Assembly (NCBI GenBank): GCA_046290225.1
Contig: JBKAGE010000040.1
Coordinates: forward strand, 1-64,000
DNA: 64,000 bases
Direction of reading: 5' to 3'
Source: Bradymonadia bacterium
Lineage (GTDB): Bacteria > Myxococcota_A > Bradymonadia > UBA7976 > UBA1532
Shown: positions 1 through 64,000 of the stretch, one piece after another
How the letters are laid out: every line of letters begins with the position of its first letter
Position numbering within the stretch: position 1 is the stretch's first letter
Position numbers and translations under genes: made by a program
The notes under the pieces: generated by a model
What the model saw: the letters and a program-made list of their open reading frames with translations, nothing else
Database searches by the model: none
What the model was told of the DNA's origin: nothing

Positions 1-60
1 GTCCTCCGCTACACCACAAAACCTACCCTCAAAAGGGGGGTTGCGAATTGATAGAGAGTC

Positions 61-99
61 CGTGCCCGTGCCCGAAAACTGATCTGCGAGCGAAGCGAG
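61..99 (+). repeat. Partial REP-like element, (GTGCCC)2-GAAAACT...GCGAGCGAAGCGAG
   Basis: Nearly the same as the right arm of the inverted doublet at 52733-52783; lies just past the RCC1 gene stop. Confidence 0.7.
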
Positions 100-113
100 G
101 CCACCAAGCCCCA

Positions 114-2084
114 TCAACGCCCAAACCGAACATCCACAGGCACCGGCGTCGCCATCACCCGCCCCGTCCCCAGCTGCCCCATATCATCCACCCCCCAGCA
201 CAGCACCTCCCCCTTGGGCCGCGCCATGCAAGCGTGCTCGTGACCCACACCCAACGTCACCGAGGGCCCTGGTACCTCAGTCACCTCGTTGAGACGCTTC
301 TCACGCTCGCCATATGGGATGCCGGTCAGGTACTTCCCCCAGTACATGCAGCGCACGCGGCCATCAGCCGCCCGTGAGCAGAGCAGTTGATCATCCCTCT
401 GCACCTCGACAGCAGGGCTCAGCGCCTCGACCTTTCGAAGACCCACCGCCTTCATCTGCGGTTCACCCCAGTTCGCATCGAAGTACCAGCACCAGACCTC
501 GCCTTTCTTGGACACACCACAATGCTCAATTCCCCCAGTGAGTTGCTTCATCGGGGGGAGCCCCTTGATGATCACCGGCTTGGGATCAGGCTTCTTTGTC
601 GGGAAGTCCTCGTCGCCGTCGAAGCGATGATCCCGCCAGCACCACACCTTGCCCTTCTTCACCAGGGCGCACATCGTCTCCACCCCGCCTGCGAGCGCCG
701 TAGCGCCTTTGACCTTGGGCACCTGCTTCCAGCTCGACCAGCCACCCGCCTCTCCCTGGCCGTAGATACACCGCACGTGGCGGCTCTTGTCGATGACGCA
801 CACGTCGACGATGCGATTGAGAGCAATGTCTCGAGCGGTGGTGGTCAACGAGGGCGTGCTCAGACTGCTCCACCCGTCATAGCTGAAATAGCCGCAAGAG
901 GGCCGCCCGCTCACGAGGGCACAGATCGTCCCGTACGCCATGTCGAAGGTACTCACGGCGCCCCAAAAGCCCGCCTTGGCGATGCCGGACTTGTCCTTTC
1001 CGTTGTCTCCCCAACAACGGACCTCGCCGTGGGCAGTTTGAGCGCAGGTCTCGTGCCAGCCGCCACGGAGACGCACGACGTCGGAGATGCCCTGCGCAGC
1101 CTCGGGTGCCATGCGAAACCAGGGGCGGCCGTCACCGAGCTGGGCGTCTTCGTTCTTCCCCCAACACGACACTCGGCCGCCTGCCCGCAGAGCGCACGTG
1201 AACTGCCCGCCGAGGGCTACACCTGTGGCATCGGTGATGCCCTCGATGGGTGGAGACGCCCCCTCGTCCACGCGCTCGCCGTTGCTGAAGTCGTAGTTCG
1301 AGCCCCAGCACTGCACTCGACCGCTGATGACCGCACAGCTACGGCCGTCTCGGGCCACGAGGGGCTCTTTGCCGGTGAACGGGGCTTTGGGCTGGCCATC
1401 GGCCTCACCGCCCTGACACGACCATGTGCCCGCCTTGCGCATACATAGAGATTGATAGGTGCCGGTGATGCGCTCTACGCCCTCTACGGGCAGGCGGTGG
1501 GGTGTGTAGTCCTTCTGCTCCGGGCCGCCCGGTGCGGTGCCTCGACACCACACCTCGCCCCTGGCGAGCGATGCACAGGCAAACCGGCTCGAAAACACCA
1601 TGGAGGTGATCTTGCCTGTGACACCAAAGTCCACGGGCCTCTCGGCCTTGTGCTCCGCGTCCCAGCTCATCACGCCATAACAGCGGGCGCCCTTCGCGTC
1701 AGCGGCGCACACGACAGACTCACCGCTGAACAATCGGGTGATGCCAGATGGCTCCAAGACCTTGCCCTTGCCCTCGCCGTCCAGCCAGCCACCCCAACAC
1801 TTCATCTCCCCGCTGCGACGCAGCACACAGGTGAAGATGCCCGCCGCGGCGACGCCCATAGCATCTGTAATGCCTGGGATGGGCGCGGGCCGACCAGTGG
1901 GCATACCCTGGTCTCCCCTGCCGAGCTGGGCGTGCTCATTGTTGCCCCAACACCAGACCTCGCCCTTCCGCGTTCGAGCGCAGGCGTGCTCCCTGCTGAG
2001 CGAGAGTTCGACAACCTCTGGGGTGGCGGTGGAGGCAGGGGCCGACAAGATCGGCAACAACATCAGTGTGAAGGTGCTCAGCAC
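114..2084 (-). CDS. Secreted RCC1-repeat (beta-propeller) protein
   Basis: Repeated HACA...GEVWCWGxN...QLG and FTCALRAGGRVSCWG motifs; N-terminal signal peptide; GGAG upstream of GTG. Confidence 0.9.
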   Translation of the reverse strand: MLSTFTLMLLPILSAPASTATPEVVELSLSREHACARTRKGEVWCWGNNEHAQLGRGDQGMPTGRPAPIPGITDAMGVAAAGIFTCVLRRSGEMKCWGGWLDGEGKGKVLEPSGITRLFSGESVVCAADAKGARCYGVMSWDAEHKAERPVDFGVTGKITSMVFSSRFACASLARGEVWCRGTAPGGPEQKDYTPHRLPVEGVERITGTYQSLCMRKAGTWSCQGGEADGQPKAPFTGKEPLVARDGRSCAVISGRVQCWGSNYDFSNGERVDEGASPPIEGITDATGVALGGQFTCALRAGGRVSCWGKNEDAQLGDGRPWFRMAPEAAQGISDVVRLRGGWHETCAQTAHGEVRCWGDNGKDKSGIAKAGFWGAVSTFDMAYGTICALVSGRPSCGYFSYDGWSSLSTPSLTTTARDIALNRIVDVCVIDKSRHVRCIYGQGEAGGWSSWKQVPKVKGATALAGGVETMCALVKKGKVWCWRDHRFDGDEDFPTKKPDPKPVIIKGLPPMKQLTGGIEHCGVSKKGEVWCWYFDANWGEPQMKAVGLRKVEALSPAVEVQRDDQLLCSRAADGRVRCMYWGKYLTGIPYGEREKRLNEVTEVPGPSVTLGVGHEHACMARPKGEVLCWGVDDMGQLGTGRVMATPVPVDVRFGR

Positions 2085-2359
2085 GAAACGGCTCTCCTGG
2101 AATGCAGGGCCGCCATCATAGGCAGTGTGTGCAGGTCAGAGAAGCACGCTCAACGCTCGAACCCCACCTCGATCGGAGTCGTAGACGACTTCAGCCGAGG
2201 CCCGCCCAGCTGACCCTTGTCGTCGAGGCCCCAACACAACACCTCCCCTTTTGGGCGCGCCAGACAGAGCGACACGCTGGATATTCAACGACGGCTGATT
2301 CGGAGAGATCTATCAGGAGGGCTGATGCAGGCAGGTGTGTGCAGAGGCGCTGGAGCAGA

Positions 2360-4609
2360 TTACTCCACAGGGGTGACCACCACCCGAATCAAGCGCGAGG
2401 CCATGGGCAGGGGCCAGACATCCTCGTCGGCGAGGCGGACCGTGCCGTCGCCCTCGGCAGCGCCGGTGTCGGGGCCCGCCTGACGGGGGGCCTGGTCAGC
2501 GCCACCAGCCCCGGCCTGGTTGGCTTCGGTGCCCGCATCCCAGGCGCCGAGGAGTCCCTCGATGTCGGCGGCGATCATCTCGACCGGCCGTGGCTCGCCG
2601 GCCTCGTCGAGCAGGGCCACGCCGGTGAGAGCCAGGAAGGTGTCGTTCGAGGGCACCACCATCGAGGTCAGGCTCAAGAAGCGCGCATCTGCCGAAGGCG
2701 TCACCGTGAAGGTGTACATGCCACCATCGAAGATGGGGCCGGGCGCCTCAGCGCCCACGGCCATGGCCATCACACCTGCAGCCTCGACCCCCTCGGCACC
2801 TTCCAGCTCACCTACGAGGCCCGCCGGATCACCATCCTCCGCCAGGGCTTCGAGGCCCGCAGAGGCCTCGGCGCCGGCGGTGAACATCGACGACGCACCG
2901 TCGTGAATCGCCCAGGCCACCGGGGTCAAGACGCCGGGGAATGCGGTGCCGGCACTGGTGTTGGCCACAGTGATCTCGAAGCTGCCGGGGACCTCGGAAG
3001 GCACCACGGTCACCGAGGCGAAGCCGCCGAGGCCCGGGCCGGAGAGATCGTTGGTGGCGTCGCTGTAGATGCGCACGTTGCCGTTCTCATCGGCGCCGGT
3101 GTTGCCGCCATCCTGACGCGGGGCCTGATCCGGACCCACGCCGGGCACCTGGTTCATCTCGGTGCCGGCATCCCAGACCTGCAGCGTCGCCTTGATGGCT
3201 GCCCGGATCTCCGTGGCAGGGCGCAGGTTGCCCGCATCGTCGAGCAAGGGCACACCAGAAGCCGGTGGGGCGAGGAAGGCGTCGTTGCTCTGCACCACCA
3301 TGGCCGCCAGGGTCAGGTAGGGGGCCTCGGCGGTGGGGCTCACCGTGAAGCGGTAGCGCTCGCCAGGGAACGCCGGCCCGGGATCATCCTCGGGGCGCTC
3401 CACGGTGATGGGGGCAGCGCCGATGGCGCCGATGCCCTCAGCACCAGTGTGGCTCGCCACCAGGGCCATGGGCGAGCCGTCCTCTGCGAGGATCTCGAGG
3501 CCCTCGCCGCGATCAGGGGCACCGGCCTCGAAGAGGCTCCAGGTGTCGTCGTGGGTGGCCCAGAAGACCGGGGCGATGGGGGTGGGCAGCAGGCCCGCCT
3601 CACCGGAGATGTTGATGATGTCGATGGTGTAGCCCCCTTCGGTCTCGGCCACCTCGACATCGACGAGGGCGAGGCTGTTAGGGATCGCGCGGGTGCTGTT
3701 GTTGAAGGGCCGCACCACCCCTTCCATGGCACCGGTGTCGGGGCCCGCCTGACGAGGTGCCTGATTGGGTCCCATGGCCGGGGCTTCGTTGGACTCAGTG
3801 CCAGAATCCCAGAGGCCGATGCCCTCCACCTCGAGGGCCTGAGCGATGGGCGCCCCTGCGTCGTCGAAGAGGGCGATGGGGGTGTCGGTGTTGAAGAACA
3901 GGTCGTTCGATTGCACGTACATGGTGGCGAGGCCCAGGTAAGGGGTCTCGGCGCTGGCTTCTACGGTGAAGACATAGCTCTGGCCAGGGAACAACGGCCC
4001 CGGGCCCTCAGCCCCTTCTGGCGTAGTGAAGGCACCTGCGATGATCTCTGCGGCCTCCAGCGACTCGACGAGCTCCGCGGGGGAGCCATCCTCTGCAAGG
4101 GCCTCGAGGCCTTCGCCTCGATCAGGCTCACCATCTGTGAAGAGGCTGGCGTCACCATCGTGCAGCCACCACACACCAGGGGCGAAGGGGCTCGGTTGCA
4201 CACTTGCACCGGAGATGTTCTCCACCCGTACCTCAAAGAGCGCAGTCTCGGGCTCGCCACCTCCGGCACCGCCTTCGCCGCCTCCACCGGCCTCGCCTCC
4301 AGCACCCCCGACGGGCTCACCGCCGGCGCCACCTTCACCTCCGCCGCCGGCTTCACCACCAGCGCCGCCCACCGGATCGCCTCCGGCGCCGCCTTCGCCG
4401 CCTCCACCGGCCTCACCTCCGGCGCCACCGGCGGGCTCACCGCCAGCGCCGCCTTCTCCGCCGCCTCCAGCGCCGGCGACACCGCCTCCGGCGCCTCCTG
4501 GATCACCGCCGCTGTTGCTGTCGTCATCGTCACACCCGGCAAGGGTGAGGGCAGCAGCCGCCAGGACTATGGGCAAACGTCGACCGTTGAGAACATTGCG
4601 CACGCTCAT
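2360..4609 (-). CDS. Lipoprotein with Gly-rich linker and three spondin_N-like domains
   Basis: Lipobox LAGC; three copies of GLEALAEDG...M(Y/V)VxSND.F...WD(A/S)GTE.N; SD GAGGT before ATG 4609. Confidence 0.85.
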   Translation of the reverse strand: MSVRNVLNGRRLPIVLAAAALTLAGCDDDDSNSGGDPGGAGGGVAGAGGGGEGGAGGEPAGGAGGEAGGGGEGGAGGDPVGGAGGEAGGGGEGGAGGEPVGGAGGEAGGGGEGGAGGGEPETALFEVRVENISGASVQPSPFAPGVWWLHDGDASLFTDGEPDRGEGLEALAEDGSPAELVESLEAAEIIAGAFTTPEGAEGPGPLFPGQSYVFTVEASAETPYLGLATMYVQSNDLFFNTDTPIALFDDAGAPIAQALEVEGIGLWDSGTESNEAPAMGPNQAPRQAGPDTGAMEGVVRPFNNSTRAIPNSLALVDVEVAETEGGYTIDIINISGEAGLLPTPIAPVFWATHDDTWSLFEAGAPDRGEGLEILAEDGSPMALVASHTGAEGIGAIGAAPITVERPEDDPGPAFPGERYRFTVSPTAEAPYLTLAAMVVQSNDAFLAPPASGVPLLDDAGNLRPATEIRAAIKATLQVWDAGTEMNQVPGVGPDQAPRQDGGNTGADENGNVRIYSDATNDLSGPGLGGFASVTVVPSEVPGSFEITVANTSAGTAFPGVLTPVAWAIHDGASSMFTAGAEASAGLEALAEDGDPAGLVGELEGAEGVEAAGVMAMAVGAEAPGPIFDGGMYTFTVTPSADARFLSLTSMVVPSNDTFLALTGVALLDEAGEPRPVEMIAADIEGLLGAWDAGTEANQAGAGGADQAPRQAGPDTGAAEGDGTVRLADEDVWPLPMASRLIRVVVTPVE
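4255..4500 (-). repeat. Coding 60-bp tandem repeat (about 4 copies, GGAGGEAGGGGEGGAGGEPx)
   Basis: 60-nt periodicity visible in consecutive sequence lines 4261-4500. Confidence 0.85.
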
Positions 4610-4689
4610 CATACACCTCATCTATTTGAGTATTACTCGACACGCAGGTCAGGACGCACGACAGATACAGCCGTGTGTTCGATGGGGTG

Positions 4690-4715
4690 TACGCCGGGGA
4701 TGGGAGGCTGTTACA
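4690..4715 (-). promoter_or_regulatory. Candidate ECF sigma promoter TGTAAC-N16-CGTA upstream of spondin gene
   Basis: Minus strand TGTAAC(4715-4710) agcctcccatccccgg CGTA(4693-4690); same boxes and spacing as 25266-25291. Confidence 0.55.
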
Positions 4716-4785
4716 GCGGTTCTGATTCGGAGAGGAAATTTTATGCAGTGCATCACTGTTGAGGGGCACTACTCGGAGAACCTCT

Positions 4786-7700
4786 TCAGGGGTTGGGGTG
4801 ACCGGCCATCACCGCCCATACGCCATCTTGCAGTCGGCCCTGCAGCGTACCGCTGCGGAGATCGTACCCCGAGGTCAAATCGATGATCCCGTCTTCAGTC
4901 AGCCCATAAAGACGGGCCCCGCGAGCCTGCTCTCCGAGCTGTACCGAGAGAGACACGCGATCTGCCTGGCGCACTGACAACTCATCCACGCGCATGGGCG
5001 CCTGCCCTTCTACAGGGCTCACCCCGCGGGGCAGCCCCATCACGATCGGGGTGAGGCGCATGCCGAGCGCTCCGTCGCCAGGGGCCACCTCTGCAGACCA
5101 GCCCATGCCCAAGGCCCCTCGGCCCCCACGCTCCGTGGCGCGCACCGTACTCATCGTGTCCACGAGGCGCTCCACCAGGGACTCGGTGAGCATCACGTGC
5201 GTCACGGGCAGCTCGACGGCGCGCCCTGCTCTGCTCTGGCCAAGCTGCGTCATCTCCTGCTCGATCAAACGCTGAATCGGGTCGTGAGCGTCACGCCGGG
5301 GGAGGCGGGCCACAGCCTGCTCCAAGCGCGTGCGATCGATCGGATCCCACAGGCCATCGGCGAGCTGACTCAGCGCGTACAGCCCCATGCAGGGGTCATC
5401 GCCCATGGGCGAGGGCTGCGCCGCCCAGCACCACGACTCGAGATAGATGGGCAGGCCGGTCATCATCCACTCTGGCAGCTCATGCACCTCGTCGTTCTCA
5501 CCGCTGATGATCCCCGTGCACTGATCCCAGGCGAGCTGAGTCTGGGGGGTGTCGGGCACGTTCAAGATGAAGTCGATCACCAGGTCATCGTGTGCAGAGA
5601 GGATGCCGTCGGTCACTGTGGCCTCGATGGTCCGGCTCGCCGTGTAGGTGCCGCCAGGGGCATAACACATGGGGGAGAACAAGCCGCCCGTGGGGTAGCT
5701 CACCGAATAGTTCAGCTCGCCTTCCTGGGGCACCGCGCCGCCAAAGTCATTGGCGATGACACCACCGGCCCCTACCTTGAAGTCCATGCTGAGCGCCGCA
5801 GCGGGATCGTCGGCGTCGTTCACCCAGACCGAGAAGGGCATCGAGATCGACTGCTCACCCCAGGGCACGTGCACGATGGCCGGCGCCGTCACCAGCACCT
5901 CGGGGGCCTCGTTGTCGGTGACGACGAGGGTCTCTGCCTTGATGTTGTTGGATTCACTCTCCTCGACGACGGCGCCAAACAGATCCAGTGCGTAGACCAG
6001 CGTGTAGCGCCGCACGACGTGGCCATTGATCACCTCGGTGGAGCCTGTGTCGGTCATGTTGAAGGTGACGTTGTCCTGTACGACGCTCCCGGAGGCCATC
6101 GCCGGTGCACTCTGCGAGGCGGTGAACAGCAACGACCCGGTCACGGCGTCGTACACCGAGTAGCCGCGCTCGAAGCCTTCAGCATCCACGGCGCCCTTGT
6201 TCCCGAACGTCAGGGGCGCGGTGAAGTTTATGAAGCCATTGCCAGGGGGGGCCATCGACGTCGGCGGCTCGAACTGTGACACGTACAGATCAGCGCAGCC
6301 GATGCCCACGGTGTGCTCGTTGTTGAGCTGGTGAGCGTAGGGCTCCGGCAGGCTGCCCGGGCCGAAGGGGTTGATGTGCAGCCGCACCGTGCCACCACAG
6401 CCCGGGTGGGGCAGCCCGCTCATGTCGACGACGTGACTCAGCGCCGTGGAGAACCCAGGTGAGATGGGCGGCACGAAGAAGCTGTCGGTGGTCACCACGC
6501 TCCCATCAGTGGCCAGCACATCGACAGTGATCTGGGCGCTGGCGAAGGTCCGGCCATCGCCGATGTTGCTCGCCTCACCGCCGATGCGCAGGTTTCCACC
6601 ACTCAGGCGGCTCACTGTGGGGCTCAGGGTCAAATCCGGGGCCACTACGGTAGCGGTGACGTTGTCGGTGACCTGGTTGCCGGTGCTGCCCACCCCCTTG
6701 GCGGTCACCGTGATGGGACCGAGCGGGTAGAACGCGTTGTCGGAGATGGGGTTGCCGGTGCCGATGACCCCGACGCCGTTGGAGAGCGCCCAGGTCACCG
6801 TGGGGGCGTCCCCGGTCCGATCGAGGGCGTTGGCCGAGAAAGTCGTGGGCTGGCCATAGTGAATCTGCTGGCCGTCTCCGGGTAGGGTGATGTCGAGCAG
6901 CATGTCGATGCCCAGCACCTCAAAGACGGATCCCCGGGCGTTGACGATGCGGTTCACCCGATCGTCGGGGCTGGGGTGGGCGTTGTTGAGCAGCCGGGAC
7001 TCGACGGTGTTGGCGCTCTGGCCGGGATCGGCGGCCCAGATGAGGGCGGCGACCCCGGCGACGAAGGGGCTGGCAAAGCTGGTGCCGCTCACGTCGTCCA
7101 AACGCCCTGGCGCGTTGGGATCGATGGGGGTCTCCGGCACCAGCACGGTGCCAGGGCCCCAGATGTCGACGCTGTCGCCCTTCCCCTGGCCAAAGACAGA
7201 GAAGCCAGCCTTGAACTGGCTGTTCCGGCCGAGCCCGCCCACACAGATCACCCCCGCGTTCTCACAGGGGGCGGTCCACTCCACCTCCCAGCACGCGCCG
7301 AGGAAGCAGGTCTCTCGATCGACGTTCTCGTTGTCATTGCCCGCAGCAGCGAAGAGCAGCGTGCCCGATGCCCGAGTGGCGGCGGTCACCGCCTCAAAGG
7401 GGTACAAGGTCCAGGAGATCCACCAGACCACGTCGACGCTGTAGCTCATGTTGATGATGTCGGCCCCCATGACCGCGGCGTGAGGCACCGTGCCGAGGGA
7501 GTCGATCATCAGCCACTCGCTGCGGTTGATGACGACCGCGTCGGCTACAGGCCCTGCAGGGCCCGCGGCGCCGAAGCCGTTGTCCACGATCCCCATGGCC
7601 GCGGCGACGACGTCAGCACCGTGGGTGGGGCACGCGTTGCCTCCGCCGCACGGGATCGGGTTCGGCTCTTCGAAGGCGTCCGCCCACGGATCCACCGCTG

Positions 7701-8613
7701 CAGCCCCCACGACATGAGGGAAGTCAGGGTTGTTCTCTCTGAAGAACCCACCATCGATGACCCCGATGGTGATGGTGTTGGGGTTGAGCACCCCTGCAGA
7801 GGCCATGGCCTGCCAGGCGACGTCGACGCCGATGTCCTGGTTCGAGCCACTGTTCATGTAGTTGAGCTGGAATGCGTCGACGGTGCTGTTGACGCCCACG
7901 AAACCGCTCTGCTGTGCCCAGGGGACGTTGACCCCTTCGGTCGTGACGCCATCAGGGATGGCCTGTGGGGTGAGTTGCCAGTTCACCCCCACGCTGATGC
8001 CGTCCATGGCCAGGGCGGCGGCGATGGCCAGCAAGCTGGCTCCACGCTCGGAAGAGATGCGGGCCTCACCGGGGCGCCGATCGTTGAGATCGTCGAGACG
8101 CTCGCCGAGGCGGGACCAGGACTCCTGAGTCGGATCGAGGCGCACCAAGAAAGTCGACGGCACTCCAGCGAGGCCATGGCGACCGGGTACGATCCGCTGG
8201 GTGATCTCACCCCCGAGACTGTCGACGATGCCCCGCAACAGATCGAAGTCGTCGGTCTGTACGATCAGCTCGTTGTCGACGAAGGTGCTGATCGTGCCAT
8301 TGGGGCGCAGCACCCCGGCCAGCGGCCGGCCGCTGCGGGTGTGAGATGCGTGACGCAGCGTGTCGTCGATGATGACCTCGAGGCCTTCTCGGCGCTCTTC
8401 CTCCCTCTGGTCCTCTTCAGCTCGGCGGTCGCTCTGCTCTCGAGTGACCGCCTCCTGGTCGTAGATGCCCCGCTCGTAGGTACCGCTGGTACCACTGCCA
8501 CCCGTGATGGTGCCCCCGCCTCGCTGGGCGAATCCGGGGTTGACCCCGAGGGCACATACAGTGGCCGCCCCGAGGGCGGCGACGTGTCGAAACAAGCGTG
8601 ATGGGGTGTGCAT
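4786..8613 (-). CDS. Secreted S8 subtilisin-like protease with C-terminal CARDB/Ig-like domains
   Basis: Triad motifs IGVIDGG, THGADV, SGTSFASP; oxyanion AAAGND; VEESESNN CARDB-type ending; signal peptide; SD GGAGAGGA before ATG 8613. Confidence 0.9.
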   Translation of the reverse strand: MHTPSRLFRHVAALGAATVCALGVNPGFAQRGGGTITGGSGTSGTYERGIYDQEAVTREQSDRRAEEDQREEERREGLEVIIDDTLRHASHTRSGRPLAGVLRPNGTISTFVDNELIVQTDDFDLLRGIVDSLGGEITQRIVPGRHGLAGVPSTFLVRLDPTQESWSRLGERLDDLNDRRPGEARISSERGASLLAIAAALAMDGISVGVNWQLTPQAIPDGVTTEGVNVPWAQQSGFVGVNSTVDAFQLNYMNSGSNQDIGVDVAWQAMASAGVLNPNTITIGVIDGGFFRENNPDFPHVVGAAAVDPWADAFEEPNPIPCGGGNACPTHGADVVAAAMGIVDNGFGAAGPAGPVADAVVINRSEWLMIDSLGTVPHAAVMGADIINMSYSVDVVWWISWTLYPFEAVTAATRASGTLLFAAAGNDNENVDRETCFLGACWEVEWTAPCENAGVICVGGLGRNSQFKAGFSVFGQGKGDSVDIWGPGTVLVPETPIDPNAPGRLDDVSGTSFASPFVAGVAALIWAADPGQSANTVESRLLNNAHPSPDDRVNRIVNARGSVFEVLGIDMLLDITLPGDGQQIHYGQPTTFSANALDRTGDAPTVTWALSNGVGVIGTGNPISDNAFYPLGPITVTAKGVGSTGNQVTDNVTATVVAPDLTLSPTVSRLSGGNLRIGGEASNIGDGRTFASAQITVDVLATDGSVVTTDSFFVPPISPGFSTALSHVVDMSGLPHPGCGGTVRLHINPFGPGSLPEPYAHQLNNEHTVGIGCADLYVSQFEPPTSMAPPGNGFINFTAPLTFGNKGAVDAEGFERGYSVYDAVTGSLLFTASQSAPAMASGSVVQDNVTFNMTDTGSTEVINGHVVRRYTLVYALDLFGAVVEESESNNIKAETLVVTDNEAPEVLVTAPAIVHVPWGEQSISMPFSVWVNDADDPAAALSMDFKVGAGGVIANDFGGAVPQEGELNYSVSYPTGGLFSPMCYAPGGTYTASRTIEATVTDGILSAHDDLVIDFILNVPDTPQTQLAWDQCTGIISGENDEVHELPEWMMTGLPIYLESWCWAAQPSPMGDDPCMGLYALSQLADGLWDPIDRTRLEQAVARLPRRDAHDPIQRLIEQEMTQLGQSRAGRAVELPVTHVMLTESLVERLVDTMSTVRATERGGRGALGMGWSAEVAPGDGALGMRLTPIVMGLPRGVSPVEGQAPMRVDELSVRQADRVSLSVQLGEQARGARLYGLTEDGIIDLTSGYDLRSGTLQGRLQDGVWAVMAGHPNP

Positions 8614-8714
8614 CGAGTCCTCTCCTGTCGTGTTCCAGTGATCGCGCACCGGGCCTTTACAGGTGGGGTCTCGACTTCTTTTTTGCGCTGGCAGGTTTCA
8701 GAGAAAAGGGCGGC

Positions 8715-9500
8715 TCACTCGCGGATCTGGTAGCCCCGTGCGGTGGCCCTGACCACAGGAGGCACCTTCGACGCTTCGAAGGCGGCATACCCGACCTCGA
8801 GGGTGTCCCAGAAGGCCCGCAAGCTGTCATCTTCGCTCTCGGCCATCGACCGCAGGCCCTTGCAGAGGGGCTGGTCCATCCTGCAGGGGAACACGTGCAC
8901 GGGCAGCCGACGCTGACCGGCGTCTCGGCTGTGCACCGCTGCGACATAGAGATACGACATGGGGCCATCTTCGAGGGGCATGCACCCGATGGTGACGCAG
9001 TCACCGTGGATGAAGATGTCACCCCCAGGCGGTCGGCGGCCCGATCGTGTGCGGTCGACGGCGTTGGGATAGTTGAGACCCAGCGACAGATGAAAACGGC
9101 TCGCGGGGTTGAACCGATCGACGTGATAGAAGCCCTCAGGCACCTGCATGTCGCCAGACTGCACCTTGGGACCGAGCACGCCACTGGCCATGCAGATCTC
9201 GAAGTCTCTGACCTTCACCCACGAGCGCCCACGCCGAGGGGCCGCCCACAGCTCGATGAGCCCCTCGCCTTTGAAGGCTCTCAGGAAAACCCCTGCTGGA
9301 GGCCACTGCGCCCCAGCTTTGCGAAAGTCTGCTTTGACATCGTCCACATAGCGTTTCTCCGCAGCCCGAACGCGGGGGTATCTCAGCTGCTTCTTCAGAT
9401 ACTCCCCCGCCTCCGCGGGCTGAGGCCAGAGGCTGATCCCGCTCGCAACGAGGGCGAGAAAACAACAAACGATTCGAATCAAAACGCGTGAGCATGGCAT
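8715..9500 (-). CDS. YkuD/L,D-transpeptidase family protein (YafK/DpaA-like)
   Basis: GPKVQSGDMQVPEGFY, FNPASRFHLSLGLNYPN, GGDIFIHGDCVTIGC catalytic H...C; start uncertain. Confidence 0.88.
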   Translation of the reverse strand: MPCSRVLIRIVCCFLALVASGISLWPQPAEAGEYLKKQLRYPRVRAAEKRYVDDVKADFRKAGAQWPPAGVFLRAFKGEGLIELWAAPRRGRSWVKVRDFEICMASGVLGPKVQSGDMQVPEGFYHVDRFNPASRFHLSLGLNYPNAVDRTRSGRRPPGGDIFIHGDCVTIGCMPLEDGPMSYLYVAAVHSRDAGQRRLPVHVFPCRMDQPLCKGLRSMAESEDDSLRAFWDTLEVGYAAFEASKVPPVVRATARGYQIRE

Positions 9501-9571
9501 ACATGCCAATTACGCTGTACGTGCTCGATCGATCTGTAGACACGGATTTTCTTTCTTTTCAGGAGATAAGT

Positions 9572-10000
9572 GTGGGCCGCAAGCAGCAAAAACGCGACGT
9601 GAACGCCGAGAGCGCAGCTGGATTTTCGAGCTCTTTTGGTGATCTGCTCAAGGGCGCGGGCTTTGATACCGCTCCCTCAGAAGAGCAGTCCGCAGACACG
9701 TCGACCACGGAGGCCGCCTCCACGACGCCGGATATCGCGTATGATCTCAGCCGCTGTGGTGGCCTGGTCCTGCGCAAGGAGCGCAAGGGTCGGGGTGGCA
9801 AAACCGTCACACGGCTCACGGGCCGCGGCGATGCCGACGTGGGCCTGAGCGCCCCTGACCTCAAGGCTCTGGCCAAAGATCTGCGCAAAGCCCTGGGCTG
9901 TGGCGCAAGCATCGAAAACGGCGAGCTCGTGCTTCAGGGCGACATCGCCCCTCGAGCCGCCGAGTGGCTCACCGCCCACGGAGCGGTCGTCTCTCACTGA
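9572..10000 (+). CDS. yciH: Translation initiation factor SUI1 family protein
   Basis: ERKGRGGKTVT and LAKDLRKALGCGASIENGELVLQGD; SD AGGAG before GTG 9572. Confidence 0.88.
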   Translation: MGRKQQKRDVNAESAAGFSSSFGDLLKGAGFDTAPSEEQSADTSTTEAASTTPDIAYDLSRCGGLVLRKERKGRGGKTVTRLTGRGDADVGLSAPDLKALAKDLRKALGCGASIENGELVLQGDIAPRAAEWLTAHGAVVSH

Positions 10001-10066
10001 GAGGCTCGTTACACTACAGACTCGGTCCTGGGACGCTGGGGCCAGTCTGGATCAATGGGGGAACCC

Positions 10067-11824
10067 ATGAACGCCCGCAGAAGCGATGGTAAAAACCAAC
10101 CTCGACGGCGCCGGGCCACGCGCAAGCCCGACACCGATCCTGGCCCGCTCAGCTCGTCGGCTCAGCAGAGCGACGTCGCCGCGCGTGTCCTCGCCGCCCA
10201 GATCCCCAAGCGCTTGCGACTGCTGGTGCTGGTGATGATGACCTTGCAAGCCGTGGGGCTGGTCATCGAGGTGATGGGCATGATGATGTTCGACTTCGCA
10301 GCGAGCTGCTCCGGGCCCAACATCCTCACCAATGCGTTGCTGCTGGGTTTCTCTGGTGCCCTGCTCTACAAGCTGAAGCACCGCGACTACAGCGCCGACA
10401 CGCTGGTGAAGAAGGGCCTCATCTATCAGGTGGCCATCTGCTTCGGGGTGGCGCTGAGCGAGCAGGCTGTTCACGCCCACGGTCAGTGGAAGGTGGCCGG
10501 CATCTCGATGGTCTGCATCATCTTGCTGGTCTTCCCGCTGTTCCTGCCCACTTCACCACGCAAGACCGCCATCGCCTCCTTTGCTGGCGCCGCCATGCCA
10601 GTCATCGCCGGGCTGATCTACACCTTCTCTACTCAGCAGAGTACGGTTGAGACGTCGTTCAGCTGGTACTACGCCATGAACTTCGTCGTGGCGGGCATGG
10701 CCGTGCTGCCTGCCACCATCATGCAGCAGATCGGCCGCGACATGGACGCGGCGAAGCGCCTGGGCAGCTACCAGCTCGAAGAGAAGCTCGGCGCCGGCGG
10801 TATGGGTGAGGTCTGGCGGGCAAGCCACCAGCTGCTGCGCCGACCTGCGGCCATCAAGCTGATCCGCCCCGAGGCCCTCGGGGCCGGCGACGAGAACACC
10901 GCCAACACCCTGCTTCGGCGCTTCGAGCGCGAGGCTCAGGCCACGGCGAATCTGCACTCCCCCCACTCGATCATGCTGTACGACTTCGGCATCACCGAGC
11001 AGGGCTCGTTCTACTACGTGATGGAGTACCTGCAGGGCTTCAGCCTGGAAGATCTCGTCGAGCGCTTCGGCCCGGTACCTCCTGAGCGGGCGGTGCATTT
11101 GCTGATGCAGGCGTGCCACGCTCTCTCCGATGCGCACCAGTCGGGGTTGATCCACCGCGACATCAAGCCGGCGAACATCTTCGTCTGTCGTTATGGCCAC
11201 ACTCTCGACTTCGTGAAGGTCCTCGACTTCGGGCTGGTGAAGTCCTTCGACTCCACGGCGATGGGCTCCTCTGATCAGCCTTTTGATCCGGCGAGCCTCA
11301 CCGGTGCCGACGTCACCGCGGGCACTCCGGCCTACATGGCCCCGGAGATGGCCCTGGCCCCGGAGACGGTGGATCCCCGAGCCGACATCTACGCCCTGGG
11401 CTGTGTCGCTTTCTGGCTGCTCACGGGCCGCCACGTGTTCCATGGCCCCACCCCACTGAAGGTGCTGATGGACCACATCAACACCCCGGCCCCCTCACCG
11501 GCGGAGCTGATGGAGCTTCACCTGCCGAAGTCCCTCGAAGATCTGGTCCTGCGCTGCCTCTCGAAGGAGGCGAAGGATCGTCCTCAGTCCGCTGACGAGC
11601 TCTGCGACGCCCTCGAAGCGATCCAGCGCGAGCTCGAGGCTGAGGTGGTGAGCGAGTGCGGTGAGCGTGGTTGGGGCCGCGGCCGCCAGCGCATGTGGTG
11701 GCTCAAGCACGCCCCGGGCAACCTGGGGAACTTGCCGATGCCCAAGGGCAAGCGCGGTGAGCACTGCACCGATCTGGCGGTCTGCCGCAAGCAGCTCGAG
11801 ATGCTGGAGACGATGGACAGCTGA
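10067..11824 (+). CDS. Membrane-anchored Hanks-type Ser/Thr protein kinase
   Basis: About 6 N-terminal TM segments, then GAGGMGEV, AAIK, HRDIKPAN, DFG, GTPAYMAPE, DIYALG. Confidence 0.95.
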   Translation: MNARRSDGKNQPRRRRATRKPDTDPGPLSSSAQQSDVAARVLAAQIPKRLRLLVLVMMTLQAVGLVIEVMGMMMFDFAASCSGPNILTNALLLGFSGALLYKLKHRDYSADTLVKKGLIYQVAICFGVALSEQAVHAHGQWKVAGISMVCIILLVFPLFLPTSPRKTAIASFAGAAMPVIAGLIYTFSTQQSTVETSFSWYYAMNFVVAGMAVLPATIMQQIGRDMDAAKRLGSYQLEEKLGAGGMGEVWRASHQLLRRPAAIKLIRPEALGAGDENTANTLLRRFEREAQATANLHSPHSIMLYDFGITEQGSFYYVMEYLQGFSLEDLVERFGPVPPERAVHLLMQACHALSDAHQSGLIHRDIKPANIFVCRYGHTLDFVKVLDFGLVKSFDSTAMGSSDQPFDPASLTGADVTAGTPAYMAPEMALAPETVDPRADIYALGCVAFWLLTGRHVFHGPTPLKVLMDHINTPAPSPAELMELHLPKSLEDLVLRCLSKEAKDRPQSADELCDALEAIQRELEAEVVSECGERGWGRGRQRMWWLKHAPGNLGNLPMPKGKRGEHCTDLAVCRKQLEMLETMDS

Positions 11825-11895
11825 GCCTGATTTACAGCCTGCGCCCGAATCAACACCACGAGGCACAGTCTGGCTTTGCGGGCTGAGGCGAGATC

Positions 11896-13446
11896 TCAGC
11901 CCTTGCGCATGGCGGGCATGTCCGGCAGACCGGCCGGTGAGGTGTCGACCCCGAGGGCCTGGAGCTGGCCGGCGAAGATCTCGGCCTCTTCCATGTTGCG
12001 GCCCGTGTCGGGGGCGCCGGTCTGAGGATCGAAACCGTAAGTAAAGCCCGTGTCGGGGTTCACGCCACCGAGCAGGGTGTTCCCGTTCACCAACGGTGAC
12101 AGCATGACCACCCCGTTGTTGAGATCGTGGGAGCTGCTGAACTCGTCGGCGCCGCTGGGTCGCTGCTTGGTGCGGCCGAAGTCCGGCGCGATGTAGATCA
12201 TGCTCTGATCCCAGAGGCTCTCTCCACCGGCGAACTCTTCACCCTTGAGCAGCTCGATGAGCCCGTCGGCCACCGAGTAGAGGCGGTTCCACATGAGCGC
12301 CTGGGTGCTGCGGTGGGCCTGGTGGCTGAAGTCGAAGGCCAGGGGCGGGTTGATGACGATGCCCTCTTCGAGCTGAATGCCACCGCCGCCGCCGATGATG
12401 CCGCCACCCTCGAAGATGTTCTCGTCGCCCTTCACCTCGACGTCGAAGGAGGGGCCCAGGGTCACCGTCACCGAGACACCGTACTTGATGAGCAAGAACG
12501 CCATGGCGGCCTGCGCCTGAAGCGGATCTTCCTCGAGATCGGGGAACCGCTCCCGAATACGGGCCAGCTCCGGCGAGGCCTGCAGGCCGTAGCGACCCAA
12601 GGGGAAGTCAGCGCTGTCCTCGGCGAGCATCAGCTTGCGGATGAAGTCACCGGCCTCGATGGCGGCCCGGCGCTCGCCCCGGATCTCCTGCCAGTGCTGC
12701 AGCCGGGGGCTGCGGCCGAAGATGCGGCCGAAGCGAGAGCGTGGATCGAGACGCTGGTCACGCAGCGCCCGGGCCTTGGACAACAAATCGTCGCTGGACT
12801 CGATGTTGAGCCCCTTCTGACCGTCGAGGGCCAGAGGCCACAACCGCGGATCGGTCACCTGCTCGCCGAAGGCCCACGAAGGGATCGAGGCGTCGGTGCC
12901 CCGCTGAGTGGTGCCTGATCCACCGATGAGGTGCACATTGGGCAGCGGATGATCTTTACCGTGGGTGAGGGCCACGAGCTCTTGCAGAGTGCGGCCTGCC
13001 CACGCCTCGTTCCCGGTGACCGAGCGGCGCTGACCAATGGTGTGGTTCACGCTGGTACGGGTCCAGGTGGACACCATCATGTCGCTGGCGTGCTTGTCGA
13101 CGAACCACTTCTGCCGAGCCTTGAAGGGGGCCGGGATCGCCCCGAGGGCGTCTCGATCCATGTCGACGGCGCGGAAGGGGTGACCGTCGGCGCCGAGGAC
13201 CACCTGGTCGGGCATCGTGTTGATGTCGGCGGCGTTGGCGCTCTCCGAGGCACGGATCGCCATGGGGCCGTCGATGATGCTGGCACCCCCACCGGCGGCG
13301 AGCACGATGAGGAACCGGGGCTTGCCGCCATCAGGGGTCTGGGCGTGGGCCGCGCGGCGGCCGGCGAGGGCTGCGGCGCCCACGGCGGCCATGCCCTGCA
13401 AGGCCTGACGACGGGTGATGTCTGGGAGTCGGTTTCGTCGAGTCAT
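11896..13446 (-). CDS. Tat-exported DUF1501-like protein
   Basis: TRRQAL Tat motif; FLIVLAAGGG; FDFSH; YIAPDFGRT; SSHD; LGGV. Confidence 0.7.
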   Translation of the reverse strand: MTRRNRLPDITRRQALQGMAAVGAAALAGRRAAHAQTPDGGKPRFLIVLAAGGGASIIDGPMAIRASESANAADINTMPDQVVLGADGHPFRAVDMDRDALGAIPAPFKARQKWFVDKHASDMMVSTWTRTSVNHTIGQRRSVTGNEAWAGRTLQELVALTHGKDHPLPNVHLIGGSGTTQRGTDASIPSWAFGEQVTDPRLWPLALDGQKGLNIESSDDLLSKARALRDQRLDPRSRFGRIFGRSPRLQHWQEIRGERRAAIEAGDFIRKLMLAEDSADFPLGRYGLQASPELARIRERFPDLEEDPLQAQAAMAFLLIKYGVSVTVTLGPSFDVEVKGDENIFEGGGIIGGGGGIQLEEGIVINPPLAFDFSHQAHRSTQALMWNRLYSVADGLIELLKGEEFAGGESLWDQSMIYIAPDFGRTKQRPSGADEFSSSHDLNNGVVMLSPLVNGNTLLGGVNPDTGFTYGFDPQTGAPDTGRNMEEAEIFAGQLQALGVDTSPAGLPDMPAMRKG

Positions 13447-14225
13447 CAGTAGAACAACGCCTCCATGGAGCTCGCCACGGCAAAGCAGGTGCCCAGGGCC
13501 CAGTCTCGGGGGCTCATGCCCTCGGTGTAGAATTCGAGCAGGCTCTTCACCTCGTCAGGGTCCGCGTCGCGACGTAGGAGCTGGTCGTAGAGCTTCTCAG
13601 CTGCGGCGGTGAGCACCTCTTCGGAGGGCTTATCGTCACCGGACAACCCCACGTAAATGTGGGCGTCGCCACCGGCGAGATCTTGAGTGACGCGCACATC
13701 ACATGCGGCGAGGGCTACGCGGTCCACGGCGATGGCCGCGGTGACTGGCGCCACAGGGAGCGGATCATTGATACCCAGACGGTAGGGCTCCACCCCGCCG
13801 AGGGCGATGAGGTGCACGGTGTCGACGCAGTCGTACTCTCCGAGCTCGGTGCACACCGACTCTCGGGGGATCTGCAGCCCCTTGGCGAGATCTCGGGCCC
13901 AGCGCTTGCCGCCCTTGAACTTCACCCGGGCGCGGCTCGAGGCCCGCACGGGCACGGTGCCCTCGGGGTTGATGGCGGGGTCGAAGGGCTGGCCACCGGC
14001 GCCAGCGGCTCCTGCGGTGCCCCCTTCGCCTGCGCTGCCACCCCCACCGGCGCTGCCGCCCGTGGGGGCGCCGCCGCTGCCGGCCTCACCCTGCTGACCA
14101 GGGCTGGGGCCAGCCTCCACCGTGGAATTGTTGTCGTCGCAGCCAAAGACGAGGGCCCCCGCGAGCCCCACGACGATCAGCCGGCCACCGATGCGGGCCA
14201 GGGCGCTGTGAAACTCAGGGTACAC
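13446..14225 (-). CDS. Lipoprotein, companion of the DUF1501/cytochrome genes
   Basis: Lipobox LVFGC; Gly-rich linker; C-terminal L...LLRRDADPDE...CFAVASSMEALFY (DUF1595-like); overlaps neighbours. Confidence 0.7.
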   Translation of the reverse strand: MYPEFHSALARIGGRLIVVGLAGALVFGCDDNNSTVEAGPSPGQQGEAGSGGAPTGGSAGGGGSAGEGGTAGAAGAGGQPFDPAINPEGTVPVRASSRARVKFKGGKRWARDLAKGLQIPRESVCTELGEYDCVDTVHLIALGGVEPYRLGINDPLPVAPVTAAIAVDRVALAACDVRVTQDLAGGDAHIYVGLSGDDKPSEEVLTAAAEKLYDQLLRRDADPDEVKSLLEFYTEGMSPRDWALGTCFAVASSMEALFY

Positions 14226-15744
14226 CGTAGGCCTCCGTGCGGATCAGGTCTGCGATCATGGGCTCCACCCGGTAATCATGGGTGGTCATGAAGTCTTGCC
14301 AGAGCTGGGTGAACTCCGCGGTGTCCTCTGGCCGGGGGGCCTCGCCGAGGAAGTGCACCCAGTACTCCTTCACCGTAGCCCGGGCGAAGGCCTCGCTGTC
14401 AGCGGCGGCGCGGGCCCAGGCCACGAGGTTGCCCACGGGCTCGCCGAAGAGCATGCCCCCCTCGGGGGTGTCGGAGACCATGGGGCCATCGACGGTGGTG
14501 AAGAAGTCCATGCGGCGCCGGTTGTAGGCGAAGGGCACCCGGGTGCCTCCGCTGATGATGTCGCCCTCACCGCCGCCGATGCCCTCGTAGCGGCTGAAGG
14601 GGTACGTCAGGGGGTCGAGGGTGCTGTGACACACCGCGCACTCTTGACGCTGCACGCCCTTGGCGTCGTAGTCGACGGGCTCGTTCTCCACGGGGAACAG
14701 GCCCTCCATCTTGGAGATGTCGTACCCGAGGAAGGCGCGGTAGGCCTGAGCCGCCGTGGTCCGGGGCATGCCGGTGAACATGGTGTTGCTCATCAGGAAC
14801 CACCGGTGGGTCATCAGGCCGGCCCGCCGCGTGCGGGAGACCGCCTGAGCCAGGAAGAAGCCGCGCTGCTCCACGTCTTGGGTGAGGCTGCGGTCCCAAG
14901 TCTCGTAGGTGGTGCCCTTGTTGCCTTCGACCCGGGCGACGAAGTACTGCCCGGTGAGCATCTCCCGGGCGTCGTGGTCGTCGATCTGGGTGTAGACGAA
15001 GAAGGCGTAATCGTCGTCGTAGTCCGCGAGGGGGATCGGCCCCTCGTTCTCACCGGCCTTGATGGCGGCGATGGGCTCGATCTTGTCGCTGGCCATGTGC
15101 CAGAGCACGCCCTCCTTGCCCAGCCAGTTCTCGCTGTCGAGGCAGCCCTTCAGGGCGCTCTCGATGGCCTCCATCCGCTCGTCTTCGGGGCGGGCCTCGA
15201 AGTCGGCCACGGCCTCGCGGGTCGGACTCTCGCCACAGACGTCGAGGTAGACCTTCTTGAAGACATAGCGATGGTCGTAGCCACAGACATCCCACCCGTT
15301 CGACGGGTTGGGATCATCCGCGGGGCCTGCCCCCTCGGGACCACACACCCCACCGTTCGTTGCAGGTAGGCTCGTGGGATCTGCTGCGCTCGACCCAGCG
15401 TTGAGCTCGTCGATGTTGCTCACACCATCATCGTCGGAGTCGAGATCTTCGATGGACTTCAAGGCATCGGGTAACGCCGCCTTGAAGGCCTCGACGTCCA
15501 GCGACTCCCCAGGGAAGGCCTTCAGCAGGTCTTCGCCATAGACATTTCGAGCAGGGGGTGTCGTGTGACAGAAGTCACAGCCCACTTGCCCTGCAGCACA
15601 TGCAGGGATGTCGGGGTAGGCGACACAGACCTCCGGGGGCGCCTCAGGGCGCGCCGATGCAGTCTGCAGCCCCCACCAGCTCATGGTGGTGAGGGTGGCG
15701 GCACAGGCCAGGGTCTTCATGACCCGGGCAGAGCGTCGTCTCAT
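14215..15744 (-). CDS. Exported protein with two CxxCH heme-c motifs (DUF1585/1588-like)
   Basis: CDFCH and CAVCH; RRAGLMT; CHSTLDPL; C-terminal DYRVEPMIADLIRTEAY; signal peptide. Confidence 0.72.
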   Translation of the reverse strand: MRRRSARVMKTLACAATLTTMSWWGLQTASARPEAPPEVCVAYPDIPACAAGQVGCDFCHTTPPARNVYGEDLLKAFPGESLDVEAFKAALPDALKSIEDLDSDDDGVSNIDELNAGSSAADPTSLPATNGGVCGPEGAGPADDPNPSNGWDVCGYDHRYVFKKVYLDVCGESPTREAVADFEARPEDERMEAIESALKGCLDSENWLGKEGVLWHMASDKIEPIAAIKAGENEGPIPLADYDDDYAFFVYTQIDDHDAREMLTGQYFVARVEGNKGTTYETWDRSLTQDVEQRGFFLAQAVSRTRRAGLMTHRWFLMSNTMFTGMPRTTAAQAYRAFLGYDISKMEGLFPVENEPVDYDAKGVQRQECAVCHSTLDPLTYPFSRYEGIGGGEGDIISGGTRVPFAYNRRRMDFFTTVDGPMVSDTPEGGMLFGEPVGNLVAWARAAADSEAFARATVKEYWVHFLGEAPRPEDTAEFTQLWQDFMTTHDYRVEPMIADLIRTEAYGVP

Positions 15745-15967
15745 GTGCGATTCCCGGTCTGAAGATGCCTTGAGCAGAGCCCTCGAGGCATCGGAGATGG
15801 GCATTGGGCGAACAGCAACCACTCAGTGATCGAATGCCACGAGCATTCATCGTAGCAGATTCACTGGAGCCACTCTGGTGGCATTAGGCCACTTAAATCC
15901 CGGCGATATCAACCTGTGAGGAGAAATCTCGCCAGAGGGGGCGAGTTGGGGGGAAGATCTCGGAGTA

Positions 15968-17689
15968 TCAGCGGGCGCCGCAGTCGCCACAGTCGGTGCC
16001 CAACTCGCAGACGGAGAACTGGGCGTTGGGACCACCATCATCACACTCACCGTCGTTGGCGAAGCGGCAGTTGTTGCCACACAGCTCACCGCTGCCTGCT
16101 GCGGCACGGCAGGTGTCGTGGGCATTGTCGCCATTTGCCTGGCAGCCATTGCTGCACGACTCGGAGGCGGCCAGCTCACCATCCTCGCAACGGAAACGCC
16201 CCGTGCCCTCGGCGTCACAGGTCCACAGCGCGTCGGTACAGCGCGGATCACCGGCGATGGGGCCACCCTCGTTGGGATCGTCCGCTCGGGCGGGCGGCAG
16301 CGGGGCACACACCAGCGCGGTCCCCGCCCGAGCGCCGGAGTTGCCCCGGTGGCGGTCGACGGAGATGCGACGGAAGCCCGCAGGGTTGGTGCACTGGCTG
16401 TTGCTGCTGTCGGCGCGGGAGACGCATATCCCACCGCTGCCACCGCCAATGTCGCTTGCAGCGGCGCAGAAGGTGGGGGCCTTCCCGCTGCGATCGGGGC
16501 AGTAGCCCGCACAGGGGATCGTGCACATGCCCTGATCGTCACCGTGCTCGAGGTAGCACCGTGCCCGCTCGCCATCGGCGCTGAAGAAGCAGTCGTCGTC
16601 GTCTTCGCAGGCGTCGCCGATCCAGGCGTTGGGGTTGCGGCCCTCGACACCTTGATGGCCACACACGGTGGCGGTGGCCGCCCGGGCCCCGCTGTTGCCG
16701 CGGTAACGCGACACCGAGATCGACTGCAGCCCTGAAGGATCAGCACAGTTCTGGTTGCGGCTGTCGCTCTTGGAGACGCACAGGCCACCGCTGGTGCCAC
16801 CCACCTGAGCTGCCGGAGCGCAGAAGGTCGGCGCCTTCCCGCTTCGATCGTCGCAGAAGCCAGCGCAGGCCACAGTGCAGAAGCCGGTGCCGTTGCTGGT
16901 CAGGCAGAAGCCCTCGCGACCGTTGGCGAAGAAGCCACAATCGTCGTCCTCTTCACACTCACCGCCGATCCAGTTGTCGTTCACCACCCCGGGGTTGTCC
17001 GGGGTGCCGGGGTTCCGGAAGAAAGGCGTCTCCTGGCGGGCGGCGGCCCAGCTCAACTCGATGTGGATGTGATCTTCGTGGTGGTAGCTGCCGGAGTAGC
17101 ACCGGTGACGGTTGCTGCCGCTGGCACGGTAGCGGCTGCGATCCCAGATCATGTACTGCACGCCGATGCGCTGGGCATTGGCCATGAGCCAGTTGGCGAT
17201 GATGTCGCCCTTGGCGTTGTCGGCCTTCCCCCCACGCATGGGGATGAAGATGTCGATGGCCCGGCCCTCGGAGTGCAGAGAGCGGGCGCTGCCGCTGCGC
17301 ACGCTGCGGCAGTTGTAGATCTGTACGCCACGGCCGTCGACGCGAAGGTTCATCAGGTGGCCGAAGTGGGTGCGGATGTAGTCGCCGAGGAAGACTGCCC
17401 CCGGCTGGGACCTGCGTGTGCAGCTCCGAGCACCCTGGTAGGACACGAACTGCTGGTTGCCCGCAGAGATGACATTCGACGGCGGCACCCAACGGCCACC
17501 ACAGCTCACCTTGTCGACGAAGTCGTCATCATGATCGTGCTCACCATGATCGTGCCACTCGTACTGCTCTTCTGCATCTGAGGCGTAGCCCACGGGCTCA
17601 CCCAGATCTTCGGCGCAGCCGAGCGCCGCGATCACGAGAATCAGGCTCCAGAGCGCCAGACTGCTTGAGGTGCCGATGCGTACATTCAA
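15968..17689 (-). CDS. Lipoprotein with peptidase M15-like Zn domain and duplicated Cys-rich domains
   Basis: Lipobox AALGC; SLHSEGRAID (H-x6-D) and HEDHIHIEL (HxH); two about 110-aa Cys-rich repeats; GGAGG before TTG 17689. Confidence 0.75.
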   Translation of the reverse strand: MNVRIGTSSSLALWSLILVIAALGCAEDLGEPVGYASDAEEQYEWHDHGEHDHDDDFVDKVSCGGRWVPPSNVISAGNQQFVSYQGARSCTRRSQPGAVFLGDYIRTHFGHLMNLRVDGRGVQIYNCRSVRSGSARSLHSEGRAIDIFIPMRGGKADNAKGDIIANWLMANAQRIGVQYMIWDRSRYRASGSNRHRCYSGSYHHEDHIHIELSWAAARQETPFFRNPGTPDNPGVVNDNWIGGECEEDDDCGFFANGREGFCLTSNGTGFCTVACAGFCDDRSGKAPTFCAPAAQVGGTSGGLCVSKSDSRNQNCADPSGLQSISVSRYRGNSGARAATATVCGHQGVEGRNPNAWIGDACEDDDDCFFSADGERARCYLEHGDDQGMCTIPCAGYCPDRSGKAPTFCAAASDIGGGSGGICVSRADSSNSQCTNPAGFRRISVDRHRGNSGARAGTALVCAPLPPARADDPNEGGPIAGDPRCTDALWTCDAEGTGRFRCEDGELAASESCSNGCQANGDNAHDTCRAAAGSGELCGNNCRFANDGECDDGGPNAQFSVCELGTDCGDCGAR

Positions 17690-17893
17690 GGTTCCCTCCA
17701 AGAGCGTTCGGTGAGGTGCCACAACCTCGCTGGTCTGTATTGGCAAGATCGGATCCAACTTGTCCCCAGCATTTATCCCAGCATTTTCGGGCGGATTCGC
17801 TGTGACACACCGGTCTCAGGGACAAGAAGGTCACACACTCGAGTAGCCACCCCGAATTGGGGGTGTCCGCAGCAAAACACGCACCCTCTATCC

Positions 17894-18850
17894 ATGTCAG
17901 GGCATTTCCCGCTATCGTCCCTCACCGTGCACACACTCAAGCTCATTGTCGTCGTCTTCAGCCTTTTGGTGGGGCTGCCCGGAGCACACGCTCAAGAGGT
18001 GGACTACACCCGTACGCGATACCCCATCGTGCTGGCCCACGGCATGGCGGGCTTCGACACGCTCTTTGGTGCCGTGGACTACTGGTATGGCGTACCCGAG
18101 GCCCTCAGGGCAGGTGGCGCCGAGGTGTTCCTCACCCGGGTGAGCGCCTTCAACCGCACCGAAGAGCGGGCAGAGCAGTTACTGCGGCAGATCGAGATCA
18201 TCACCGCGCTCACGGGGAAGCCCCGGGTGAACATCATCGCTCACAGTCAGGGCGGTCTCGACAGCCGCTATGTGATGGGCGTCCGGCCCGATCTCGTGGC
18301 CTCGCTCACCACCGTTGCCACACCCCACAAGGGCACTGACGCTGCGGACTTCCTGAGAGACAACCTCAACGAAGGTGGCTTCACGGAGCGGGCCATCGGC
18401 TTCCTCGCTGATCAGCTCGGGGAGATCCTGGCGCTGCTCTCGGGGAGCGAGATCCCCCAAGACGCCATCGCCGCCACGGAGAGCCTCACCTCCGAAGGCG
18501 CCGCAGCCTTCAACGCCCGGTTCCCCTGGGGGCTGCCCGAGAATCGCTGCGGTGAAGGCCCTGCTGAGGTAGAGGGCATCAAGCTGTTCTCGATGTCTGG
18601 GGCCAGCGCCCTCACCAACCCCCTCGACGCCACCGACGCCGCCTTCGCCATCACCACCTTGCTCGTCGACGGTGACGACGACGGCCTGGTGCCGGTGTGC
18701 AGCTCTCACTTCGGTGTGGTGATCCGCGACGACTTCCGCCAGAACCACGGCGACGAGGTCGGCCAGCTCGTGGGCCTCGTCGGTCGCTCTGCAGACGCCC
18801 GGGCCATCCTGCGGGCTCACGCCCACCGACTGCGAGAGGCGGGCCTGTGA
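17894..18850 (+). CDS. Triacylglycerol lipase (Pseudomonas/Burkholderia family I type)
   Basis: YTRTRYPIVLAHG, AHSQGG elbow, DGLVPVCSSHFG, NHGDEV; signal peptide; start uncertain (17894 or 17927). Confidence 0.92.
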   Translation: MSGHFPLSSLTVHTLKLIVVVFSLLVGLPGAHAQEVDYTRTRYPIVLAHGMAGFDTLFGAVDYWYGVPEALRAGGAEVFLTRVSAFNRTEERAEQLLRQIEIITALTGKPRVNIIAHSQGGLDSRYVMGVRPDLVASLTTVATPHKGTDAADFLRDNLNEGGFTERAIGFLADQLGEILALLSGSEIPQDAIAATESLTSEGAAAFNARFPWGLPENRCGEGPAEVEGIKLFSMSGASALTNPLDATDAAFAITTLLVDGDDDGLVPVCSSHFGVVIRDDFRQNHGDEVGQLVGLVGRSADARAILRAHAHRLREAGL

Positions 18851-19560
18851 AACTTCCCGTGTTCAAGACGCCAGCGCTGAAGGTGCTGCAGAGTGTGGCC
18901 ATGGCCTGCGCCCTGCCGCTTGTCGTTGTGACCCCCTGCTCTGCGGAGCCCGCGACGCCTGCCTCTCTGAAGGGCACCACCCTCGACTGTCAGTCGGTGC
19001 GTTTCACGGGCACCCGACCTGTGGCCGACATCGCCCTGCGCCGATGCCTCGATCACTGCCTCACCCTCGAAGGCGAGCTGTCTCTCCCGGAGATCCGAAG
19101 CCTCTTCGTGCAGACGATCCGCGACCGACACCAACATGTAGCGCTGCGGGGCCAGCGTGCCCCGTCGAGCAAGGCCCTCGGCGCGCTCTTCGATCGGTAC
19201 CTGGGCTACCACCAGGCCGAGGAGGCCTTCCTCGCCGGCCTCGAGCAGCCTGTGAGCCCCAAGGTGCTCCGCGCCGCGCTGAACGATCTCGAAGCGCTGC
19301 AGCGCCAGTGGTTGGGCAGCGCGGCCGAAGCGTTTTTTGGTGAAGACAACCGCACCCGCCGTGTCGCCCTCGGCGCGCCAGGACACCCCATGACCTCGAC
19401 AGCGCCGGCCCAGGCGATGCTGGCCATCGAAATCGACGAGGCCCTTCAGCGGTGGGCCGTAGAGCGGGTGCCCCTCTCGGAGCAGCGCGCCCGCCTCGTG
19501 AAGTGGGTGGGCCCCAAAGCTGCCGACCGGCTCATCGAACAGATCGTCGAGCGCCGCTGA
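18847..19560 (+). CDS. Lipase-specific foldase (Lif)-like chaperone, short and divergent
   Basis: GTGA overlap with lipase stop; SLKGTTLD, RRCLDHCLTLEGE (cf. RxxFDY(F/C)L), LFDRYLGY, AEAFFGED, VGPKAADRL. Confidence 0.75.
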   Translation: MKLPVFKTPALKVLQSVAMACALPLVVVTPCSAEPATPASLKGTTLDCQSVRFTGTRPVADIALRRCLDHCLTLEGELSLPEIRSLFVQTIRDRHQHVALRGQRAPSSKALGALFDRYLGYHQAEEAFLAGLEQPVSPKVLRAALNDLEALQRQWLGSAAEAFFGEDNRTRRVALGAPGHPMTSTAPAQAMLAIEIDEALQRWAVERVPLSEQRARLVKWVGPKAADRLIEQIVERR

Positions 19561-19569
19561 TCGTATCTC

Positions 19570-19732
19570 TAGAGCAGTATAAGGAAGGAACTGATACGAC
19601 AGGCGAAGAACATCGGCGAGAGGCCACGTGAAGAAAGCGCTGGTGATGCCAAAGCATCATCGAGCACTTCTGAGCTTGGGATCTCGTCGATGGGCGAGCC
19701 TAGTGTGTCAGGTCATTCCTTATACTGCTCTA
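19570..19732. mobile_element. MITE-like element, 163 bp, with 28-bp terminal inverted repeats
   Basis: Left TAGAGCAGTATAAGGAAGGAACTGATAC (19570-19597) versus reverse complement of 19705-19732 TAGAGCAGTATAAGGAATGACCTGACAC, 25/28 identical; TA at both ends; no ORF. Confidence 0.75.
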
Positions 19733-19760
19733 TTGCGCTGAAACTCACTGGGAGATGTGT

Positions 19761-21272
19761 ATGCACACACCCTCGAAACGCCCTCGGTGGCCTCTCCACC
19801 GACGGGGCTGGCGATCTGCGTCGATGGCCTGTCTCGCCCTCGGTAGTCTGTTGGGGCTCGCGGCCTCCTCTGCTTCGGCCCAGGGCGCTCCAGATCCGCT
19901 GATGGCCTGGGCCCCCGCCCAGACCGAGGTGGCGGTGGTCTTCAGAGGTGCCGACGGCCCCGCTGATCTCGTGGAGTACATCAAGGGGCGCTTTGGCCAT
20001 GTGCCCCGAGTGGCTCAGGCGGCAGATCGGCTCATGGCCTGGAGCCCGGCGCCGGACATCGTGCCTCTGGCCCGTAAATGGGGCCCAGGTCTCGATCCGG
20101 GCAAGGGCGCCGCAGCTTTCATCTCGTTCGGACCCAAGATCCGGATCGTGATGGGGGTCACCGATCCCGACATCGCCCGGCAGACCGCGACGCGCTACCT
20201 CAAGCAGCTCGGCGCGCCGGCAGAGGTCACGGCGAACGGCGTACGCGTCGACAGAGGTCTCGAGTTCACGTGTGATCACGCCGATGGCATCATCGCTTGC
20301 GATACTGAGGGCAAACCCGCCAAGGGACCCACTCCGGAGTGGCTGAAAGCGGCGCCGATCCCCACCGACGGCGCCGCCCTGCTTTACGCCTCGGGCAAGC
20401 CCTTGCGTCGGATGTCCGACGGCGCGCCGCTGCAGTCGATCTGGGCGGGCGTGCACCGCAAGGCCGACCGCGTGTCGTTCACCTTCGAAGCGATCCCCGA
20501 GCCGTTCATCGTCAAGGCCCTCGAGAACTTCACCGGGCCGGAGGGTAACTCCCCGGTCATGGCGCTCATCGATCAGAGCACCCCCTTTGTGGCCCGGGTG
20601 GGCTTCGACAGCCCCACGGCGCTGGAGCGTGTGGAGAAGCTGACCGGCTCACCCCCACCGCCAGTGTCTGATTTGTGGGGGGCCCTCAAGGCCCACTGGA
20701 CCGGGGAGCTGGTGCTCGCCGCCGACGCCAGCCTGCTGCAGCCCGTGGCGCTCATGGGCCTGCGCGGTGGTCCTGAGGCCGGCGACGCCCTGATGAAGGC
20801 CATCATCAAGGTGATGATCGCCGAGAACCCGGAATTCTCGATCAAGACCGCTGATCATCCCCGAGGGGTGAAGGGGCTCCGGGCCCTGGTGCTCACCTTC
20901 GACGGTATGGACGACGATCGCACCGAAGTGGTCCTGCCCTGGGCCACGGTGCCCGTGAAAGAAGGCCATGCCCTGGTGCTCGGTGTGTCGCCTGCAGACA
21001 TCCAGCGCCGTCTCGACGGCGGGCTCAAGCCTTTGTCCATCGACGCGGCCTTCGCCAGCCGCGGCACGTATGGGTTCTTGTTTCCGGGGCTGCCGGGCAG
21101 CTGGGGCGGGTTCATGCTCTACGAGATGTTGAACACGACCTCTTCTGCAGGGCTGCTCCTCGATGGCCAGCTGATGCTGGGCGTGATGTCGGAGCTGATC
21201 GACGAGATCGGGCTCGAGATTCGACCGGGCCCGAAGACGATCCGGGCCGAGATGTGGTGGAGGTTCCTGTGA
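19761..21272 (+). CDS. Secreted hypothetical protein
   Basis: Signal peptide ending ASA-Q; GC3-biased codons; SD GGGAG; stop overlaps next start (GTGA). Confidence 0.75.
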   Translation: MHTPSKRPRWPLHRRGWRSASMACLALGSLLGLAASSASAQGAPDPLMAWAPAQTEVAVVFRGADGPADLVEYIKGRFGHVPRVAQAADRLMAWSPAPDIVPLARKWGPGLDPGKGAAAFISFGPKIRIVMGVTDPDIARQTATRYLKQLGAPAEVTANGVRVDRGLEFTCDHADGIIACDTEGKPAKGPTPEWLKAAPIPTDGAALLYASGKPLRRMSDGAPLQSIWAGVHRKADRVSFTFEAIPEPFIVKALENFTGPEGNSPVMALIDQSTPFVARVGFDSPTALERVEKLTGSPPPPVSDLWGALKAHWTGELVLAADASLLQPVALMGLRGGPEAGDALMKAIIKVMIAENPEFSIKTADHPRGVKGLRALVLTFDGMDDDRTEVVLPWATVPVKEGHALVLGVSPADIQRRLDGGLKPLSIDAAFASRGTYGFLFPGLPGSWGGFMLYEMLNTTSSAGLLLDGQLMLGVMSELIDEIGLEIRPGPKTIRAEMWWRFL

Positions 21273-21754
21273 TCAATTCGAAATCCACCGTCATCCTCGC
21301 GCTCTCTCTGGCCCTGGCGGCATGTCAGCAAGGCCAGCAGGGCGGGCCGACCGCCAAAGCACCCGAGGCAAAGCCGACCCCGGTCGACACGGCTGGCCAG
21401 ACCACCAAAGGGCCCAACCCAGCGGATGGCGCCGCAGCCAAAGCCCTCTTCGACAAGGCGGTCACGGCGCGTTTGATGGGCGACGAGGTGGCCCACCAGC
21501 AGCACATGGTGCGCCTCGCCGCCTTCTACCCGGAGACCCGCCACGGCCGTCAGGCCACGAACCGCATCGGCGGTGGAGTGGGCAGCATGCTCGCCGTCAC
21601 CGGGATCCTCGCTGCTGTCTCCGTCCCCGCCTTCGTACGCTACAACTCTGCCTCGAAGGCGGCCATCGAGTACCAGGCCACTGAAAAGGTGATGAAAGAG
21701 GCAGTCCCCGTGCCATACCCGCCGCCCCCGCCCGCCCCTGTGCCTGACGAATAA
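21269..21754 (+). CDS. Lipoprotein with internal type IV pilin-like helix
   Basis: Lipobox LAAC; MLAVTGILAAVSVPAFVRYNSASK; Pro-rich tail. Confidence 0.75.
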   Translation: MINSKSTVILALSLALAACQQGQQGGPTAKAPEAKPTPVDTAGQTTKGPNPADGAAAKALFDKAVTARLMGDEVAHQQHMVRLAAFYPETRHGRQATNRIGGGVGSMLAVTGILAAVSVPAFVRYNSASKAAIEYQATEKVMKEAVPVPYPPPPPAPVPDE

Positions 21755-21789
21755 GCGGCATCAGGCTCTAAGGGCGCGGCATCATTTCA

Positions 21790-23142
21790 ATGATGCGCTG
21801 CCTTCTGATCATCCTGTGTATGTTGCCATGCGCCTGCGGCGCCGCCCCTCGAGGCGACACACCGATGCCATGGCGATACACAGTACGCGTCGACAATGAG
21901 CACAACCGAATGCACGTACGCGCCTGCCTGCCCGGTGCAAAGGGCGCGCTGCTCCCTGGCGTAGAGGCAGGGTACGATCTCGTGCGCCCGCGACGGGCGA
22001 GGCCCATGCAGCTCGACCAGGGTGTGTGTGTGCGATACCAGCTCGACCTGGAAGCCCTCACCGCAGCCTCTGAGCCCTCGGGGCGCAATGCCGCCCTCGC
22101 CCCAGACCGGCTGCTCTGGCCCGGGCTCTGGCTCTGGCGCCCTGAAGAGGAGGCCCGACCACCTGAAGGCTCGACGGTGACATTCGACTTGCCTCCTGGC
22201 ACGTCGATCTCCACCGCCTGGCCTGCTGCAGGCGACGACACATTCCGCCTGCAGTCTTCAGCCCTGAGCTTTCGCAGCCGCATGGCGCTGGGCCCCTTGA
22301 AGCGCCGGATGAAGCTCGACGTTGCCGGAGGTACCATCGACGCGGTGTTCCTCGGTGGCGCCCCTACGGGACCCTTGGACGCGTGGCGAGACTGGATCAC
22401 CCGCGCGGCGCGGGGCACCGCGGCGCTGTACGGCGATCTGCCAGCACCTCATGTTCAGCTGCTGGTGGTGCTCGACGAAGGCTCGACGGTGCACTTCGGC
22501 ATGACCCAGAGAGGCGGAGGGCCCGGCATCGTGATGTTCGTGGGCCGCCATGTCCGCCCGTCGACGCTGAAGCGAGACTGGACCCTCACCCACGAGCTCT
22601 TTCACCTGGGTATGCCCCAAATCGCCCAGAACGACCTCTGGCTCTCCGAGGGGGTGACCACCTACAGCACGTTCGTCGCCATGGCCAGAGCGGGCACGCT
22701 CGACGCCGAGTCCGCCTGGGCCGAGCTCGCCGACGGCTTTCGCCGAGGGCAGCGGCAGGCTCGTGGGCTCAGCTTGCAGCATGAGGGCGAGCGTCTCCGG
22801 CGCACGGGCCGATATGCCCGGGTGTACTGGGGCGGCGCACTGTGGGCGCTGCGGGCCGATCTGGTGCTGAGGGCAAAGGGCAGCAGCCTGCCTCACCAGC
22901 TCATCAAGTGGCGTCAGCACCAACGACAGGACGATCGAGTGTGGTCTGCCCGCGCCCTCCTCGACACCAGCGCCCACTCAGCGGCGCTGCAGAGGCTGGT
23001 GCTTGAGCACGTCGACGCCTCGACTCAGCCAGGATCTGCAGGTCTGCTCGAGACTTTGGGTGTAGACGTAAACGATGCCGGAGAAGTGACGCTCACCCCT
23101 GCCTCAGGGGCGAAGATGCGTCGGGACATCATCCCAGAATGA
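21790..23142 (+). CDS. HEXXH metallopeptidase (M61/M1-like), probable lipoprotein
   Basis: THELFHLG followed by WLSEGVTTY; later YWGGALW; signal peptide with Cys. Confidence 0.8.
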   Translation: MMRCLLIILCMLPCACGAAPRGDTPMPWRYTVRVDNEHNRMHVRACLPGAKGALLPGVEAGYDLVRPRRARPMQLDQGVCVRYQLDLEALTAASEPSGRNAALAPDRLLWPGLWLWRPEEEARPPEGSTVTFDLPPGTSISTAWPAAGDDTFRLQSSALSFRSRMALGPLKRRMKLDVAGGTIDAVFLGGAPTGPLDAWRDWITRAARGTAALYGDLPAPHVQLLVVLDEGSTVHFGMTQRGGGPGIVMFVGRHVRPSTLKRDWTLTHELFHLGMPQIAQNDLWLSEGVTTYSTFVAMARAGTLDAESAWAELADGFRRGQRQARGLSLQHEGERLRRTGRYARVYWGGALWALRADLVLRAKGSSLPHQLIKWRQHQRQDDRVWSARALLDTSAHSAALQRLVLEHVDASTQPGSAGLLETLGVDVNDAGEVTLTPASGAKMRRDIIPE

Positions 23143-23845
23143 GGCCCAACTGGCTGGCCTCCTCAAGCACGGCGGTGACCTGCTCGAGGGGCTGCCCGCT
23201 GATTTGAGCCGCCGCTTCGGCTGAGAGACCCTCGTGTACCACCTTGAGGGCGAAGAGCAGCGGATCTCGCCCCCGGTGCCAGTGGGCCACACGACGGGGC
23301 AAAGACTGGAACGCCAGGACCAGGGTCTCGTCAGGCTCTGGCGACTCGGGCCGCTCGCCTGCCTGAAGCGCGCCGGCGAGGCTGGCGACGTCGTACGGGA
23401 ACGACAAGAGAGCCAGCGTGGGGTTGATGATGGGCCCGTCGAGGGTGTCGGGGTCCGGCAGAGGCGTGCCGTCGATGCTCACCTCGTAGAGCGCCCACTC
23501 GAACTCTGCCAGAGCCACGTGGGCCGGGGTCAGCCCCAAGCGGTCCTCGGCGCTCAGTGTGCTCACCAGAGCAGGCAGATGGACAGCGGCCTCGGGCAAT
23601 GTGGGATCTTTGGGTGGGTGCGCCAAGTAGTACAGCTCGAAGAGCTCGGACCAGCCATCCTCGCCCAACCAGGTGGCGAGCAAGGGAAACTCTGCCGAGA
23701 GCGCGGTGTGCACGTGCCGCCGCACGAAGCGTCGATAGATGGCCAGCCGAGCAGGGTGCACGCCGAGCAGCTCAGCCGCTTCGTCCACCGAGCGCTGCCC
23801 TCGGAGCACGTCGTGCATCACAGATTGGATCGATGACAGGCTCAT
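23129..23845 (-). CDS. DUF2063 (HvfC/BufC-like) MNIO partner protein
   Basis: RLAIYRRFVRRHVHTALSAEFP...LGEDGW...YYLAHPP; LAEFEWALYEV; NPTLALLSFPYDV; ATGA overlap with DUF692 gene. Confidence 0.88.
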   Translation of the reverse strand: MSLSSIQSVMHDVLRGQRSVDEAAELLGVHPARLAIYRRFVRRHVHTALSAEFPLLATWLGEDGWSELFELYYLAHPPKDPTLPEAAVHLPALVSTLSAEDRLGLTPAHVALAEFEWALYEVSIDGTPLPDPDTLDGPIINPTLALLSFPYDVASLAGALQAGERPESPEPDETLVLAFQSLPRRVAHWHRGRDPLLFALKVVHEGLSAEAAAQISGQPLEQVTAVLEEASQLGLILG

Positions 23846-24759
23846 CGGGCCTCCATCATCGGCAGAGCCTGACTGGTGGCCGCCTCACCCACAGCGCGGA
23901 TCTGACCCAGCTCTTCGAGCAAACGCTCGACGCCGGGGATCTCGGTGTCCCATTCGAGCAAGGTGGTCACAGGGCCGGTCTTCGACAGCACGTGTGCATA
24001 GAGCGCGAAGACCTCCTGCACGATGGGCTCCCCGTGGGTGTCGATGATGACGTCGCCGAGATCAGAATGTCCGGCCATGTGAATCTGCACCACCCGCTCC
24101 AGGGGCAGCGCGTCGATGAAGGCGTACGGATCCTGATTGTGGTTCCGGGCGTTGACGTAGACGTTGTTCACGTCGAGCAACAGCCCGCAGTCCGCCCGCT
24201 CGAGCATCTCGGCGATGAAGGCCCCTTCAGTGAGCTCGCTGGCGCCGTACTCGATGTAATACGAGGGGTTCTCCAGCAGAAAAGGGATCTCTCGACCCAG
24301 CGCCTCGGAGGCGGGCAGTGCCACCTCGCGCTTCACCTGCTCGATGCGCGTCACCACGTGATCGAGGGCCTCTCGGGTGAGAGGCACCGGGAGCAGCTCG
24401 TGATACTCCACGCCAAAGGCAGAGCTGAAACACAGGTGATCTGAGAACCAGTGTGCGCCGGAGCGCTCGACGAGGGCCCGGAGACGGCGCAGATAGTCCG
24501 TACTCAGGGGGCTCTCGCTGCCGATGCTCAGCGCAGTGCCATGGAGCACCAGGGGGTGGGCCCGGGCGCGCTCCAGAATCAGAGCCGGCTCGCCGCCGGG
24601 GGCCATGAAGTTCTCCGAGAGCAGCTCGAAGAAGCCCACCTCGTGGGCCAGGGGGGTGAGCCCCCCTCGGTCCGCACCGAAGAAATCCTGCCAGTGCTCT
24701 CTACGCAACCCGACCCCATAACCGAGATCGGGTACCTCGAACCGAGGGGATGTATACAT
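23842..24759 (-). CDS. DUF692 multinuclear non-heme iron oxidative enzyme (MNIO; HvfB/BufB/MbnB family)
   Basis: GVGLRREH, ELLSENF, LHGTALSIG, SDHLCF, LLENPSYY, LLDVNNVYVN, IHMAGH, IDTHG, LLEWD. Confidence 0.95.
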   Translation of the reverse strand: MYTSPRFEVPDLGYGVGLRREHWQDFFGADRGGLTPLAHEVGFFELLSENFMAPGGEPALILERARAHPLVLHGTALSIGSESPLSTDYLRRLRALVERSGAHWFSDHLCFSSAFGVEYHELLPVPLTREALDHVVTRIEQVKREVALPASEALGREIPFLLENPSYYIEYGASELTEGAFIAEMLERADCGLLLDVNNVYVNARNHNQDPYAFIDALPLERVVQIHMAGHSDLGDVIIDTHGEPIVQEVFALYAHVLSKTGPVTTLLEWDTEIPGVERLLEELGQIRAVGEAATSQALPMMEAR

Positions 24760-24768
24760 GCTCTACTC

Positions 24769-25164
24769 TCAGCTCTTGTCGCCGCTGCAGCCCTTCTCAC
24801 CACTGCAGCTCTTCTCACCAGAGGCCTTCTTGTGGCCAGAGCAGCCCTTTTCACCGCTGCAGCTCTTCTCACCGGCCGCTTCTTTGTGACCGCTGCAGCC
24901 CTTTTCGCCGCTGCAGCTCTTCTCGCCCGTGGCGGCCTTCTCGCCGTTGCAGCCCTTCTCACCGCTGCAACTCTTCTCACCCTTGGCCATGTCTTTGTGG
25001 CCCGAGCAGCCTTTGTCACCGCTGCAGCCCTTCTCGGCCTGCATCTGATTCTCCGCCTGGGGCGCAGCACCACCACAGGCGGTGAGACCACCGAGGGCGA
25101 GACCGCCGAGGGCGAGGCTCATGGTGACGGTACCGATCGACAGCTTACGGCTCTGAGTGCTCAT
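24769..25164 (-). CDS. MNIO RiPP precursor: lipoprotein signal plus ten (E/D)K(G/S)C(S/N)G repeats (131 aa)
   Basis: GGAGG SD before ATG 25164; hydrophobic signal ending LTAC; Cys/Lys/Gly repeats; ends 9 bp before DUF692 gene. Confidence 0.88.
   Translation of the reverse strand: MSTQSRKLSIGTVTMSLALGGLALGGLTACGGAAPQAENQMQAEKGCSGDKGCSGHKDMAKGEKSCSGEKGCNGEKAATGEKSCSGEKGCSGHKEAAGEKSCSGEKGCSGHKKASGEKSCSGEKGCSGDKS
24772..25040 (-). repeat. Coding about 54-bp tandem repeat (5 units, GEKSCSGEKGCSGHKxAx)
   Basis: Recurrent ccgctgcagc(t/c)cttctc units on the + strand. Confidence 0.9.
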
Positions 25165-25265
25165 ATGAAATGCCTCCAACATTAGATGTGTGTATTTGTA
25201 GACTGATCGACTGTCCGACTCGCCAATCAGTTGAAGCAAGAGCTTCATCAGGCTTCGCAGGGGTT

Positions 25266-25291
25266 TACGACACCTGTTGGAGGGGGTTACA
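25266..25291 (-). promoter_or_regulatory. Candidate ECF sigma promoter TGTAAC-N16-CGTA of MNIO operon
   Basis: Minus strand TGTAAC(25291-25286) cccctccaacaggtgt CGTA(25269-25266), preceded by an A-tract; about 100 nt upstream of precursor ATG. Confidence 0.6.
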
Positions 25292-25337
25292 GGATTTTTT
25301 AATTTGATGATTCCACTGCTGTGCAATGGCGGAATTG

Positions 25338-28300
25338 TTAGAAGCAGCCGAGCGTGCCCGAAACCGAGAACAGCGTCGATGGGTCGGGCGGGCTCGACGT
25401 CCAGACCAGGACGAAGCGCTCACCGTCCCAGCTGACCGCCGTGTGACGGATGTCTCCGGCGGCTGCGCCCGCTGCGATGGGCGCCGTCAGGGGGCTGCCG
25501 TCTCGAGCGAAGCCCTGCACCGTGGGGGCGTAGCGGCCCCCACCGAAATCTTCTGCTGAAGCCAGCACCAACATGCTCTGATCCAGCGCCCAGGCCGCCG
25601 AGATTTGCTCCAAGCCCCAGCTGAACGACGAGCGTGTCAGCAACACGTCTTCATTGAGACGCTCACCGCGTGTGTCCACCAGGGTCAGATAGACCAGGTA
25701 GGCGCCGGCCTCCCGATTGGCGTCGGCCCAGACGATGGCGAAGGCCTCGCCAGTCCAGAAGATGTCGATCACCGACGACGGGAAGAAGCTGTCGGTGAGC
25801 GCGATGTCGTCGATGAGGCGCTCCCCACTGGGATCGAGCAGCGTGAAGAACACCTCCAGGGTCTGGCGACGGCTGTCCTGCCATGCCACACCATACGCCT
25901 GCTCGTTGAAGGCCATCTTGGGCCCTGTCGATCTGCCGAAGCTGTCGGTCACCTGCTGGGCCCCTTCGAACTCACCACCAAAGTCGGTGTTGCCATAGAA
26001 GAGGTGACTGCCGACCTCGGGATCAGACTGGCTCCAGACCGCCCCTACCTGGCCATGCCAGCCCAAGTCGGCCCCCTGGCTGTCGAAGACGCGGCCGATG
26101 ACGCTCTGATCGTTCACCGGCTGACCCCCGCGATCCACCTGATGCAGATACACCTGCCAGCCACGGACCAGAGCGTCGTGGGCAATGGCGAAGCCCTGCT
26201 CGGCCCAGACGATGGCCGGCGCAGCCACGGTGAAGAAGCCTTGGGAGATCACCACCTCTTCGGTGACGGGGCGCCCATCTCGGTCGAGGCCCATATAGCG
26301 CACCTCGCTGCCCTCCTGGTTCGGGTCGAGGGCCAACCAGGCCAGGCCGTGTATCTCGTCGCCCCACGCCAGCCGCGGAGATGTGTCGTAGTCGGCGTTC
26401 CGCGTCAGCTGGAAGCGCTCGCCCAGCTGGGGCCCGGCGTCTTCGTCGGTGTTGCCGTCGCAATCTTCGTCCACCCCGTCACAGAGCAGATCGGCGCGTG
26501 CTGGATCACCGGGGGTGCAGCTGTCGACGATCTGACCCCCGCGGCACTCCAGCACGCCGAAGCGCCCGCACTGCCCCACGCCACAGCGTGTACGCAGGCC
26601 TTGGTAGTCTTCGTCCACTTGACCATCGCAGTCGTCGTCCACGCCATTACACGTGACGTCGTTGGGGGCAGGCTCGCCATCTCGGCAGGTGTTCACCTCC
26701 TGGCCATTCTGGCAGACCACCGCGCCCTCATTGGCGCACGCGCCCTGACCACAGCCCACCAGTTGTGCACGGTAGTCTTCGTCGGCGGCGCCATCACAGT
26801 CGTCGTCGATCCCATCACAGGTGCGATCGGCTGCGCTCGGCTCACCAGGGGCGCAAGAATTCACCAGCGCGCCGTCTTGACAGACGATGCGGCCCACCGC
26901 GGCGCAGGCCCCCACACCACATTGCACCACCTCGGGGACGAAGCCCTCGTCGATGTTGCCATCACAATCATCATCCACCCCATCACAGTCGTCGTCGGGC
27001 TGAGGCTGGCCTGGCGTGCAGCTGTCCTGCCGGCTGCCGTTGACGCAGATACGCTGCCCCACAGATTCACACTGGCCGACGCCACACTGCGTGCCCACAG
27101 CGGTGTAGGCCTCGTCGATGGCGCCATCGCAATCGTCATCCAGGCCATCACAGCTCTCGTCGTCACCGACGGGGGCCCCTGGCGTGCAGTCCTCCGTTTC
27201 CTGGCCATCGACACAGCGCAACGCCCCTGTGGCCGCGCACACGCCCACACCACACCGCAGCTCACGGGGGCGATACCGCTCGTCTACCTGGCCATCACAG
27301 TCGCTGTCGCGACCATCACACAGGGCATCGTCCTCGACGGGTTCACCGGCTGTACAGGTATCGCGGACCTCACCGTTGACGCACACCTCGGCGCCAGCGG
27401 CAGCGCACACGCCCACACCACAGGTGGTCCGAGCACCCACGAAGTCTTCATCGACGCGGCCGTCACAGTCATCGTCCACCCCATCACAGGTGGCATCGTC
27501 AGGGGCTGGCTCGTCCGCCCGGCACGTGTCGATGACCTCACCGGCGCGACATACAGTGATACCTGTGGCGGCGCAGGCTCCATCTCCGCAGGCCACCTGC
27601 CGGCTCACGTAGCCTTCGTCGACGAGTCCATCACAATCCGCGTCGACCCCATCACACAGGCGGTCGGGCCCCTCTGGTGCGCCAGGATCGCACCGCTCGA
27701 CCAGCTGCCCACCGTCACAGAGGCGCAGACCCGTAGCGGCGCAGACACCCAGCCCGCAGTTGATCTCGATCTCGGCCACATCTTCGTCGGCGCGGCCGTC
27801 GCAATCTTCGTCCAGCCCGTCACAGCGATCGTCAGATGGGGCCGGCCGGCCAGGCGTACACAGCTCTCGCTCGACACCGGCGACACAGGTCGTCACCCCT
27901 CGAGCGACGCAGATCCCCTCACCGCAGGTCACCGCTCGACGCACGTAGCCCTCGTCCACGAGGCCATCGCAGTCATCGTCTACACCATCACAATTCGTGT
28001 CGGCGTCAGGCGCCCCAGGCGTACAGCCATCGACGAGGCGCCCGCCCACGCACACGGCTTGCCCTTCTGCGGCACACGCTCCGGTGCCACACGCGGTGAC
28101 CGCCGGGCGGTGATCTTCGTCGGCGGCGCCATCACAATCTTCGTCCACCCCATCGCAGCGGGCGTCGATGGCGAGGGGCTCTCCGGCGACGCAGTTGTCG
28201 ACGGTCTGGCCATTGCGGCAGAACAGCACCCCTTGTGCACGGCACATGCCCACCCCACAGATGGTGGCCGTGATCTCGAAGTCCTCGTCGACGCGGCCAT

Positions 28301-29564
28301 CACAGTCGTCATCGATGTTGTCGCAGGTGACGTCGTTCTCGATCGGATCCACAGGCGAGCAGGTATCGGAGATCTCTCCGTCGACACATACAGTGCGGCC
28401 GCCGGCGGCACATGCGCCGACGCCACAGTCCACAGCGCGACCGATGAAGCCCTCGTCGGCGGCGCCGTCGCAGTCGTCATCGATGTTGTCGCAGTCGGTG
28501 TCGGGCCGTGGATCGGCCGGCCGGGCCGAGCACGTCAGCGCCGTCAGATCCGCCGGGTCGCAGGCATAGCGACCTGTGACGGCGCAGGCCCCCACGCCGA
28601 TGTCGCACGGCGTGTCGAGCAGCGCTCGGAAGTCTTCGTCCACGAGGCCATCACAGTCATTGTCCGCCCCGTCGCCACACAGCTCGGGCTCCGGCGTGCG
28701 TTGCTCGGCGTCGCACATCGTGCCCCGGCCGCTCTCGTCGCACACCACCCGGCCCGAGCCGGCGCAGCCGCCGAGCCCTTCGATGCACGCGGTGCCCAGA
28801 TCGGGGTAGTCCTCGTCGGTACGACCGTCGCAGTCGTCGTCGATGCCGTTGCACAGCTCCGGCAAGGGATCCATCGGGGCCCCTTCGCACACCACCTGAC
28901 CGCCCTCATCGCACTGGAACACGCCGCCGACGGCGCAGGCGCCCTCACCAACGGTGCAACGCTCGCCCACCTGTAAACCCTCATCGATCTGCCCATCGCA
29001 GTCGTCGTCGGTGCCGTTGCAGGTCTCATCCACCCCTTCGAGAGGGGGCGCTTCACACCGCAGCGTGTCGCCGCCATCGCCACAGACCACCAGCCCTTGG
29101 GCCCGACAGGCGCCACTGGTGACCTCACAGGCTGCGCCGAGCAGCAAGCCCTCGCCGCTGTCGGTCTGGTAGAGCACCTGAGGGTCTGCCTCGTCGACCT
29201 GCCCGTCACAGTCGTCGTCGAGGGCGTTCCCGCAGCGCTCTATCGGTCCAGGATCCACAGTGGGCCGGCAGATGATGATCTCGTCTTCACAGACCTGCAC
29301 CCCTGACTGTCCGCACACGCCCTCTGCAGGTGATCCGTCGGGCGCCAGCGGATCATCACAGGGATCTCCGGCCCCCTGACATGGGGTGCCCACAGCAGAT
29401 CCGTCGGTGGAGATCACACAGCTCCCGGCGCTGCAGATCTGGCCAGCGCTGCATTCGTCATTCGAACTGCAGCTCGCGGCGTCGCTGTCCTCCTCGGGGG
29501 TGCATCCCCACAGAGGGCCCAAGACGAGTGCAAGCGACATCACGGCGGTGAGATTGAGGTGCAT
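25338..29564 (-). CDS. Large lipoprotein with about 17 MopE-type (putative metal-binding) repeats and a C-terminal beta-rich domain
   Basis: Lipobox LWGC; about 17 x C(D/N)GxDxDCDGxxDE, each followed by CGxGxC; GGGAGG before ATG 29564. Confidence 0.88.
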   Translation of the reverse strand: MHLNLTAVMSLALVLGPLWGCTPEEDSDAASCSSNDECSAGQICSAGSCVISTDGSAVGTPCQGAGDPCDDPLAPDGSPAEGVCGQSGVQVCEDEIIICRPTVDPGPIERCGNALDDDCDGQVDEADPQVLYQTDSGEGLLLGAACEVTSGACRAQGLVVCGDGGDTLRCEAPPLEGVDETCNGTDDDCDGQIDEGLQVGERCTVGEGACAVGGVFQCDEGGQVVCEGAPMDPLPELCNGIDDDCDGRTDEDYPDLGTACIEGLGGCAGSGRVVCDESGRGTMCDAEQRTPEPELCGDGADNDCDGLVDEDFRALLDTPCDIGVGACAVTGRYACDPADLTALTCSARPADPRPDTDCDNIDDDCDGAADEGFIGRAVDCGVGACAAGGRTVCVDGEISDTCSPVDPIENDVTCDNIDDDCDGRVDEDFEITATICGVGMCRAQGVLFCRNGQTVDNCVAGEPLAIDARCDGVDEDCDGAADEDHRPAVTACGTGACAAEGQAVCVGGRLVDGCTPGAPDADTNCDGVDDDCDGLVDEGYVRRAVTCGEGICVARGVTTCVAGVERELCTPGRPAPSDDRCDGLDEDCDGRADEDVAEIEINCGLGVCAATGLRLCDGGQLVERCDPGAPEGPDRLCDGVDADCDGLVDEGYVSRQVACGDGACAATGITVCRAGEVIDTCRADEPAPDDATCDGVDDDCDGRVDEDFVGARTTCGVGVCAAAGAEVCVNGEVRDTCTAGEPVEDDALCDGRDSDCDGQVDERYRPRELRCGVGVCAATGALRCVDGQETEDCTPGAPVGDDESCDGLDDDCDGAIDEAYTAVGTQCGVGQCESVGQRICVNGSRQDSCTPGQPQPDDDCDGVDDDCDGNIDEGFVPEVVQCGVGACAAVGRIVCQDGALVNSCAPGEPSAADRTCDGIDDDCDGAADEDYRAQLVGCGQGACANEGAVVCQNGQEVNTCRDGEPAPNDVTCNGVDDDCDGQVDEDYQGLRTRCGVGQCGRFGVLECRGGQIVDSCTPGDPARADLLCDGVDEDCDGNTDEDAGPQLGERFQLTRNADYDTSPRLAWGDEIHGLAWLALDPNQEGSEVRYMGLDRDGRPVTEEVVISQGFFTVAAPAIVWAEQGFAIAHDALVRGWQVYLHQVDRGGQPVNDQSVIGRVFDSQGADLGWHGQVGAVWSQSDPEVGSHLFYGNTDFGGEFEGAQQVTDSFGRSTGPKMAFNEQAYGVAWQDSRRQTLEVFFTLLDPSGERLIDDIALTDSFFPSSVIDIFWTGEAFAIVWADANREAGAYLVYLTLVDTRGERLNEDVLLTRSSFSWGLEQISAAWALDQSMLVLASAEDFGGGRYAPTVQGFARDGSPLTAPIAAGAAAGDIRHTAVSWDGERFVLVWTSSPPDPSTLFSVSGTLGCF

Positions 29565-29846
29565 CAACTTCCTCCCCAGAAGGTTGTTCACCTGTTCAGG
29601 CGACAGTGAGGGGGAAACCTATACAGAAAACATCGAGTGAATATTTTCGGAGTTGGGCCAAAGCCCCAGTACATCAGGGCCGACGCATGATCAGGCACAG
29701 GGCCACTGGCCGGGGTTCAGCGCGCCCGTCACGGCTGCCGCCAGGGTTGCTCGAGGGGCTCTGGCCATGATACTCAGCGACGCCCGACTTTCCGCCTGTT
29801 CGGAGCCCCCAGTGATGCGAGCTGGGGGGTGTTTTGGAGAAGCCAG

Positions 29847-31733
29847 ATGTCCGACACTCAGGGCCCCGAGGCCCAAGAGCCCTCACGCGCCCCAGTCTTT
29901 GTGCACCCCACCGTCTCTCTCGCCGACTTGATCGAGCGCATCGACTGGCCCGTGAAGCCCGGACAGATCCTGGCGGGCAAGATCACCGCCATCGCTGATG
30001 GTCTGGCCACGGTCACCCTCGCCGATCACGGCGAGTACACAGGCAGCGTCCCTGCAGGTGACCTCTCTGTCGACGATGCAGTCCAGGTCTACGTCGAAGA
30101 CGTCGATGGCACCGCCCTGGAGCTGTCTCTCGGCAAGGCCGAGCGGTTGAGCCTGTGGGAGCGCTTGCATGACGCCCGTAAGAGCGGCCGCACCGTTCAG
30201 GCCACTGGCCTCGCCGTGATCCGCGGCGGTCTCTCTGTCGACGTGGGTCTCAAGGCCACGCTGCCGAGCAGCCAGGCCGCCCGCGCCCCCGGGCAGCGCC
30301 TCGAAGATCTCATCGGTGAGACCTTCGAGGTGAAGATCACCCGCATGGACGAGCGCAAGGGTGTGGTCCAGGTCTCTCGCAAGGCCCTCTCTGCGCCGGC
30401 GCCCCGCGCCGAGCGTGATGAGGCGGATGCTCCAGAGGGCACCGAGCCCACTGCCGACCTCACTGCAGACCTCACCGCCCCCGAAGAGGGCACCACCATC
30501 GAGGGCACCGTGGCCCGCCTGGCCAAGTTCGGCGCCTTCGTGGAGCTCGGCGGCTACGAAGGGCTGCTCCACGTCAACGACATGAGCTGGGGCCGCGTGA
30601 ACCGCCCTGAAGATGTGGTGCAGGTGGGCGACGCGCTGTCGCTCAAGGTGGTCTCGGTCAAAGACTTCGACCAGCCCAAGAAGCGCCGCATCAAGCTGAG
30701 CCTCAAAGAGAACCAGGCAGATCCCTGGACCGAGGTCGACGCAGAGCAGTACCCCGCAGATGCACGCCTCACGGGCACCGTGGTGGGCCTCACCGACTTC
30801 GGCGCCTTCGTGGAGATCGCCCCGGGGCTCGAGGGCATGGTGCACATCAGCGAGATGTCGTGGACCGATCATGTGAAGCACCCCCGAGAGCGCGTCACCG
30901 TGGGCGAGCAGCTCGAGGTGAAGGTGCTGCAGTGCGATCCGGCTCGTCGGCGCCTCAGCCTCAGCCTCAAGCTCACCGAGAACAACCCCTGGCACGGCCT
31001 CGCCGAGCGCTACCCCGTGGGCACGCGCATCAAGGGCGAGGTGGCCCGCATCACCCGCTTTGGACTCTTCGTTGCCATCGAAGAGGGCATCGACGGCCTC
31101 GTGCACACCCGCGACCTGTCGTGGGTCCCGGGCTCGGTGAACCCCAAGACCGCTTACAGCCCCGGCACCGCCATCGAAGCCCTGGTGCTCAACGTCGACG
31201 AAGAGGCCGGCAAGGTGGCCTTGGGCATCAAGCAACTCACCCCGGACAACTCCGCCGAGATCTATGGCCAGTTCGCCGAAGGCCAGCGCGTAGAGGGTGA
31301 GATCACCAACATCCGCGAGTTCGGGGTCTTCGTGGCCCTGGCGCCGGGCATCGAGGGGCTGCTGCACCGCTCCGAGATGGGTGATGGTGTCGTCAAGCGC
31401 CCCCGTGACCACTTCAAGAAGGGGCAAAAGATCACCGTGAAGGTGCTGTCGGTCGATGTGGTCGCAGGCAAGGTCGGCCTCACGCTCAAGGGCGAAGAGG
31501 GGGCGATTCAGGCCGCCACACCTGCTGAAGCGCCTGCGGACGCCGATGCACCTGCTGAACCCACGGTCGAAGCCCCAGCGGCCGCCGAGGCGTCGGCAGC
31601 GCCTGAAAATGCCGTAGAGGCATCACCTGAGCCCGCTGTAGAAGCGCCCGCCGATGCGCCAGCCGATGCCTCGTCAGAGGCCCCTGCTGAAGCCTCGGCA
31701 GAGCCCTCTGACGAAGACAAGCCCACCGACTGA
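29847..31733 (+). CDS. Ribosomal protein S1-like multi-S1-domain RNA-binding protein (divergent, probable paralogue)
   Basis: Repeated FGAFVEL...EGLLH(V/I)xDMSW, SLSLK, DPW/NPW motifs; six S1-like domains; acidic Ala/Pro tail. Confidence 0.88.
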   Translation: MSDTQGPEAQEPSRAPVFVHPTVSLADLIERIDWPVKPGQILAGKITAIADGLATVTLADHGEYTGSVPAGDLSVDDAVQVYVEDVDGTALELSLGKAERLSLWERLHDARKSGRTVQATGLAVIRGGLSVDVGLKATLPSSQAARAPGQRLEDLIGETFEVKITRMDERKGVVQVSRKALSAPAPRAERDEADAPEGTEPTADLTADLTAPEEGTTIEGTVARLAKFGAFVELGGYEGLLHVNDMSWGRVNRPEDVVQVGDALSLKVVSVKDFDQPKKRRIKLSLKENQADPWTEVDAEQYPADARLTGTVVGLTDFGAFVEIAPGLEGMVHISEMSWTDHVKHPRERVTVGEQLEVKVLQCDPARRRLSLSLKLTENNPWHGLAERYPVGTRIKGEVARITRFGLFVAIEEGIDGLVHTRDLSWVPGSVNPKTAYSPGTAIEALVLNVDEEAGKVALGIKQLTPDNSAEIYGQFAEGQRVEGEITNIREFGVFVALAPGIEGLLHRSEMGDGVVKRPRDHFKKGQKITVKVLSVDVVAGKVGLTLKGEEGAIQAATPAEAPADADAPAEPTVEAPAAAEASAAPENAVEASPEPAVEAPADAPADASSEAPAEASAEPSDEDKPTD

Positions 31734-31915
31734 CGCCCCTCCAAAGCATCCCTTCTCTCCATATTCTCCACATGCTTTAATCGAGTGGCGTCGCAACAGC
31801 CCTGGACTCCGGATTATGCTGCCGGTATGACCAGCGCCCTGAGCGCACCTCGGCCAGCGATCTCTCCAGAGCGTCTGCCGTGTGCGCGCGATGCGCTCGA
31901 TGAATTGGAGAGCCC

Positions 31916-33859
31916 ATGTCGCTTCGCCACGTAGTGTGCCCTGCCCTGCTCGCCCTCACCGTCGCCAGCGGGTGCAATGAGGACACCAGCCGCTCCGTCG
32001 ACCCCACCGCCGACGCTGATCTCGCCGATCAGGGCACTGATCCCCTCATCCAGTCCGATGCGGGCGCCTCCGACGCCGAGGTGATGCCCGACATGATGCC
32101 GATGCCCGACGCCGAGCTCACCCCGGACATGATGCCGATGCCCGACATGATGCCGATGCCCGACGCCGAGATCGTCCCGGACGCCGAGATCGTCCCGGAC
32201 GCCGAGGTGCCTGACGCCGACCTGCCCGATGTTGGCCCACCGCCAGGTGACATCGAAGATCTGCAGGTGGAGATCCTCGATCGACGGGCGCCCCAGATCT
32301 CCTTGCAGTTCACTTTGCCCATCGAGGCCACGCGCTTCGAGGTGCGTCGGGCCGACTCGGCCATCGAAGACGAAGAAGCTTGGGACGCGGGCGAGGTGGT
32401 GCTGCAGTTCGTGGAAGACTCCGAGCCCGGTGAGCAGGTGGTGCGTTTGCTCCGCCGACTGCCCCTCGATCAGATCAGCCACATCGCCCTGCGCAAGTTC
32501 GACGAAGCCGACACCCCCGGGGCCATCGCCGGCGCCGAGATCGATCTGCGACTGCAAAGCCTCTCGGTGGACATCGCCCCTTCAGGAGATGGTCCGTGGC
32601 TGGGCACCCCCACCTTCGGCAACTCCACGTCGCTCATCTCTGCCGTCGGTGACGCCGATGGCGATCTGCTCGCCGATGCGCTGATCACAGCCGTGCAGTA
32701 CGACGGCTTCGTGGTGCACGACCGGCAGACCGCCGTTCTCACCGGTGGAGCCGACGATCCTACGCTCGTGCCCCTCGACGTGCCTCTCATCGACGACGTC
32801 CCCGTCGATCAGCTGGGCATCGGTGGTGAAGGGGTGGGTGATCTCAACGGCGACGGCCTCGGTGACTTCGCCGTCGTCGGGGTCCTGCCCGACTTCTCCG
32901 GTGGTCTGGTGGCGGTGTACTTCGGCAGCGACGACACCACAGCGCTCGCCGAAGCCGATGTGCTCATCCCCACCCCGGGCCGCTTCGTGACCCGGGTCGC
33001 TGGCGCTGGGAACTTCATCGAGCGCGCCGATGACGCCATGCTCGAAGCCGCATACGACGACTTGCTCCTCGGCGGTGCTGCGGCCCCTGACGGCTCGGAC
33101 TATGTGTACGCCATCGCCGGCCGCCCTGACGGTGCCTGGCCCGCCACCATCGACGTCACCACCCCCGACGCCGACGAAGGCATCCATCGCCTCACCGTAC
33201 CCGACGCAGTGAACGCTGGTGCCGCCTTGAGCACCGCCGGTGATCTCGACGGTGATGGCCTCGCCGAGGTGGCGTTCAGCACCAGCACCGAGCTGAGCTT
33301 CGGCTCCGTCTATGTGTTCTTCGGCGGCGACGATCTGCCCGGCGACTACACCTACGACCCGCAAGATCCGGCCACCACGGTGCTCACCCACCCTTGCCCG
33401 GGCAACCAGCCGCTCTTCGGCAGCTTCATCGACGGAGGCGTGGATCTCACAGGCGATCCCCAGAGCCTCGGTGACCTCGTGGTGGGCGATCGCCGCTCAC
33501 AGCGGCTCGTACCCTTCGACGAAGACTTGACCTCGGTGGACTGCTTCGGCAACAGCGCGGCGCTCTTTGGGGTGTTCTTCGATCTGGGCGATCTCAATGG
33601 CGATGGCGCCGCAGATCTGATCACCACCCACATCGATCCGGCACGGACCGAGGCGTGGATCTTCCTCAACGACGGTGCCGGGCACTTTGGTCAGGGCGAA
33701 GCCCAGAGCCCTCGCCTCGCGGACGTCATCCTCGACGTGCCGGCCCTGCGCAAGCTGGGCGTGGCCGCCCTCGGCGACTTCGACGGGGTCGAAGGCGACG
33801 ACTTCGCGCTGGTGGTGTTGCAGCCCGACGGCGCCCTCGAGGTGGTGATCCTGCGCTGA
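31916..33859 (+). CDS. FG-GAP/integrin-alpha repeat lipoprotein
   Basis: Lipobox ASGC; PDM/PDA linker; repeated GDLNGDGLGD, GDLDGDGLAE, GDFDG motifs. Confidence 0.85.
   Translation: MSLRHVVCPALLALTVASGCNEDTSRSVDPTADADLADQGTDPLIQSDAGASDAEVMPDMMPMPDAELTPDMMPMPDMMPMPDAEIVPDAEIVPDAEVPDADLPDVGPPPGDIEDLQVEILDRRAPQISLQFTLPIEATRFEVRRADSAIEDEEAWDAGEVVLQFVEDSEPGEQVVRLLRRLPLDQISHIALRKFDEADTPGAIAGAEIDLRLQSLSVDIAPSGDGPWLGTPTFGNSTSLISAVGDADGDLLADALITAVQYDGFVVHDRQTAVLTGGADDPTLVPLDVPLIDDVPVDQLGIGGEGVGDLNGDGLGDFAVVGVLPDFSGGLVAVYFGSDDTTALAEADVLIPTPGRFVTRVAGAGNFIERADDAMLEAAYDDLLLGGAAAPDGSDYVYAIAGRPDGAWPATIDVTTPDADEGIHRLTVPDAVNAGAALSTAGDLDGDGLAEVAFSTSTELSFGSVYVFFGGDDLPGDYTYDPQDPATTVLTHPCPGNQPLFGSFIDGGVDLTGDPQSLGDLVVGDRRSQRLVPFDEDLTSVDCFGNSAALFGVFFDLGDLNGDGAADLITTHIDPARTEAWIFLNDGAGHFGQGEAQSPRLADVILDVPALRKLGVAALGDFDGVEGDDFALVVLQPDGALEVVILR
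32070..32225 (+). repeat. Coding 18-bp-period repeats (PDMMPM / PDAEIV)
   Basis: Direct repeats cccgacatgatgccgatg and gacgccgagatcgtcccg. Confidence 0.8.
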
Positions 33860-33863
33860 GCCC

Positions 33864-35057
33864 TCAGCTCGGCCGTGGGAGCCACAGCGTGACCTCTGCC
33901 CCACCTTCCGGACGATCTCCGAACTCCAGGGTGCCCCCATGGGCAGTGATGATGCCCTGCGTCACCGAGAGCCCCAATCCTGTGCCCTCACCTTCGGGCT
34001 TCGTCGTGAAGAACGGATCACAGAGGCGATCCTTGATCTCTGCAGGGATCCCCGGGCCCTCGTCTCTGATCGCCACCCCGAGGCGCTCGACATCTTCTAC
34101 GCGGGCGATCTCCATCACTGAGTCTTCTGGCGCTGCATAGCTGCCATTGAGCAGCACATTGACCACAGCCTGCATCAACTGGGACTTGTCGGCGTGCACG
34201 CACATCGTGCCGGCGGTGATCTCACAGCTGACGCGCTGGCGCTTCTTGTGCAATGCCGGGTTCACCAACCGCAGACACGCCGCAATGACCTCGCCCACGT
34301 CGACAAGGGTGGGCATCGCCGTACGCTGGCGGGCATAGTCGAGCAATCCCTGCACCGTCTGTTTGATGCGGTAGAGGCCGTCCTCGATGGTGTCGAGGTA
34401 TTCGTCCTGCCGATCGTCGGGTACGTGGCCTTTGCGTAACGCCTTGAAACAACTCATCACCCCGCTCAGGGGGTTGTTGATCTCGTGGGCGACACCGGCG
34501 CTGAGCTGTCCGATCGACGACAACTTCTCTGCCTGCAGCAGCTTGCTCTGCTCTTCGAGGATCCGTGCGTTGGCCGCCTTGAGCTGGTCGTGAGCCATCT
34601 TGAGCGAGTCCCGCTCCTGGGCCAGCGATACCCGCAGCTCGTCCGCCGCCCGGGTCGATCTCACCTGTCGGCAGGCCCGCTCCACAGAGGCGATCAGCTC
34701 TTCGGGCTGGAAGGGCTTGAGCACATAGGCGTATGCGCCCGCTTCGACCGCATCGATGGCGCTGTCGAGGGAGCCGTGGCCGGTGATCAACATCACCTCC
34801 GAGCCCGGACTGGAGGCCCTCAGAGTGGGCAACAGCTGCACCCCCATCGTGTCGGGCAGCTGTACGTCGAGCAGGGCGACGTCGAAGCCCTCTGCGCCGA
34901 GCTTCAGGCCCTCGGCGCCGGTGCGGGCGCAGCATACCTCGGCACCCTCCTCTTCGAGGATCTCCGTGAGATCTTCGGTGAGATCTTCCTGATCGTCGAC
35001 GATCAGGATGCGGGCCCCTCTCAGATGACTCGACTCGTGCATCACATCGTGCGTCAC
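33864..35057 (-). CDS. Hybrid receiver-histidine kinase
   Basis: REC (ILIVDD, LLDVQLPD, KPF), then GVAHEINNPL, DEGPGI, FFTTKPEGEGTGLGL; start 35057 or 35042. Confidence 0.92.
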   Translation of the reverse strand: MTHDVMHESSHLRGARILIVDDQEDLTEDLTEILEEEGAEVCCARTGAEGLKLGAEGFDVALLDVQLPDTMGVQLLPTLRASSPGSEVMLITGHGSLDSAIDAVEAGAYAYVLKPFQPEELIASVERACRQVRSTRAADELRVSLAQERDSLKMAHDQLKAANARILEEQSKLLQAEKLSSIGQLSAGVAHEINNPLSGVMSCFKALRKGHVPDDRQDEYLDTIEDGLYRIKQTVQGLLDYARQRTAMPTLVDVGEVIAACLRLVNPALHKKRQRVSCEITAGTMCVHADKSQLMQAVVNVLLNGSYAAPEDSVMEIARVEDVERLGVAIRDEGPGIPAEIKDRLCDPFFTTKPEGEGTGLGLSVTQGIITAHGGTLEFGDRPEGGAEVTLWLPRPS

Positions 35058-35059
35058 GC

Positions 35060-35461
35060 TCAGCTGTCTCCCAGTTTGCCCACCAGCGCACACAGACGAT
35101 CGAGATCGAGCGGCTTTTGAAGCACGGCGATGACGCCGAGAGCGCGCGCCTCAGTGAGCTGCTGGTCTTGTGAATAAGCGGTGATGAGCACCACAGGCAC
35201 TTTGGGGTGTTGGGTGCGGATCTGTTTGATCAGGTGCACCCCGCTCATGCCGGGCATGCGCATGTCGGTGACCACCATCTGCGGCTCGAACTGCTCGAGC
35301 AGCGCCAGAGCCTCCTGGCCATTGGCGGCGAGGCACGCCAGGACCCCCTCGTCTTCGAGGACCTCTTTGAGGTTCTCGGCCAGATCGAGGTTGTCGTCGA
35401 CGATGAGGACCGCAGGGCCCTCGAGATCAGCTCGGCGCATGGTCGGGCTCATGCTCATCAT
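35060..35461 (-). CDS. Single-domain response regulator
   Basis: LIVDDN, VTDMRMPG, ITAY, QKPLD; ATGA overlap with upstream kinase. Confidence 0.9.
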   Translation of the reverse strand: MMSMSPTMRRADLEGPAVLIVDDNLDLAENLKEVLEDEGVLACLAANGQEALALLEQFEPQMVVTDMRMPGMSGVHLIKQIRTQHPKVPVVLITAYSQDQQLTEARALGVIAVLQKPLDLDRLCALVGKLGDS

Positions 35462-36630
35462 GCCCCCTCTACAGGCTGGTGAGGCAGCCACAGCGACACC
35501 TTGGCGCCGCCTTCGGGGGCATTCTCGGCGGTGGCCTTGCCGTGGTGGCGCTCGCACACGCGCTGGACCAGGGCCAGCCCCAGTCCAACCCCGGCGCTCC
35601 GCGTGGTGACCAGCGGCTCGAAGACCCGCCTCAGGGTCATCTTCGGGAACCCGGGGCCGTTGTCCGCCACCCAGATGTGCACCTGACCATCGACGATCTC
35701 GGCGCCCACCCGAATCTGGGGGCTCTCCTCTCGGGGGTGCTCGGGATGGGTCAAGATGGCCACAGCGTTGTCGATGAGGTTCACCAGGGCCCGTACGACG
35801 AGGCGGCCCTCCACCCAGGCCGTGAGCGCCCCATCGATGTCGACTTGCACCTGCACCTGCTCCGGGATCCGCGTGCCCTCGATGGCGTCGTCGACGAGCG
35901 GGCGCACGGCGGTGTGAGCGAACTTCGGACGTCGATCACGGGCCATCTCGAGCAGGTCGGAGATGATGTTGCTCGAGAGCTTCACCTGCGCAGCGATCTT
36001 GTCGAGGTGACGATCCGCCTTGGGTGTGTCCTTGACCCGCCTGCGCAACAGGTACAGCGAGGTCTCGATCACCCCGAGGGGGTTGCGCAATTCGTGGGCG
36101 ATGCTGGCCGCGAGTTGGCCGATGGCCACGAGGCGCGTCTGGCGGCTCAGGCGTTGATCAGAGTCTTCCCGATACGTGTGCAGCATGATGGCCAGCTCGA
36201 GATCGAACAGGCGATCGACGGCGTCGCCTGCTGCGCGACGTGTGGGGAAGTCGTCTGGGTAGATCTCCTGGATCAGGTGACGCACGTCACGGCGCATGAC
36301 GTTCACCGCGGTGAACATGTAGACCTGCGGCAGGCCAATGTGCACGTGTACGCGGCCAATGCGTGCCCGACGTTCGTAAAACGCCTCGTCATGAGGGCCT
36401 TCGAGGCCGCTGCGCAACCATGCGCGCAGCGTGCCTTTGAGACGCTCGATTTGTGCGTGGCCACCAGAGATCACCTTCAAGGCGTCGGGGTGCGCCTCGA
36501 TGCAGGCATAGAAGTGATCGACGACGGCGGGAATGTGGGGTTCGATGTGGACGAGCAGATCGCTCAACACCTTGCTGTCGGTGTCAGAGAAGCCGATGTA
36601 GTGCTTGGCTTCGTCGAAGAGTGCGCCCAA
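35458..36630 (-). CDS. Globin-coupled histidine kinase (AfGcHK-like O2 sensor)
   Basis: Protoglobin-type domain HFY...RIGRVHVHIGLPQVYM...LELAIMLHTYRED, then AHELRNPLGVIETSLY, DNGPG, GVGLGL. Confidence 0.92.
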   Translation of the reverse strand: MGALFDEAKHYIGFSDTDSKVLSDLLVHIEPHIPAVVDHFYACIEAHPDALKVISGGHAQIERLKGTLRAWLRSGLEGPHDEAFYERRARIGRVHVHIGLPQVYMFTAVNVMRRDVRHLIQEIYPDDFPTRRAAGDAVDRLFDLELAIMLHTYREDSDQRLSRQTRLVAIGQLAASIAHELRNPLGVIETSLYLLRRRVKDTPKADRHLDKIAAQVKLSSNIISDLLEMARDRRPKFAHTAVRPLVDDAIEGTRIPEQVQVQVDIDGALTAWVEGRLVVRALVNLIDNAVAILTHPEHPREESPQIRVGAEIVDGQVHIWVADNGPGFPKMTLRRVFEPLVTTRSAGVGLGLALVQRVCERHHGKATAENAPEGGAKVSLWLPHQPVEGA

Positions 36631-36796
36631 GTCAGGTGCTCCAACCCACTGGTCTTGCTGGGTTTATTTCGCATGGGCGACCAACAACAATCAAGAAGTT
36701 TTGTGATCATGCCCTTAGCTCATTTCGGGTCATCCGGATGTATCCCAGGGCGTATTTTCGGTGGGTTGGAGCGCTTCTTTTCGGGTACGAGGCTGT

Positions 36797-37468
36797 CTAA
36801 TCTTCCCGACGCCCGAAACAGTAGCCGAGCTCCTGGAAGGTGGAGAGCTCCTCTTCGATGCCATCCATCAGCTCTTTGAGGCCTCCAGAAGGCAGCTCCA
36901 CGTTGATGGCGCCGCCCGTGTCCTGCTCCACCTGGGTGATGCCGGGGTGCTCACCCTCGAGGCGCTCGAGGATGGACCGCTGAGCCTTGGTGGTGGCCAC
37001 CAGCTTACGGCTCTGCTCGGTGAGCTTCTTGAACTGCAGCGCGAGCTCGACGTTCTGGGCGAGATCCATCGGGTTGATGGGCTTCGACAGGAACCTGAAG
37101 ATGCGCCCCTCGTTGATGGCCTGGACCGCAGCTTCAAGGGAAGCCTGACCTGTGAGCATCATGCGCACGGTGTCGGGATAGCGGGTGTTGATCTCGCTGA
37201 GCAGCGTGGCCCCGTTCATCCCTGGCATACGCTCATCGGACACCACGACGTCCACGCTGTGCTCGGTGAGCACCTTCAAGGCCTCGTCACCGGAATTGGC
37301 GGTGAGCACCTTGTAGGGCTGCCGCCTCAGGTTGAGCTTGATGGAGTCGAGGATGGCGTGCTCGTCGTCGACGAAGAGCACAATGGGCTTCGGTGCCTTC
37401 GGGGACTTTTGCCGAGCGCCTTGCCGGGCATCTTGCTGAGCAGTCTCGTTCACGGTGTGCCTCGCCAT
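36797..37468 (-). CDS. Response regulator receiver protein with coiled-coil tail
   Basis: LFVDDE, VVSDERMPG, MLTGQA, AINEGRIFRFLSKP. Confidence 0.9.
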   Translation of the reverse strand: MARHTVNETAQQDARQGARQKSPKAPKPIVLFVDDEHAILDSIKLNLRRQPYKVLTANSGDEALKVLTEHSVDVVVSDERMPGMNGATLLSEINTRYPDTVRMMLTGQASLEAAVQAINEGRIFRFLSKPINPMDLAQNVELALQFKKLTEQSRKLVATTKAQRSILERLEGEHPGITQVEQDTGGAINVELPSGGLKELMDGIEEELSTFQELGYCFGRRED

Positions 37469-37608
37469 GGGTCATTCTTCTGATCACACCTGCTGGTGAT
37501 CTTCAGACCTATCATCGGCACTGCATACGCAAGAGATGACCTGGAGGCCGGAAATACCCATGACTTGATCATGGTACTGCGAATTGAGGGGGGCCGACTC
37601 GGGATGAG

Positions 37609-38253
37609 TTATTTGATGGCCTGCACGATGTACTGACCGCTGCGGCGCTCGCCGCCTCCTCGGGTGAGGGTCTGCACGTCGATCATCACCTGAGAGAACG
37701 GCGCGAAAACCTCTCGCACCTGCTCTTCGGTGAGATAGCTGGTGAAGAAGCCCGAGTTGCCCTCTTTGATGATCATCGAGAAGAAGCCGCCACCGGGCTT
37801 GAGCACCCGGTGCACCTCTTTCATGGTGAGGGCGATGTCTTCCACGGAGTTGTTCTGGATCGCGCTCTTGTCGATGGCGAAGTCGAACTGACCATCTTCG
37901 AAGGGCAATGCCTTGAAGTGCCCACAGACGGCCTGCTCGGTGATGTCGGCTTTGATGTGATCGACAGCGGTCTGGGAGAAGTCGATTCCCCAGGCGTCGA
38001 AGCCCCGCTCTTTGAGGAACTTGAGGTTGTTCCCCCACCCACAACCGAGGTCGACGCAGCTCAGCTTCCGGCCATCGACCACGGGTTGCCGGTAGTTGCG
38101 CATCACGTACCCGATGACCAGCTCGGTGGGGTACTGGTTCTTGTGGGCCCCGGTCTCGCTGGCGTAGGTGGTCTCCCACTCCTGCTGGTTGTGGGGGCGG
38201 GCATCGGTGACGGTGACGGTGCCCTGGGGGCCCGATGGCTCGGTGTACAGCAT
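37609..38253 (-). CDS. Class I SAM-dependent methyltransferase
   Basis: VDLGCGWG, GIDFS, LPFEDGQFD, RVLKPGG; SD GGAG before ATG 38253. Confidence 0.9.
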   Translation of the reverse strand: MLYTEPSGPQGTVTVTDARPHNQQEWETTYASETGAHKNQYPTELVIGYVMRNYRQPVVDGRKLSCVDLGCGWGNNLKFLKERGFDAWGIDFSQTAVDHIKADITEQAVCGHFKALPFEDGQFDFAIDKSAIQNNSVEDIALTMKEVHRVLKPGGGFFSMIIKEGNSGFFTSYLTEEQVREVFAPFSQVMIDVQTLTRGGGERRSGQYIVQAIK

Positions 38254-38257
38254 GTCT

Positions 38258-39625
38258 TCAGCGCTCCTGTTCGAGGCGTGCGTCGGGGGTTTTGGGTTCG
38301 AGAAGGTTCGGGCTGAGCAGTTCACACCGAATGAGGGCATCGCGCTCGGCCACGAGATCCATGACGGTGATGCCAAGACCGTGGGCGATGGTGACGAGAT
38401 CGTGCTCGCCATCGCCATAGCCCAACAAAGCCTTCACGGTGTTCACCTGTTGAGTGGCCAGGGGGCCAGAAAGCGTCGGATAAAGCCCCCGACGGCCGAG
38501 CTGGGGCTCACACCAGGGGTACAGATTGCGATGCACCCCGTTCTCTTCGATCGTGTCGACGAGATCGAGCACGGCACAGACCGTCTCAGCCATGCGATCG
38601 AGATCGATGATGTCGAGGGTGTCGAGGCTGGTGTGATACTCGGCGTAATTGCCGCCGATGGCCCGGCCGAGGAAGCCCATGGGCAGGTTGATGCCGATGC
38701 TGCTGTACTGCCGCATGTCGGCGCCGCCGAGGGGGTCCCAGGGCAGGATCACCCGGTCGCGCTCGGTGATCTCGAGCAGCTCGGGCATGATCCGATTGGT
38801 GAGGCTCTGCGGGTCACGCCCGAGCTTGTAGTGCAGCGGGGCGTCGATGCCCACCATCGACAGCACGAGCCCACCGACGACTTTCTGCTTCAACGCCTCG
38901 TGATGCCGACTCAAGAACGCGATGCTGCCGATGGTCTCCGGGGCGTAGAGGAACCGCACCCCGTACTTGCGCCGAGGCTGCGCGGCGAGGGCCTGATAGA
39001 GCGCCGTCAGGGCCACAGGGCCCGAGAGCTCGTTGTTGGCCATCGACGGGTGGCACAGGTAGCTCGTGAAGAGCAGCTCCTCGTTTGTCTCTCCGGGCAG
39101 GAAGGCCTCTGCGAGGGTGAGATGCCCATCTTCGAGGGTGCTGTCGATCACCACCCGATATTGAGGCTCGGTCAGCTCGGTGAGGCGCCGATGCTCCAGG
39201 CAGAACCCCCACCGCTCCTTGTAGTAGCTGGTACGGTAGGGGATGGCGTCAGGCTGGTTGGGCAACGTGTAGATGTGCTTCATCAGCGTGGGCAGATCGA
39301 CGATCTCGTCCACGGGCACGCTGTATCCGAGCACGTGCAGATTGTTCTGCTGAAAGTCGATGACCCGACGGCCGTCCAGCGTGGCCACATAGGCATCTCT
39401 GATCTGCCACTCCCGCGGGATCTCCCAGTCGAAGCAGGGCGTGCCTGTGGGCAGCTCGGTCCGCTTGAGATCGACATAGCGTTCGATGATGTCGAGGCTC
39501 TGGCGCACACCGGGGCCGGTGATGCTCCTGCAGATGGGCCAGAGCTGCTCGAAGAGGCCCCGCATCTCCTCGGGGCCCATGAACTGGTGGTGGCGATGGG
39601 TGGTGCCGGTGGGTGTGACCTTCAT
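38258..39625 (-). CDS. DUF4910 family protein (M28-like, DUF2172 and winged HTH)
   Basis: PICRSITGPGVR, NNLHVLGYS, PDAIPYRTSYY, YLCHPSMANNELSGP, PETIGSI, YHTSLD, EPQLGRRGLY. Confidence 0.9.
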   Translation of the reverse strand: MKVTPTGTTHRHHQFMGPEEMRGLFEQLWPICRSITGPGVRQSLDIIERYVDLKRTELPTGTPCFDWEIPREWQIRDAYVATLDGRRVIDFQQNNLHVLGYSVPVDEIVDLPTLMKHIYTLPNQPDAIPYRTSYYKERWGFCLEHRRLTELTEPQYRVVIDSTLEDGHLTLAEAFLPGETNEELLFTSYLCHPSMANNELSGPVALTALYQALAAQPRRKYGVRFLYAPETIGSIAFLSRHHEALKQKVVGGLVLSMVGIDAPLHYKLGRDPQSLTNRIMPELLEITERDRVILPWDPLGGADMRQYSSIGINLPMGFLGRAIGGNYAEYHTSLDTLDIIDLDRMAETVCAVLDLVDTIEENGVHRNLYPWCEPQLGRRGLYPTLSGPLATQQVNTVKALLGYGDGEHDLVTIAHGLGITVMDLVAERDALIRCELLSPNLLEPKTPDARLEQER

Positions 39626-39852
39626 GCGGGGGCGCTCGCCTCGTCGTCGACCAGGGCAGTGATGGCCCTGAAGGTGGAATACTTCAGCATGCTCTCTTCA
39701 GTGAATGGCACCTGATGGGCGGCGTTGAGCCAAGCCATGATCTCTACGTGGGCCTGGCTGTCCCACCTCGGGTGATTGAGCATGCTGTCTTCGGCGCTCA
39801 GGCTCTCGGCGGCCACGCCCAGGATCTGGGCGACGGTCTCTCGTGCGCTCAC
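39622..39852 (-). CDS. Acyl/aminoacyl carrier protein
   Basis: 76 aa, WDS phosphopantetheine motif (PRWDSQAH), translationally coupled on both sides. Confidence 0.85.
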   Translation of the reverse strand: MSARETVAQILGVAAESLSAEDSMLNHPRWDSQAHVEIMAWLNAAHQVPFTEESMLKYSTFRAITALVDDEASAPA

Positions 39853-41309
39853 GAAGCGGCCTCCGCCTCGGCGATGGCGCTCAGCTGCCCGTCGTCGATC
39901 TTGTCATTGGCGTTGCGGGGCAGGGCCTCGATGGCCTCGATGCGTGCGGGCATGGCGTACTCTGGCAACGCCACGCGCAGCTGCTGACGCAAATCGTCCT
40001 CCGGGGCAGGCAGGGTGCCCTCGATGAAGCTCACGATCTGCCCGTCGCTGAGCACGCTGCGTACGGCGAGACAGCCGGCGGCTCGAAGGGCTGCGTCCAC
40101 CTCGCCGAGCTCCAGGCGGTGGCCCTTCACCTTCACTTGCCGATCGATGCGGTGCTGGTAGTAGATCGCGCCGTTGACGCGCTTCACCCAATCGCCGGTG
40201 TGATACCCGTCGGCCTGGAACGCCTGAGCGGTCCGCTCAACGTCTTCCCAATACCCTCTGGCCAGCTGCGGGCCGCTGATCACGAGCTCGCCTTCATCCG
40301 CGTCGGGGCCCCCGGTGATGCTCAACGACATGCCCGGCGTGGGCTCGCCGATGGCCATCGACGTGCGGGCGTGCTTCTTCCAGGTCTTGCGGGTCAGGCT
40401 CTGAGTGCTGCAGGAGATGGTGGCCTCAGTGGGGCCATAGGCGTTGATGACATCGAGATCGGGCCGGCACTCGAAGAGGGCCTTCACCTGCTCAGGTAGT
40501 AGTGCTTCGCCACAGAAATACATGGCCTGCAGGCTGCTCAGGTGCGTCTTGGTGGCGTGGTTGGCCTTGCGGATGAGATCGACCACCGAGGGCACGGACT
40601 CCCAGACGGTGATGCCCAGCGACTGGATCGCCAGGGCCGGCGCCATGCGGTCGAGCATGCCGGTGAGGGGCACCAGCGCCGCCCCGCTGCAGAGGCTGGC
40701 GTAGATGTCGAGCACGCTCATGTCGAAGCCGAGGTTGGGGTACTGGCTCATCCGGGCCCCAGGGCCCAGCGGCAGGCGGTTGATGGCCCACTGGATGAAA
40801 CCGTTGAGGCCCTCGCGGCCCACCATCACCCCCTTGGGCACTCCCGTGGAGCCAGAGGTGAACATGACATAGGCGAGATCGTGGGGGGCCTTGGGCGCGC
40901 CGAGGGGTACGCCCTGGGGATCGTCGGGGAACACCATGACCCCATCGGGCGGGCCCCCCATCTCTTCCAGGGCCCGGGCGCCGAGATCACCGCCGGTGAT
41001 GATGGCGTCGGGCTTGAACCGATCCATGATGAGGCGCCGCCGGGCGGTGGGGCCTTCGAGATCGAGGGGGGCGTAGTACCCACCCACCATGAGGGTGGCC
41101 AGCATGGCGCCATAGGCCCCAGGGCCCTTCGGCGCGCAGATGAGCACCTTGGGATGCTCACCAGCCCAGTGCAGCGCGCCGGCGATGGAGCGCACCCGCT
41201 TCGCCAACGCCCCGTAGGTCTCGTTGGGGCTGTTCCGCATGATGACCGCCACGTCGTTGGGACGCGCCTCGGCCACGGTGAAGAAACGCTCGACCAATTC
41301 GAAACTCAT
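39849..41309 (-). CDS. Stand-alone amino acid adenylation enzyme (DltA-like)
   Basis: YVMFTSGSTGVPKGV, FDMSV, FCGE, NAYGPTEAT, YHTGD, RIDRQVKVKGHRLELGE, LPRNANDKID. Confidence 0.9.
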   Translation of the reverse strand: MSFELVERFFTVAEARPNDVAVIMRNSPNETYGALAKRVRSIAGALHWAGEHPKVLICAPKGPGAYGAMLATLMVGGYYAPLDLEGPTARRRLIMDRFKPDAIITGGDLGARALEEMGGPPDGVMVFPDDPQGVPLGAPKAPHDLAYVMFTSGSTGVPKGVMVGREGLNGFIQWAINRLPLGPGARMSQYPNLGFDMSVLDIYASLCSGAALVPLTGMLDRMAPALAIQSLGITVWESVPSVVDLIRKANHATKTHLSSLQAMYFCGEALLPEQVKALFECRPDLDVINAYGPTEATISCSTQSLTRKTWKKHARTSMAIGEPTPGMSLSITGGPDADEGELVISGPQLARGYWEDVERTAQAFQADGYHTGDWVKRVNGAIYYQHRIDRQVKVKGHRLELGEVDAALRAAGCLAVRSVLSDGQIVSFIEGTLPAPEDDLRQQLRVALPEYAMPARIEAIEALPRNANDKIDDGQLSAIAEAEAAS

Positions 41310-42199
41310 GGATGCACCTTGTTGTCCGAGACGATGGGGTTGTCCGAGACGATGGGGTTGTCCGAGACGATGGGGTTGTCCGAGACGATGGGGTTGTCCG
41401 GGGCGATGGGAGTGACCAGGGCGTAGGGATCTTCTGTGAGCATTCGGAGGGCACAGTCGTGCAGGTCGGCGATGGCCACGGCGTAGCTCTGGCCATAGGG
41501 CGCAGCGACCTCGGTGAGCACCCCCGCTCGCCGCAGGGGCTCGGCGATGACGTCGAAGTTGGCCCGCCACTGTCTGCCCTGCGGATCATCCGCCCGGGCG
41601 TAGTACTTCAGGGTGACCTGCCGAGGCTCGCCGCTGTGATCCACCACAGTACGGGGCAGATCGAGCCACTGCCGGTACGGCACCTGTGCCAGGGCCTCCA
41701 TGTGATGCAGGTAGGTGCAGCCCCGGCGAAAGCCCACTCCCAACAACACCACGTGCATCTGTGCTGCATAGAGCCGCTCGAAGTCAGAGTCGGGCCCCAG
41801 TGAAACAGTGGGCGGCGTCGGCGTCATCAGCGCCTCTGCCCGAGGGCCCACGGCGACGTGGTTGTGTACGGGGCTCATGCTGCGCACGGCACTAGGCAGA
41901 GTGCGCACATACTCACTCAGAGCGCCGACACCTGTGCTCGGGCTGTGCACGACGTCGTAGGGCGCCTCGTGGGTGTTGAAGGTGTAGCTGGGCACCACCA
42001 CGGTGGCCTCGGGGCCCACCACGGCTCTCAGGGCCTGGTACACCATCTCGGGCCCGCTCTGGCCCTCTGAAACGCTCAGTCGCCCAAAGGCCATCAGGCT
42101 GCTGTGCACCACCACGTCGAGGCCTGCCCGCAGACCCAATGCCCGCAGATGTGCTTCCATCTGCGCGACGTCGGTGGTGTGTATGCTCGGTCTGCTCAT
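41306..42199 (-). CDS. AAC(3)/YokD family N-acyltransferase
   Basis: VVVHSSL, VVPSYTF, GALSE, SPVHN, LLGV, TYLHHMEALAQVPYR. Confidence 0.88.
   Translation of the reverse strand: MSRPSIHTTDVAQMEAHLRALGLRAGLDVVVHSSLMAFGRLSVSEGQSGPEMVYQALRAVVGPEATVVVPSYTFNTHEAPYDVVHSPSTGVGALSEYVRTLPSAVRSMSPVHNHVAVGPRAEALMTPTPPTVSLGPDSDFERLYAAQMHVVLLGVGFRRGCTYLHHMEALAQVPYRQWLDLPRTVVDHSGEPRQVTLKYYARADDPQGRQWRANFDVIAEPLRRAGVLTEVAAPYGQSYAVAIADLHDCALRMLTEDPYALVTPIAPDNPIVSDNPIVSDNPIVSDNPIVSDNKVHP
41321..41410. repeat. 18-bp tandem repeat GTTGTCCGAGACGATGGG (4 perfect plus 1 variant)
   Basis: Read directly; encodes (DNPIVS)n at the AAC(3) C-terminus. Confidence 0.95.
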
Positions 42200-42389
42200 C
42201 AGCGACACTTTCAGATTATGGGGCGGGCGTACCCCTGTGGGAACGTCCATCCGGTGGGTGAAGCTTGAGGGCATTTGCACTTCGAGGCCAGATCGCGCGC
42301 TGATCTCAAGCTCGCAGAGGTCAGCAGCCGATGGGCACACTCGGACCGCAATCCACCAGCGTCGAATCAGAGCCTCACAGGAGATCGCC

Positions 42390-43457
42390 GTGGCCGCCAT
42401 GGAAGCCCCAGCCCCCGCACCGCAGTTCTCGGTCAACGACATCCGCCCGGTGGAGCTGGAAGCCCGGAAGAAGATCTTGTCGAGACAAGATCGAGAGGCC
42501 CTCTGGGCGATGCGGCACACCTTCATCGACGTGCCCTGCCCGGCCTGCGGCAGCACCGAGCACTCTCTGGCCTTTCGCAAAGACGAGTTCCCCTACGTGC
42601 GCTGCCACGGCTGCGACACCCACTACATCACCCCCCGCCCGCCGGCAGACCTGCTCGCCCGCTGGTACGCCGAGAGCGAGAACAGCCGCTTCTGGAACAC
42701 CCACGTCTACCCCATGAGCGAGCCCGCCCGTCGCGCCCGCATCTTTGGCCCTCGGGTCACCCGCCTGCTGGAGATCTTCGAGCGCCAGGGGGTACACCCA
42801 GGCTGTCTCGTAGAGGTGGGCGGCGGCTTCGGCACCTTCGTCGACGAGGCCCACCGACGTGGGGTCTTCGATCGCGTGATCGCCATCGAGCCGGTGCCCG
42901 AGCTCGCGGAGAACATTCGCCGCCGCGGAGTGGAGGTCATCGAGGCCGGAGTGGAAGCCGTGGTGGACGAGTCGGGCGTGCGCCCAGATTACATCGACGC
43001 GCTGCCTGAGGGCCTCGTGGACATGGTGGCGAGCTTCGAGGTCATCGAGCACCTCTATGACCCGGCGAGCTTCATCCAGGCGTGCGGGCGCTTACTGCGC
43101 CCTGGCGGTCTGCTCACCCTCACCTGCCCCAACGCCGCCGGCTTCGACATGGCCACTCTCGGCGGCAAATCGGGCAGCTTCAATTGCTACCACCTGAACT
43201 GTTTCACCACCGACGCCCTGATTCACCTAGTGGAGCGCCTGGGCTTTGAGGTGGTGGAGGTGATGACCCCCGGCGCTCTGGACGCCGAGCTGGTACGGCA
43301 ACAGGCTCTGAGCGGCGACATCGACTTGTCAGGGCAGCCCTTCTTGCAGAAGGTGCTCGTGGACGACTGGGACACGCTCGGCGGCGCATTTCAGGACTTC
43401 CTGGCGCAGAACGGGATGTCGAGCCACCTGTGGCTGGTGGCCCGCCGGCCAGGGTGA
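42390..43457 (+). CDS. Class I SAM methyltransferase with N-terminal Zn ribbon
   Basis: CPAC...CHGC, VEVGGGFG, IEP, FEVIEHL, LRPGG, PN; SD GGAG before GTG 42390. Confidence 0.88.
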   Translation: MAAMEAPAPAPQFSVNDIRPVELEARKKILSRQDREALWAMRHTFIDVPCPACGSTEHSLAFRKDEFPYVRCHGCDTHYITPRPPADLLARWYAESENSRFWNTHVYPMSEPARRARIFGPRVTRLLEIFERQGVHPGCLVEVGGGFGTFVDEAHRRGVFDRVIAIEPVPELAENIRRRGVEVIEAGVEAVVDESGVRPDYIDALPEGLVDMVASFEVIEHLYDPASFIQACGRLLRPGGLLTLTCPNAAGFDMATLGGKSGSFNCYHLNCFTTDALIHLVERLGFEVVEVMTPGALDAELVRQQALSGDIDLSGQPFLQKVLVDDWDTLGGAFQDFLAQNGMSSHLWLVARRPG

Positions 43458-43638
43458 ACCCGAGCCCTTCAGGTACCTGCCAACAGAGCATCCCAAAGCC
43501 AATTGACTGTGTAACCTCCCCACCTGAAGCTGCCCTGCCTGACATGTGTCAACCAGGACTCGTACTCATTTTCCCCTCAGCACAATCGACCGTTTCAATA
43601 TATATATATTCCATAGGGGAACTGGTGAGGGTCTAACG

Positions 43639-45435
43639 GTGTCGAAGCATCGTACAGGCAAGTCTTCTCGACTCGGCCGTCTGCTGGCCTGGCGCTATCT
43701 CGTAGCGCTGTCTCTCATATTTTGCCTGTCTTGTTGCGGACTCTTCTACCTGCTCCAACACCTCAATCACGCATCGAGCGACGGACTCGTCATCAACCTG
43801 GCGGGTCAGCAGCGCATGCTCAACCAGCGGGTCGCGCTACAGACAACACGGCTACAGAGCGCCGAGTCCGACGAAGAGCGCGCTCTGGTCAAAACATCGC
43901 TGGCGCAAGACATTGCTCGGATGCGTGCAGCGCACAAGGCGCTGAAATACAACGAATCTGATGCCATGGCGGCATTGCTGATCAAACAATCCCAAACCAG
44001 CCATACGCCTCATCAACTCGAGGTCGATCTACATGCCTATACAGCCACTGCGGAGCGGGCGTTGGCAGGCGAGCCCATCGATCTCGGCGCACTCTTGAGC
44101 CAGAGCGCAGCTCTGCAACAACAGCTGCACTCAGCAGTGGCATCGAGAGAGCGGGCAGCCAAAGACAAGATCACCTACCTGACCCAAGTTGAGTGGTTGC
44201 TGTGGGGCTTGACCTGCCTGGTGCTGCTCGTGGAGTTGTGGCTCATCTTTCTGCCCAGCCTGCGCTCTGTCGAATCCACGCTGGCCACCGAAGAAGCCAT
44301 GCGAAAAGAGGCTGAGCTCGCACATCAGATCCAAGAGCGTTTCATCACGACGATGAGCCATGAGATCCGCACGCCGCTCAACGCCATCATCGGCTGCGCT
44401 CAGCTGATCCAGGAGCATGCGCTGCCCCACACAGTGACTGAACACATGCACGACCTGGACGGCGCCGCCCAGCACCTCCTCTCCCTCGTGGACAACATCC
44501 TCGACGCCCACAAACTGTCTGCGGGCTTGCTCGATCTGTCGCTGAACCCGACCCCTCTCGCTGAGTTGACACACGAGGTTCTGGCCATTTGCAGGCCCCT
44601 GGCGACACACGCTGGTCTCGAATTGTGCGTAGAGTCTGATCTACCAGGATCACATGTCGTCGACGTAGACGCCCATCGTGTACGGCAAATCTTGCTGAAC
44701 CTGATCGGCAACGCGATCAAGTTCACGCCGAGCGGCTCGATTACGCTGGGCATTCAGCGTGAGGCAGAGGGTGTGTCCTTCAGCGTGTCCGACACTGGCC
44801 CGGGGATCCCCGAGGCCCAACAACACAAGCTCTTCGAGCGCTTTCAGCAACTCTCCACTCACATCCACGGCACGGGCCTCGGGCTCTCGATCAGCAGAGA
44901 GCTGGCCACCCTGATGCAAGGCCGCCTGGAGTTGACCGGCAGCAGCGCGAAGGGATCGACCTTCACCCTCTGGCTGCCACTGACGCCTGTCCCTGCCCAA
45001 TCGAAGCTCTCCGCCGAGCCCACACCTCTGGAGGCACTTCTCGATGGCGCCCCTCTGGAGATCCTCGTCGCCGAGGACAACGCCATCAACCAGCGTATCA
45101 TCCAGCGGGCTCTGGAGGGCATTGGATGCCGAGTCACCGTCAAGGCAGACGGTCAACGCGCCCTCGATGCAGCCCGGGAGAATCGCTTCGACTTGATCGT
45201 CGTGGACAACCAGATGCCAATCCTGAACGGTGAGCAGACCATTCGTGCTCTGCGCGAGCTCCAAAACCAGCCCACCGATCCGGAGGTGCCCATCATCGTG
45301 CTGACAGCAGACGCTACGGCGACGACCAAAAACCGCACGTTGGCAGCGGGCGCGACGGCCTTCATGACCAAGCCCGTCTCCATCGCCACGCTTCGGGCTC
45401 AGGTACGGGCGCTGTGCGTCGCCGAGGCCGCCTGA
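43639..45435 (+). CDS. Hybrid sensor kinase with NarX/PilJ-like periplasmic domain
   Basis: [45 protein letters not shown]-terminal REC (AEDN, VDNQMP, KP). Confidence 0.9.
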
Positions 45436-46490
45436 ATCTGCTCGATGAGCTGTGTCGCTTCACCCTGATGGTGGGCCAGCATGACCTCGCTGATCTGGCT
45501 GGCGTGCCGACACGACATGGCCTTTTGCACCACGGAGAGCGCCGTGGGCAAATCCGCCGGCTCACCACGTAGATAGAGCGCCTTCCCCAAACTGAAGAGC
45601 AGGTCGGGGTGTTCGGGGGAGATCTCCAGGGTGCGCTGTAACAGCGCGATGGCCTGAGGCAGTCGACCACGATCAGCGCCGAAGGCCTTGAGCAGTGTGT
45701 AGACTGCCTCGACCACGGGGCCCTTTCTACGATCGAGCAACTGCTCCACCGAAGGACTCAACACCGTGATGGCTTCAGTGAAGCGCTGGAGCTTCACGTA
45801 CTCGCGGCCCAAGTAGAAACCCAACACAGGATCCCCAGGGTGCTCGGCCAGATCGAGCGTGAGCAGCTTCAACGCCCGCTCGCTCTTGCGGCGATCCCGG
45901 TACACCTGCGGATCATAACCAGTGTGTACGATCTGCAACCCGTCGAGGCGGATCGTGCGCCCACCCTCAATGCTCGGGCGCTCGTGGATACGGCCGGTGT
46001 ATTTCAACGTGGGATGTCGGGCAAAGAGCCGCGGGGCATGGAAACTGGAGATCGCCTGACCATCGCGCTGTTGATTGAGGATGCGCAGCAAGTAAGTGTC
46101 GGTGGTCTTGCGCTGAGGTTGTTGCAGATACCCCCTCAGCTGTGAAGGGTTGGGCACCTCGAGACATTCGTCGGCGTCGAGCACGAGGATCCAGCGGCCC
46201 GTGCAATGCTTCAGCGCTCGATTGCGCGCCGCAGAAAAGTCATCGGACCAGGGCTGACGTACCACCTGGGCGCCGAAGCCCTCGGCGATCTGCACCGTGT
46301 CGTCGGTGCTGCCCGTGTCGACGACGACGATCTCGTCCACCACCCCCTGCACACTTTGCAATGCAGCAGGCAGCGTCTCCGCTTCGTCGCGGACGATCAT
46401 CGCCAGAGATACGAGTGGACCCATGGCAGCGCCGGCACGTGTGTGGGGGGAGCGTCGCGCGCTCTTGCGCGGTTTGATGCGTCTGACCAT
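45399..46490 (-). CDS. GT2 glycosyltransferase with TPR repeats
   Basis: [40 protein letters not shown]-like C-terminus; start 46490 or 46424. Confidence 0.9.
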
Positions 46491-46527
46491 GCCCAGATTA
46501 CGGGTAGAGATGCCGCGGCCCTTGAGG

Positions 46528-47364
46528 CTATCGAGACGGGCCTTCTCGCCGAAGCTCCACCTTCACGGGCCGCCCTCGGCGCATCACCGTGAGCACCACC
46601 CGCTCGGCGGTTTTGTGATCTTCGAGGGCGGTGAGGGCTGCGGTGAGCGAGGTCAAGGGTTGATCACCCACCTGATGCAGCACATCTCCGCTCTGCAGGC
46701 CGATCTTCCGGGCGATGCTCCTCGGCCGGGCGCTCAAGCGAAAGCCCTCGAGGCCTTCCGCGCCCTGTACGGGCCGCATACGCACGCCGAGCAGGTTGGG
46801 GTCCGCCATCCACGCCTCCACAGCATCTCCGGGCACACCCCAGACACCAGGGGCGATGGCTCGAGGGGTCACGGCGCTCAACCGACGACGGACAGGACGC
46901 CTCGACACACGCGGGGCCTGAGGCCTTGACGGTGGGGGTGCGGCCTGAAGGCGCTCGCCCTTGGACACGCAGACCCGCTCTCCATTGGGCCGCTTCACCG
47001 TGAGGCCCGAAACGCTGATCTCTTCCACCACCCCTCGAGACAGCGGGCTGCCAGGGCTCACCATCCACGGCAGCATCCATCGTGTGTCGTACACCATGGC
47101 CATGCCTCCGCCAGTGCTCGATGTGGCGAGGCTGGTGAGCATGACGAGGTGAGAGGGCGCCTCGAGACACCCACCATCAGGTGCATGTGTCTGAGAACGC
47201 TCGACCTTCTCGACAGGGGATGGTGACTCGGCCCTCGTCGGTGTCACTGTGCTCGGCGAGGGCCCGCTCGCAGGCGCTCCCGAGTCACCTCGGGCCCAGA
47301 GCCATGTGCCCACGGCGATCACGACGCCGCCGGTGAGGATCGAAATGAAATGTGATGTGCGCAT
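46528..47364 (-). CDS. GspC-like membrane protein with C-terminal PDZ domain
   Basis: N-terminal TM, HR-like segment, GFRL...IGLQSGDVLHQVGD...VMRRGRP PDZ. Confidence 0.65.
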   Translation of the reverse strand: MRTSHFISILTGGVVIAVGTWLWARGDSGAPASGPSPSTVTPTRAESPSPVEKVERSQTHAPDGGCLEAPSHLVMLTSLATSSTGGGMAMVYDTRWMLPWMVSPGSPLSRGVVEEISVSGLTVKRPNGERVCVSKGERLQAAPPPSRPQAPRVSRRPVRRRLSAVTPRAIAPGVWGVPGDAVEAWMADPNLLGVRMRPVQGAEGLEGFRLSARPRSIARKIGLQSGDVLHQVGDQPLTSLTAALTALEDHKTAERVVLTVMRRGRPVKVELRREGPSR

Positions 47365-47429
47365 GCCCAGGTGAACCCTGAGGACAGGGGTTTTATGCCT
47401 CGGAGAATGCACACATGCGGGAAACCCCG

Positions 47430-49853
47430 TCAGTAGCATGCCCCCACGCCTGTGAAATCACGTCGGCACTCCAGGCCCTCGGGGCACTCGGCGGTGTCAT
47501 CACAGCCGGGAGCACATGCCATGAAAGGTTGGAGCGGATCTCGAGTGAGGTTGACGCACCGCTGCCCTTCGGCGCACGGCGCTGTACTGCAGAGCTGGCT
47601 GCAACGCCCCCCGGCATAAGCGGTGAGGCAGATCCCCGTGGCGCAGGCGCTGTTGGCTTCGCACGGTGTCATCACAGCCCCCTCGCCTTGAGGCAGACAT
47701 GCACCGATGGGGGTCTCCTGAAATACAGAGGCGCACACCTCACCGTCTGTACACGGCAAGGTGTCTGCACGACATGGCGCTCGGCAACGCGCCCCCTGAC
47801 CATCTCCGACATCGAGGCAGACCCAACCCGAGGCATCACAATCAGGCCCGGCCTCACACTCAGCGCCTACAGGCGCCGCTTCAGGCTCAGGGAGAGCACA
47901 CACCCCCGTGCCATCGAGGCTGACCGGTGCACACAGCTCCTCAGGGGCACACGACGCGTCACCGAGCGCACACCCGAAAAGACACATCTCCCCCCCGAGC
48001 ACTGAAGTGCATGTCGACATCTCCGGGCATGCGCCCCCGTCGCCACACGGCGCAGTACACCGGCGGCCCCGACAGATCCCGGAGCTGCACACATCGCCTG
48101 TCTCACACACTGCACCCGGCGCACTCTCACCGACAGCAAGGCACCACGCACCAGGGCCCAACGTCACACAGCGCTGGCCATCCTCACATGTATCCGCCAC
48201 ACACCGAGGCCGGCACCGGCCATCGAGACACAGACCCGAAGCACACATCGAAGCATCGATGCACGCCTCACCATCAGCCACGTCGCCGGGTTGTTCGCAC
48301 TGGCCCGGGAGTCCCTGGGCCCTCTGACACCTGAAGCCAGGCCGGCAATCGAGATCGACCTCGCATTGGGGTGTGCACTGACCGGCCCGACAGAGCAGCC
48401 CTTCCGGACACAGCCCCTCCGGGCATGGTGGTGCACAGCGCCCGCGGGTACAGAGCAAACCCTCGGCACATGCCTCGGGCTCGTCCTCACAGGCCGCCCC
48501 TGCAGGCCGAGCCTCAGGGGCTGCACAGCGCGGACCTCGGGCAAAATCGAAGCACTGTGCACCTGCAGGGCAGAGACCGTCGTCGCACGCTGCGATACAG
48601 CGCCCTTCGAGGCATGTGCCGCTGATGCACTGCTCGTCGAAGGCACAGACATCACCCGCAGAGGCGGCGCCCCGCAGTAGACAGATCGGGCCACTTGGAA
48701 ACGACAGGCTGCAGTATGCGCTCGAAGGGCAGTCGTCATCGTCGGCGCAGCTCGGGTAGCAAAAGGCTCCTTCGAGGAATGTGGCGCACGTCGCCCCCTC
48801 GGGGCATGACCCTTCAGCGCAGGCAGGCATACAGCGGCCCGCAGCACACAGGCCGGTCTCACATTCGCCATCCTGTCGGCAATCGGCTCCGACGAGCACC
48901 GGCCCTCGATCGACGCACCGGCCCCCAGCGATGTCCACGAGGCAGGTCTCTGCAGGCGGACACGGCGTCTGTGCATCGCAGCGTTGCTGGCACAGCCCGT
49001 CGTCACACAGCGCGCTCTCACAGTCGAGATTGCGCTCACATGGCTCTCCAGAGGCCAACGCGCCTCGGGTGGCGCACAACCGCCGGCCCCCAGAGACGAC
49101 ACAGACACCGCTCTCGCCGCAGTCTGCAGAGGTGGCGCACAAGCGCTCGCAGAGGGCGAGCTGTTCGAAGACCACACATCGCCGGTCGTCCTCACAGCGC
49201 TCTGTCTCGGTACACGCGGAGGCACACCGCCCGCCCCGACAAATCCCAGAGCGACAATCCTCTCCCACTGCACAGGGCGCTTCTGCCAGCCCATCACCCG
49301 CAGCAACGCACACCGATTGCGTGTGCAGTGGCAGGCAGGCCTGCCCCGAGGGGCACTCACCTGCTTCACATGCGCCGAGGCACTGACCCTCAGCGCACAC
49401 CCAGGTGGCGCAGTCGGCCGCGAGCGTACACGCATCACCGGCGCCACCGGGCCCTGGTGCGACACACATCCCCAGGCTCGGGCCGAGCACGGCACACAGC
49501 TGATCTCCAGGGCAAGTGCCCGGGCCTTCACACACGCCCGCACACCATTGACCATCGGCCCGTTCGAGACACGCAGGTGTCAGCTCCGGGCAGTCGTCGT
49601 CGGTCTCACAGGCTTCGGTACACACCCCCTGTACGCACTCGCCTCGGGCGCACTGCAGCGTCTGTCCACACGAGGCGCCAGGGGGCAGTGGCCCCCGAGC
49701 AGCATCTGGTGGCTCGACGTCTGCGATCTCGGCATCAGGAGGCGCGGCATCAGCGGGTGCAGCGTCGGAGGTGTCATCACATCCCCACAACACCAGGAAG
49801 AGCGGGGCCAGGGCGAGCAGCGCTGGCGCCCACCGGATCTTGTGTTTTGTCAT
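47430..49853 (-). CDS. Very Cys-rich repeat lipoprotein
   Basis: Lipobox LWGC; about 12 repeats of GxxC...CxSGxC..GRC...C. Confidence 0.8.
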   Translation of the reverse strand: MTKHKIRWAPALLALAPLFLVLWGCDDTSDAAPADAAPPDAEIADVEPPDAARGPLPPGASCGQTLQCARGECVQGVCTEACETDDDCPELTPACLERADGQWCAGVCEGPGTCPGDQLCAVLGPSLGMCVAPGPGGAGDACTLAADCATWVCAEGQCLGACEAGECPSGQACLPLHTQSVCVAAGDGLAEAPCAVGEDCRSGICRGGRCASACTETERCEDDRRCVVFEQLALCERLCATSADCGESGVCVVSGGRRLCATRGALASGEPCERNLDCESALCDDGLCQQRCDAQTPCPPAETCLVDIAGGRCVDRGPVLVGADCRQDGECETGLCAAGRCMPACAEGSCPEGATCATFLEGAFCYPSCADDDDCPSSAYCSLSFPSGPICLLRGAASAGDVCAFDEQCISGTCLEGRCIAACDDGLCPAGAQCFDFARGPRCAAPEARPAGAACEDEPEACAEGLLCTRGRCAPPCPEGLCPEGLLCRAGQCTPQCEVDLDCRPGFRCQRAQGLPGQCEQPGDVADGEACIDASMCASGLCLDGRCRPRCVADTCEDGQRCVTLGPGAWCLAVGESAPGAVCETGDVCSSGICRGRRCTAPCGDGGACPEMSTCTSVLGGEMCLFGCALGDASCAPEELCAPVSLDGTGVCALPEPEAAPVGAECEAGPDCDASGWVCLDVGDGQGARCRAPCRADTLPCTDGEVCASVFQETPIGACLPQGEGAVMTPCEANSACATGICLTAYAGGRCSQLCSTAPCAEGQRCVNLTRDPLQPFMACAPGCDDTAECPEGLECRRDFTGVGACY

Positions 49854-49889
49854 GCGTTCAGCGGGGGCACACATGGCGCCGAGAGTAGA

Positions 49890-51638
49890 TCAACGCTCCG
49901 CTTCAGAGACAGGTCTCTCCGCAAGGGGGGCGTATGAGGCGGGGACATCTTCAAGGGGGATCGCGCTGAAGGGGGCCAGCACGGGCTCGGTGTCTACAGG
50001 GGCCGTGGCGAGATCCTGCCCGGGCATTTCACCGGCCACTCGACGACCTCTCAGCAATGAAGCGCTGGTCCGTGGGGCGCACCACATGCCATCCGAGGTC
50101 CGAGCCCACCATACGCCCTTCTCCTGAGCCTTCTCGCCGGCGAAGGTGTACTTCCAGCGCCGAGCCCTCAGCTGTCGTGGAGGCGTCCTGGGGAACGGGT
50201 TCTTCTCGAAGAGCGACAAGACCTCGGCATCGTTACTCGCCAAACCTCTCATCAACCCATCAAGCCAGTAGGGCTTCGAAGAGCGTCGACGATCCTGTCG
50301 ACAGTCCGATCCGAGAGAAGGCGCCCACATGTGCCAGTCGAGGCGGGGCATGTGGAACCCGGTGAAGGCCGGCGCGGTCTTGAGATCACCAGGCTTGTAC
50401 TTGAAAACGTACGGCTTCCAGGTTCGGCCATCGGCGGAGCCCTCGATGGAGATCTCCACCCGCTCGCTCACCACCTGGGCGAAGAGCCCGTAGGGCCCCG
50501 AGGCCATACGCCACGGCCGCACGTAACCATCGACAGTCTGGGCCCACCCGGGCAGCTCCATCCGGCTCGCCTCGAGAATCTTGCCCACGCTGTGGGGCAC
50601 ATAGAGCAACATGACCAGCACGGCGGCCACAGCCGCCCCGTGCCCCAGGCCCTGCTTCATCTTTTCTTTGGTCGGCACCTTGGGCTTCTTGGGCTTTTTC
50701 TTCTTCTTGGCCTTCTTGCCCTCTTCGGGCTTCGGCGCAGGCGCCGCCTCTGCCTTCGGTGCTTCCTTGGGCTTGGGGAACCACTTCGCCTTCACCTTGC
50801 CAGGCATGATCTTCGCCAGCGCCTTGTCGTCGATGATGACCAGGCAGAGCGTAAGCACCAGCAAGTTGAAGAAGCCGTAATTCCCCGTGGCGGCGAAGAT
50901 GATCTGCAGCCCCACGAGGGGCACGAAGGCCCAAACCCGCAGTTTTCTCGGGGCGAAGAGCAGCAACGGCACCACCAGCTCGATGATCAACGTGATGGCC
51001 ACCGAGGCCTGATGGAACCAGCTCGGCAGCTGATGGGCATACCAGGCCACGCGATGGGGCAACGGCTGGGTCCAGTAGTGCAACGTGGTGGCCTGCAGAC
51101 CCACCCAGGCCTCATCAAGGTTCACCAGCTTCACCATGCCCGAGGAGAACATGAGCTTGAACAGCGCCACCCTCAACACCCAGGGTGCGAGCTTGGGGAT
51201 CTTCCCACCAAGACCCGGTCTCAGCCCCATGGGGGCCCAGAGCAGGGAGAGCAACGCCACCTCGGCGAGCAATACATCCCACTGATAGCTCATGAAGCTG
51301 CCGCTGAGGTTGATGAGCGATGCATAGAGCACCCAACCCACGAGCAGTGAGACCTGAGGCAACAGGTTGAACATGAGCAGGGCGGAGACGATGGCCCCAC
51401 CAGCACACATGAGATCGAGGGCGGTCTCTCCTGCCCCGAGCCAGCCCAGCGTGGGGGCCCGCCACCACGCAAAGGAGCCACCCGAGGTCAGGCTCGCTCG
51501 AACACCATCGAGATATTGCTCTGCTGGGAGCACGCCCGTAGGGCCAGAGAGCCCCTGAATCTGCACCCACAGCGAGATGAAGGCCAGGAGCATGATGGCC
51601 CCGAGCAGGCGCAGATACAGCCATCTGGTCCTGAGCAT
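49890..51638 (-). CDS. Lipase maturation factor (LMF1) family membrane protein
   Basis: FMSYQWDVLLAE, FSSGMVK, HYWTQPLP, TGNYGFFN, YGLFA, YKPGD, HMPRLDW. Confidence 0.92.
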   Translation of the reverse strand: MLRTRWLYLRLLGAIMLLAFISLWVQIQGLSGPTGVLPAEQYLDGVRASLTSGGSFAWWRAPTLGWLGAGETALDLMCAGGAIVSALLMFNLLPQVSLLVGWVLYASLINLSGSFMSYQWDVLLAEVALLSLLWAPMGLRPGLGGKIPKLAPWVLRVALFKLMFSSGMVKLVNLDEAWVGLQATTLHYWTQPLPHRVAWYAHQLPSWFHQASVAITLIIELVVPLLLFAPRKLRVWAFVPLVGLQIIFAATGNYGFFNLLVLTLCLVIIDDKALAKIMPGKVKAKWFPKPKEAPKAEAAPAPKPEEGKKAKKKKKPKKPKVPTKEKMKQGLGHGAAVAAVLVMLLYVPHSVGKILEASRMELPGWAQTVDGYVRPWRMASGPYGLFAQVVSERVEISIEGSADGRTWKPYVFKYKPGDLKTAPAFTGFHMPRLDWHMWAPSLGSDCRQDRRRSSKPYWLDGLMRGLASNDAEVLSLFEKNPFPRTPPRQLRARRWKYTFAGEKAQEKGVWWARTSDGMWCAPRTSASLLRGRRVAGEMPGQDLATAPVDTEPVLAPFSAIPLEDVPASYAPLAERPVSEAER

Positions 51639-51642
51639 GGGA

Positions 51643-52236
51643 TCACCTCGTCATGAAGTAGAAGATCAACGCCCCGATGGCCACACCGGCCAACAACCCC
51701 ACGAACAGTATCGAAGAGCTGTTCGAAGCGGCGGGCTGCGATGCTGCGGGTGTTGAAGGGGTGGCGGCCGCTGGCGCAGAGGCCGCGCCGGACTCGGCCT
51801 GCTCCCGCTCCCGCTCAGCCTGCTCTCGGAACTTCTGCAACTCATTCGCAGACAGAGAGGTGGTGGCGATGGGGCTGCGCCGAGGTTTAGTGGCCACAGG
51901 CTCTGCAGGAGTTGCAGGAATCAAAGTGTCAGTGGACGGGCCGGCGCTGGGGTTGAACACGACTGTGAACTTGCCCAACTGCACGTGATCATTCTCGGCG
52001 AGACGCCACCGTTTCACAGGCTCGCCGTTGGCGAACATGCCATTGCCGCTGCCCAGATCGCTGATGATGAAATCAGCGCCATCGAACTCCACGGCGGCGT
52101 GGGCCCGAGAGATGGCGGGGTTGTCGATGACGATGTCTTGATCTTCATCGCGCCCAATGGTGGTGACCACCTTGGTGATGGGCGTACGCTTGATCTCTCG
52201 ATCCTGCATTTTGATGATCAACTCTGCCATCTGCAT
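51643..52236 (-). CDS. FHA domain protein with C-terminal TM
   Basis: IGRD, ISRAHA, DLGSGNG; hydrophobic C-terminus. Confidence 0.9.
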   Translation of the reverse strand: MQMAELIIKMQDREIKRTPITKVVTTIGRDEDQDIVIDNPAISRAHAAVEFDGADFIISDLGSGNGMFANGEPVKRWRLAENDHVQLGKFTVVFNPSAGPSTDTLIPATPAEPVATKPRRSPIATTSLSANELQKFREQAEREREQAESGAASAPAAATPSTPAASQPAASNSSSILFVGLLAGVAIGALIFYFMTR

Positions 52237-52454
52237 GCACTCCTTGGCGGCAGGATAAACCGACTTTCGAAAAAGCGCACATTTCCGCAGATCTCGACTC
52301 CCTGTGGAAGGGTCTGGAGGATGAAGTGCACGTCTTCGAGACCGTCCATCAGGACGTCACCAAGTGAGCGCGGCCTTGAGTCGTTCTGTCATACTTTGAG
52401 CATTTGCTTTGCGCCTCAGGCTCGCTTGTTTTGAGTGTGGTGGTGGCTTCGTCG

Positions 52455-52783
52455 GTCGCTCCGCTGGCAAGAGAGTTTCGGGCACGGGCACGGGCACGGG
52501 CACGGGCACGAGTTGATTCGGGTGTGGACCCGCGGCCTGCCCTGAACTCAGAACAAAGGTTGTCATTGAAGCTGGGATGCTGCGTTTCAGAACGACCATA
52601 GAGTTCAGTTAATGGAGCGCATTGAGGATCAAAGTCTGCGCTGAGAAGAACGCAGGACCGAGTAGAGCCTCCACCATCACAAGCCTACGAGCGGAGTCAA
52701 GCAGGACCACGGGCCCACACCCGAATCAACTCGTGCCCGTGCCCGTGCCCGTGCCCGAAAACTCTCTTTGCGAGCGCAGCGAG
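52455..52783. repeat. Inverted REP doublet / REPIN- or MITE-like element with (GTGCCC)n arms
   Basis: 52455-52540 is an imperfect reverse complement of 52701-52783 (5 vs 4 hexamers plus shared GAGTTGATTCGGGTGTGG); 160-bp spacer. Confidence 0.85.
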
Positions 52784-52847
52784 TACACACCCAAATCCAT
52801 TGCGGACAGTTCCCCCCTGCTCAACAACCGCACCACCCCTGCCCAGC

Positions 52848-54098
52848 CTAACCCTCCAGCAACCAGTCGAGCACCAGCGCCGCCGTCCACGCGAACCCCT
52901 TTGCGCCGAGCCCTTCACCAGTCAATGGCTGGTAATACTCCCTGAACCCACCCGAGCGGACCAGCTCCGTGGCCTTCTCCCGCACCCCGTCCACATGGGG
53001 CGCCAGCAGCCAGTCGATGTTGATCCAGGTGGGACCACGCCAGTAACGCCGCGCATCGAAGGGTGAAGTGTCAGGTGCCGTGCTCGGGAGCGGGTGAGCG
53101 ACATCATAGCGCGCCGCCAGGCCCGACTTCAGGGCCGCAGTGATCTCATCCGACCAGTCCAACATCAGCGGCACATAGCCACCGATGACATCCACAGTGA
53201 TGGGCGCATCGGCAATCGCGTCGTAATAGATGAAGCGACCCAGATCACTGCGCCAGAGATGATCTCGCAGACCCGCTCGAAGCCGATCAGCACGGGCATC
53301 TGCCTCGGAGGCCAGCTCAGTGAGACCGCACTTCCGGGCCAGCTCGGCGAGATCCTGCTCTCCACGGGCGAGGATCGCAGTCATCAGCGGATCGTAGACC
53401 GCGAAGCCACTCCCAGGGCCGAAACCATCAGCGGCGATGTCGTGCACCATCACCGCATAGCGCTTGTAATCATCATCCGTGGGGCGCTCGCTGGGATCGT
53501 CCACGCGGTCGATGTCCACCCGCTTGAATGCGGGGGCACGACTGGGATCAACCGCCTGCATCGGAGCATCCCAGGCAGGGCAGTTGTCGAGGCCGCTCTC
53601 CCAGGGGTGCACCACCGCCACAGCACCCCAGTTCGAGGGATCGCGGTGCTCGGCGAACCACGTGTGGCTTCGGGCCATGGCGTGCACCAGCGGCGTGAAG
53701 CGCTCGACATCAGGCAGCGACTCGAAGACCTGCAGCGCCGCCGTGGCCCAGATCGGAGGTTGAGTGATGCTGGTGGATCGCTCCGTCTTCCAGAACTCGG
53801 GCCCCGGGAAGTACTCACCGGAGAGATCGTGGAAGTAGATGTGGGGCACCCGGCCATCGGGCCAGGCCCCCTTCATGAGCACCTCGAGCTCCACCAGGGC
53901 CCGATCAGGATCCACGTGACGCCAGCCGATGGCGGCGAAGGCGGAATCCCAGGCCCACTGGTGAGGATACAGGTGGCCCGAGGGGATCGTGTGGCGCCCC
54001 CAGGCGTTGGGGCGATCGTTGTCGCGGAGCACCGCGATGGCGGCCTCGGCGAGGGCTCGATCACCGTCGTTCAAATCACGAAGCGAGCGTTTCGACAT
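52848..54098 (-). CDS. GH63-like glycoside hydrolase (mannosyl/glucosyl-glycerate hydrolase type)
   Basis: LYPHQWAWDSAF, ITQPP, HPWESGLDN, YWRGPTW, FREYY, FAWTAA. Confidence 0.88.
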   Translation of the reverse strand: MSKRSLRDLNDGDRALAEAAIAVLRDNDRPNAWGRHTIPSGHLYPHQWAWDSAFAAIGWRHVDPDRALVELEVLMKGAWPDGRVPHIYFHDLSGEYFPGPEFWKTERSTSITQPPIWATAALQVFESLPDVERFTPLVHAMARSHTWFAEHRDPSNWGAVAVVHPWESGLDNCPAWDAPMQAVDPSRAPAFKRVDIDRVDDPSERPTDDDYKRYAVMVHDIAADGFGPGSGFAVYDPLMTAILARGEQDLAELARKCGLTELASEADARADRLRAGLRDHLWRSDLGRFIYYDAIADAPITVDVIGGYVPLMLDWSDEITAALKSGLAARYDVAHPLPSTAPDTSPFDARRYWRGPTWINIDWLLAPHVDGVREKATELVRSGGFREYYQPLTGEGLGAKGFAWTAALVLDWLLEG

Positions 54099-55662
54099 AG
54101 AGCGTGCACACCAGGATGAAGATGAAATATCCGAACAAGAGGGCGTGAGTGCCCAACCATTTACGCTCTTCGGCGAGCACGCCGGAGAGCGAGAGCGTGT
54201 AGGCGTCGGCCTGGGCCTTGGGCACCGGCGGGCGCATATAGCTCAGCAGATTCGTCGCCACAACCGTGACGAAGAGCCCCGTGACGTTCCACCACATCCA
54301 GTAGAGATCGTCTTCGAAGGCCAGCCATAAGAACACGTTGAAGCCCACCCCGGCCACCACCCCGCCGAGTACGCCGAAGGCGTTGGCCCGGCGGCTGAAC
54401 AGCCCGACGAGGAACGCCGCGAGGATGGGCCCGTAGAAGGCCGAGCCCACTTTGTTGATCACCTCGACGATCGTGTCCTGACCACCGAAGAGGAAGGCGC
54501 TGGCAGTGATGATCGCCCCCCAGACGATGGTGGTCATGCGGCCCACCGACAGGCGCTGCTCCGGCTTCAGGGGGTGCAGCTTCTCGATGAAGTCCTGCAT
54601 GGTGGCCGCGGAGAGCGAGTTCAGGGCCGAGTCGAGGCTGGACATGGCCGCGGCGAGCATGGCGGCGAGCAGCACCGCCCGCAGGCCCTCGGGCAGCCGG
54701 TTGAGGATGAACCACGTCACGAGGTTGTCGGGATCACCCCCCACCGCCGCCTGCATGTCGGGGGCGTTGATGTATGCCGCCCCGAGGGCCACGCCGAGGG
54801 CGAGGTAGAGCAGCGTGAGAGGGAACCGGGCGATGCCGTTGAACACCAGGGCCCGGCGGGTGTCGGCCATAGTGGGGGCCGAGAGCTCGCGCTGGGCCTG
54901 GCTCTGATCGACGCCGTAGTACGAGATGTAGAGACACAAACCGCCGATGAGGAAGCCCCAGAACGGCGCCTGGCTGCCGTCGAAGATGCCCGTACCCGGA
55001 TCGTATCCACGCCAGCGCTCTGCAGGCAGGGCCTCCATCACCGCGCCGACGCCGCCCACCTCGTCGACGGCGAGCCAGATGCACGCCACCAGCCCGCCGA
55101 GGAGCACCGCCATCTGAATCACGTCGGAGTACACCACGGCGGTCATGCCCCCGATGGTGTCGTACACCACCGTCACCACCCCGATGATCACAATGGTCTG
55201 CCACAGCTCGATGCCCAGACACACCTGCAGCACCTTGGCGCTGGCGTAGATACCCACGCCGGTGCCCAGGCCTCTGCTGAGCAGGAAGACTGCACTCAGA
55301 AAATATCTGACGCTGGGGCCGAAACGCATCTCGAGATACGCATAGACACTCACCAGTTCGAGCTTTCGGAAGAACGGTAACAGGCACACCATCACCACGA
55401 TCATGGCCAGGGGCACCGCCAGCTCATATTGCAGCCAGGTGAGCCCACCGCCCTCCTTGAGGGCCACGAAGGCAGGAATGCTGATGAAACTGATCACCGA
55501 GGTCTGTGTGGCCATGGTGGAGATGCCCACCGCCCACCAGGGCAGATTTCGACCACCGACGTAGTAGTCCTCGTCGTTTTCCTGCCCTCGCCCCAGATAC
55601 ACGCTCAGGGCCACCATCCCCACCATGTAGGCGACGATGATGCCCCAGTCTAATGTGCTCAT
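54076..55662 (-). CDS. Sodium:solute symporter
   Basis: YYVGGRNLPWW, GGMTAVVYSDVIQ, DQSQAQR, AAMSSLDSALNS; many TM. Confidence 0.93.
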   Translation of the reverse strand: MSTLDWGIIVAYMVGMVALSVYLGRGQENDEDYYVGGRNLPWWAVGISTMATQTSVISFISIPAFVALKEGGGLTWLQYELAVPLAMIVVMVCLLPFFRKLELVSVYAYLEMRFGPSVRYFLSAVFLLSRGLGTGVGIYASAKVLQVCLGIELWQTIVIIGVVTVVYDTIGGMTAVVYSDVIQMAVLLGGLVACIWLAVDEVGGVGAVMEALPAERWRGYDPGTGIFDGSQAPFWGFLIGGLCLYISYYGVDQSQAQRELSAPTMADTRRALVFNGIARFPLTLLYLALGVALGAAYINAPDMQAAVGGDPDNLVTWFILNRLPEGLRAVLLAAMLAAAMSSLDSALNSLSAATMQDFIEKLHPLKPEQRLSVGRMTTIVWGAIITASAFLFGGQDTIVEVINKVGSAFYGPILAAFLVGLFSRRANAFGVLGGVVAGVGFNVFLWLAFEDDLYWMWWNVTGLFVTVVATNLLSYMRPPVPKAQADAYTLSLSGVLAEERKWLGTHALLFGYFIFILVCTLYVETLAS

Positions 55663-55705
55663 ATTTCACTCCGTTACGCGGTTCCCTACCCTGCCTCAAA
55701 GCGGG

Positions 55706-55727
55706 TGACTTTTTAAGTCAATATTGA
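55706..55727. promoter_or_regulatory. AT-rich palindromic operator candidate
   Basis: TGACT-N5-AGTCA (55706-55720) overlapping TCAATATTGA (55718-55727) between divergent genes. Confidence 0.4.
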
Positions 55728-55827
55728 GCGACAGATGACACCGGCACACATCAACCTCACAGGAGGCAATGCCGAGACATTTTCCATCTGCCCGAGGGAG
55801 ACGGGCCTGATGGACCATGGAGTGTGA

Positions 55828-56949
55828 ATGTTCCGCACGCTGTCGATTTGTTTGACGACCCTGATCGCCACCACTGCTTGTGCCCCTGAGGACTCCACGA
55901 CAACAGAGACACCGACATCGAACGCCACGGGATCCTCCTTCGAGATCAGCCGGGAAGCGCTGATCAACGGGTTGGACACCTTCGATCGGCCTGAAGCGGG
56001 CTTCATCGATCTCAGCGGTGGGCTGTGCACTGCCACCTTGATTCGCCCCAACGTGGTGCTCACCGCCGCCCACTGCATCGACTATCAATCGGGCGAAGCG
56101 CGGCCAGGGCGCACCCTCGGCGCCTTCATCATCGAACGGGGCCCCAGCGAGGGCTACGGCTTCCCCATCGACGCCTTCGCGAGCTTTGGCGGGGATCTCG
56201 GCCGTCGTGACGTGGCGCTGCTTCGCCTCGCTCAGCCTGTGCCGCCACAAATCGCCACGCCCACCGCCATTGCCACCCGGGGTGCCCGAGGCGGCGAGTC
56301 CGTCGAGTGGTATGGCTATGGGTGTGGCAATCGCCGCTTCGGCGGTGACGCCCGCACCGGCACCAAGCAGAAGTTGAGCTTCGCGTTCCAGCAAAGCGCC
56401 AACAGCTGCCCGGGTGACTCTGGTGGCCCCACCTTTTTTGGTGAGAATGGCCCTGTGTTTCGCGTGACCAGTGGTTACTTCGGTGGCTCGGGCATCGACA
56501 TCTTCGGTGATCCCACCCTCATCAAAGATCAGCTCGACGCCCTCGCCGATGATTGGGCCGCTCGGGCCGAACCGCCAGCCCCAGGCGCCGACGAGCCCGT
56601 GGAGTCGCCTGAAGGTCCCGAGCAAGCTCAGATCCTCCAAGCTGTCACCGACAATCAACTGGTGTACGTCGAGTGGGCCGACACCGACGACGCCGATTAC
56701 GCCCAGGTCTTGATCGTGCTCGACGAGGCGGGCGGGGTGGGCACCTTCATCTACGAGATCAACGGCGGAGAGCGCACCGACGAGGGCAACCTCTTCGGGT
56801 TCTTCCGCGTGAGCGCGCTCTGCACCGCCATCGACGAGGCCGACCTCGGTGATGGCCCTCATCGCGTGGTGGCCCAGGTCTGGCCCGGCGTCGACCAGGA
56901 GCGCGCCGACGGCCAGCTGCTCAACCAGACCATCGACTGCGCACCCTGA
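55828..56949 (+). CDS. Trypsin-like S1 serine protease lipoprotein
   Basis: TTAC lipobox; LTAAHC, DVALL, GDSGGP. Confidence 0.9.
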   Translation: MFRTLSICLTTLIATTACAPEDSTTTETPTSNATGSSFEISREALINGLDTFDRPEAGFIDLSGGLCTATLIRPNVVLTAAHCIDYQSGEARPGRTLGAFIIERGPSEGYGFPIDAFASFGGDLGRRDVALLRLAQPVPPQIATPTAIATRGARGGESVEWYGYGCGNRRFGGDARTGTKQKLSFAFQQSANSCPGDSGGPTFFGENGPVFRVTSGYFGGSGIDIFGDPTLIKDQLDALADDWAARAEPPAPGADEPVESPEGPEQAQILQAVTDNQLVYVEWADTDDADYAQVLIVLDEAGGVGTFIYEINGGERTDEGNLFGFFRVSALCTAIDEADLGDGPHRVVAQVWPGVDQERADGQLLNQTIDCAP

Positions 56950-56958
56950 GCGCTCGGA

Positions 56959-58542
56959 TCACACTGGCGGCAGGGTGATCGACCAAATCGATGCACCCTC
57001 TCGATCTCGCAGTGTCACCGTCATGACCTTGCTCTGGGGTTCGATCTCCACCTCACCGAAGAATTGCAGCCCTGCCGACGGCGACAGGTTCTTGATGGCC
57101 CCTGCCGCTTTCTGAAACCTCACCTCAGGGCCAAAGGTCGGATCGAGATCGTTGGGGCCGAAGGTGCCCGCATGGAGCGGCCCGGCGACGAACTCCCAGA
57201 AGGGTTCGAAGTCCACCCCCTGCCCGCGACTCGGATCATAATGATGGGCTGCGGCGTAGTGCACGTCGGCGGTGAGCCACACCACGTTCTTCACCCCAGC
57301 GGCCTTCATCTCCGTGAGCAGCGCGGCGAGCTCCAGCTCCCGCCCCTTCGGGGTACCCGGCTCCGCGTTGGCCACCCCTTCGAATGCCGTGTCGCCATGC
57401 CTGATCACCACACCCACGGGGTTGCCCACGGAGATGATCTTCCACGTGGCCCGCGAGGCCTTCAGCTGCTGCACGAGCCAGCGGCGCTGCTCGGCCCCCA
57501 GCCACTGGGTGTAGTCGCCTTGGACGGTTTGGGTGTTGTGGGTACTGCGCCCTCGGTGGCTGCGGTTGTCGAGCACGAAGACCTCAGCGAGAGGCCCAAG
57601 GGGCACCACACGGTAAATGCGCTCAGGATCCACAGCAGACCAGCGCAGAGGTGTGTACTCCACGAGGGCCCGCCGCGCCCGCGCACGGAGCAACTGCATA
57701 CTGCGCACGGTGGGGTAGTGCGCTGTGCTGCGCCAGATCTCTCCACATGGGTGCCAGTCGTTGGTGATCTCGTGATCGTCCCAGGTGATGATCTGCGGCA
57801 CCTGTGCGTTGAAGCGCCTCAGGTGATCGTCCATGAAGTTGTATCGATAGCGGCCCCGAAACTCGTCGAGGGTCTCCGCAGCCTTCGAGGTGGCTTCGGT
57901 GACGATGTTGCGCCACACCCCACCTTCGGGCAGCTGAACCCGCTCGGGGATCGGCACGTCGGCATACATCATGTCGCCACAGTGCACGAAGACGTCGGGA
58001 TCACGCTCAGCCATGGCATCGAAGATGCGATAGCCACCCGCCTCGGGGCTGATGCCGTATCCCTGCCCTGCGATGTCGCCACCCCACACAAGGCGCAGAG
58101 GCTTCGACGGTAACCCCCCAAGCCGCTCTGGCGTACGAAACCGCCCCTTCATCGGGGCGCTCACGGTCTTCAAATCAGCGAGATCTTCACACCAGAGTTC
58201 ATAAAAGACCTGCTGGCCCGGCCGCAGCTGCTTCAAATCGAGGCGCCCGGTGAAGTCGCTCGCCGAGAGCACCTCGGGCCCCGCCACCGTCACCGCGTCG
58301 GCCATGGATTCGGTGTAGGCATACCGCAGCCTCAGTCGCGCCGGACGATCGGCCCGAGCCCACAACACAGCTCGATCGGGCCCCACATCCCCCGATTGCA
58401 CACCATCAGGCAACATCGGCCTGCCGGTGATCACCCCAGGGGCTTGCCGGCGCATCAGTACCCCAGCGAGGGCGGTCCCGCCGGCCACGCCAGCGGCCAG
58501 TGACACACCATGTCGCAGAAACGTTCGCCGATCTGAACTCAT
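56959..58542 (-). CDS. phoD: Alkaline phosphatase D
   Basis: Tat DRRTFL; GVQSGD, HCGDMMYAD, WDDHEI, LDNRSHR, LTADVHY, GPLHAGTFGP. Confidence 0.93.
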   Translation of the reverse strand: MSSDRRTFLRHGVSLAAGVAGGTALAGVLMRRQAPGVITGRPMLPDGVQSGDVGPDRAVLWARADRPARLRLRYAYTESMADAVTVAGPEVLSASDFTGRLDLKQLRPGQQVFYELWCEDLADLKTVSAPMKGRFRTPERLGGLPSKPLRLVWGGDIAGQGYGISPEAGGYRIFDAMAERDPDVFVHCGDMMYADVPIPERVQLPEGGVWRNIVTEATSKAAETLDEFRGRYRYNFMDDHLRRFNAQVPQIITWDDHEITNDWHPCGEIWRSTAHYPTVRSMQLLRARARRALVEYTPLRWSAVDPERIYRVVPLGPLAEVFVLDNRSHRGRSTHNTQTVQGDYTQWLGAEQRRWLVQQLKASRATWKIISVGNPVGVVIRHGDTAFEGVANAEPGTPKGRELELAALLTEMKAAGVKNVVWLTADVHYAAAHHYDPSRGQGVDFEPFWEFVAGPLHAGTFGPNDLDPTFGPEVRFQKAAGAIKNLSPSAGLQFFGEVEIEPQSKVMTVTLRDREGASIWSITLPPV

Positions 58543-58548
58543 GCATAC

Positions 58549-59751
58549 CTACTGAGCGAAAAAGGCTTTGATCTCGTCGCGGTGGCGTCGAGCAGTCTCC
58601 TGGCCGAGGGCCACCAGACGGCGGGTATAGCCTCGATCGAAGAGCAGATACGAGGCCAGCCCACCGAGGGCATGAAAGTCACCGCGGGCCATGAGCTTCA
58701 ACGCCCGATGCCATCGCCAGCCCAGGGCGACTTTGCTCTCGGCGCTCTGCAAAAATCGAGTCGCCTCTTCAGCAGGCCCTCGATCTTCAGGGGGCTGCAA
58801 CACCAGCACCTTCGCGGGGCGATACCGCTCTCCCCTGCGGCGGAGCGCCACAATGTCGTGAAAGCGTTGTGCCATCTCAGGGCTCAGGGCCCCCTCCACG
58901 TCGGCGAGTAGCTGATTGAGGCGAGCCACCATGTGCAGATCCCCCTGCATCCCGTCGACGAGCAGCGCATCGAGTAAGCGCCCGGCGAGATAGAGCGGGT
59001 TGGCATAGGCCGCTTCGTTTTTCTGCACCGCGTCGCGGCGGCTCTCTCGGTGCAACGAGACCACCACCAACCGATCCACCCCCGCACGCAACGCGGGGGC
59101 GATGGGTGTGTTCAGCCGCACCCCACCGTCGACATAGTGCGCACCGCTGACCAGATGTGGCGGAAACACCAGAGGCATCGCCGAAGACGCACGCACATGA
59201 TCAGGGCCGATCACGCAGTCTTTGATGGAGAGCCGATCGTTGTGATTGTTCAGCGGTTTCTGCCCTGCACCGCGCTGTACGAAGACATGGGTACGCCCTG
59301 TGCCCACGTGCAGGGCAGGCACGATGAGGGCCTGGAGCAACCCCGAGTCACAGTGCCTCTGCACACCGGCCCAGGGCACCTCTCCCTCGATGATGCGCGC
59401 CACAGGCCCGGGGTCGAGCATCGAGGGCATCCGCCCCCGACCAGCTCGCAACCCACCTGACAACCCCAACAAGGTCGCGATGCCCCGAAAATCAGGCCGC
59501 ACCATCTGTCGCATCGAGGGCGTGGTGCACCACATCTGCGCCAGCGCATCCGCCCCCATGTCACCGCGGTCGAGCTGTCCTGCCAGAAACGCCGCATTGA
59601 GCGCACCCACCGAGGTGCCCGAGAACACACAGAATGGCGCCGAGTCTCCAGCCCGCAGCCCCAGCGCCTCCACCAGCCCCTGAAGCACCCCTGCTTCATA
59701 GGCCCCACGAGCCCCACCACCAGAAAGAACGAGCGCAGTCCGTAGAGTCAT
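58549..59751 (-). CDS. Patatin-like phospholipase
   Basis: SGGGARG, GTSVG, ASSAMP, DGG. Confidence 0.93.
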   Translation of the reverse strand: MTLRTALVLSGGGARGAYEAGVLQGLVEALGLRAGDSAPFCVFSGTSVGALNAAFLAGQLDRGDMGADALAQMWCTTPSMRQMVRPDFRGIATLLGLSGGLRAGRGRMPSMLDPGPVARIIEGEVPWAGVQRHCDSGLLQALIVPALHVGTGRTHVFVQRGAGQKPLNNHNDRLSIKDCVIGPDHVRASSAMPLVFPPHLVSGAHYVDGGVRLNTPIAPALRAGVDRLVVVSLHRESRRDAVQKNEAAYANPLYLAGRLLDALLVDGMQGDLHMVARLNQLLADVEGALSPEMAQRFHDIVALRRRGERYRPAKVLVLQPPEDRGPAEEATRFLQSAESKVALGWRWHRALKLMARGDFHALGGLASYLLFDRGYTRRLVALGQETARRHRDEIKAFFAQ

Positions 59752-59796
59752 GATCCGACTCTACTCCAAGTCATTGAATCTTGTGCTCCACATCCC

Positions 59797-59892
59797 TCAA
59801 ACCTGGAACCCACCTCAAACCAAACCCACATCAGGCCTCGCCCACTCAAACCGAACTCACATCAAACCGAACCCGCATCAGGCCGAGCCCGC
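59797..59892. repeat. Degenerate intergenic about 16-bp tandem array (6 units, consensus TCAAACCGAACCCACA)
   Basis: Units start at 59797, 59815, 59831, 59846, 59862, 59878. Confidence 0.7.
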
Positions 59893-60058
59893 GGAGGGGC
59901 GTCAGCCACGGGAGTGGTCGACTGAGTCGTGAGGTGTGGTGTGTGAGTGGCGGCTCACACCGGAGGCGTAGCCAAAGGCTACGTCGAGGATTGAGACGCC
60001 GCTCAGACGCCGCAGATCGCGGCTCAGGCGGCCGCTCACGGGGCTGACGCCCCGGAGC

Positions 60059-61084
60059 TCAGAGGACGTTGAAGGTCGCGGAGAGGAGCAGGCCGTTGGT
60101 GACCTGCCAGTCGCGGACGATGAGGGGAATGCGGCGGGCCTGGAGCACGTAATCGAGGGAGGCCCACTTCGAGAGCTTCACCGCCAGCTTGGCGTTGAGC
60201 TCGGTGTTGAGCAGCTCGGCGCCTTCCAGATCAGTGTCCACGCTGGTGATGATGGGGTAGAGCAGGTTTGCAGAGAGGGTGTAGCTCACCTGCTCCGTGA
60301 GGGCGCCCGTGGCCTCTGCCTCGATCTCGGCACCGACCTGATTCGTCGACTCGATCTCAGTCACGGTGATTTGCTTGTCGTTGCCGTCGGCAGCATCAGT
60401 CTCGTCGGTGATTGCGAAGCCGCCCTGCGACACGATTTGCTGAGCACCAGCACCGAGCGTGGCCGTGAAGCGGATCGACTTCTCGTCAACCGGGCGGCCG
60501 AAGAGACCTGCGGACTCCCTGAGCAGCATCGGCTCGAAGGCGCTGGTGAGCTTGATGCGGCGGCCAGGACCCAGATCAGCCTGGTTGACGTCGCCGACGA
60601 CATCCACCTGCTCACCGCGGATCAGGTACCCGTTGAGAGCCTGCGTCTGCAGGCGACCACGAGCGAAGGGGCCGAGCCAGTCGATGCTTTCCAAGCGGTA
60701 GAGGTACATCGAGGTGATCTCGAGGTTGTCTGCCGTCTTCACAAAGGGGTCGATGCTCGGCGTCTTCGTCTGCTGGTGGTTCAAGGCCAGCTTGTTGTTC
60801 CACTCGTGCTGGCCCGACTTGAGGGAGGCCTCACCATTGATCAACAGCCCGACCTGGTAGGTGGTGCCGTCCACAGCACCGACCACGTTGCTGCTCGAGT
60901 TCACCGAGATGTTGCTGCCCACCTCGAGGCGGAACTTCCAGCCTTCGGCGTTGGCGGCCTCGTCGGTGGCGGCGGTCATCTTGTCCACCACCTCCTGGCC
61001 CTTGATGTAGTCCTCGGTCTGTGCCAGCGCATGCCCGCCGGAGAGCACCCCGAAGGCTGTGATGATTGCTGCAACGCGCTTCAT
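60059..61084 (-). CDS. Outer-membrane beta-barrel protein (DUF3078/DUF481-like)
   Basis: Signal peptide ALA-Q; alternating beta-strands; FVKTADNL; C-terminal LLLSATFNVL; GAGGAG before ATG 61084. Confidence 0.75.
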   Translation of the reverse strand: MKRVAAIITAFGVLSGGHALAQTEDYIKGQEVVDKMTAATDEAANAEGWKFRLEVGSNISVNSSSNVVGAVDGTTYQVGLLINGEASLKSGQHEWNNKLALNHQQTKTPSIDPFVKTADNLEITSMYLYRLESIDWLGPFARGRLQTQALNGYLIRGEQVDVVGDVNQADLGPGRRIKLTSAFEPMLLRESAGLFGRPVDEKSIRFTATLGAGAQQIVSQGGFAITDETDAADGNDKQITVTEIESTNQVGAEIEAEATGALTEQVSYTLSANLLYPIITSVDTDLEGAELLNTELNAKLAVKLSKWASLDYVLQARRIPLIVRDWQVTNGLLLSATFNVL

Positions 61085-61145
61085 AATCCACTCCTCAAAT
61101 GCGCCCGATGTGTCACGTGACGCCATCTTCCACTCAAATGTGTGT

Positions 61146-61949
61146 TCAGCCCAATTTGCCGTCGACGTGTACATCCATCTGGGGGTACGGGATCCCGATG
61201 CCTGCCTCGTCCAGGGCGGTCTTGATCGACTCGTTCAAGCGCTCGGTCATGGGGAAAAACTCGCCAGAAGGCACCCAGACACGCACCGTCCAGTTCACCG
61301 CCGAGTCGCCGAGGCTGGCGAGCACCACCGCCGGGGCAGGCTCGGAGAGGATGTCACCTCCGAGGCCGTCAACCACCGACTGCAGCACCTCTCGGGTACG
61401 GCCCGTGGGGGCGTCATAATCGACGCCGACGTCCACCGCCACGCGGCGGGTGTCGTGGTAGCTCACGTTCTCGATGTTGCCGCCAAAGATGTTCTTGTTC
61501 GGCACGATGAAGCGGCGGTTGTCGGGGGTGTCGATCTCCGTGACCATCAACCCCAGAGTCGTCACCTTCCCGGTGACCCCACCGGCGGTGACCACGTCAC
61601 CCACCTTGAAGGGGCGGAACACCAGCAGCATGACCCCGGAGGCCAGGTTCGACAGGGTGCCCTGGAAGGCCAGGCCGACGGCCAGACCAGCAGCACCGAT
61701 GACCGCAGCGAAGCTGGTGGTCTCGATCCCGAACAGGCCCAGGATCGCCAGAATGACCATGGTGAGCACACCGAGGCGTGTCAGGCTGCCGGTGAACCGG
61801 GCCAGGGTCTCATCGTTGGTGCCTTTGCGAATGGCCTGTGCAGCCACAGCGCCGAGTTTCTTGCTGATCGATGAGCCGATCATGAAAACCAGGATGGCCC
61901 CGATGACCATACCGCCGTACTTCACGATCATGTCGATGTACTGATCCAC
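61146..61949 (-). CDS. mscS: Small-conductance mechanosensitive channel
   Basis: GAAGLAVGLAFQGTLSNLASG, RPFKVGD, VPN, GIGIPYPQ. Confidence 0.95.
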   Translation of the reverse strand: MDQYIDMIVKYGGMVIGAILVFMIGSSISKKLGAVAAQAIRKGTNDETLARFTGSLTRLGVLTMVILAILGLFGIETTSFAAVIGAAGLAVGLAFQGTLSNLASGVMLLVFRPFKVGDVVTAGGVTGKVTTLGLMVTEIDTPDNRRFIVPNKNIFGGNIENVSYHDTRRVAVDVGVDYDAPTGRTREVLQSVVDGLGGDILSEPAPAVVLASLGDSAVNWTVRVWVPSGEFFPMTERLNESIKTALDEAGIGIPYPQMDVHVDGKLG

Positions 61950-62239
61950 GTTTGATCTCCTACCTCAGTGTTCGACTGCCCAGTGTGACAGCCGCGGCCA
62001 TACTATTTGCCCCTAACACCATTATCAACACAATTACCTACAAAAACCTACACAACCTCTGTATGTTGCTTTCGTCGGTTGCCCTTCACTGACCAGCGCC
62101 CATGGCAAAAGTCACACGGCGCTTCGAAAAACATCGAGTGAAGGGCGCGGTTGAACAGCACTCGTCGCCGGGTTATGCCGGGGGTGAGCAGCGGAGTGTG
62201 GATGCATAGACTCGACCGGGCAGGGGTCAGGGCATTGTC

Positions 62240-62842
62240 ATGAAGCCCATGAATACCCTCTCAGATGCAGAGCTCCTCGCCCTCTTGCAGGGTGACGGGC
62301 CGGCTCCACCCGGGGCCTTCGAGTTGTTGGTCAGCCGTCACCAGAACCACGTGCGGACCAACTGCAGACACCTCACCAGGGCCCCCCAAGATGCGGACGA
62401 CCTCGCTCAGGAGGTCTTCGTCAAGGCGTGGTTCGCCCTCGGGCGGTTCGAAGGGCGCTCGTCGTTCAAGACCTGGATCAAGCGCATCAAGGTGAACCAC
62501 TGCCTGAACTACATCGAGAAGCGGGGTGGGCGCCGTTTCGTCGACATCGACGACACCGCAAAGGCCGAGCCGCCGGAGATGCAGGTGGCCCCCGACGGTG
62601 AGCAGTCAGTGCACCGTGCGGAGATCAGACAGGCCATCAGCGACATCCTCGACGAGCTGCCCGACACCCTGCGGCTGCCTCTGGTCATGCGCGAGATCGA
62701 CCAGATGTCGTACCAGGAGATCGCCGACACCCTCGGAGTGAAGCTGTCGGCGGTGAAGATGCGCATCAAGCGGGGCCGCGAAATGTTCCGGGGGCTCTAC
62801 GACGCACGGATCAACGCCGGGAGGGTGCATGAGCACGCTTGA
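62240..62842 (+). CDS. ECF sigma-70 factor
   Basis: DADDLAQEVF, FEGRSSFKTW (region 2); SYQEIADTLG...VKMRIKRGR (region 4). Confidence 0.95.
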   Translation: MKPMNTLSDAELLALLQGDGPAPPGAFELLVSRHQNHVRTNCRHLTRAPQDADDLAQEVFVKAWFALGRFEGRSSFKTWIKRIKVNHCLNYIEKRGGRRFVDIDDTAKAEPPEMQVAPDGEQSVHRAEIRQAISDILDELPDTLRLPLVMREIDQMSYQEIADTLGVKLSAVKMRIKRGREMFRGLYDARINAGRVHEHA

Positions 62843-63122
62843 CGACGAAGATCCGGAGCTGGGCGCGCCTCTCGATCTCCTGCGCGAATTCGGTGTCGAA
62901 GAAGACGACGCGTTTCATGGCCGGGTGCACCGGCGCATCGAACGACGACAAGTGACCTCAGACCTGGCCGATTTGCTCTGGTCAGGACCCCAGACGCTCC
63001 TCGGCGAGCTCTTCAGGGCGCTGTTTTCTGGCCCTGACTCGAAGACAGGAGCGTCAGATACAGCAACGCCAGATACAGCGACATCAGACTCAGATGATCC
63101 TCCAGAGAGGAGTGAGCAGTGA
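62829..63122 (+). CDS. Small acidic protein, putative anti-sigma factor
   Basis: Overlaps the ECF stop and the next start; 97 aa, no clear TM. Confidence 0.65.
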   Translation: MSTLDDEDPELGAPLDLLREFGVEEDDAFHGRVHRRIERRQVTSDLADLLWSGPQTLLGELFRALFSGPDSKTGASDTATPDTATSDSDDPPERSEQ

Positions 63123-63979
63123 AGGACGACGTAGGCTCATTGACTGATCGGCTTCAGGCCACGGTGATGGGTTGGGTAGAGTCAGTGGTGGCCGCTGCCC
63201 CCAAGGTGCTCCTCGGCATCTTGCTGGTGGTGGTGGCCCTGATGGTGTCGAAGCTGGCCCGCAAGTTCCTCGGTGGGCTGCTCAAACGCATCAAAATCGA
63301 CGAGGCCCTGGTGAAAGCCGGCCTCGACGCACCGCTCAAGCGCCTTGGGCTGGCCCAGCCCAGCGAGTGGATGCCCAGAGTGGCCCATGCGCTGTTGCTG
63401 TTCCTCTTTGCGGGGGCGGCTGCAGACGCCCTGGGCCTCGACGCCGTGGCGGCAGCCATGGGCCGCGTGCTCGATTACCTGCCCAACGTGCTCGCCGCCC
63501 TGGTGCTCGTGGTGGCGGGCTCCTGGGCCGGGCAGACTGCCAGCGCAGTGATCCGCCGGGCCACCGAGGCCTCGTCCATCGACTTCGGCCCCGCCCTGGC
63601 CCGCTTCGTCTCGGGCATGGTGGTCTTCGTCTTCGCCCTCACCGCCGTGGGGCAGCTGAAGATCGACACGGAGATCGTGCGCATCTTCACCGCCTGTGCC
63701 CTCGGCGCCATGGGCATCGCCTTCGGGTTGTCCATGGGCCTGGGCTCGAAGGACATCACCCGGAACATCCTCGCAGGCTTCTATGCCCGCAAGCTCTTCA
63801 AGGGGGGCGAGACGCTCACCCTCGGGCAACACACGGGCCAGCTCGACCGCATCGAAGCCACCCAGACACTCCTCCGCACCGACGATGGGCTGCTCACGCT
63901 GCCCAACACGGTATTTCTCGACCTGACAGTGAAGGCAGGCGCAACCGGCAAGAATGCCACTGGTCAAGACACACTTTGA
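63119..63979 (+). CDS. MscS-like channel with TM_helix repeats (CmpX-like)
   Basis: Two PxVL(A/L)xxxLVV TM_helix repeats; AFGLSMGLGSKDITRNILAG; TLPN. Confidence 0.82.
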   Translation: MKDDVGSLTDRLQATVMGWVESVVAAAPKVLLGILLVVVALMVSKLARKFLGGLLKRIKIDEALVKAGLDAPLKRLGLAQPSEWMPRVAHALLLFLFAGAAADALGLDAVAAAMGRVLDYLPNVLAALVLVVAGSWAGQTASAVIRRATEASSIDFGPALARFVSGMVVFVFALTAVGQLKIDTEIVRIFTACALGAMGIAFGLSMGLGSKDITRNILAGFYARKLFKGGETLTLGQHTGQLDRIEATQTLLRTDDGLLTLPNTVFLDLTVKAGATGKNATGQDTL

Positions 63980-64000
63980 GTCCATTCGAAACGCGTGGAA

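What the first reader, a model, noticed from the sequence alone, without database searches (positions are those of the whole stretch)
23129..25164. MNIO (DUF692) RiPP operon with a new-looking ten-Cys (E/D)K(G/S)C(S/N)G repeat precursor
Seen: precursor, DUF692 and DUF2063 in one tight operon (9-bp gap, ATGA overlap). The core has five 18-19-aa units, each with two Cys six residues apart, three ending GHK. Established: MNIO plus DUF2063 partners convert precursor Cys into oxazolone/thiooxazole-type copper-binding groups (methanobactin, H. influenzae HvfA with EGKCG repeats, bufferins). The KxCSG motif differs from EGKCG and from the DUF2282 bufferin pattern. Inference: a distinct myxobacterial family of multivalent metal-chelating RiPPs, with His as possible extra ligands. 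Best candidate for an undescribed system here.
Basis: partly seen in the sequence, partly recalled or inferred. Interest (0 to 1): 0.85.

Follow-up and report, generated by a model that had tools for sequence, protein, structure and literature searches.

The report
Membrane-anchored copper-sponge peptide operon
These three genes encode a small cysteine-repeat protein with a lipoprotein-type signal, an iron enzyme and its helper, which would likely turn it into a membrane-anchored copper-binding peptide under a likely stress-switched promoter; this is a variant of a recently described class, not a new kind of system.

Summary
The operon is real as described: precursor (24769-25164), MNIO (23842-24759), DUF2063 partner (23129-23845), minus strand. 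It fits the captophorin class (bufferin/oxazolin; 5-thiooxazole metallophores). (1) An eleventh Cys in a lipobox (LTAC, Cys30), present in all 19 precursors of the enzyme's clade: likely a lipid-anchored peptide like Neisseria NedA. (2) A GTAAC-N16-CGTA promoter at 25290-25266, seen in 13 of 19 orthologous upstream regions and in this genome before a SigF-like sigma/NrsF pair, msrA and a second MNIO cluster. The precursor fails the curated HvfA, BufA1 and BufA2 models, but is not isolated: three orthologues carry literal EGKCG, 98 relatives exist at 50% clustering, and lipobox EKSCGG/EKGCSG precursors from Nannocystis are already in a published dataset. The GHK histidines are not conserved. 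What is peculiar: all ten core Cys are followed by Ser/Asn, against Gly in 90 of 90 orthologous Cys, and the enzyme alone has Thr at a known specificity site. Chemistry and copper binding are untested. The scan noted a six-residue-repeat cassette on another genome before. New variant of a known kind; interest 0.4.

The parts
25266..25290 (-). Likely ECF-sigma (SigF/ECF16-type) promoter, GTAAC-N16-CGTA
   Evidence: 13 of 19 orthologous upstream regions, shuffles mean 0.022; same motif before the genome's sigma/NrsF pair and before 9 of 11 close copies of that sigma, 0 of 11 more distant sigmas; coordinates
25173..25177 (-). Ribosome-binding site GGAGG of the precursor
   Evidence: sequence
24769..25164 (-). 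Precursor peptide gene (131 aa, 11 Cys)
   Evidence: no HvfA/BufA hit in NCBIfam
25075..25164 (-). Lipoprotein-type signal peptide ending in lipobox LTAC (Cys30)
   Evidence: read from the sequence by pattern, no SignalP run; an equivalent Cys at position 25-32 in 19 of 19 clade precursors; Lgt and LspA present in the genome
24772..25035 (-). Core: five units of (E/D)K(S/G)C(S/N)G hexamer pairs, ten Cys, 54-nt period
23842..24759 (-). MNIO (DUF692) maturase; conserved H73, H108, E163, D196, N199, H227, D240, H242, E269; base D271; R19-R20; T272 at the FonB Phe250 site
   Evidence: PF05114 307 bits; BufB 293/310, HvfB 238/360 bits; alignment to 3BWW; residue numbers; that these nine residues are the iron ligands is recalled, not from a call
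23129..23845 (-). DUF2063 (PME1) partner protein
   Evidence: PF09836 53.7 bits; HvfC 64.9/142 bits; found after the MNIO in 18 of 18 extended clade loci

Best explanation
The operon encodes a ten-cysteine repeat precursor with a lipobox, an MNIO enzyme and its DUF2063 partner, and likely makes a membrane-anchored, thiooxazole-bearing peptide that would soak up excess copper in the cell envelope when a SigF-like stress sigma factor likely switches it on. Steps: (1) shown: three-gene cassette, motif upstream, sigma/NrsF pair, Lgt and LspA in the genome; (2) inferred: metal or oxidant stress releases the sigma from NrsF and the operon is transcribed; (3) inferred from FonBC, HvfBC, BufBC: the MNIO-PME1 heterodimer oxidises core Cys to 5-thiooxazole (-4 Da each) in the cytoplasm; (4) inferred from NedA: Sec export, lipidation at Cys30, signal cleavage, leaving a 102-aa tethered chain, probably sent to the outer membrane since residue +2 is Gly; (5) inferred: the flexible chain binds several Cu(I) ions through thiooxazole S/N, without a fixed fold.
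For: Families and gene order. Catalytic base D271 aligns with the D of LERDF in 3BWW, the FonB Asp249 position; the second Arg typical of Lys-Cys/EGKCG enzymes (PMC13097082) is kept in 19 of 20 clade enzymes and the EGKCG-type control L085, and in 1 of 25 rows I labelled Buf2. The enzyme sits in a 20-row clade (SH-aLRT 96; 98 in a 49-row FastTree) apart from the Buf2 group; all 19 visible precursors have a lipobox and short Cys repeats, three with EGKCG. Two-Cys 18-aa units parallel the 17-aa two-EGKCG units of oxazolins (PMC12452194). All characterised MNIO-PME1 products carry 5-thiooxazole and generally bind Cu (PMC13097082); NedA is triacylated and modified (PMC13056109). The promoter resembles Caulobacter SigF GTAACC-N16-CGAA, which controls DUF2282-DUF692-DUF2063 operons (PMC3511200), and B. 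japonicum EcfF GTAAC(g,a)-N14-15-(c,t)CG(t,a) (PMC3420878). TGTAAC-Nn-CGTA peaks at n=16 (9) and 17 (5) against 0-3 at the other 17 spacings.
Against: No chemistry, lipidation, expression or metal binding was measured. FonBC accepts only Gly or Ala after the Cys, while every core Cys here is followed by Ser or Asn. The enzyme scores below all curated cut-offs (BufB 293/310 is best), and its clade's link to EGKCG enzymes is weak (89, unresolved at 74; one canonical EGKCG enzyme only). The putative regulon (msrA, redoxin, Rieske, FAD oxidoreductase) points to oxidation as much as to copper; no copper gene is a conserved neighbour. The promoter pattern was drawn from the same 19 sequences it was counted in, and 6 of 19 lack it. 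Pfam NrsF was found in only 6 of 19 genomes.
Confidence: 0.65

Rival explanations
1. The peptide is thiooxazole-modified and lipidated as above, but its main job is to buffer oxidants or other thiol-reactive metals (Cd, Cr, Ag) in the envelope, not copper.
For: The same promoter precedes msrA, an AhpC/TSA redoxin, a Rieske protein and an FAD oxidoreductase. Caulobacter SigF responds to dichromate and cadmium, B. japonicum EcfF to H2O2. No conserved copper neighbour.
Against: Every characterised product of this class that was tested binds Cu; the same SigF type controls bufferin 1 genes.
Confidence: 0.17
2. The Cys-Ser/Asn context is poorly accepted, so the precursor is only partly modified or not at all and acts as a tethered thiol/disulfide-rich, metallothionein-like binder.
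For: FonBC is blocked by any residue but Gly/Ala after Cys; 90 of 90 Cys in 18 orthologous precursors are followed by Gly.
Against: The enzyme is intact, with all conserved residues; Cys-Ser is common in the wider family (180 Cys-Ser against 213 Cys-Gly in 98 relatives) and two such precursors sit before MNIO genes (L045, L046); mutating FonB Phe250 changes which flanks are accepted, and this enzyme alone in its clade has Thr there (others Asn 15, His 4).
Confidence: 0.12
3. The enzyme makes a different group from 5-thiooxazole, for example a cross-link between the paired Cys or a ring that uses the neighbouring Ser.
For: Own clade, below all curated cut-offs; changed flank and changed specificity residue; MNIOs outside the bufferin cluster do varied chemistry.
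Against: The enzyme is closest to BufB/HvfB and far from ChrH (45 bits), ApyH (103) and MbnB (27); it has a PME1 partner; orthologues act on exact EGKCG motifs.
Confidence: 0.05
4. The small ORF is a collagen-like or other low-complexity protein that happens to lie before the MNIO gene.
For: Its only library hits are collagen-like adhesins (far below cut-off), Collagen (24.9/27.2) and DUF7640 (40.7/28.1).
Against: Gly is not at every third residue throughout; a homologous precursor precedes the MNIO in all 19 clade loci where the upstream DNA is present; the other DUF7640 matches in 201 genomes are unrelated six-residue-periodic proteins.
Confidence: 0.01

Closest known systems
NedABC of Neisseria dentiae, a lipidated oxazolin-type RiPP (PMC13056109, passages read)
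   Same: Lipoprotein signal, repeated Cys motifs, MNIO plus partner; proposed to hold copper at the membrane.
   Different: NedA has three EGKCG pentamers; here ten Cys in (E/D)K(S/G)C(S/N)G hexamers, no Lys before the Cys, Ser/Asn after it.
Oxazolin HvfABC, fontiphorin FonABC, gonophorin (Buf_EGKCG / Lys-Cys captophorins; PMC13097082, PMC12452194)
   Same: Gene order A-B-C, DUF2063 partner, two-Cys repeat units (17 aa there, 18 here), Arg-Arg and catalytic Asp in the enzyme, no extra tailoring gene (as in fon).
   Different: Six- not five-residue Cys spacing; NF050137 and NF050188 not hit; Thr not Phe at the specificity site; lipobox instead of a plain Sec signal.
Bufferins 1 and 2 of Caulobacter vibrioides (DUF2282; Buf_6/12Cys)
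   Same: Best-scoring enzyme model (BufB 293/310 bits); SigF/NrsF-type promoter as for the DUF2282 operons; about 16% of Buf2 precursors are predicted lipoproteins.
   Different: No DUF2282 or BufA2 hit; no Cys-Lys motif; enzyme outside the Buf2 group in both trees; sigma, anti-sigma and DoxX are not in the cluster.
Nannocystis precursors in Dataset S2 of PMC13097082 (e.g. beside WP_269041315.1, WP_267707390.1)
   Same: Lipobox (read by eye) and EKSCKG/EKSCGG/EKGCGG/EKGCSG hexamers beside MNIO-PME1.
   Different: Mostly Cys-Gly, a long Ala/Thr linker and a C-terminal CGEGTCG pair; MNIO and PME1 share one accession there (a fusion); listed only, not characterised in the sections I read.
Methanobactin MbnABC
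   Same: MNIO acting on Cys to make a copper ligand.
   Different: MbnB model 27/325 bits; no PME1 in mbn clusters; oxazolone-thioamide and copper uptake rather than sequestration.

Membership tests
Captophorins (MNIO-PME1 class) | MNIO gene of PF05114 with catalytic Asp | tested here: met
   307 bits; D271 aligned to 3BWW
Captophorins (MNIO-PME1 class) | Adjacent DUF2063 (PME1) partner, order precursor-MNIO-partner | tested here: met
   PF09836 53.7 bits over 27.2
Captophorins (MNIO-PME1 class) | Cys-rich precursor with export signal | tested here: met
   10 core Cys, signal with lipobox by pattern
Captophorins (MNIO-PME1 class) | 5-thiooxazole installed; Cu bound | not testable with these tools
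   needs co-expression, MS, UV, NMR
Oxazolin / HvfA (Buf_EGKCG) | Repeated EGKCG pentamer; NF050137 or NF050188 over cut-off | tested here: not met
   no hit for the precursor at E<=1; controls L085 53.4 and L078 30.1 bits pass the 19.5 cut-off; 1 of 90 family members hits NF050137 at E<=0.001
Oxazolin / HvfA (Buf_EGKCG) | HvfB (NF003818) and HvfC (NF050145) over cut-off | tested here: not met
   237.8/360 and 64.9/142 bits
Oxazolin / HvfA (Buf_EGKCG) | Enzyme signature Arg15-Arg16 and Phe250 (FonB numbering) | tested here: inconclusive
   R19-R20 kept, Phe replaced by T272; Arg numbering matched by motif, FonB itself was not aligned
Oxazolin / HvfA (Buf_EGKCG) | Enzyme groups with EGKCG-type MNIOs | tested here: inconclusive
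   89 support, unresolved; one canonical control
Bufferin 1 | DUF2282 precursor | tested here: not met
   no PF10048 hit; control L013 68 bits
Bufferin 2 | NF050166 precursor, Cys-Lys motifs | tested here: not met
   no hit; control L003 76.2/60
Bufferin 2 | BufB NF050167 over cut-off; enzyme in the Buf2 group | tested here: not met
   293.1/310, a near miss; outside the Buf2 group
Methanobactin | MbnB TIGR04159 over cut-off | tested here: not met
   27.3/325
RiPP-lipoprotein hybrids (NedA/DybA type) | Lipobox Cys after a hydrophobic signal; Lgt and LspA in the host | tested here: met
   pattern match only, no SignalP
RiPP-lipoprotein hybrids (NedA/DybA type) | Lipid shown on the Cys | not testable with these tools
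   needs MS of the membrane fraction
SigF/NrsF (ECF16-type) regulon | GTAAC-type promoter; sigma with NrsF anti-sigma and the same motif upstream | tested here: met
   -10 box CGTA rather than CGAA; the sigma's ECF group was not formally assigned and transcription was not measured

The most novel reading that the evidence does not exclude
This lineage has switched all ten target sites from Cys-Gly to Cys-Ser/Asn together with a unique Thr at the enzyme's specificity site, giving a lipid-tethered ten-site metal sponge with a new substrate rule or a different product; it would be the first handle on a large uncurated hexamer-repeat family of MNIO substrates from uncultured predatory bacteria, wired into a SigF-like redox regulon.
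Probability: 0.15. Interest if true: 0.7.

Novelty: new variant of a known kind. Interest (0 to 1): 0.4.

Why it matters
It extends the captophorin class by a six-residue-repeat branch that curated models miss (98 clusters at 50% identity), with both secreted and lipid-anchored forms. It offers a clean natural test of what sets MNIO site choice: Cys-Ser/Asn here against Cys-Gly in all close orthologues, and one changed residue at a site already shown to matter in FonB. The shared promoter names a likely regulator and regulon, which makes the open question copper versus oxidant stress testable. It does not change what is known about the class.

Tried and rejected
AlphaFold2 on the mature precursor alone (pLDDT 42) and with a 26-row alignment (48.5): no confident fold, so the beta-helix modelled for some EGKCG proteins is neither shown nor excluded; no fold search was run on these models. 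ESM Atlas: nearest clusters are unnamed Myxococcota proteins at 0.86-0.89, leads only. DUF7640 hit over cut-off: taken as a six-residue periodicity match, since only 5 of 26 family members match at E<=0.05 and other matches are unrelated repeat proteins. Viral contig scans: four loci, none with an MNIO; two collagen-like, one EGKCG/EF-hand-type gene, one out of any fitting frame. Sigma-70 promoter scan: none. Conserved fourth gene: none; the convergent M61-like peptidase is shared by 3 of 18 extended loci, read as family synteny. DoxX: one weak hit on another contig. His/GHK as ligands: not conserved. Link between T272 and Cys-Ser: not general, as L046 has Cys-Ser with Asn at that site. The careful tree did not finish; one search is the quick tree. 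No complex prediction was sent (textbook pair, enzyme-substrate). Organism names for the 98 relatives were not obtained, so their taxonomic range and genomic context stay open.
Full report
OBSERVATION. The three ORFs lie on the minus strand as stated: precursor 25164-24769, MNIO 24759-23842, partner 23845-23129, with a 9-bp gap and an ATGA overlap. The core has ten Cys in five pairs six residues apart. The DNA period is 54 nt with copies 82% identical and synonymous differences. The hexamer motif occurs ten times here and four times, singly, in the rest of the genome. Pfam confirms the MNIO (307 bits) and DUF2063 (53.7).

WHAT WAS MISSED, 1: A LIPOBOX. The precursor has 11 Cys. Cys30 closes a hydrophobic signal as L-T-A-C. 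I searched 41 related genomes (25 with a match), 201 phylum genomes (91 with a match at E<=1e-50, 30 loci returned) and the genome collection (14 loci). A 66-row quick tree puts the enzyme in a 20-row clade (SH-aLRT 96); a 49-row FastTree, with 17 long or redundant rows dropped, gives 98. Upstream DNA was present for 19 of the 20, and all 19 precursors have a Cys at position 25-32 after a hydrophobic stretch and Gly or Ala. Lgt and LspA are in the genome. This is pattern matching, not SignalP. Residue +2 is Gly, so the acidic inner-membrane retention signal described in PMC13056109 is absent.

THE MOTIF IS A VARIANT, NOT AN ISLAND. Clade precursors use EKSCGG, EKKCGG, EHKCGG, EKSCGAGSCG and, in L019, L025 and L029, exact EGKCG. 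Spacing is five or six. A profile of 26 sequences found 98 representatives at E<=0.001 among 1.84 billion proteins (9 of them were seeds). Among the 98, 28 have a lipobox by a crude pattern, six is the commonest Cys spacing (164; five: 51), and the residue after Cys is Gly 213, Ser 180, Lys 47 times. These hits have no genomic context; two metagenome loci show Cys-Ser precursors with plain signals before MNIO genes (L045, L046). One named hit is from an Oligoflexia bacterium. Curated models miss the family: the precursor has no HvfA or BufA hit while controls pass; of 90 members scanned, 1 hit NF050137, 1 NF050188 and 2 NF050166 at E<=0.001. The host's phylum is inferred as Myxococcota from Atlas neighbours; no call names it.

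WHAT IS PECULIAR TO THIS COPY. All ten core Cys are followed by Ser (9) or Asn (1), against Gly at 90 of 90 Cys in the 18 other clade precursors. It has the most Cys in the clade (10; others 3-7). The enzyme has Thr272 where H. somni 3BWW has Phe and the 19 other clade enzymes have Asn (15) or His (4). PMC13097082 reports that FonBC accepts only Gly or Ala after Cys and that Phe250 shapes flank tolerance. One case cannot show co-evolution, and L046 has Cys-Ser with Asn. GHK is in 2 of 19 precursors, so His ligands are not a family trait.

WHAT WAS MISSED, 2: THE PROMOTER. GTAAC-N15-17-C(G/A)TA lies 81-160 nt before the start in 13 of 19 clade precursors, never on the other strand; shuffles give a mean of 0.022, maximum 1. 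The pattern was read off these sequences, so independent checks matter. In this genome 26 sites match GTAAC-N16-17-C(G/A)TA, some surely chance; TGTAAC-Nn-CGTA peaks at 16 and 17. I annotated 20 genes behind 17 of the 26 sites: an ECF sigma with an NrsF gene behind it (38.1 bits over 26.8), MsrA, an AhpC/TSA redoxin, a Rieske protein, an FAD oxidoreductase, DUF547, DUF4331, and also unrelated-looking genes (PilZ, a transglycosylase, PKD). A site also precedes the second MNIO cluster on C77. The motif stands before 9 of 11 close copies of that sigma (64-100% identity) and 0 of 11 more distant ones. The four genomes with no match to that sigma at E<=1e-25 (G002, G017, G006, G012; 86-95% complete) all lack the exact motif before their precursor; G013 and G021 have the sigma but lack the motif, and four genomes outside the family have the motif but only distant sigmas. 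Pfam NrsF was found in 6 of 19 genomes; the genome's own anti-sigma matched behind 7 of the 11 close sigmas. Published SigF/ECF16 promoters are GTAACC-N16-CGAA (PMC3511200), similar ones before the S. meliloti DUF692 operon (PMC6180224) and GTAAC(g,a)-N14-15-(c,t)CG(t,a) (PMC3420878).

MECHANISM. Most likely (0.65): stress frees the sigma; MNIO and partner convert core Cys to 5-thiooxazoles; the peptide is exported, lipidated at Cys30 and binds several Cu(I) ions as an unstructured, tethered chain. Gene content, motifs and conservation are shown; every biochemical step is inferred from FonABC, HvfABC, BufABC and NedABC. Rivals: oxidant or other-metal buffering (0.17), poor modification because of Cys-Ser (0.12), other chemistry (0.05), unrelated low-complexity ORF (0.01).

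COMPARISON WITH WHAT IS KNOWN. It works like a captophorin and meets the genomic criteria of that class; it is not a member of the curated HvfA, BufA1, BufA2 or methanobactin families. Dataset S2 of PMC13097082 holds eight rows of one Nannocystis-type precursor with hexamer repeats (six contain EKGCSG; two accessions checked as Nannocystis) and three EKSCKG rows; KSCSG was not found there. Lipidated oxazolins are shown for NedA. The motifs were not found in the two held supplements of PMC12452194 (I did not check whether these hold sequences) nor in any relevant main text (listings). So the branch is catalogued but, in what I could search, unnamed and untested.

WHAT I READ. PMC12452194: outline, passages, Results parts 1-2 of 4, a supplement term search. 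PMC13097082: outline, Results parts 1-3 of 4, supplement term searches. PMC13056109, PMC3511200, PMC6180224, PMC3420878: passages only. The supplements of PMC13056109 were not seen and may list this clade. Other papers: search listings only. Earlier scan notes describe a six-residue-repeat cassette and a sigma-controlled bufferin cluster on other genomes; they are unchecked and not counted as support.

VERDICT. Observation confirmed; interpretation partly supported; new variant of a known kind; interest 0.4.

Noticed in passing
G000:C77:92564-93978 (L041): Second MNIO-PME1 cluster with a 154-aa lipobox precursor of 16 core Cys in GCPA repeats, behind the same promoter motif; relatives in L040 and L030.
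   Followed up: partly
G000:C82:163290-163880 (L122); C79 (two places); C48: The genome holds six MNIO genes; the C82 one follows a DUF2282-like precursor (by eye) and lacks the exact promoter motif.
   Followed up: partly
G000:C37:302012-303302 (L104): ECF sigma factor with NrsF-family anti-sigma and the motif upstream: the likely regulator; its putative regulon includes MsrA, a redoxin, DUF547 and DUF4331.
   Followed up: yes
window 4690-4714 (-) and 58110-58135 (+): Two more copies of the promoter motif; the first precedes a lipoprotein with a Gly-rich linker and a spondin-like domain (recalled, not scanned).
   Followed up: no
window 21790-23142 (+): M61-like peptidase converging on the operon with a 14-bp overlap; same neighbour in L087, L088, L090 (38-41% identity).
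   Followed up: partly
window 25338-29591 (-): 1417-aa protein with 13 MopE-type (PF11617) Cys repeats just upstream, same strand; not conserved beside orthologues.
   Followed up: partly
window 17711-19560 (+): Lipase followed by a lipase chaperone-like gene.
   Followed up: no
L042 (G011:C149): 318-aa Cys-rich lipoprotein-like protein with a CxxCH motif directly before a divergent MNIO: a possible protein substrate.
   Followed up: no
L076, L077: HvfA-type precursors over the NCBIfam cut-off with no MNIO in the 3-kb locus.
   Followed up: no

Follow-up and report, generated by a model that had tools for sequence, protein, structure and literature searches.

A probable lipid-anchored MNIO precursor peptide with Cys-Ser hexamer repeats in a Bradymonadia bacterium

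In the window (the whole stretch of DNA analysed here, 64,000 nt of contig JBKAGE010000040.1 from a Bradymonadia bacterium), we identified a gene for a precursor peptide that is probably converted into a lipid-anchored, ring-modified peptide binding copper in the cell envelope; the lipidation of the precursor, taken by itself, is predicted with high confidence. What speaks for the whole chain of events is the three-gene order of the cassette, the rate at which shuffled sequences reproduce the lipobox, the lipobox throughout the clade of related MNIO enzymes, the lipoprotein pathway genes of the host, the precedent of lipo-NedABC, and a metagenomic precursor named L141. The features are listed in Table 1.

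Table 1. Coordinates of the precursor gene, its parts and the two downstream genes in the window
Feature	Position	Strand	Evidence
DUF2063 partner protein, 238 aa, 4-nt overlap with the MNIO stop	23129..23845	-	PF09836, 53.7 bits (cut-off 27.2)
MNIO (DUF692) maturase, 305 aa, start 9 nt past the precursor stop	23842..24759	-	PF05114, 307 bits
Precursor gene for 131 aa, made up of a lipoprotein signal, a spacer and ten Cys repeats	24769..25164	-	translation; orthologues
Core, ten [ED]K[SG]C[SN]G hexamers	24781..25035	-	sequence; tandem periods
Lipobox Leu27-Thr28-Ala29|Cys30, where diacylglyceryl transfer and SPase II cleavage are predicted	25075..25086	-	conservation in aligned precursors
Signal peptide, residues 1-29, basic N-region and Gly/Leu h-region	25078..25164	-	hydropathy; clade conservation
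GGAGG ribosome-binding site, 8 nt 5′ of the precursor ATG	25173..25177	-	sequence; orthologue starts at the matching Met

The first 35 codons of the 131-aa reading frame (25060-25164, minus strand) read MSTQSRKLSIGTVTMSLALGGLALGGLTACGGAAP. MSTQSRK, a hydrophobic Gly/Leu stretch, LTA|CGG, a short linker and Cys repeats had been picked out in an earlier note on this DNA, and all of them are present in the frame. The basic R6-K7 is followed by 22 uncharged residues (8-29) with a peak seven-residue hydropathy of 2.0, and the lipobox, LTA|C30GG, matches at L27-T28-A29|C30 the consensus L-[AST]-[GA]-C quoted in PMC3222651. A spacer of 16 residues separates C30 from C47. The ten core Cys form five hexamer pairs, with a Cys spacing of 6 and then 12-13, and the core DNA has tandem periods of 18 bp and 54 bp. 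The residue after the core Cys is Ser in nine of ten cases and Asn in one. These Ser residues are specified by both AGY (7) and TCN (2) codons, which suggests that Ser is under selection at this position and not merely the outcome of repeat copying.

Upstream start codons (products of 136-185 aa) were rejected, since the GGAGG site and the orthologue starts indicate 25164; a Tat signal was rejected for the absence of a twin Arg. The GC content at third codon positions is 0.77 in the precursor gene, 0.81 in the two downstream genes and 0.62 in an overlapping plus-strand ORF. Matches of the precursor to collagen, DUF7640 and adhesin models were taken as low-complexity, the one to DUF7640 being over its cut-off (40.7 vs 28.1). 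Its AlphaFold2 model is uninformative (pLDDT 48.5, pTM 0.17); in the ESM Atlas, the nearest clusters (< 0.9) are unnamed and commonest in Myxococcota, and a TM score above 0.5 was not reached by any structure. We found no sigma-70-like promoter for the cassette, and a single terminator-like match, at chance level, within the MNIO gene.

As a lipoprotein test we used a PROSITE-type rule together with shuffles and conservation. When residues 2-45 of the precursor were shuffled 20,000 times, 1.7% of the shuffles passed the rule and 0.19% also yielded a canonical box, which bears out the canonical SPase II lipobox of the earlier note. A crude census of the genome gave 412 rule-positive ORFs among 7,861 candidates, with LTA|CGG as the joint commonest box (6/412, the window ORF possibly among the six); LTA|CGG is also the box of the Pal lipoproteins in the relatives G013 and G021. 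A profile search of the same genome returned Lgt, LspA and Lnt, twice each, and LolA, all over their cut-offs: the genome encodes a complete lipoprotein pathway. By its 20 MYXO-CTERM matches, of which 14 control genomes have none, the host resembles Myxococcota.

Among 27 other genomes in the same family, 15 contain a match to the window MNIO, and an orthologous precursor lies upstream of the enzyme gene in 14 of these 15 loci, the last one being at a contig end; a search at the level of the order brought no further matches. For a wider comparison, 89 MNIO loci were collected: the family search supplied 18, a scan of species genomes 13, and a 401-genome sample of the phylum the best 58 of its 102 non-family matches. 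Their precursors were picked with a score that made no use of the lipobox, and seven loci had no credible precursor. A quick IQ-TREE phylogeny places the window enzyme in a clade of 31 loci (SH-aLRT 93), where all 28 recoverable precursors, the window's included, carry a lipobox. Two of the three loci without a recoverable precursor are at contig ends. At the third, L047 (G242:C385), the genes before the clade MNIO look by eye like those of a sigma factor and an anti-sigma factor, a hint that other members of the clade may be under stress control.

The 28 precursors are spread over seven families plus a record without assignment and have 16 different triplets at positions -3 to -1; Gly occupies position -1 in 21 of them and Ala in the other 7, while position +2 has Gly in 26 and Ala in 2 (n=28, kin not being independent). 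Triplets that vary while keeping to the rule are what selection for lipidation predicts. Of the 82 precursors picked in total, the rule accepts 42 and a relaxed rule 4, whereas 31 are SPase I-like and 5 Tat-like; as 36 of the 82 have no lipobox with the same picker and rule, the rule discriminates, and lipidated MNIO precursors are, by this rule-based prediction, common in the phylum. Lipobox conservation among homologues, by which the earlier note had proposed to check its lipoprotein reading, is thus clade-wide and, with the pathway genes of the host, supports that reading.

The precursor, MNIO and DUF2063 genes follow each other in this order and are tightly spaced. The two NCBIfam models nearest to the MNIO, BufB (293 bits, cut-off 310, E 1.7e-87) and HvfB (238 bits, cut-off 360, E 1.4e-70), both score below cut-off, and the enzyme is far nearer to them than to MbnB, ChrH (only 45 bits) or ApyH. 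It aligns to structure 3BWW (E 3e-39) and retains His73, His108, Glu163, Asp196, Asn199, His227, Asp240, His242 and Glu269, putative iron ligands. In a check for an RRE-type domain, the HvfC model matched residues 21-186 of the partner (64.9 bits, cut-off 142, E 9.5e-18). We saw no gene for DoxX, for a sigma factor or for copper functions in the cassette.

A lipidated precursor could still have a core that is not a 5-thiooxazole copper sponge: a different Cys product, partial modification, binding of other soft metals or a simple thiol buffer. The Cys-Ser/Asn context and the six-residue spacing, unlike EGKCG, would fit such an outcome, as would an enzyme below both curated cut-offs, a precursor for which the Pfam/NCBIfam search gave no HvfA or BufA model match, and the absence of a regulator or copper gene from the cassette. 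Moreover, FonBC is selective for the residue following Cys, accepting among the reported double variants only Gly or Ala (PMC13097082), against the Ser and Asn of the window precursor, and this too counts against 5-thiooxazole formation. We nevertheless consider this alternative rather unlikely. An MNIO near BufB/HvfB with a DUF2063 partner is the pairing reported to install 5-thiooxazole, the product of all MNIO-PME1 systems characterised so far according to PMC13097082, and the rings of HvfA have been reassigned as 5-thiooxazoles (10.64898/2026.06.05.730506). In the clade relatives, Gly follows 134 of 146 core Cys, with a literal EGKCGG in L006, L012 and L016. Finally L141, a metagenome precursor encoded before an MNIO, combines EGKCGEGKCG with DKSCSG repeats in a single chain and thereby ties the Cys-Ser hexamer to the oxazolin type; it matches the HvfA model at E 8e-9, below the cut-off.

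Two further genes flank the cassette. At 173 nt upstream of the precursor, on the same strand, lies a gene (25338-29591, minus strand) for a protein of 1,417 aa with a lipobox-like start and 13 stretches of PF11617 (MopE-type, putatively metal-binding), the C-terminal part of which was not found in the other fetched MNIO loci. On the other side, a convergent gene (21790-23142, plus strand) encodes an M61-like zinc peptidase with a HELFH motif and likewise a lipobox-like start. Comparison of neighbourhoods across the fetched loci led us to reject both as core parts of the cassette. The peptidase gene abuts the cassette, and peptidase release has been suggested for one DAG-RiPP cluster (PMC13056109); lipidation might then be a transit step only, after which a protease would free the modified core as a soluble or shed peptide. 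This appears quite improbable: the peptidase is on the opposite strand, it sits beside the cassette in just three clade relatives (L003, L004, L006) and one weak match outside the clade (L085), in loci with short flanks, and the spacer shows little conservation (30% identity) and nothing that looks like a cleavage motif.

If the core is modified and Cys30 lipidated, as we propose, the enzyme must leave one Cys untouched. The lipobox of the clade relatives reads C-G-G/S and their core mostly S-C-G-G/A, and FonBC tolerated Ala or Thr before the Cys and most residues further upstream (PMC13097082), so that the local sequence alone does not obviously protect Cys30. The signal peptide may contribute. 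Over the 20 residues before the lipobox Cys, the precursors share 49% identity and the Pal lipoproteins of the same 11 genomes 34% (52 cross-genus pairs), and shuffled sequences give the same 34% as Pal; identity is 60% in the Pal domain and 56% in the MNIO, so that Pal itself is no less conserved than the enzyme. The precursor signal exceeds that of Pal in 45 of the 52 pairs, which are non-independent and involve a single control protein. This conservation hints that the clade signal peptide doubles as a leader recognised by the enzyme, and it agrees with the suggestion, made with preliminary data for bufferins, that the partner masks the signal peptide (PMC12452194). We tentatively envisage, as a possibility short of an even chance, that the signal is the RiPP leader: the DUF2063 partner would grip K-L-S-x-G...L-A-L-G-G-L, delay export and keep the lipobox Cys away from the MNIO, and the window enzyme would in addition have shifted to Cys-Ser hexamers. 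If true, the dual role of the leader would allow one to test directly how a single Cys is set aside for lipid and the others for rings.

The same core is also found behind other signals. The Cys-Ser hexamer is common to all ten top direct homologues of the precursor, yet not one of these (0/10) passes the lipobox rule; likewise, a metagenome scan with nine hexamer queries yielded 21 loci, 12 of which have an MNIO directly downstream, and none of these 12 precursors is rule-positive, two or three of them being without a full N-terminus. Lipidation is therefore not needed for the core. One further relative, P0034, has the signal motif of the clade and yet ends in A-Y-A and lacks the lipobox Cys, in what amounts to a naturally occurring change to a signal of the SPase I type. 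Together, these cases imply that signal type and core are interchangeable modules, and the same core with lipoprotein and non-lipoprotein signals makes a clean pair for asking how the enzyme spares the lipobox Cys and outruns export. Cleavage of the window precursor by SPase I, giving a soluble periplasmic peptide with Cys30 as a degenerate first repeat, is nonetheless very improbable: C30-G-G does resemble the S-C-G-G of the clade core, several Ala/Gly/Ser SPase I-like sites lie around residues 29-34 (with possible cleavage after residues 31-34) and P0034 ends as described, but in the alignment of the 28 precursors C30 is invariant, as is just one other column, although the repeats vary from 2 to 10, it always closes the uncharged stretch after Gly or Ala whereas a charged or His residue stands at most three positions upstream of 115 of the 146 core Cys, and the same boxes are found in the family's Pal lipoproteins.

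The chemical steps, location and metal that we infer for the lipid-anchored peptide from the genes, the lipobox and its conservation would be as follows. The cytoplasmic MNIO and its DUF2063 partner would bind the precursor, probably via the conserved signal region, and oxidise the core Cys to 5-thiooxazoles, with a loss of 4 Da each and up to 40 Da in all, by analogy with FonA, HvfA and NedA; Cys30 would be spared, as shown for NedA and DybA. After Sec export, Lgt would attach diacylglycerol to Cys30, LspA would cut at Ala29|Cys30 and Lnt would acylate the freed amine, reactions expected from the genes present. The product of 102 residues, with a mass of 9,983 Da for the chain without lipid and with Gly at +2 and Gln at +7, would travel via Lol to the outer membrane under the E. 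coli and M. xanthus sorting rules (+2 neither Asp nor Lys, +7 not Ala; PMC3222651, from other species). There, by analogy only, the flexible chain might bind several Cu ions and buffer copper stress.

Other MNIO loci were seen in the same genome. A second cassette (G000:C77, about 93386-93850; L018:2323-2787, minus strand), also present in G013 (L017:2316-2693), has a different lipobox precursor: AGG|C, an Asp run with Asp at +2, and many AGCP repeats, without any NCBIfam match. Asp at +2 suggests retention in the inner membrane, and this cassette gave no match to the DUF2063 partner of the window. A third MNIO (G000:C82, 163958-164431, minus strand) is preceded by what looks by eye like a bufferin-1 precursor with a lipobox-like GVA|C. 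Lipoprotein precursors thus seem to go with three of the six MNIO loci of the genome. Another MNIO is followed, two genes further downstream, by a gene (G000:C79, 258921-260096, minus strand) whose product, 391 aa with C-terminal SSCG repeats, is a possible protein-sized MNIO substrate. Elsewhere, the precursors of L065, L070, L080, L086 and L095 begin with a twin-arginine-like MNRRxF signal; the corresponding five enzymes group together in a single clade (SH-aLRT 96).

Lipidated MNIO products have been described before. Chen et al. (PNAS 2026, PMC13056109) define DAG-RiPPs, with SPase II examples among chryseobasins, bufferins and oxazolins, and report that lipo-NedABC of Neisseria dentiae was isolated triacylated, 12 Da lighter over three EGKCG motifs and with the lipobox Cys spared. 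About 16% of Buf2 bufferins are predicted lipoproteins, next to hundreds of unclassified small precursors (PMC12452194). The earlier note, which set its lipoprotein against soluble HvfA and bufferin products, leaves out these published lipidated subsets, and the novelty it implied for a doubly modified membrane sponge falls away with NedA (PMC13056109). Its membrane-tethered metal sponge with a spared lipobox Cys is, given the NedA precedent, probably sound. The concept of a lipid-anchored MNIO copper peptide has thus already been demonstrated, and the locus is a further example; particular to it are a signal peptide more conserved than that of the control lipoprotein Pal and a Cys-Ser repeat of six residues for which none of the curated precursor models gives a match. 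The main text of PMC12452194, as far as covered here, does not mention Myxococcota or Tat, nor do the passages of PMC13097082 covered here mention KSC, lipo- or Myxococc- terms. A search by topic, rather than by the motif itself, found no paper devoted to the Cys-Ser hexamer family, which supplementary tables could list. The general idea being published, the gain is incremental: the range of lipid-anchored MNIO peptides now takes in an entire clade of myxobacteria-like organisms, with precursors unnamed by curated models.

As to classification, the precursor has the sequence-level features of a DAG-RiPP: 131 aa (range 50-160) beside an MNIO, a rule-based lipobox Cys, and Lgt, LspA and Lnt in the host. 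An MNIO close to, if below the cut-offs of, BufB/HvfB and a DUF2063 partner over its Pfam cut-off would also fit the captophorins (MNIO-PME1). The precursor lacks EGKCG and matches neither NF050137 nor NF050188 at E up to 1, as the oxazolin/Buf_EGKCG class would require, and its clade relatives match NF050137 below cut-off only; it would resemble the oxazolin type in its working, while the motif models do not file it as one. Searches of Pfam and NCBIfam gave neither the DUF2282 nor the six-Cys BufA2 domain of bufferins.

Amongst known systems, NedABC has in common with the window cassette the SPase II signal, repeated Cys motifs and an MNIO with a partner, and membrane copper sequestration has been proposed for it (PMC13056109). 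It differs in having three EGKCG motifs against ten [ED]K[SG]C[SN]G hexamers in a myxobacteria-like host, and the lipidation and modification demonstrated for NedA are predicted for the window precursor. HvfABC (Haemophilus influenzae) and FonABC (fontiphorin), Lys-Cys captophorins, share the precursor-MNIO-DUF2063 order and paired low-complexity repeats of Glu, Lys, Gly and Cys (PMC13097082). Their repeat is the five-residue EGKCG, HvfA has an ordinary secretion signal and the DoxX-like HvfX is present, in contrast to Lys at -2, Ser after Cys, a lipobox and a cassette without a DoxX gene in the window. Buf1 and Buf2 provide, in BufB, the closest model for the MNIO; bufferins have four- or six-Cys domains, whereas the window precursor is without a DUF2282/BufA2 match. 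In DybA/DybH, the lipobox Cys of DybA is likewise spared by the MNIO and then lipidated (PMC13056109), but the enzyme is of the ChrH type, acts without a partner protein, and the product is a CPxCGxG macrocycle.

Follow-up and report, generated by a model that had tools for sequence, protein, structure and literature searches.

How unusual N-acyl groups are added to sugars of the pseudaminic and legionaminic acid type has been a standing question since the genetics of Cj1295 in 2010. The locus described here, from a Bradymonadia bacterium, raises it for five coupled genes encoding an AAC(3)-fold protein, an amino-acid adenylase, an acyl carrier protein (ACP), a DUF4910 protein and a methyltransferase (MT1). 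The window, i.e., the whole stretch of DNA that was analysed, comprises 64,000 nucleotides. With some reservation, we favor reading the five genes as an N-acyl exchange cassette: the DUF4910 protein would deacetylate the sugar, which would leave an amine for the AAC(3)-fold enzyme to acylate with a small ACP-bound amino acid, and MT1 would methylate the new substituent. The target sugar is probably a sialic-acid-like nonulosonate, with its other genes elsewhere in the genome. The five soluble proteins represent a minimal reconstitution system for the N-acyl question. The surprise is moderate, since this neighborhood has been published before and many genomes share it.

Layout of the cassette and its surroundings

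All six genes at 37609-43457 are intact according to ORF inspection and Pfam (Table 1). Five lie on the minus strand, joined by ATGA, GTGA and ATGA overlaps and, at the last junction, a 4-nt gap; the sixth, encoding a second methyltransferase (MT2), is divergent on the plus strand, 199 nt from the start of the AAC(3) gene. This bears out the sequence-only reading, which had described five tightly coupled genes plus a divergent Zn-ribbon methyltransferase. An ORF at 37609-38418 reads on the minus strand.

Table 1. Positions of the cassette genes and further features in the window
Feature	Position	Strand	Evidence
AAC(3)-fold N-acyltransferase	41306..42199	-	Antibiotic_NAT PF02522, 297 aa, E 3e-40
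Stand-alone amino-acid adenylation enzyme, DltA/AlmE-like	39849..41309	-	AMP-binding PF00501, 486 aa, E 2e-59
Acyl carrier protein ACP	39622..39852	-	PP-binding PF00550, 76 aa, E 8e-6, above cut-off
DUF4910+DUF2172+HTH_47 protein, M28-like Zn	38258..39625	-	Pfam, 455 aa, E 7e-77
MT1, class I SAM methyltransferase, last gene of the operon	37609..38253	-	Methyltransf_11, 214 aa
MT2, Zn-ribbon class I methyltransferase	42399..43457	+	Methyltransf_23, 352 aa; start inferred
In-frame 18-bp tandem repeat x5, DNPIVS-type	41321..41410	-	TRF
GT2-TPR gene	45399-46490		Pfam

The GC3 of the cassette (0.82-0.87) agrees with that of neighboring host genes, so that recent transfer is not indicated. The one site detected by a promoter scan compares with 0.9 expected, and PADLOC returned only a generic methyltransferase match. 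The cassette occupies an orphan position among sensor kinases, and no nucleotide-sugar enzyme was detected among the 12 flanking ORFs of the window. The host genome, which is 99% complete, was searched with profiles. It gave no match to the condensation domain PF00668 (the control matched in 4/14) and none to DltD (PF04914), and its four MBOAT genes lie on contigs C4, C36 and C82, none on the cassette contig. The earlier claim that condensation domain, DltB/DltD and sugar-nucleotide genes are missing locally was thus correct. The term 'stand-alone' fits the locus, but partner sugar genes seem to be scattered on other contigs of the genome.

MT2, with its Zn-ribbon motifs CPAC and CHGC, had been counted as part of the module, which is not supported. 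It belongs to a large family, was found in 0/80 DUF4910 loci, and its best non-self match reaches 52%, while the AAC(3)-fold protein and the adenylase have homologs of 69-75%. Consequently, MT2 was rejected as a core part.

Related loci in other genomes

Many genomes have gene sets of this kind, some of which have been described. According to Das et al. (2014; PMC4000134), neighbors of DUF4910 (CA_C2195, PDB 3K9T) comprise an AAC(3)-type 'aminosugar N-acetyltransferase', an ACP and a methylase, and the supplement adds amino-acid adenylation proteins, including ACP and adenylation proteins of C. jejuni. Hitchen et al. (2010; PMC3068675) reported that Cj1295 is needed for 5-N-dimethylglyceroyl-Pse, in which another group replaces the 5-N-acetyl of Pse (pseudaminic acid); they hypothesized a de-N-acetylation at C5, and the N-acetyltransferase Cj1296/7 adjoins Cj1295. 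Both sources substantiate the Campylobacter link drawn earlier, and both gene neighborhood and deacylation idea are already in print. The window resembles the loci of Das et al. in that DUF4910 has AAC(3), ACP, loader and methylase as neighbors; however, those loci lie inside sugar operons, whereas the present cassette stands apart from any sugar genes. In C. jejuni the product is 2,3-di-O-methylglyceroyl, in contrast to the aminoacyl group proposed here, and a canonical Pse pathway plus Maf is present, while in our host neither was found above cut-off. The loader differs too: in the C. acetobutylicum locus it is a HAD-phosphatase fusion, which we take to be FkbH-like, whereas the window encodes an amino-acid adenylase.

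The nearest syntenic copy, locus L001 of Colwellia, has the same five-gene order, written AAC-adenylase-ACP-MT1-DUF4910. AAC, adenylase, MT1 and DUF4910 are 38-48% identical to the window (MT1, in the same position, 45%) and the ACP 35%. This copy sits in a flagellin-glycosylation island, flanked by WbuX/HisH/HisF-like genes and maf/fliD/fliC.

Among 80 DUF4910 loci, which include kin and are hence non-independent, and which also served to build the HMMs, an ACP occurs in 17/26 with AAC(3) vs. 4/54 without it; for loci of at least 19 kb the ratio is 13/19 vs. 1/29. A loader (adenylase, FkbH or FabH) accompanies AAC(3) in 16/26 loci vs. 4/54 others, FkbH in particular in 7/26 vs. 0/54. MT1 matches were found in 6/80 loci, and NeuB, SpsF or NeuA in 48/80, while NeuB is not enriched with AAC(3) (10/26 vs. 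26/54 other DUF4910 loci). The survey and the Colwellia copy support the joint conservation of ACP, adenylase, AAC(3) and DUF4910 on which the earlier interpretation depends. That AAC(3) partners the ACP, as proposed before, is backed by gene fusions: ACP-AAC(3) in L049 and L020, besides AAC(3)-DUF4910 in L067 and AAC(3)-HAD (FkbH-like) in L065. In the loci seen, fusions of the ACP involve AAC(3) and never DUF4910. Nevertheless, an ACP is missing from four AAC(3)+DUF4910 loci that contain PepM, so a neighboring DUF4910 does not always mean that the AAC(3) fold is supplied by an ACP.

At the genome level, full-length DUF4910 is present in 9/61 genomes, and NeuB in 9/9 of those vs. 14/52 others. 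One genome (G144) combines the cassette core with only a weak NeuB match. Relatives in the same class likewise hold the cassette apart from sugar genes. An ESM Atlas search with MT1 gave generic methyltransferase clusters.

Proposed division of labor between the AAC(3)-fold and DUF4910 proteins

The proposed exchange would proceed in six steps. One of the host's two PPTases would prime the ACP at Ser32, and the adenylase would activate an amino acid of small size, of the Gly, D-Ala or D-Ser class, and load it onto the ACP. DUF4910, as a Zn amidohydrolase, would take the N-acetyl off a nucleotide-linked sugar. The AAC(3)-fold enzyme, standing in for a condensation domain, would then use His165/Glu168 to acylate the exposed amine with the aminoacyl group that the ACP holds as a thioester, and MT1 would methylate the new substituent. 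Finally, a glycosyltransferase encoded elsewhere would attach the sugar to flagellin, another surface protein or LPS. The interpretation given earlier is supported in part.

The AAC(3)-fold protein scores 138 bits against PF02522 (cut-off 25), and its AF2 model (pLDDT 96.8) matches AAC(3) structures in Foldseek with a TM of ~0.78 (E 1e-21 to 7LAP/6MB6; TTHA0583/YokD-like fold). The predicted catalytic residues Thr162/His165/Glu168 are present (T162-Y-L-H-H165-M-E168), corresponding to the family motif Thr...His-x-x-Glu (PMC8956665), and Arg176 and Arg202 are conserved in 40/41 and 34/41 aligned relatives. Fold and motif are thus common to the window enzyme and the Antibiotic_NAT family (AAC(3), FrbF, YokD, BA2930); however, described members use acetyl-CoA (PMC8956665), while the window enzyme is only 25-30% identical to them and forms a separate clade. 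We predict that it is an ACP-dependent aminoacyl transferase, and a genome without a condensation domain to accept the aminoacyl-ACP counted for this role. Such a proposal was not found in the accessible part of Das et al. (PMC4000134), and our literature search, with most subscription papers outside its coverage, turned up no assay in which an AAC(3) fold carries out ACP-dependent transfer. A related case is SbzI of altemicidin biosynthesis, for which PMC11685415 describes a CoA-type N-acyltransferase fold retooled to transfer a carrier-tethered acyl group onto a nucleotide acceptor; unlike the window enzyme, SbzI has a GNAT fold and acts in a natural-product pathway.

The DUF4910 protein matches PDB 3K9T over its full length (E 5e-105) and has the DUF4910+DUF2172+HTH_47 architecture of the Cj1295/CA_C2195 family. 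The Zn histidines His192 and His331 are kept, with Asn198-Glu199 where the reference has Asp195-Asn196; NNE recurs in 80/82 DUF4910 sequences, a biased count as the scan pattern itself held CHPSMANN. It is a predicted de-N-acetylase. DUF4910 mostly occurs without AAC(3) (54/80 loci, ACP in 4 of those), which fits a deacetylase better than an ACP user. In print, C5 de-N-acetylation was put forward in 2010 (PMC3068675) and transacylation or deacylation in 2014 (PMC4000134).

Transacylation leads to a reading with the same glycan purpose but both roles swapped: DUF4910 would be the ACP-fed transacylase, a reaction proposed by Das et al. (PMC4000134), and AAC(3) an ordinary enzyme that uses acetyl-CoA to acetylate the amino acid at its nitrogen, so that the sugar would carry an N-acetyl-aminoacyl substituent. 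The retained family catalytic motif, the equally kept VHSS motif and the four PepM loci would fit. N-acetyl-alanyl substituents are, moreover, known on nonulosonates. However, AAC(3) also occurs beside FkbH, whose glyceryl cargo has no amine to acetylate, and both ACP fusions and ACP presence follow AAC(3), not DUF4910. We consider the swap unlikely.

Sugar genes, amino acid and remaining alternatives

The exchange reading requires a sugar from elsewhere. The host has NeuB, a DegT aminotransferase, a dehydratase, two cytidylyltransferases, WbuX and AsnB, with sugar genes on contigs C54, C58, C70 and C38, not adjoining the cassette; among the matches listed (best 6 per family) for NeuB, SpsF, DegT, PseB and WbuX HMMs, all lie on other contigs. 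NeuB+SAF (E 5e-64) and CTP_transf_3-type genes are present, while NeuB remains below both NeuB and PseI cut-offs. PseB and PseG are below cut-off, as are PseC (298 vs. 424) and PseI (208 vs. 340). The single PF02350 match carries a start motif which we take to be WecB-type, and Maf was not found in the host, although the PF20157 control gave no match anywhere. No gene for the hydrolase step was identified either. These results point to an incomplete or non-canonical nonulosonate route. Eight flagellin-domain genes are present, around which ORF inspection revealed no glycosylation genes.

Alternatively, the cassette might yield a small metabolite that diffuses, namely the amide of a methylated amino acid made without an NRPS; AAC(3) would then be the ligase or a self-resistance acetylase. 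This would suit the orphan position among sensor kinases and the detached cassettes of class relatives, and FrbF is a biosynthetic, non-resistance family member (PMC8956665). However, the nearest syntenic copy lies in a flagellin-glycan island, DUF4910 is linked to glycan loci, no exporter is coupled to the cassette, and NeuB co-occurs genome-wide, and we regard a metabolite as improbable.

With regard to the amino acid, the adenylase scores below TIGR01733 (293 vs. 317 bits) and the DltA equivalog cut-offs (244 vs. 476 and 240 vs. 560). Asp196 (FDMSV), Cys266 (FCGE) and Lys470 are present, so the amino-binding Asp and DltA-type Cys had been recognized correctly. PMC8972799 describes Cys268 of DltA as enantioselecting. 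However, the glycine-activating AlmE-type enzyme 4OXI has the equivalent Cys and one DltA (3L8C) has Asp instead; the Cys thus does not prove the D-amino acid suggested earlier, a suggestion that is weakened. The pocket region is closest to 4OXI, then DltA, but the codes differ (DMLEYCAISK vs. DLHLFCLIA- and DLMTLCTVA-), and Glu/Tyr suggests a small polar or basic side chain. The ACP carries a WDS motif with Ser32, invariant in 16/16 aligned ACPs, and a net charge of -7.

These affinities recall Vibrio AlmEFG and Gram-positive DltABCD, which also pair a stand-alone adenylase, sharing pocket Asp and Cys, with a carrier for a small amino acid; PMC12930378 describes AlmE-AlmF-AlmG as an adenylase-carrier-transferase trio. 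Gly or D-Ala might accordingly be placed onto lipid A or another envelope polymer, altering surface charge. Yet the transferase is LpxL- or MBOAT-type there and AAC(3)-fold here, DltD is absent from the genome, MBOAT from the contig and any LpxL-type gene from the cassette, and DUF4910 and MT1 would be unaccounted for. We give this reading little credence.

A metagenome scan with the single adenylase query found no relative, and the adenylases that an alignment-based scan detected were for the most part generic, with AAC(3) in 4/80 loci and DUF4910 in 1/80. The closest plasmid adenylases (40%; four Mesorhizobium records, 2/4 examined) and locus L120 lack AAC(3)/DUF4910 as neighbors and either stand alone or belong to polysaccharide loci together with ACP+GNAT; the adenylase clade is therefore not module-specific.

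More tentatively, and with considerable doubt, the AAC(3) resistance fold may be a carrier-protein-dependent amide ligase that forms with DUF4910 a mobile plug-in, by which a nonulosonate would lose its N-acetyl and gain a small, methylated amino acid. Within this bacterial class the plug-in may act in trans, served by a non-canonical sugar pathway whose genes are dispersed through the genome, and its Glu/Tyr pocket may pick an amino acid new for DltA/AlmE-like enzymes. If the exchange takes place as proposed, the Antibiotic_NAT fold would gain a biosynthetic ACP-dependent role and DUF4910 an assigned reaction, and in environmental genomes many genes annotated as 'aac(3)' or 'dltA' would be neither resistance nor teichoic-acid genes.

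That a true aminoglycoside-resistance aac(3) lies beside unrelated genes by chance is highly improbable: despite the same fold and 30% identity to plasmid-borne AAC(3)-IVa/-II, the gene is far under NCBIfam resistance cut-offs (AAC_3 98.6 bits vs. 270; AAC(3)-IV 87.5 vs. 420) and overlap-coupled to the adenylase, and a quick tree places it in a 13-row clade (SH-aLRT 98) that includes L001 and L121 and is separate from AAC(3)-IVa, -IIe and a distinct AAC(3)-IV-like paralog that the host has on contig C50. Not present in close homologs, the DNPIVS-type repeat (TRF period 18, 5.0 copies, 97% matches) gives the AAC(3)-fold protein its C-terminal tail and lies directly before the adenylase start.

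The cassette and its precedents

The cassette is real, and it is a glycan-tailoring module of a kind already known, as predicted from its genes. The copy in the window is set apart by an amino-acid loader whose Glu/Tyr pocket is rare, by a coupled methyltransferase and by lying away from a sugar pathway that is itself non-canonical and scattered. Translation and Pfam bore out the five coupled genes and the divergent Zn-ribbon methyltransferase (MT2) described in the sequence-only reading. At three of the cassette junctions the stop and start overlap by 4 nt, and at the other the genes are 4 nt apart.

Genes of the cassette and the divergent methyltransferase, assigned by translation and Pfam
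Gene	Position	Strand
Antibiotic_NAT (AAC(3))	42199-41306	-
AMP-binding adenylase	41309-39849	-
ACP	39852-39622	-
DUF4910/DUF2172/HTH_47	39625-38258	-
MT1 methyltransferase	38253-37609	-
MT2 Zn-ribbon methyltransferase, divergent from the cassette	42399-43457	+

In the window, sensor kinases, response regulators, an S1 protein and a GT2-TPR gene flank the cassette. The last (45399-46490, minus strand), a candidate protein glycosyltransferase 2 kb from the cassette, has two host paralogues (contigs C47 and C34; 37-38%). Directly downstream of the cassette, a protoglobin-coupled histidine kinase (35458-36630, minus strand) lies amid response regulators. The window also holds an MbnB/TglH/ChrH-family RiPP enzyme (23129-24762, minus strand) with a DUF2063 partner; a short ORF upstream of it (24769-25419) may be the precursor.

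An aminosugar N-acetyltransferase, an ACP and a methylase are DUF4910 neighbours in the sections of Das et al. (2014, PMC4000134) covered here, which propose transacylation or deacylation as its function; the supplement, as excerpted, includes a cluster of 64 members with AAC(3) proteins at its head, as well as ACPs and adenylation proteins of C. jejuni. In the covered sections of Hitchen et al. (2010, PMC3068675), Cj1295 is needed for 5-N-dimethylglyceroyl-Pse, and C5 de-N-acetylation is hypothesised for Pse. Excerpts of a 2026 survey (PMC13130089) report that cj1295 correlates with pse genes, and partial sources on SbzI offer a GNAT precedent for carrier-protein-fed transfer. In the mainly open-access literature searched, no study was found that had assayed an Antibiotic_NAT enzyme for ACP-dependent transfer, and the covered parts of PMC13317340, PMC11980577 and two bioRxiv preprints contributed nothing further to this question.

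Conservation and a proposed N-acyl exchange

A genome scan confirmed 578 DUF4910 relatives, and AAC(3) was present in 26 of the best 80 loci, counted with profiles built from those same 80 loci. Within this set, ACP was found in 17/26 loci with AAC(3) versus 4/54 without (13/19 versus 1/29 in loci of at least 19 kb), and a loader, meaning an adenylase, FkbH or FabH, in 16/26 versus 4/54. The Fisher p values for this co-occurrence are tiny and overstate the association, since several loci are kin. ACP-AAC(3) fusions occur in loci L049 (a weak carrier match) and L020, an AAC(3)-DUF4910 fusion in L067 and an AAC(3)-HAD/FkbH-like fusion in L065. A cultured environmental carrier, Aequorivita capsosiphonis DSM 23843, has adenylase, ACP, AAC(3), DUF4910 and NeuB together in locus L076. 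The flagellin-glycosylation island of Colwellia (L001) carries the gene set of the window in the order AAC-adenylase-ACP-MT1-DUF4910, bordered, by inspection, by transposase-like ORFs. Around this set lie WbuX/HisH/HisF-like genes, another DUF4910 paired with a formyltransferase, and the maf, fliD and flagellin genes.

We favour, with some reserve, an N-acyl exchange in which an ACP-bound amino acid replaces an N-acetyl group. The adenylase would load a small amino acid onto Ser32 of the ACP, DUF4910 would take off the N-acetyl group, the AAC(3) fold would pass the ACP-bound aminoacyl group on to the amine thus exposed, and the transferred group would then be methylated by MT1. The AAC(3) protein is the putative transferase because it is AAC(3), and not DUF4910, that ACP co-occurs with and is fused to, because AAC(3) also accompanies FkbH loaders, whose cargo presumably has no amine to acetylate, and because the host genome offers no condensation domain. 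Swapped roles of DUF4910 and AAC(3) would suit the transacylation proposed for DUF4910 and are, against this pattern, doubtful.

Two results count against the ACP reading. In four Ignavibacteria loci (L028, L030, L038, L050), possibly an FrbF-like phosphonoglycan variant, AAC(3) and DUF4910 adjoin PepM and phosphonopyruvate-decarboxylase-like genes without an ACP; furthermore, NeuB is no commoner with AAC(3) (10/26 versus 26/54 other loci of the best 80 of 578). That the cassette makes a small metabolite would be compatible with its detachment from sugar genes and is unlikely; NeuB, SpsF or NeuA occur in 48 of these best 80 loci.

Other arrangements were seen as well. Immediately upstream of a DUF4910 gene, locus L058:1-2688 encodes a protein in which leucine-rich repeats are joined to an Antibiotic_NAT domain. 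In two same-family genomes (L112 in G017, L113 in G002), DUF4910 is divergent from an ELFV dehydrogenase within a larger variant with a 1200-aa ligase fusion, a cyclase, an ACP-methyltransferase fusion and AAC(3), plus a formyltransferase in L113.

The individual enzymes

The window adenylase scores under the DltA cut-offs, and a motif-based reading at what we take to be the PheA-numbered positions gives the pocket code DMLEYCAISK. Among the best 120 of 527 adenylase matches, the window protein included, only this adenylase and its 73% and 62% relatives share the code (3/120); DLLNTCTVSK is the most frequent (62/120), and the pocket Asp and Cys are found in 120/120 and 114/120, respectively. 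The pocket region is closest to PDB 4OXI, a glycine-activating AlmE-type structure, with DltA next. The pocket Cys of DltA shuts out L-Ala, according to the covered part of PMC8972799. Since 4OXI has this Cys too and the DltA 3L8C has Asp at the same position, it argues for a small residue, which could be Gly or a D-amino acid, without singling out the D form. Thus, of the small, possibly D-amino acid proposed earlier, the small residue stands, while the Cys fails as a specific D marker. Such a pocket would suit an Alm/Dlt-type envelope modification, which is nevertheless very unlikely: DltD was not detected across the 8.6-Mb, 99%-complete host genome, and its four MBOAT genes all lie on contigs other than the window's (C40). 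A condensation domain was likewise not found in this genome. On Mesorhizobium plasmids (L200:15001-17397, L201:11995-14397), a related adenylase, ACP and GNAT trio lies within a polysaccharide export locus.

The AAC(3)-fold protein carries the Thr162/His165/Glu168 motif of the Antibiotic_NAT family (taken from an excerpt of PMC8956665), and its structure model (pLDDT 96.8) matches AAC(3), BA2930, YokD and FrbF structures at TM 0.71-0.78. Plain aminoglycoside resistance would fit this fold and is scarcely credible, the protein scoring far under resistance-family cut-offs. An in-frame 18-bp repeat in five copies (41321-41410) encodes its DNPIVS tail; P0002, a 69% homologue, has a different short repeat as C-terminal tail. 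In a quick tree the protein clusters with Colwellia L001 and L121 (SH-aLRT 98), separate from AAC(3)-IVa, AAC(3)-IIe, a host paralogue on contig C50 and the cassettes of family f6 from the phylum genomes; this placement hints at separate acquisition. The C50 paralogue (L095:7206-7976 in G000), a second host acetyltransferase, is AAC(3)-IV-like (298 bits versus a cut-off of 420), and clusters with AAC(3)-IVa, whose C-terminal Cys motif it retains.

The DUF4910 protein aligns with 3K9T, the CA_C2195 structure, over its full length, with both Zn histidines conserved and with Asn-Glu in the window protein where 3K9T has Asp195-Asn196. MT1 matches occurred in 6/80 DUF4910 loci. MT2 had been counted as part of the module, which was not supported: we keep it out of the core because it has matches in 0/80 loci and its best homologue is 52%, versus 69-75% for AAC and adenylase homologues, whose contigs are listed with equal lengths (8980 and 3290), an indirect sign that they lie together.

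Relatives and scattered sugar genes

Full-length DUF4910 was found in 9 of 61 genomes searched, host included, besides two weak partial matches. NeuB occurred in 9/9 of these genomes versus 14/52 others (by genus 4/4 versus 11/34, p 0.018), four of the nine NeuB matches being divergent. With a close AAC profile, 12/401 phylum genomes matched at E 1e-40, namely the host and 11 of f6. Adenylase, AAC(3) and ACP are adjacent in 6/6 f6 stretches, with DUF4910 alongside in 5/6; no sugar-pathway genes were found within 10-20 kb of these six cassettes, and a convincing NeuB lies elsewhere in 4/5 f6 genomes checked. Since f6 stretches show the same, the detached cassette is a habit of this bacterial class. 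The f6 pocket code, DLHFLCLIAK, is near that of 4OXI.

The host carries NeuB+SAF beside AsnB (C54), DegT with a dehydratase and a cytidylyltransferase (C58), WbuX with a methyltransferase, a GNAT and an oxidoreductase (C70), a further cytidylyltransferase (C38) and two PPTases. PseB and PseG were under cut-off, a search of the host genome detected no Maf, and the one PF02350 gene appears to be of the non-hydrolysing type. Nonulosonate/amino-sugar genes form islets of 2-4 genes on different contigs (L092:6615-9635, L091:8674-11876, L093:9111-13122), and every islet includes some tailoring enzyme (AsnB, WbuX, methyltransferase, GNAT); PseB, PseG and NeuC were not recognised. Flagellin domains are encoded by eight genes of the host (G000), at C75:228-243 kb, C78:536-541 kb and C64:26 kb; seven of them are long ORFs (470-500 aa) and the other is FlgL-like.
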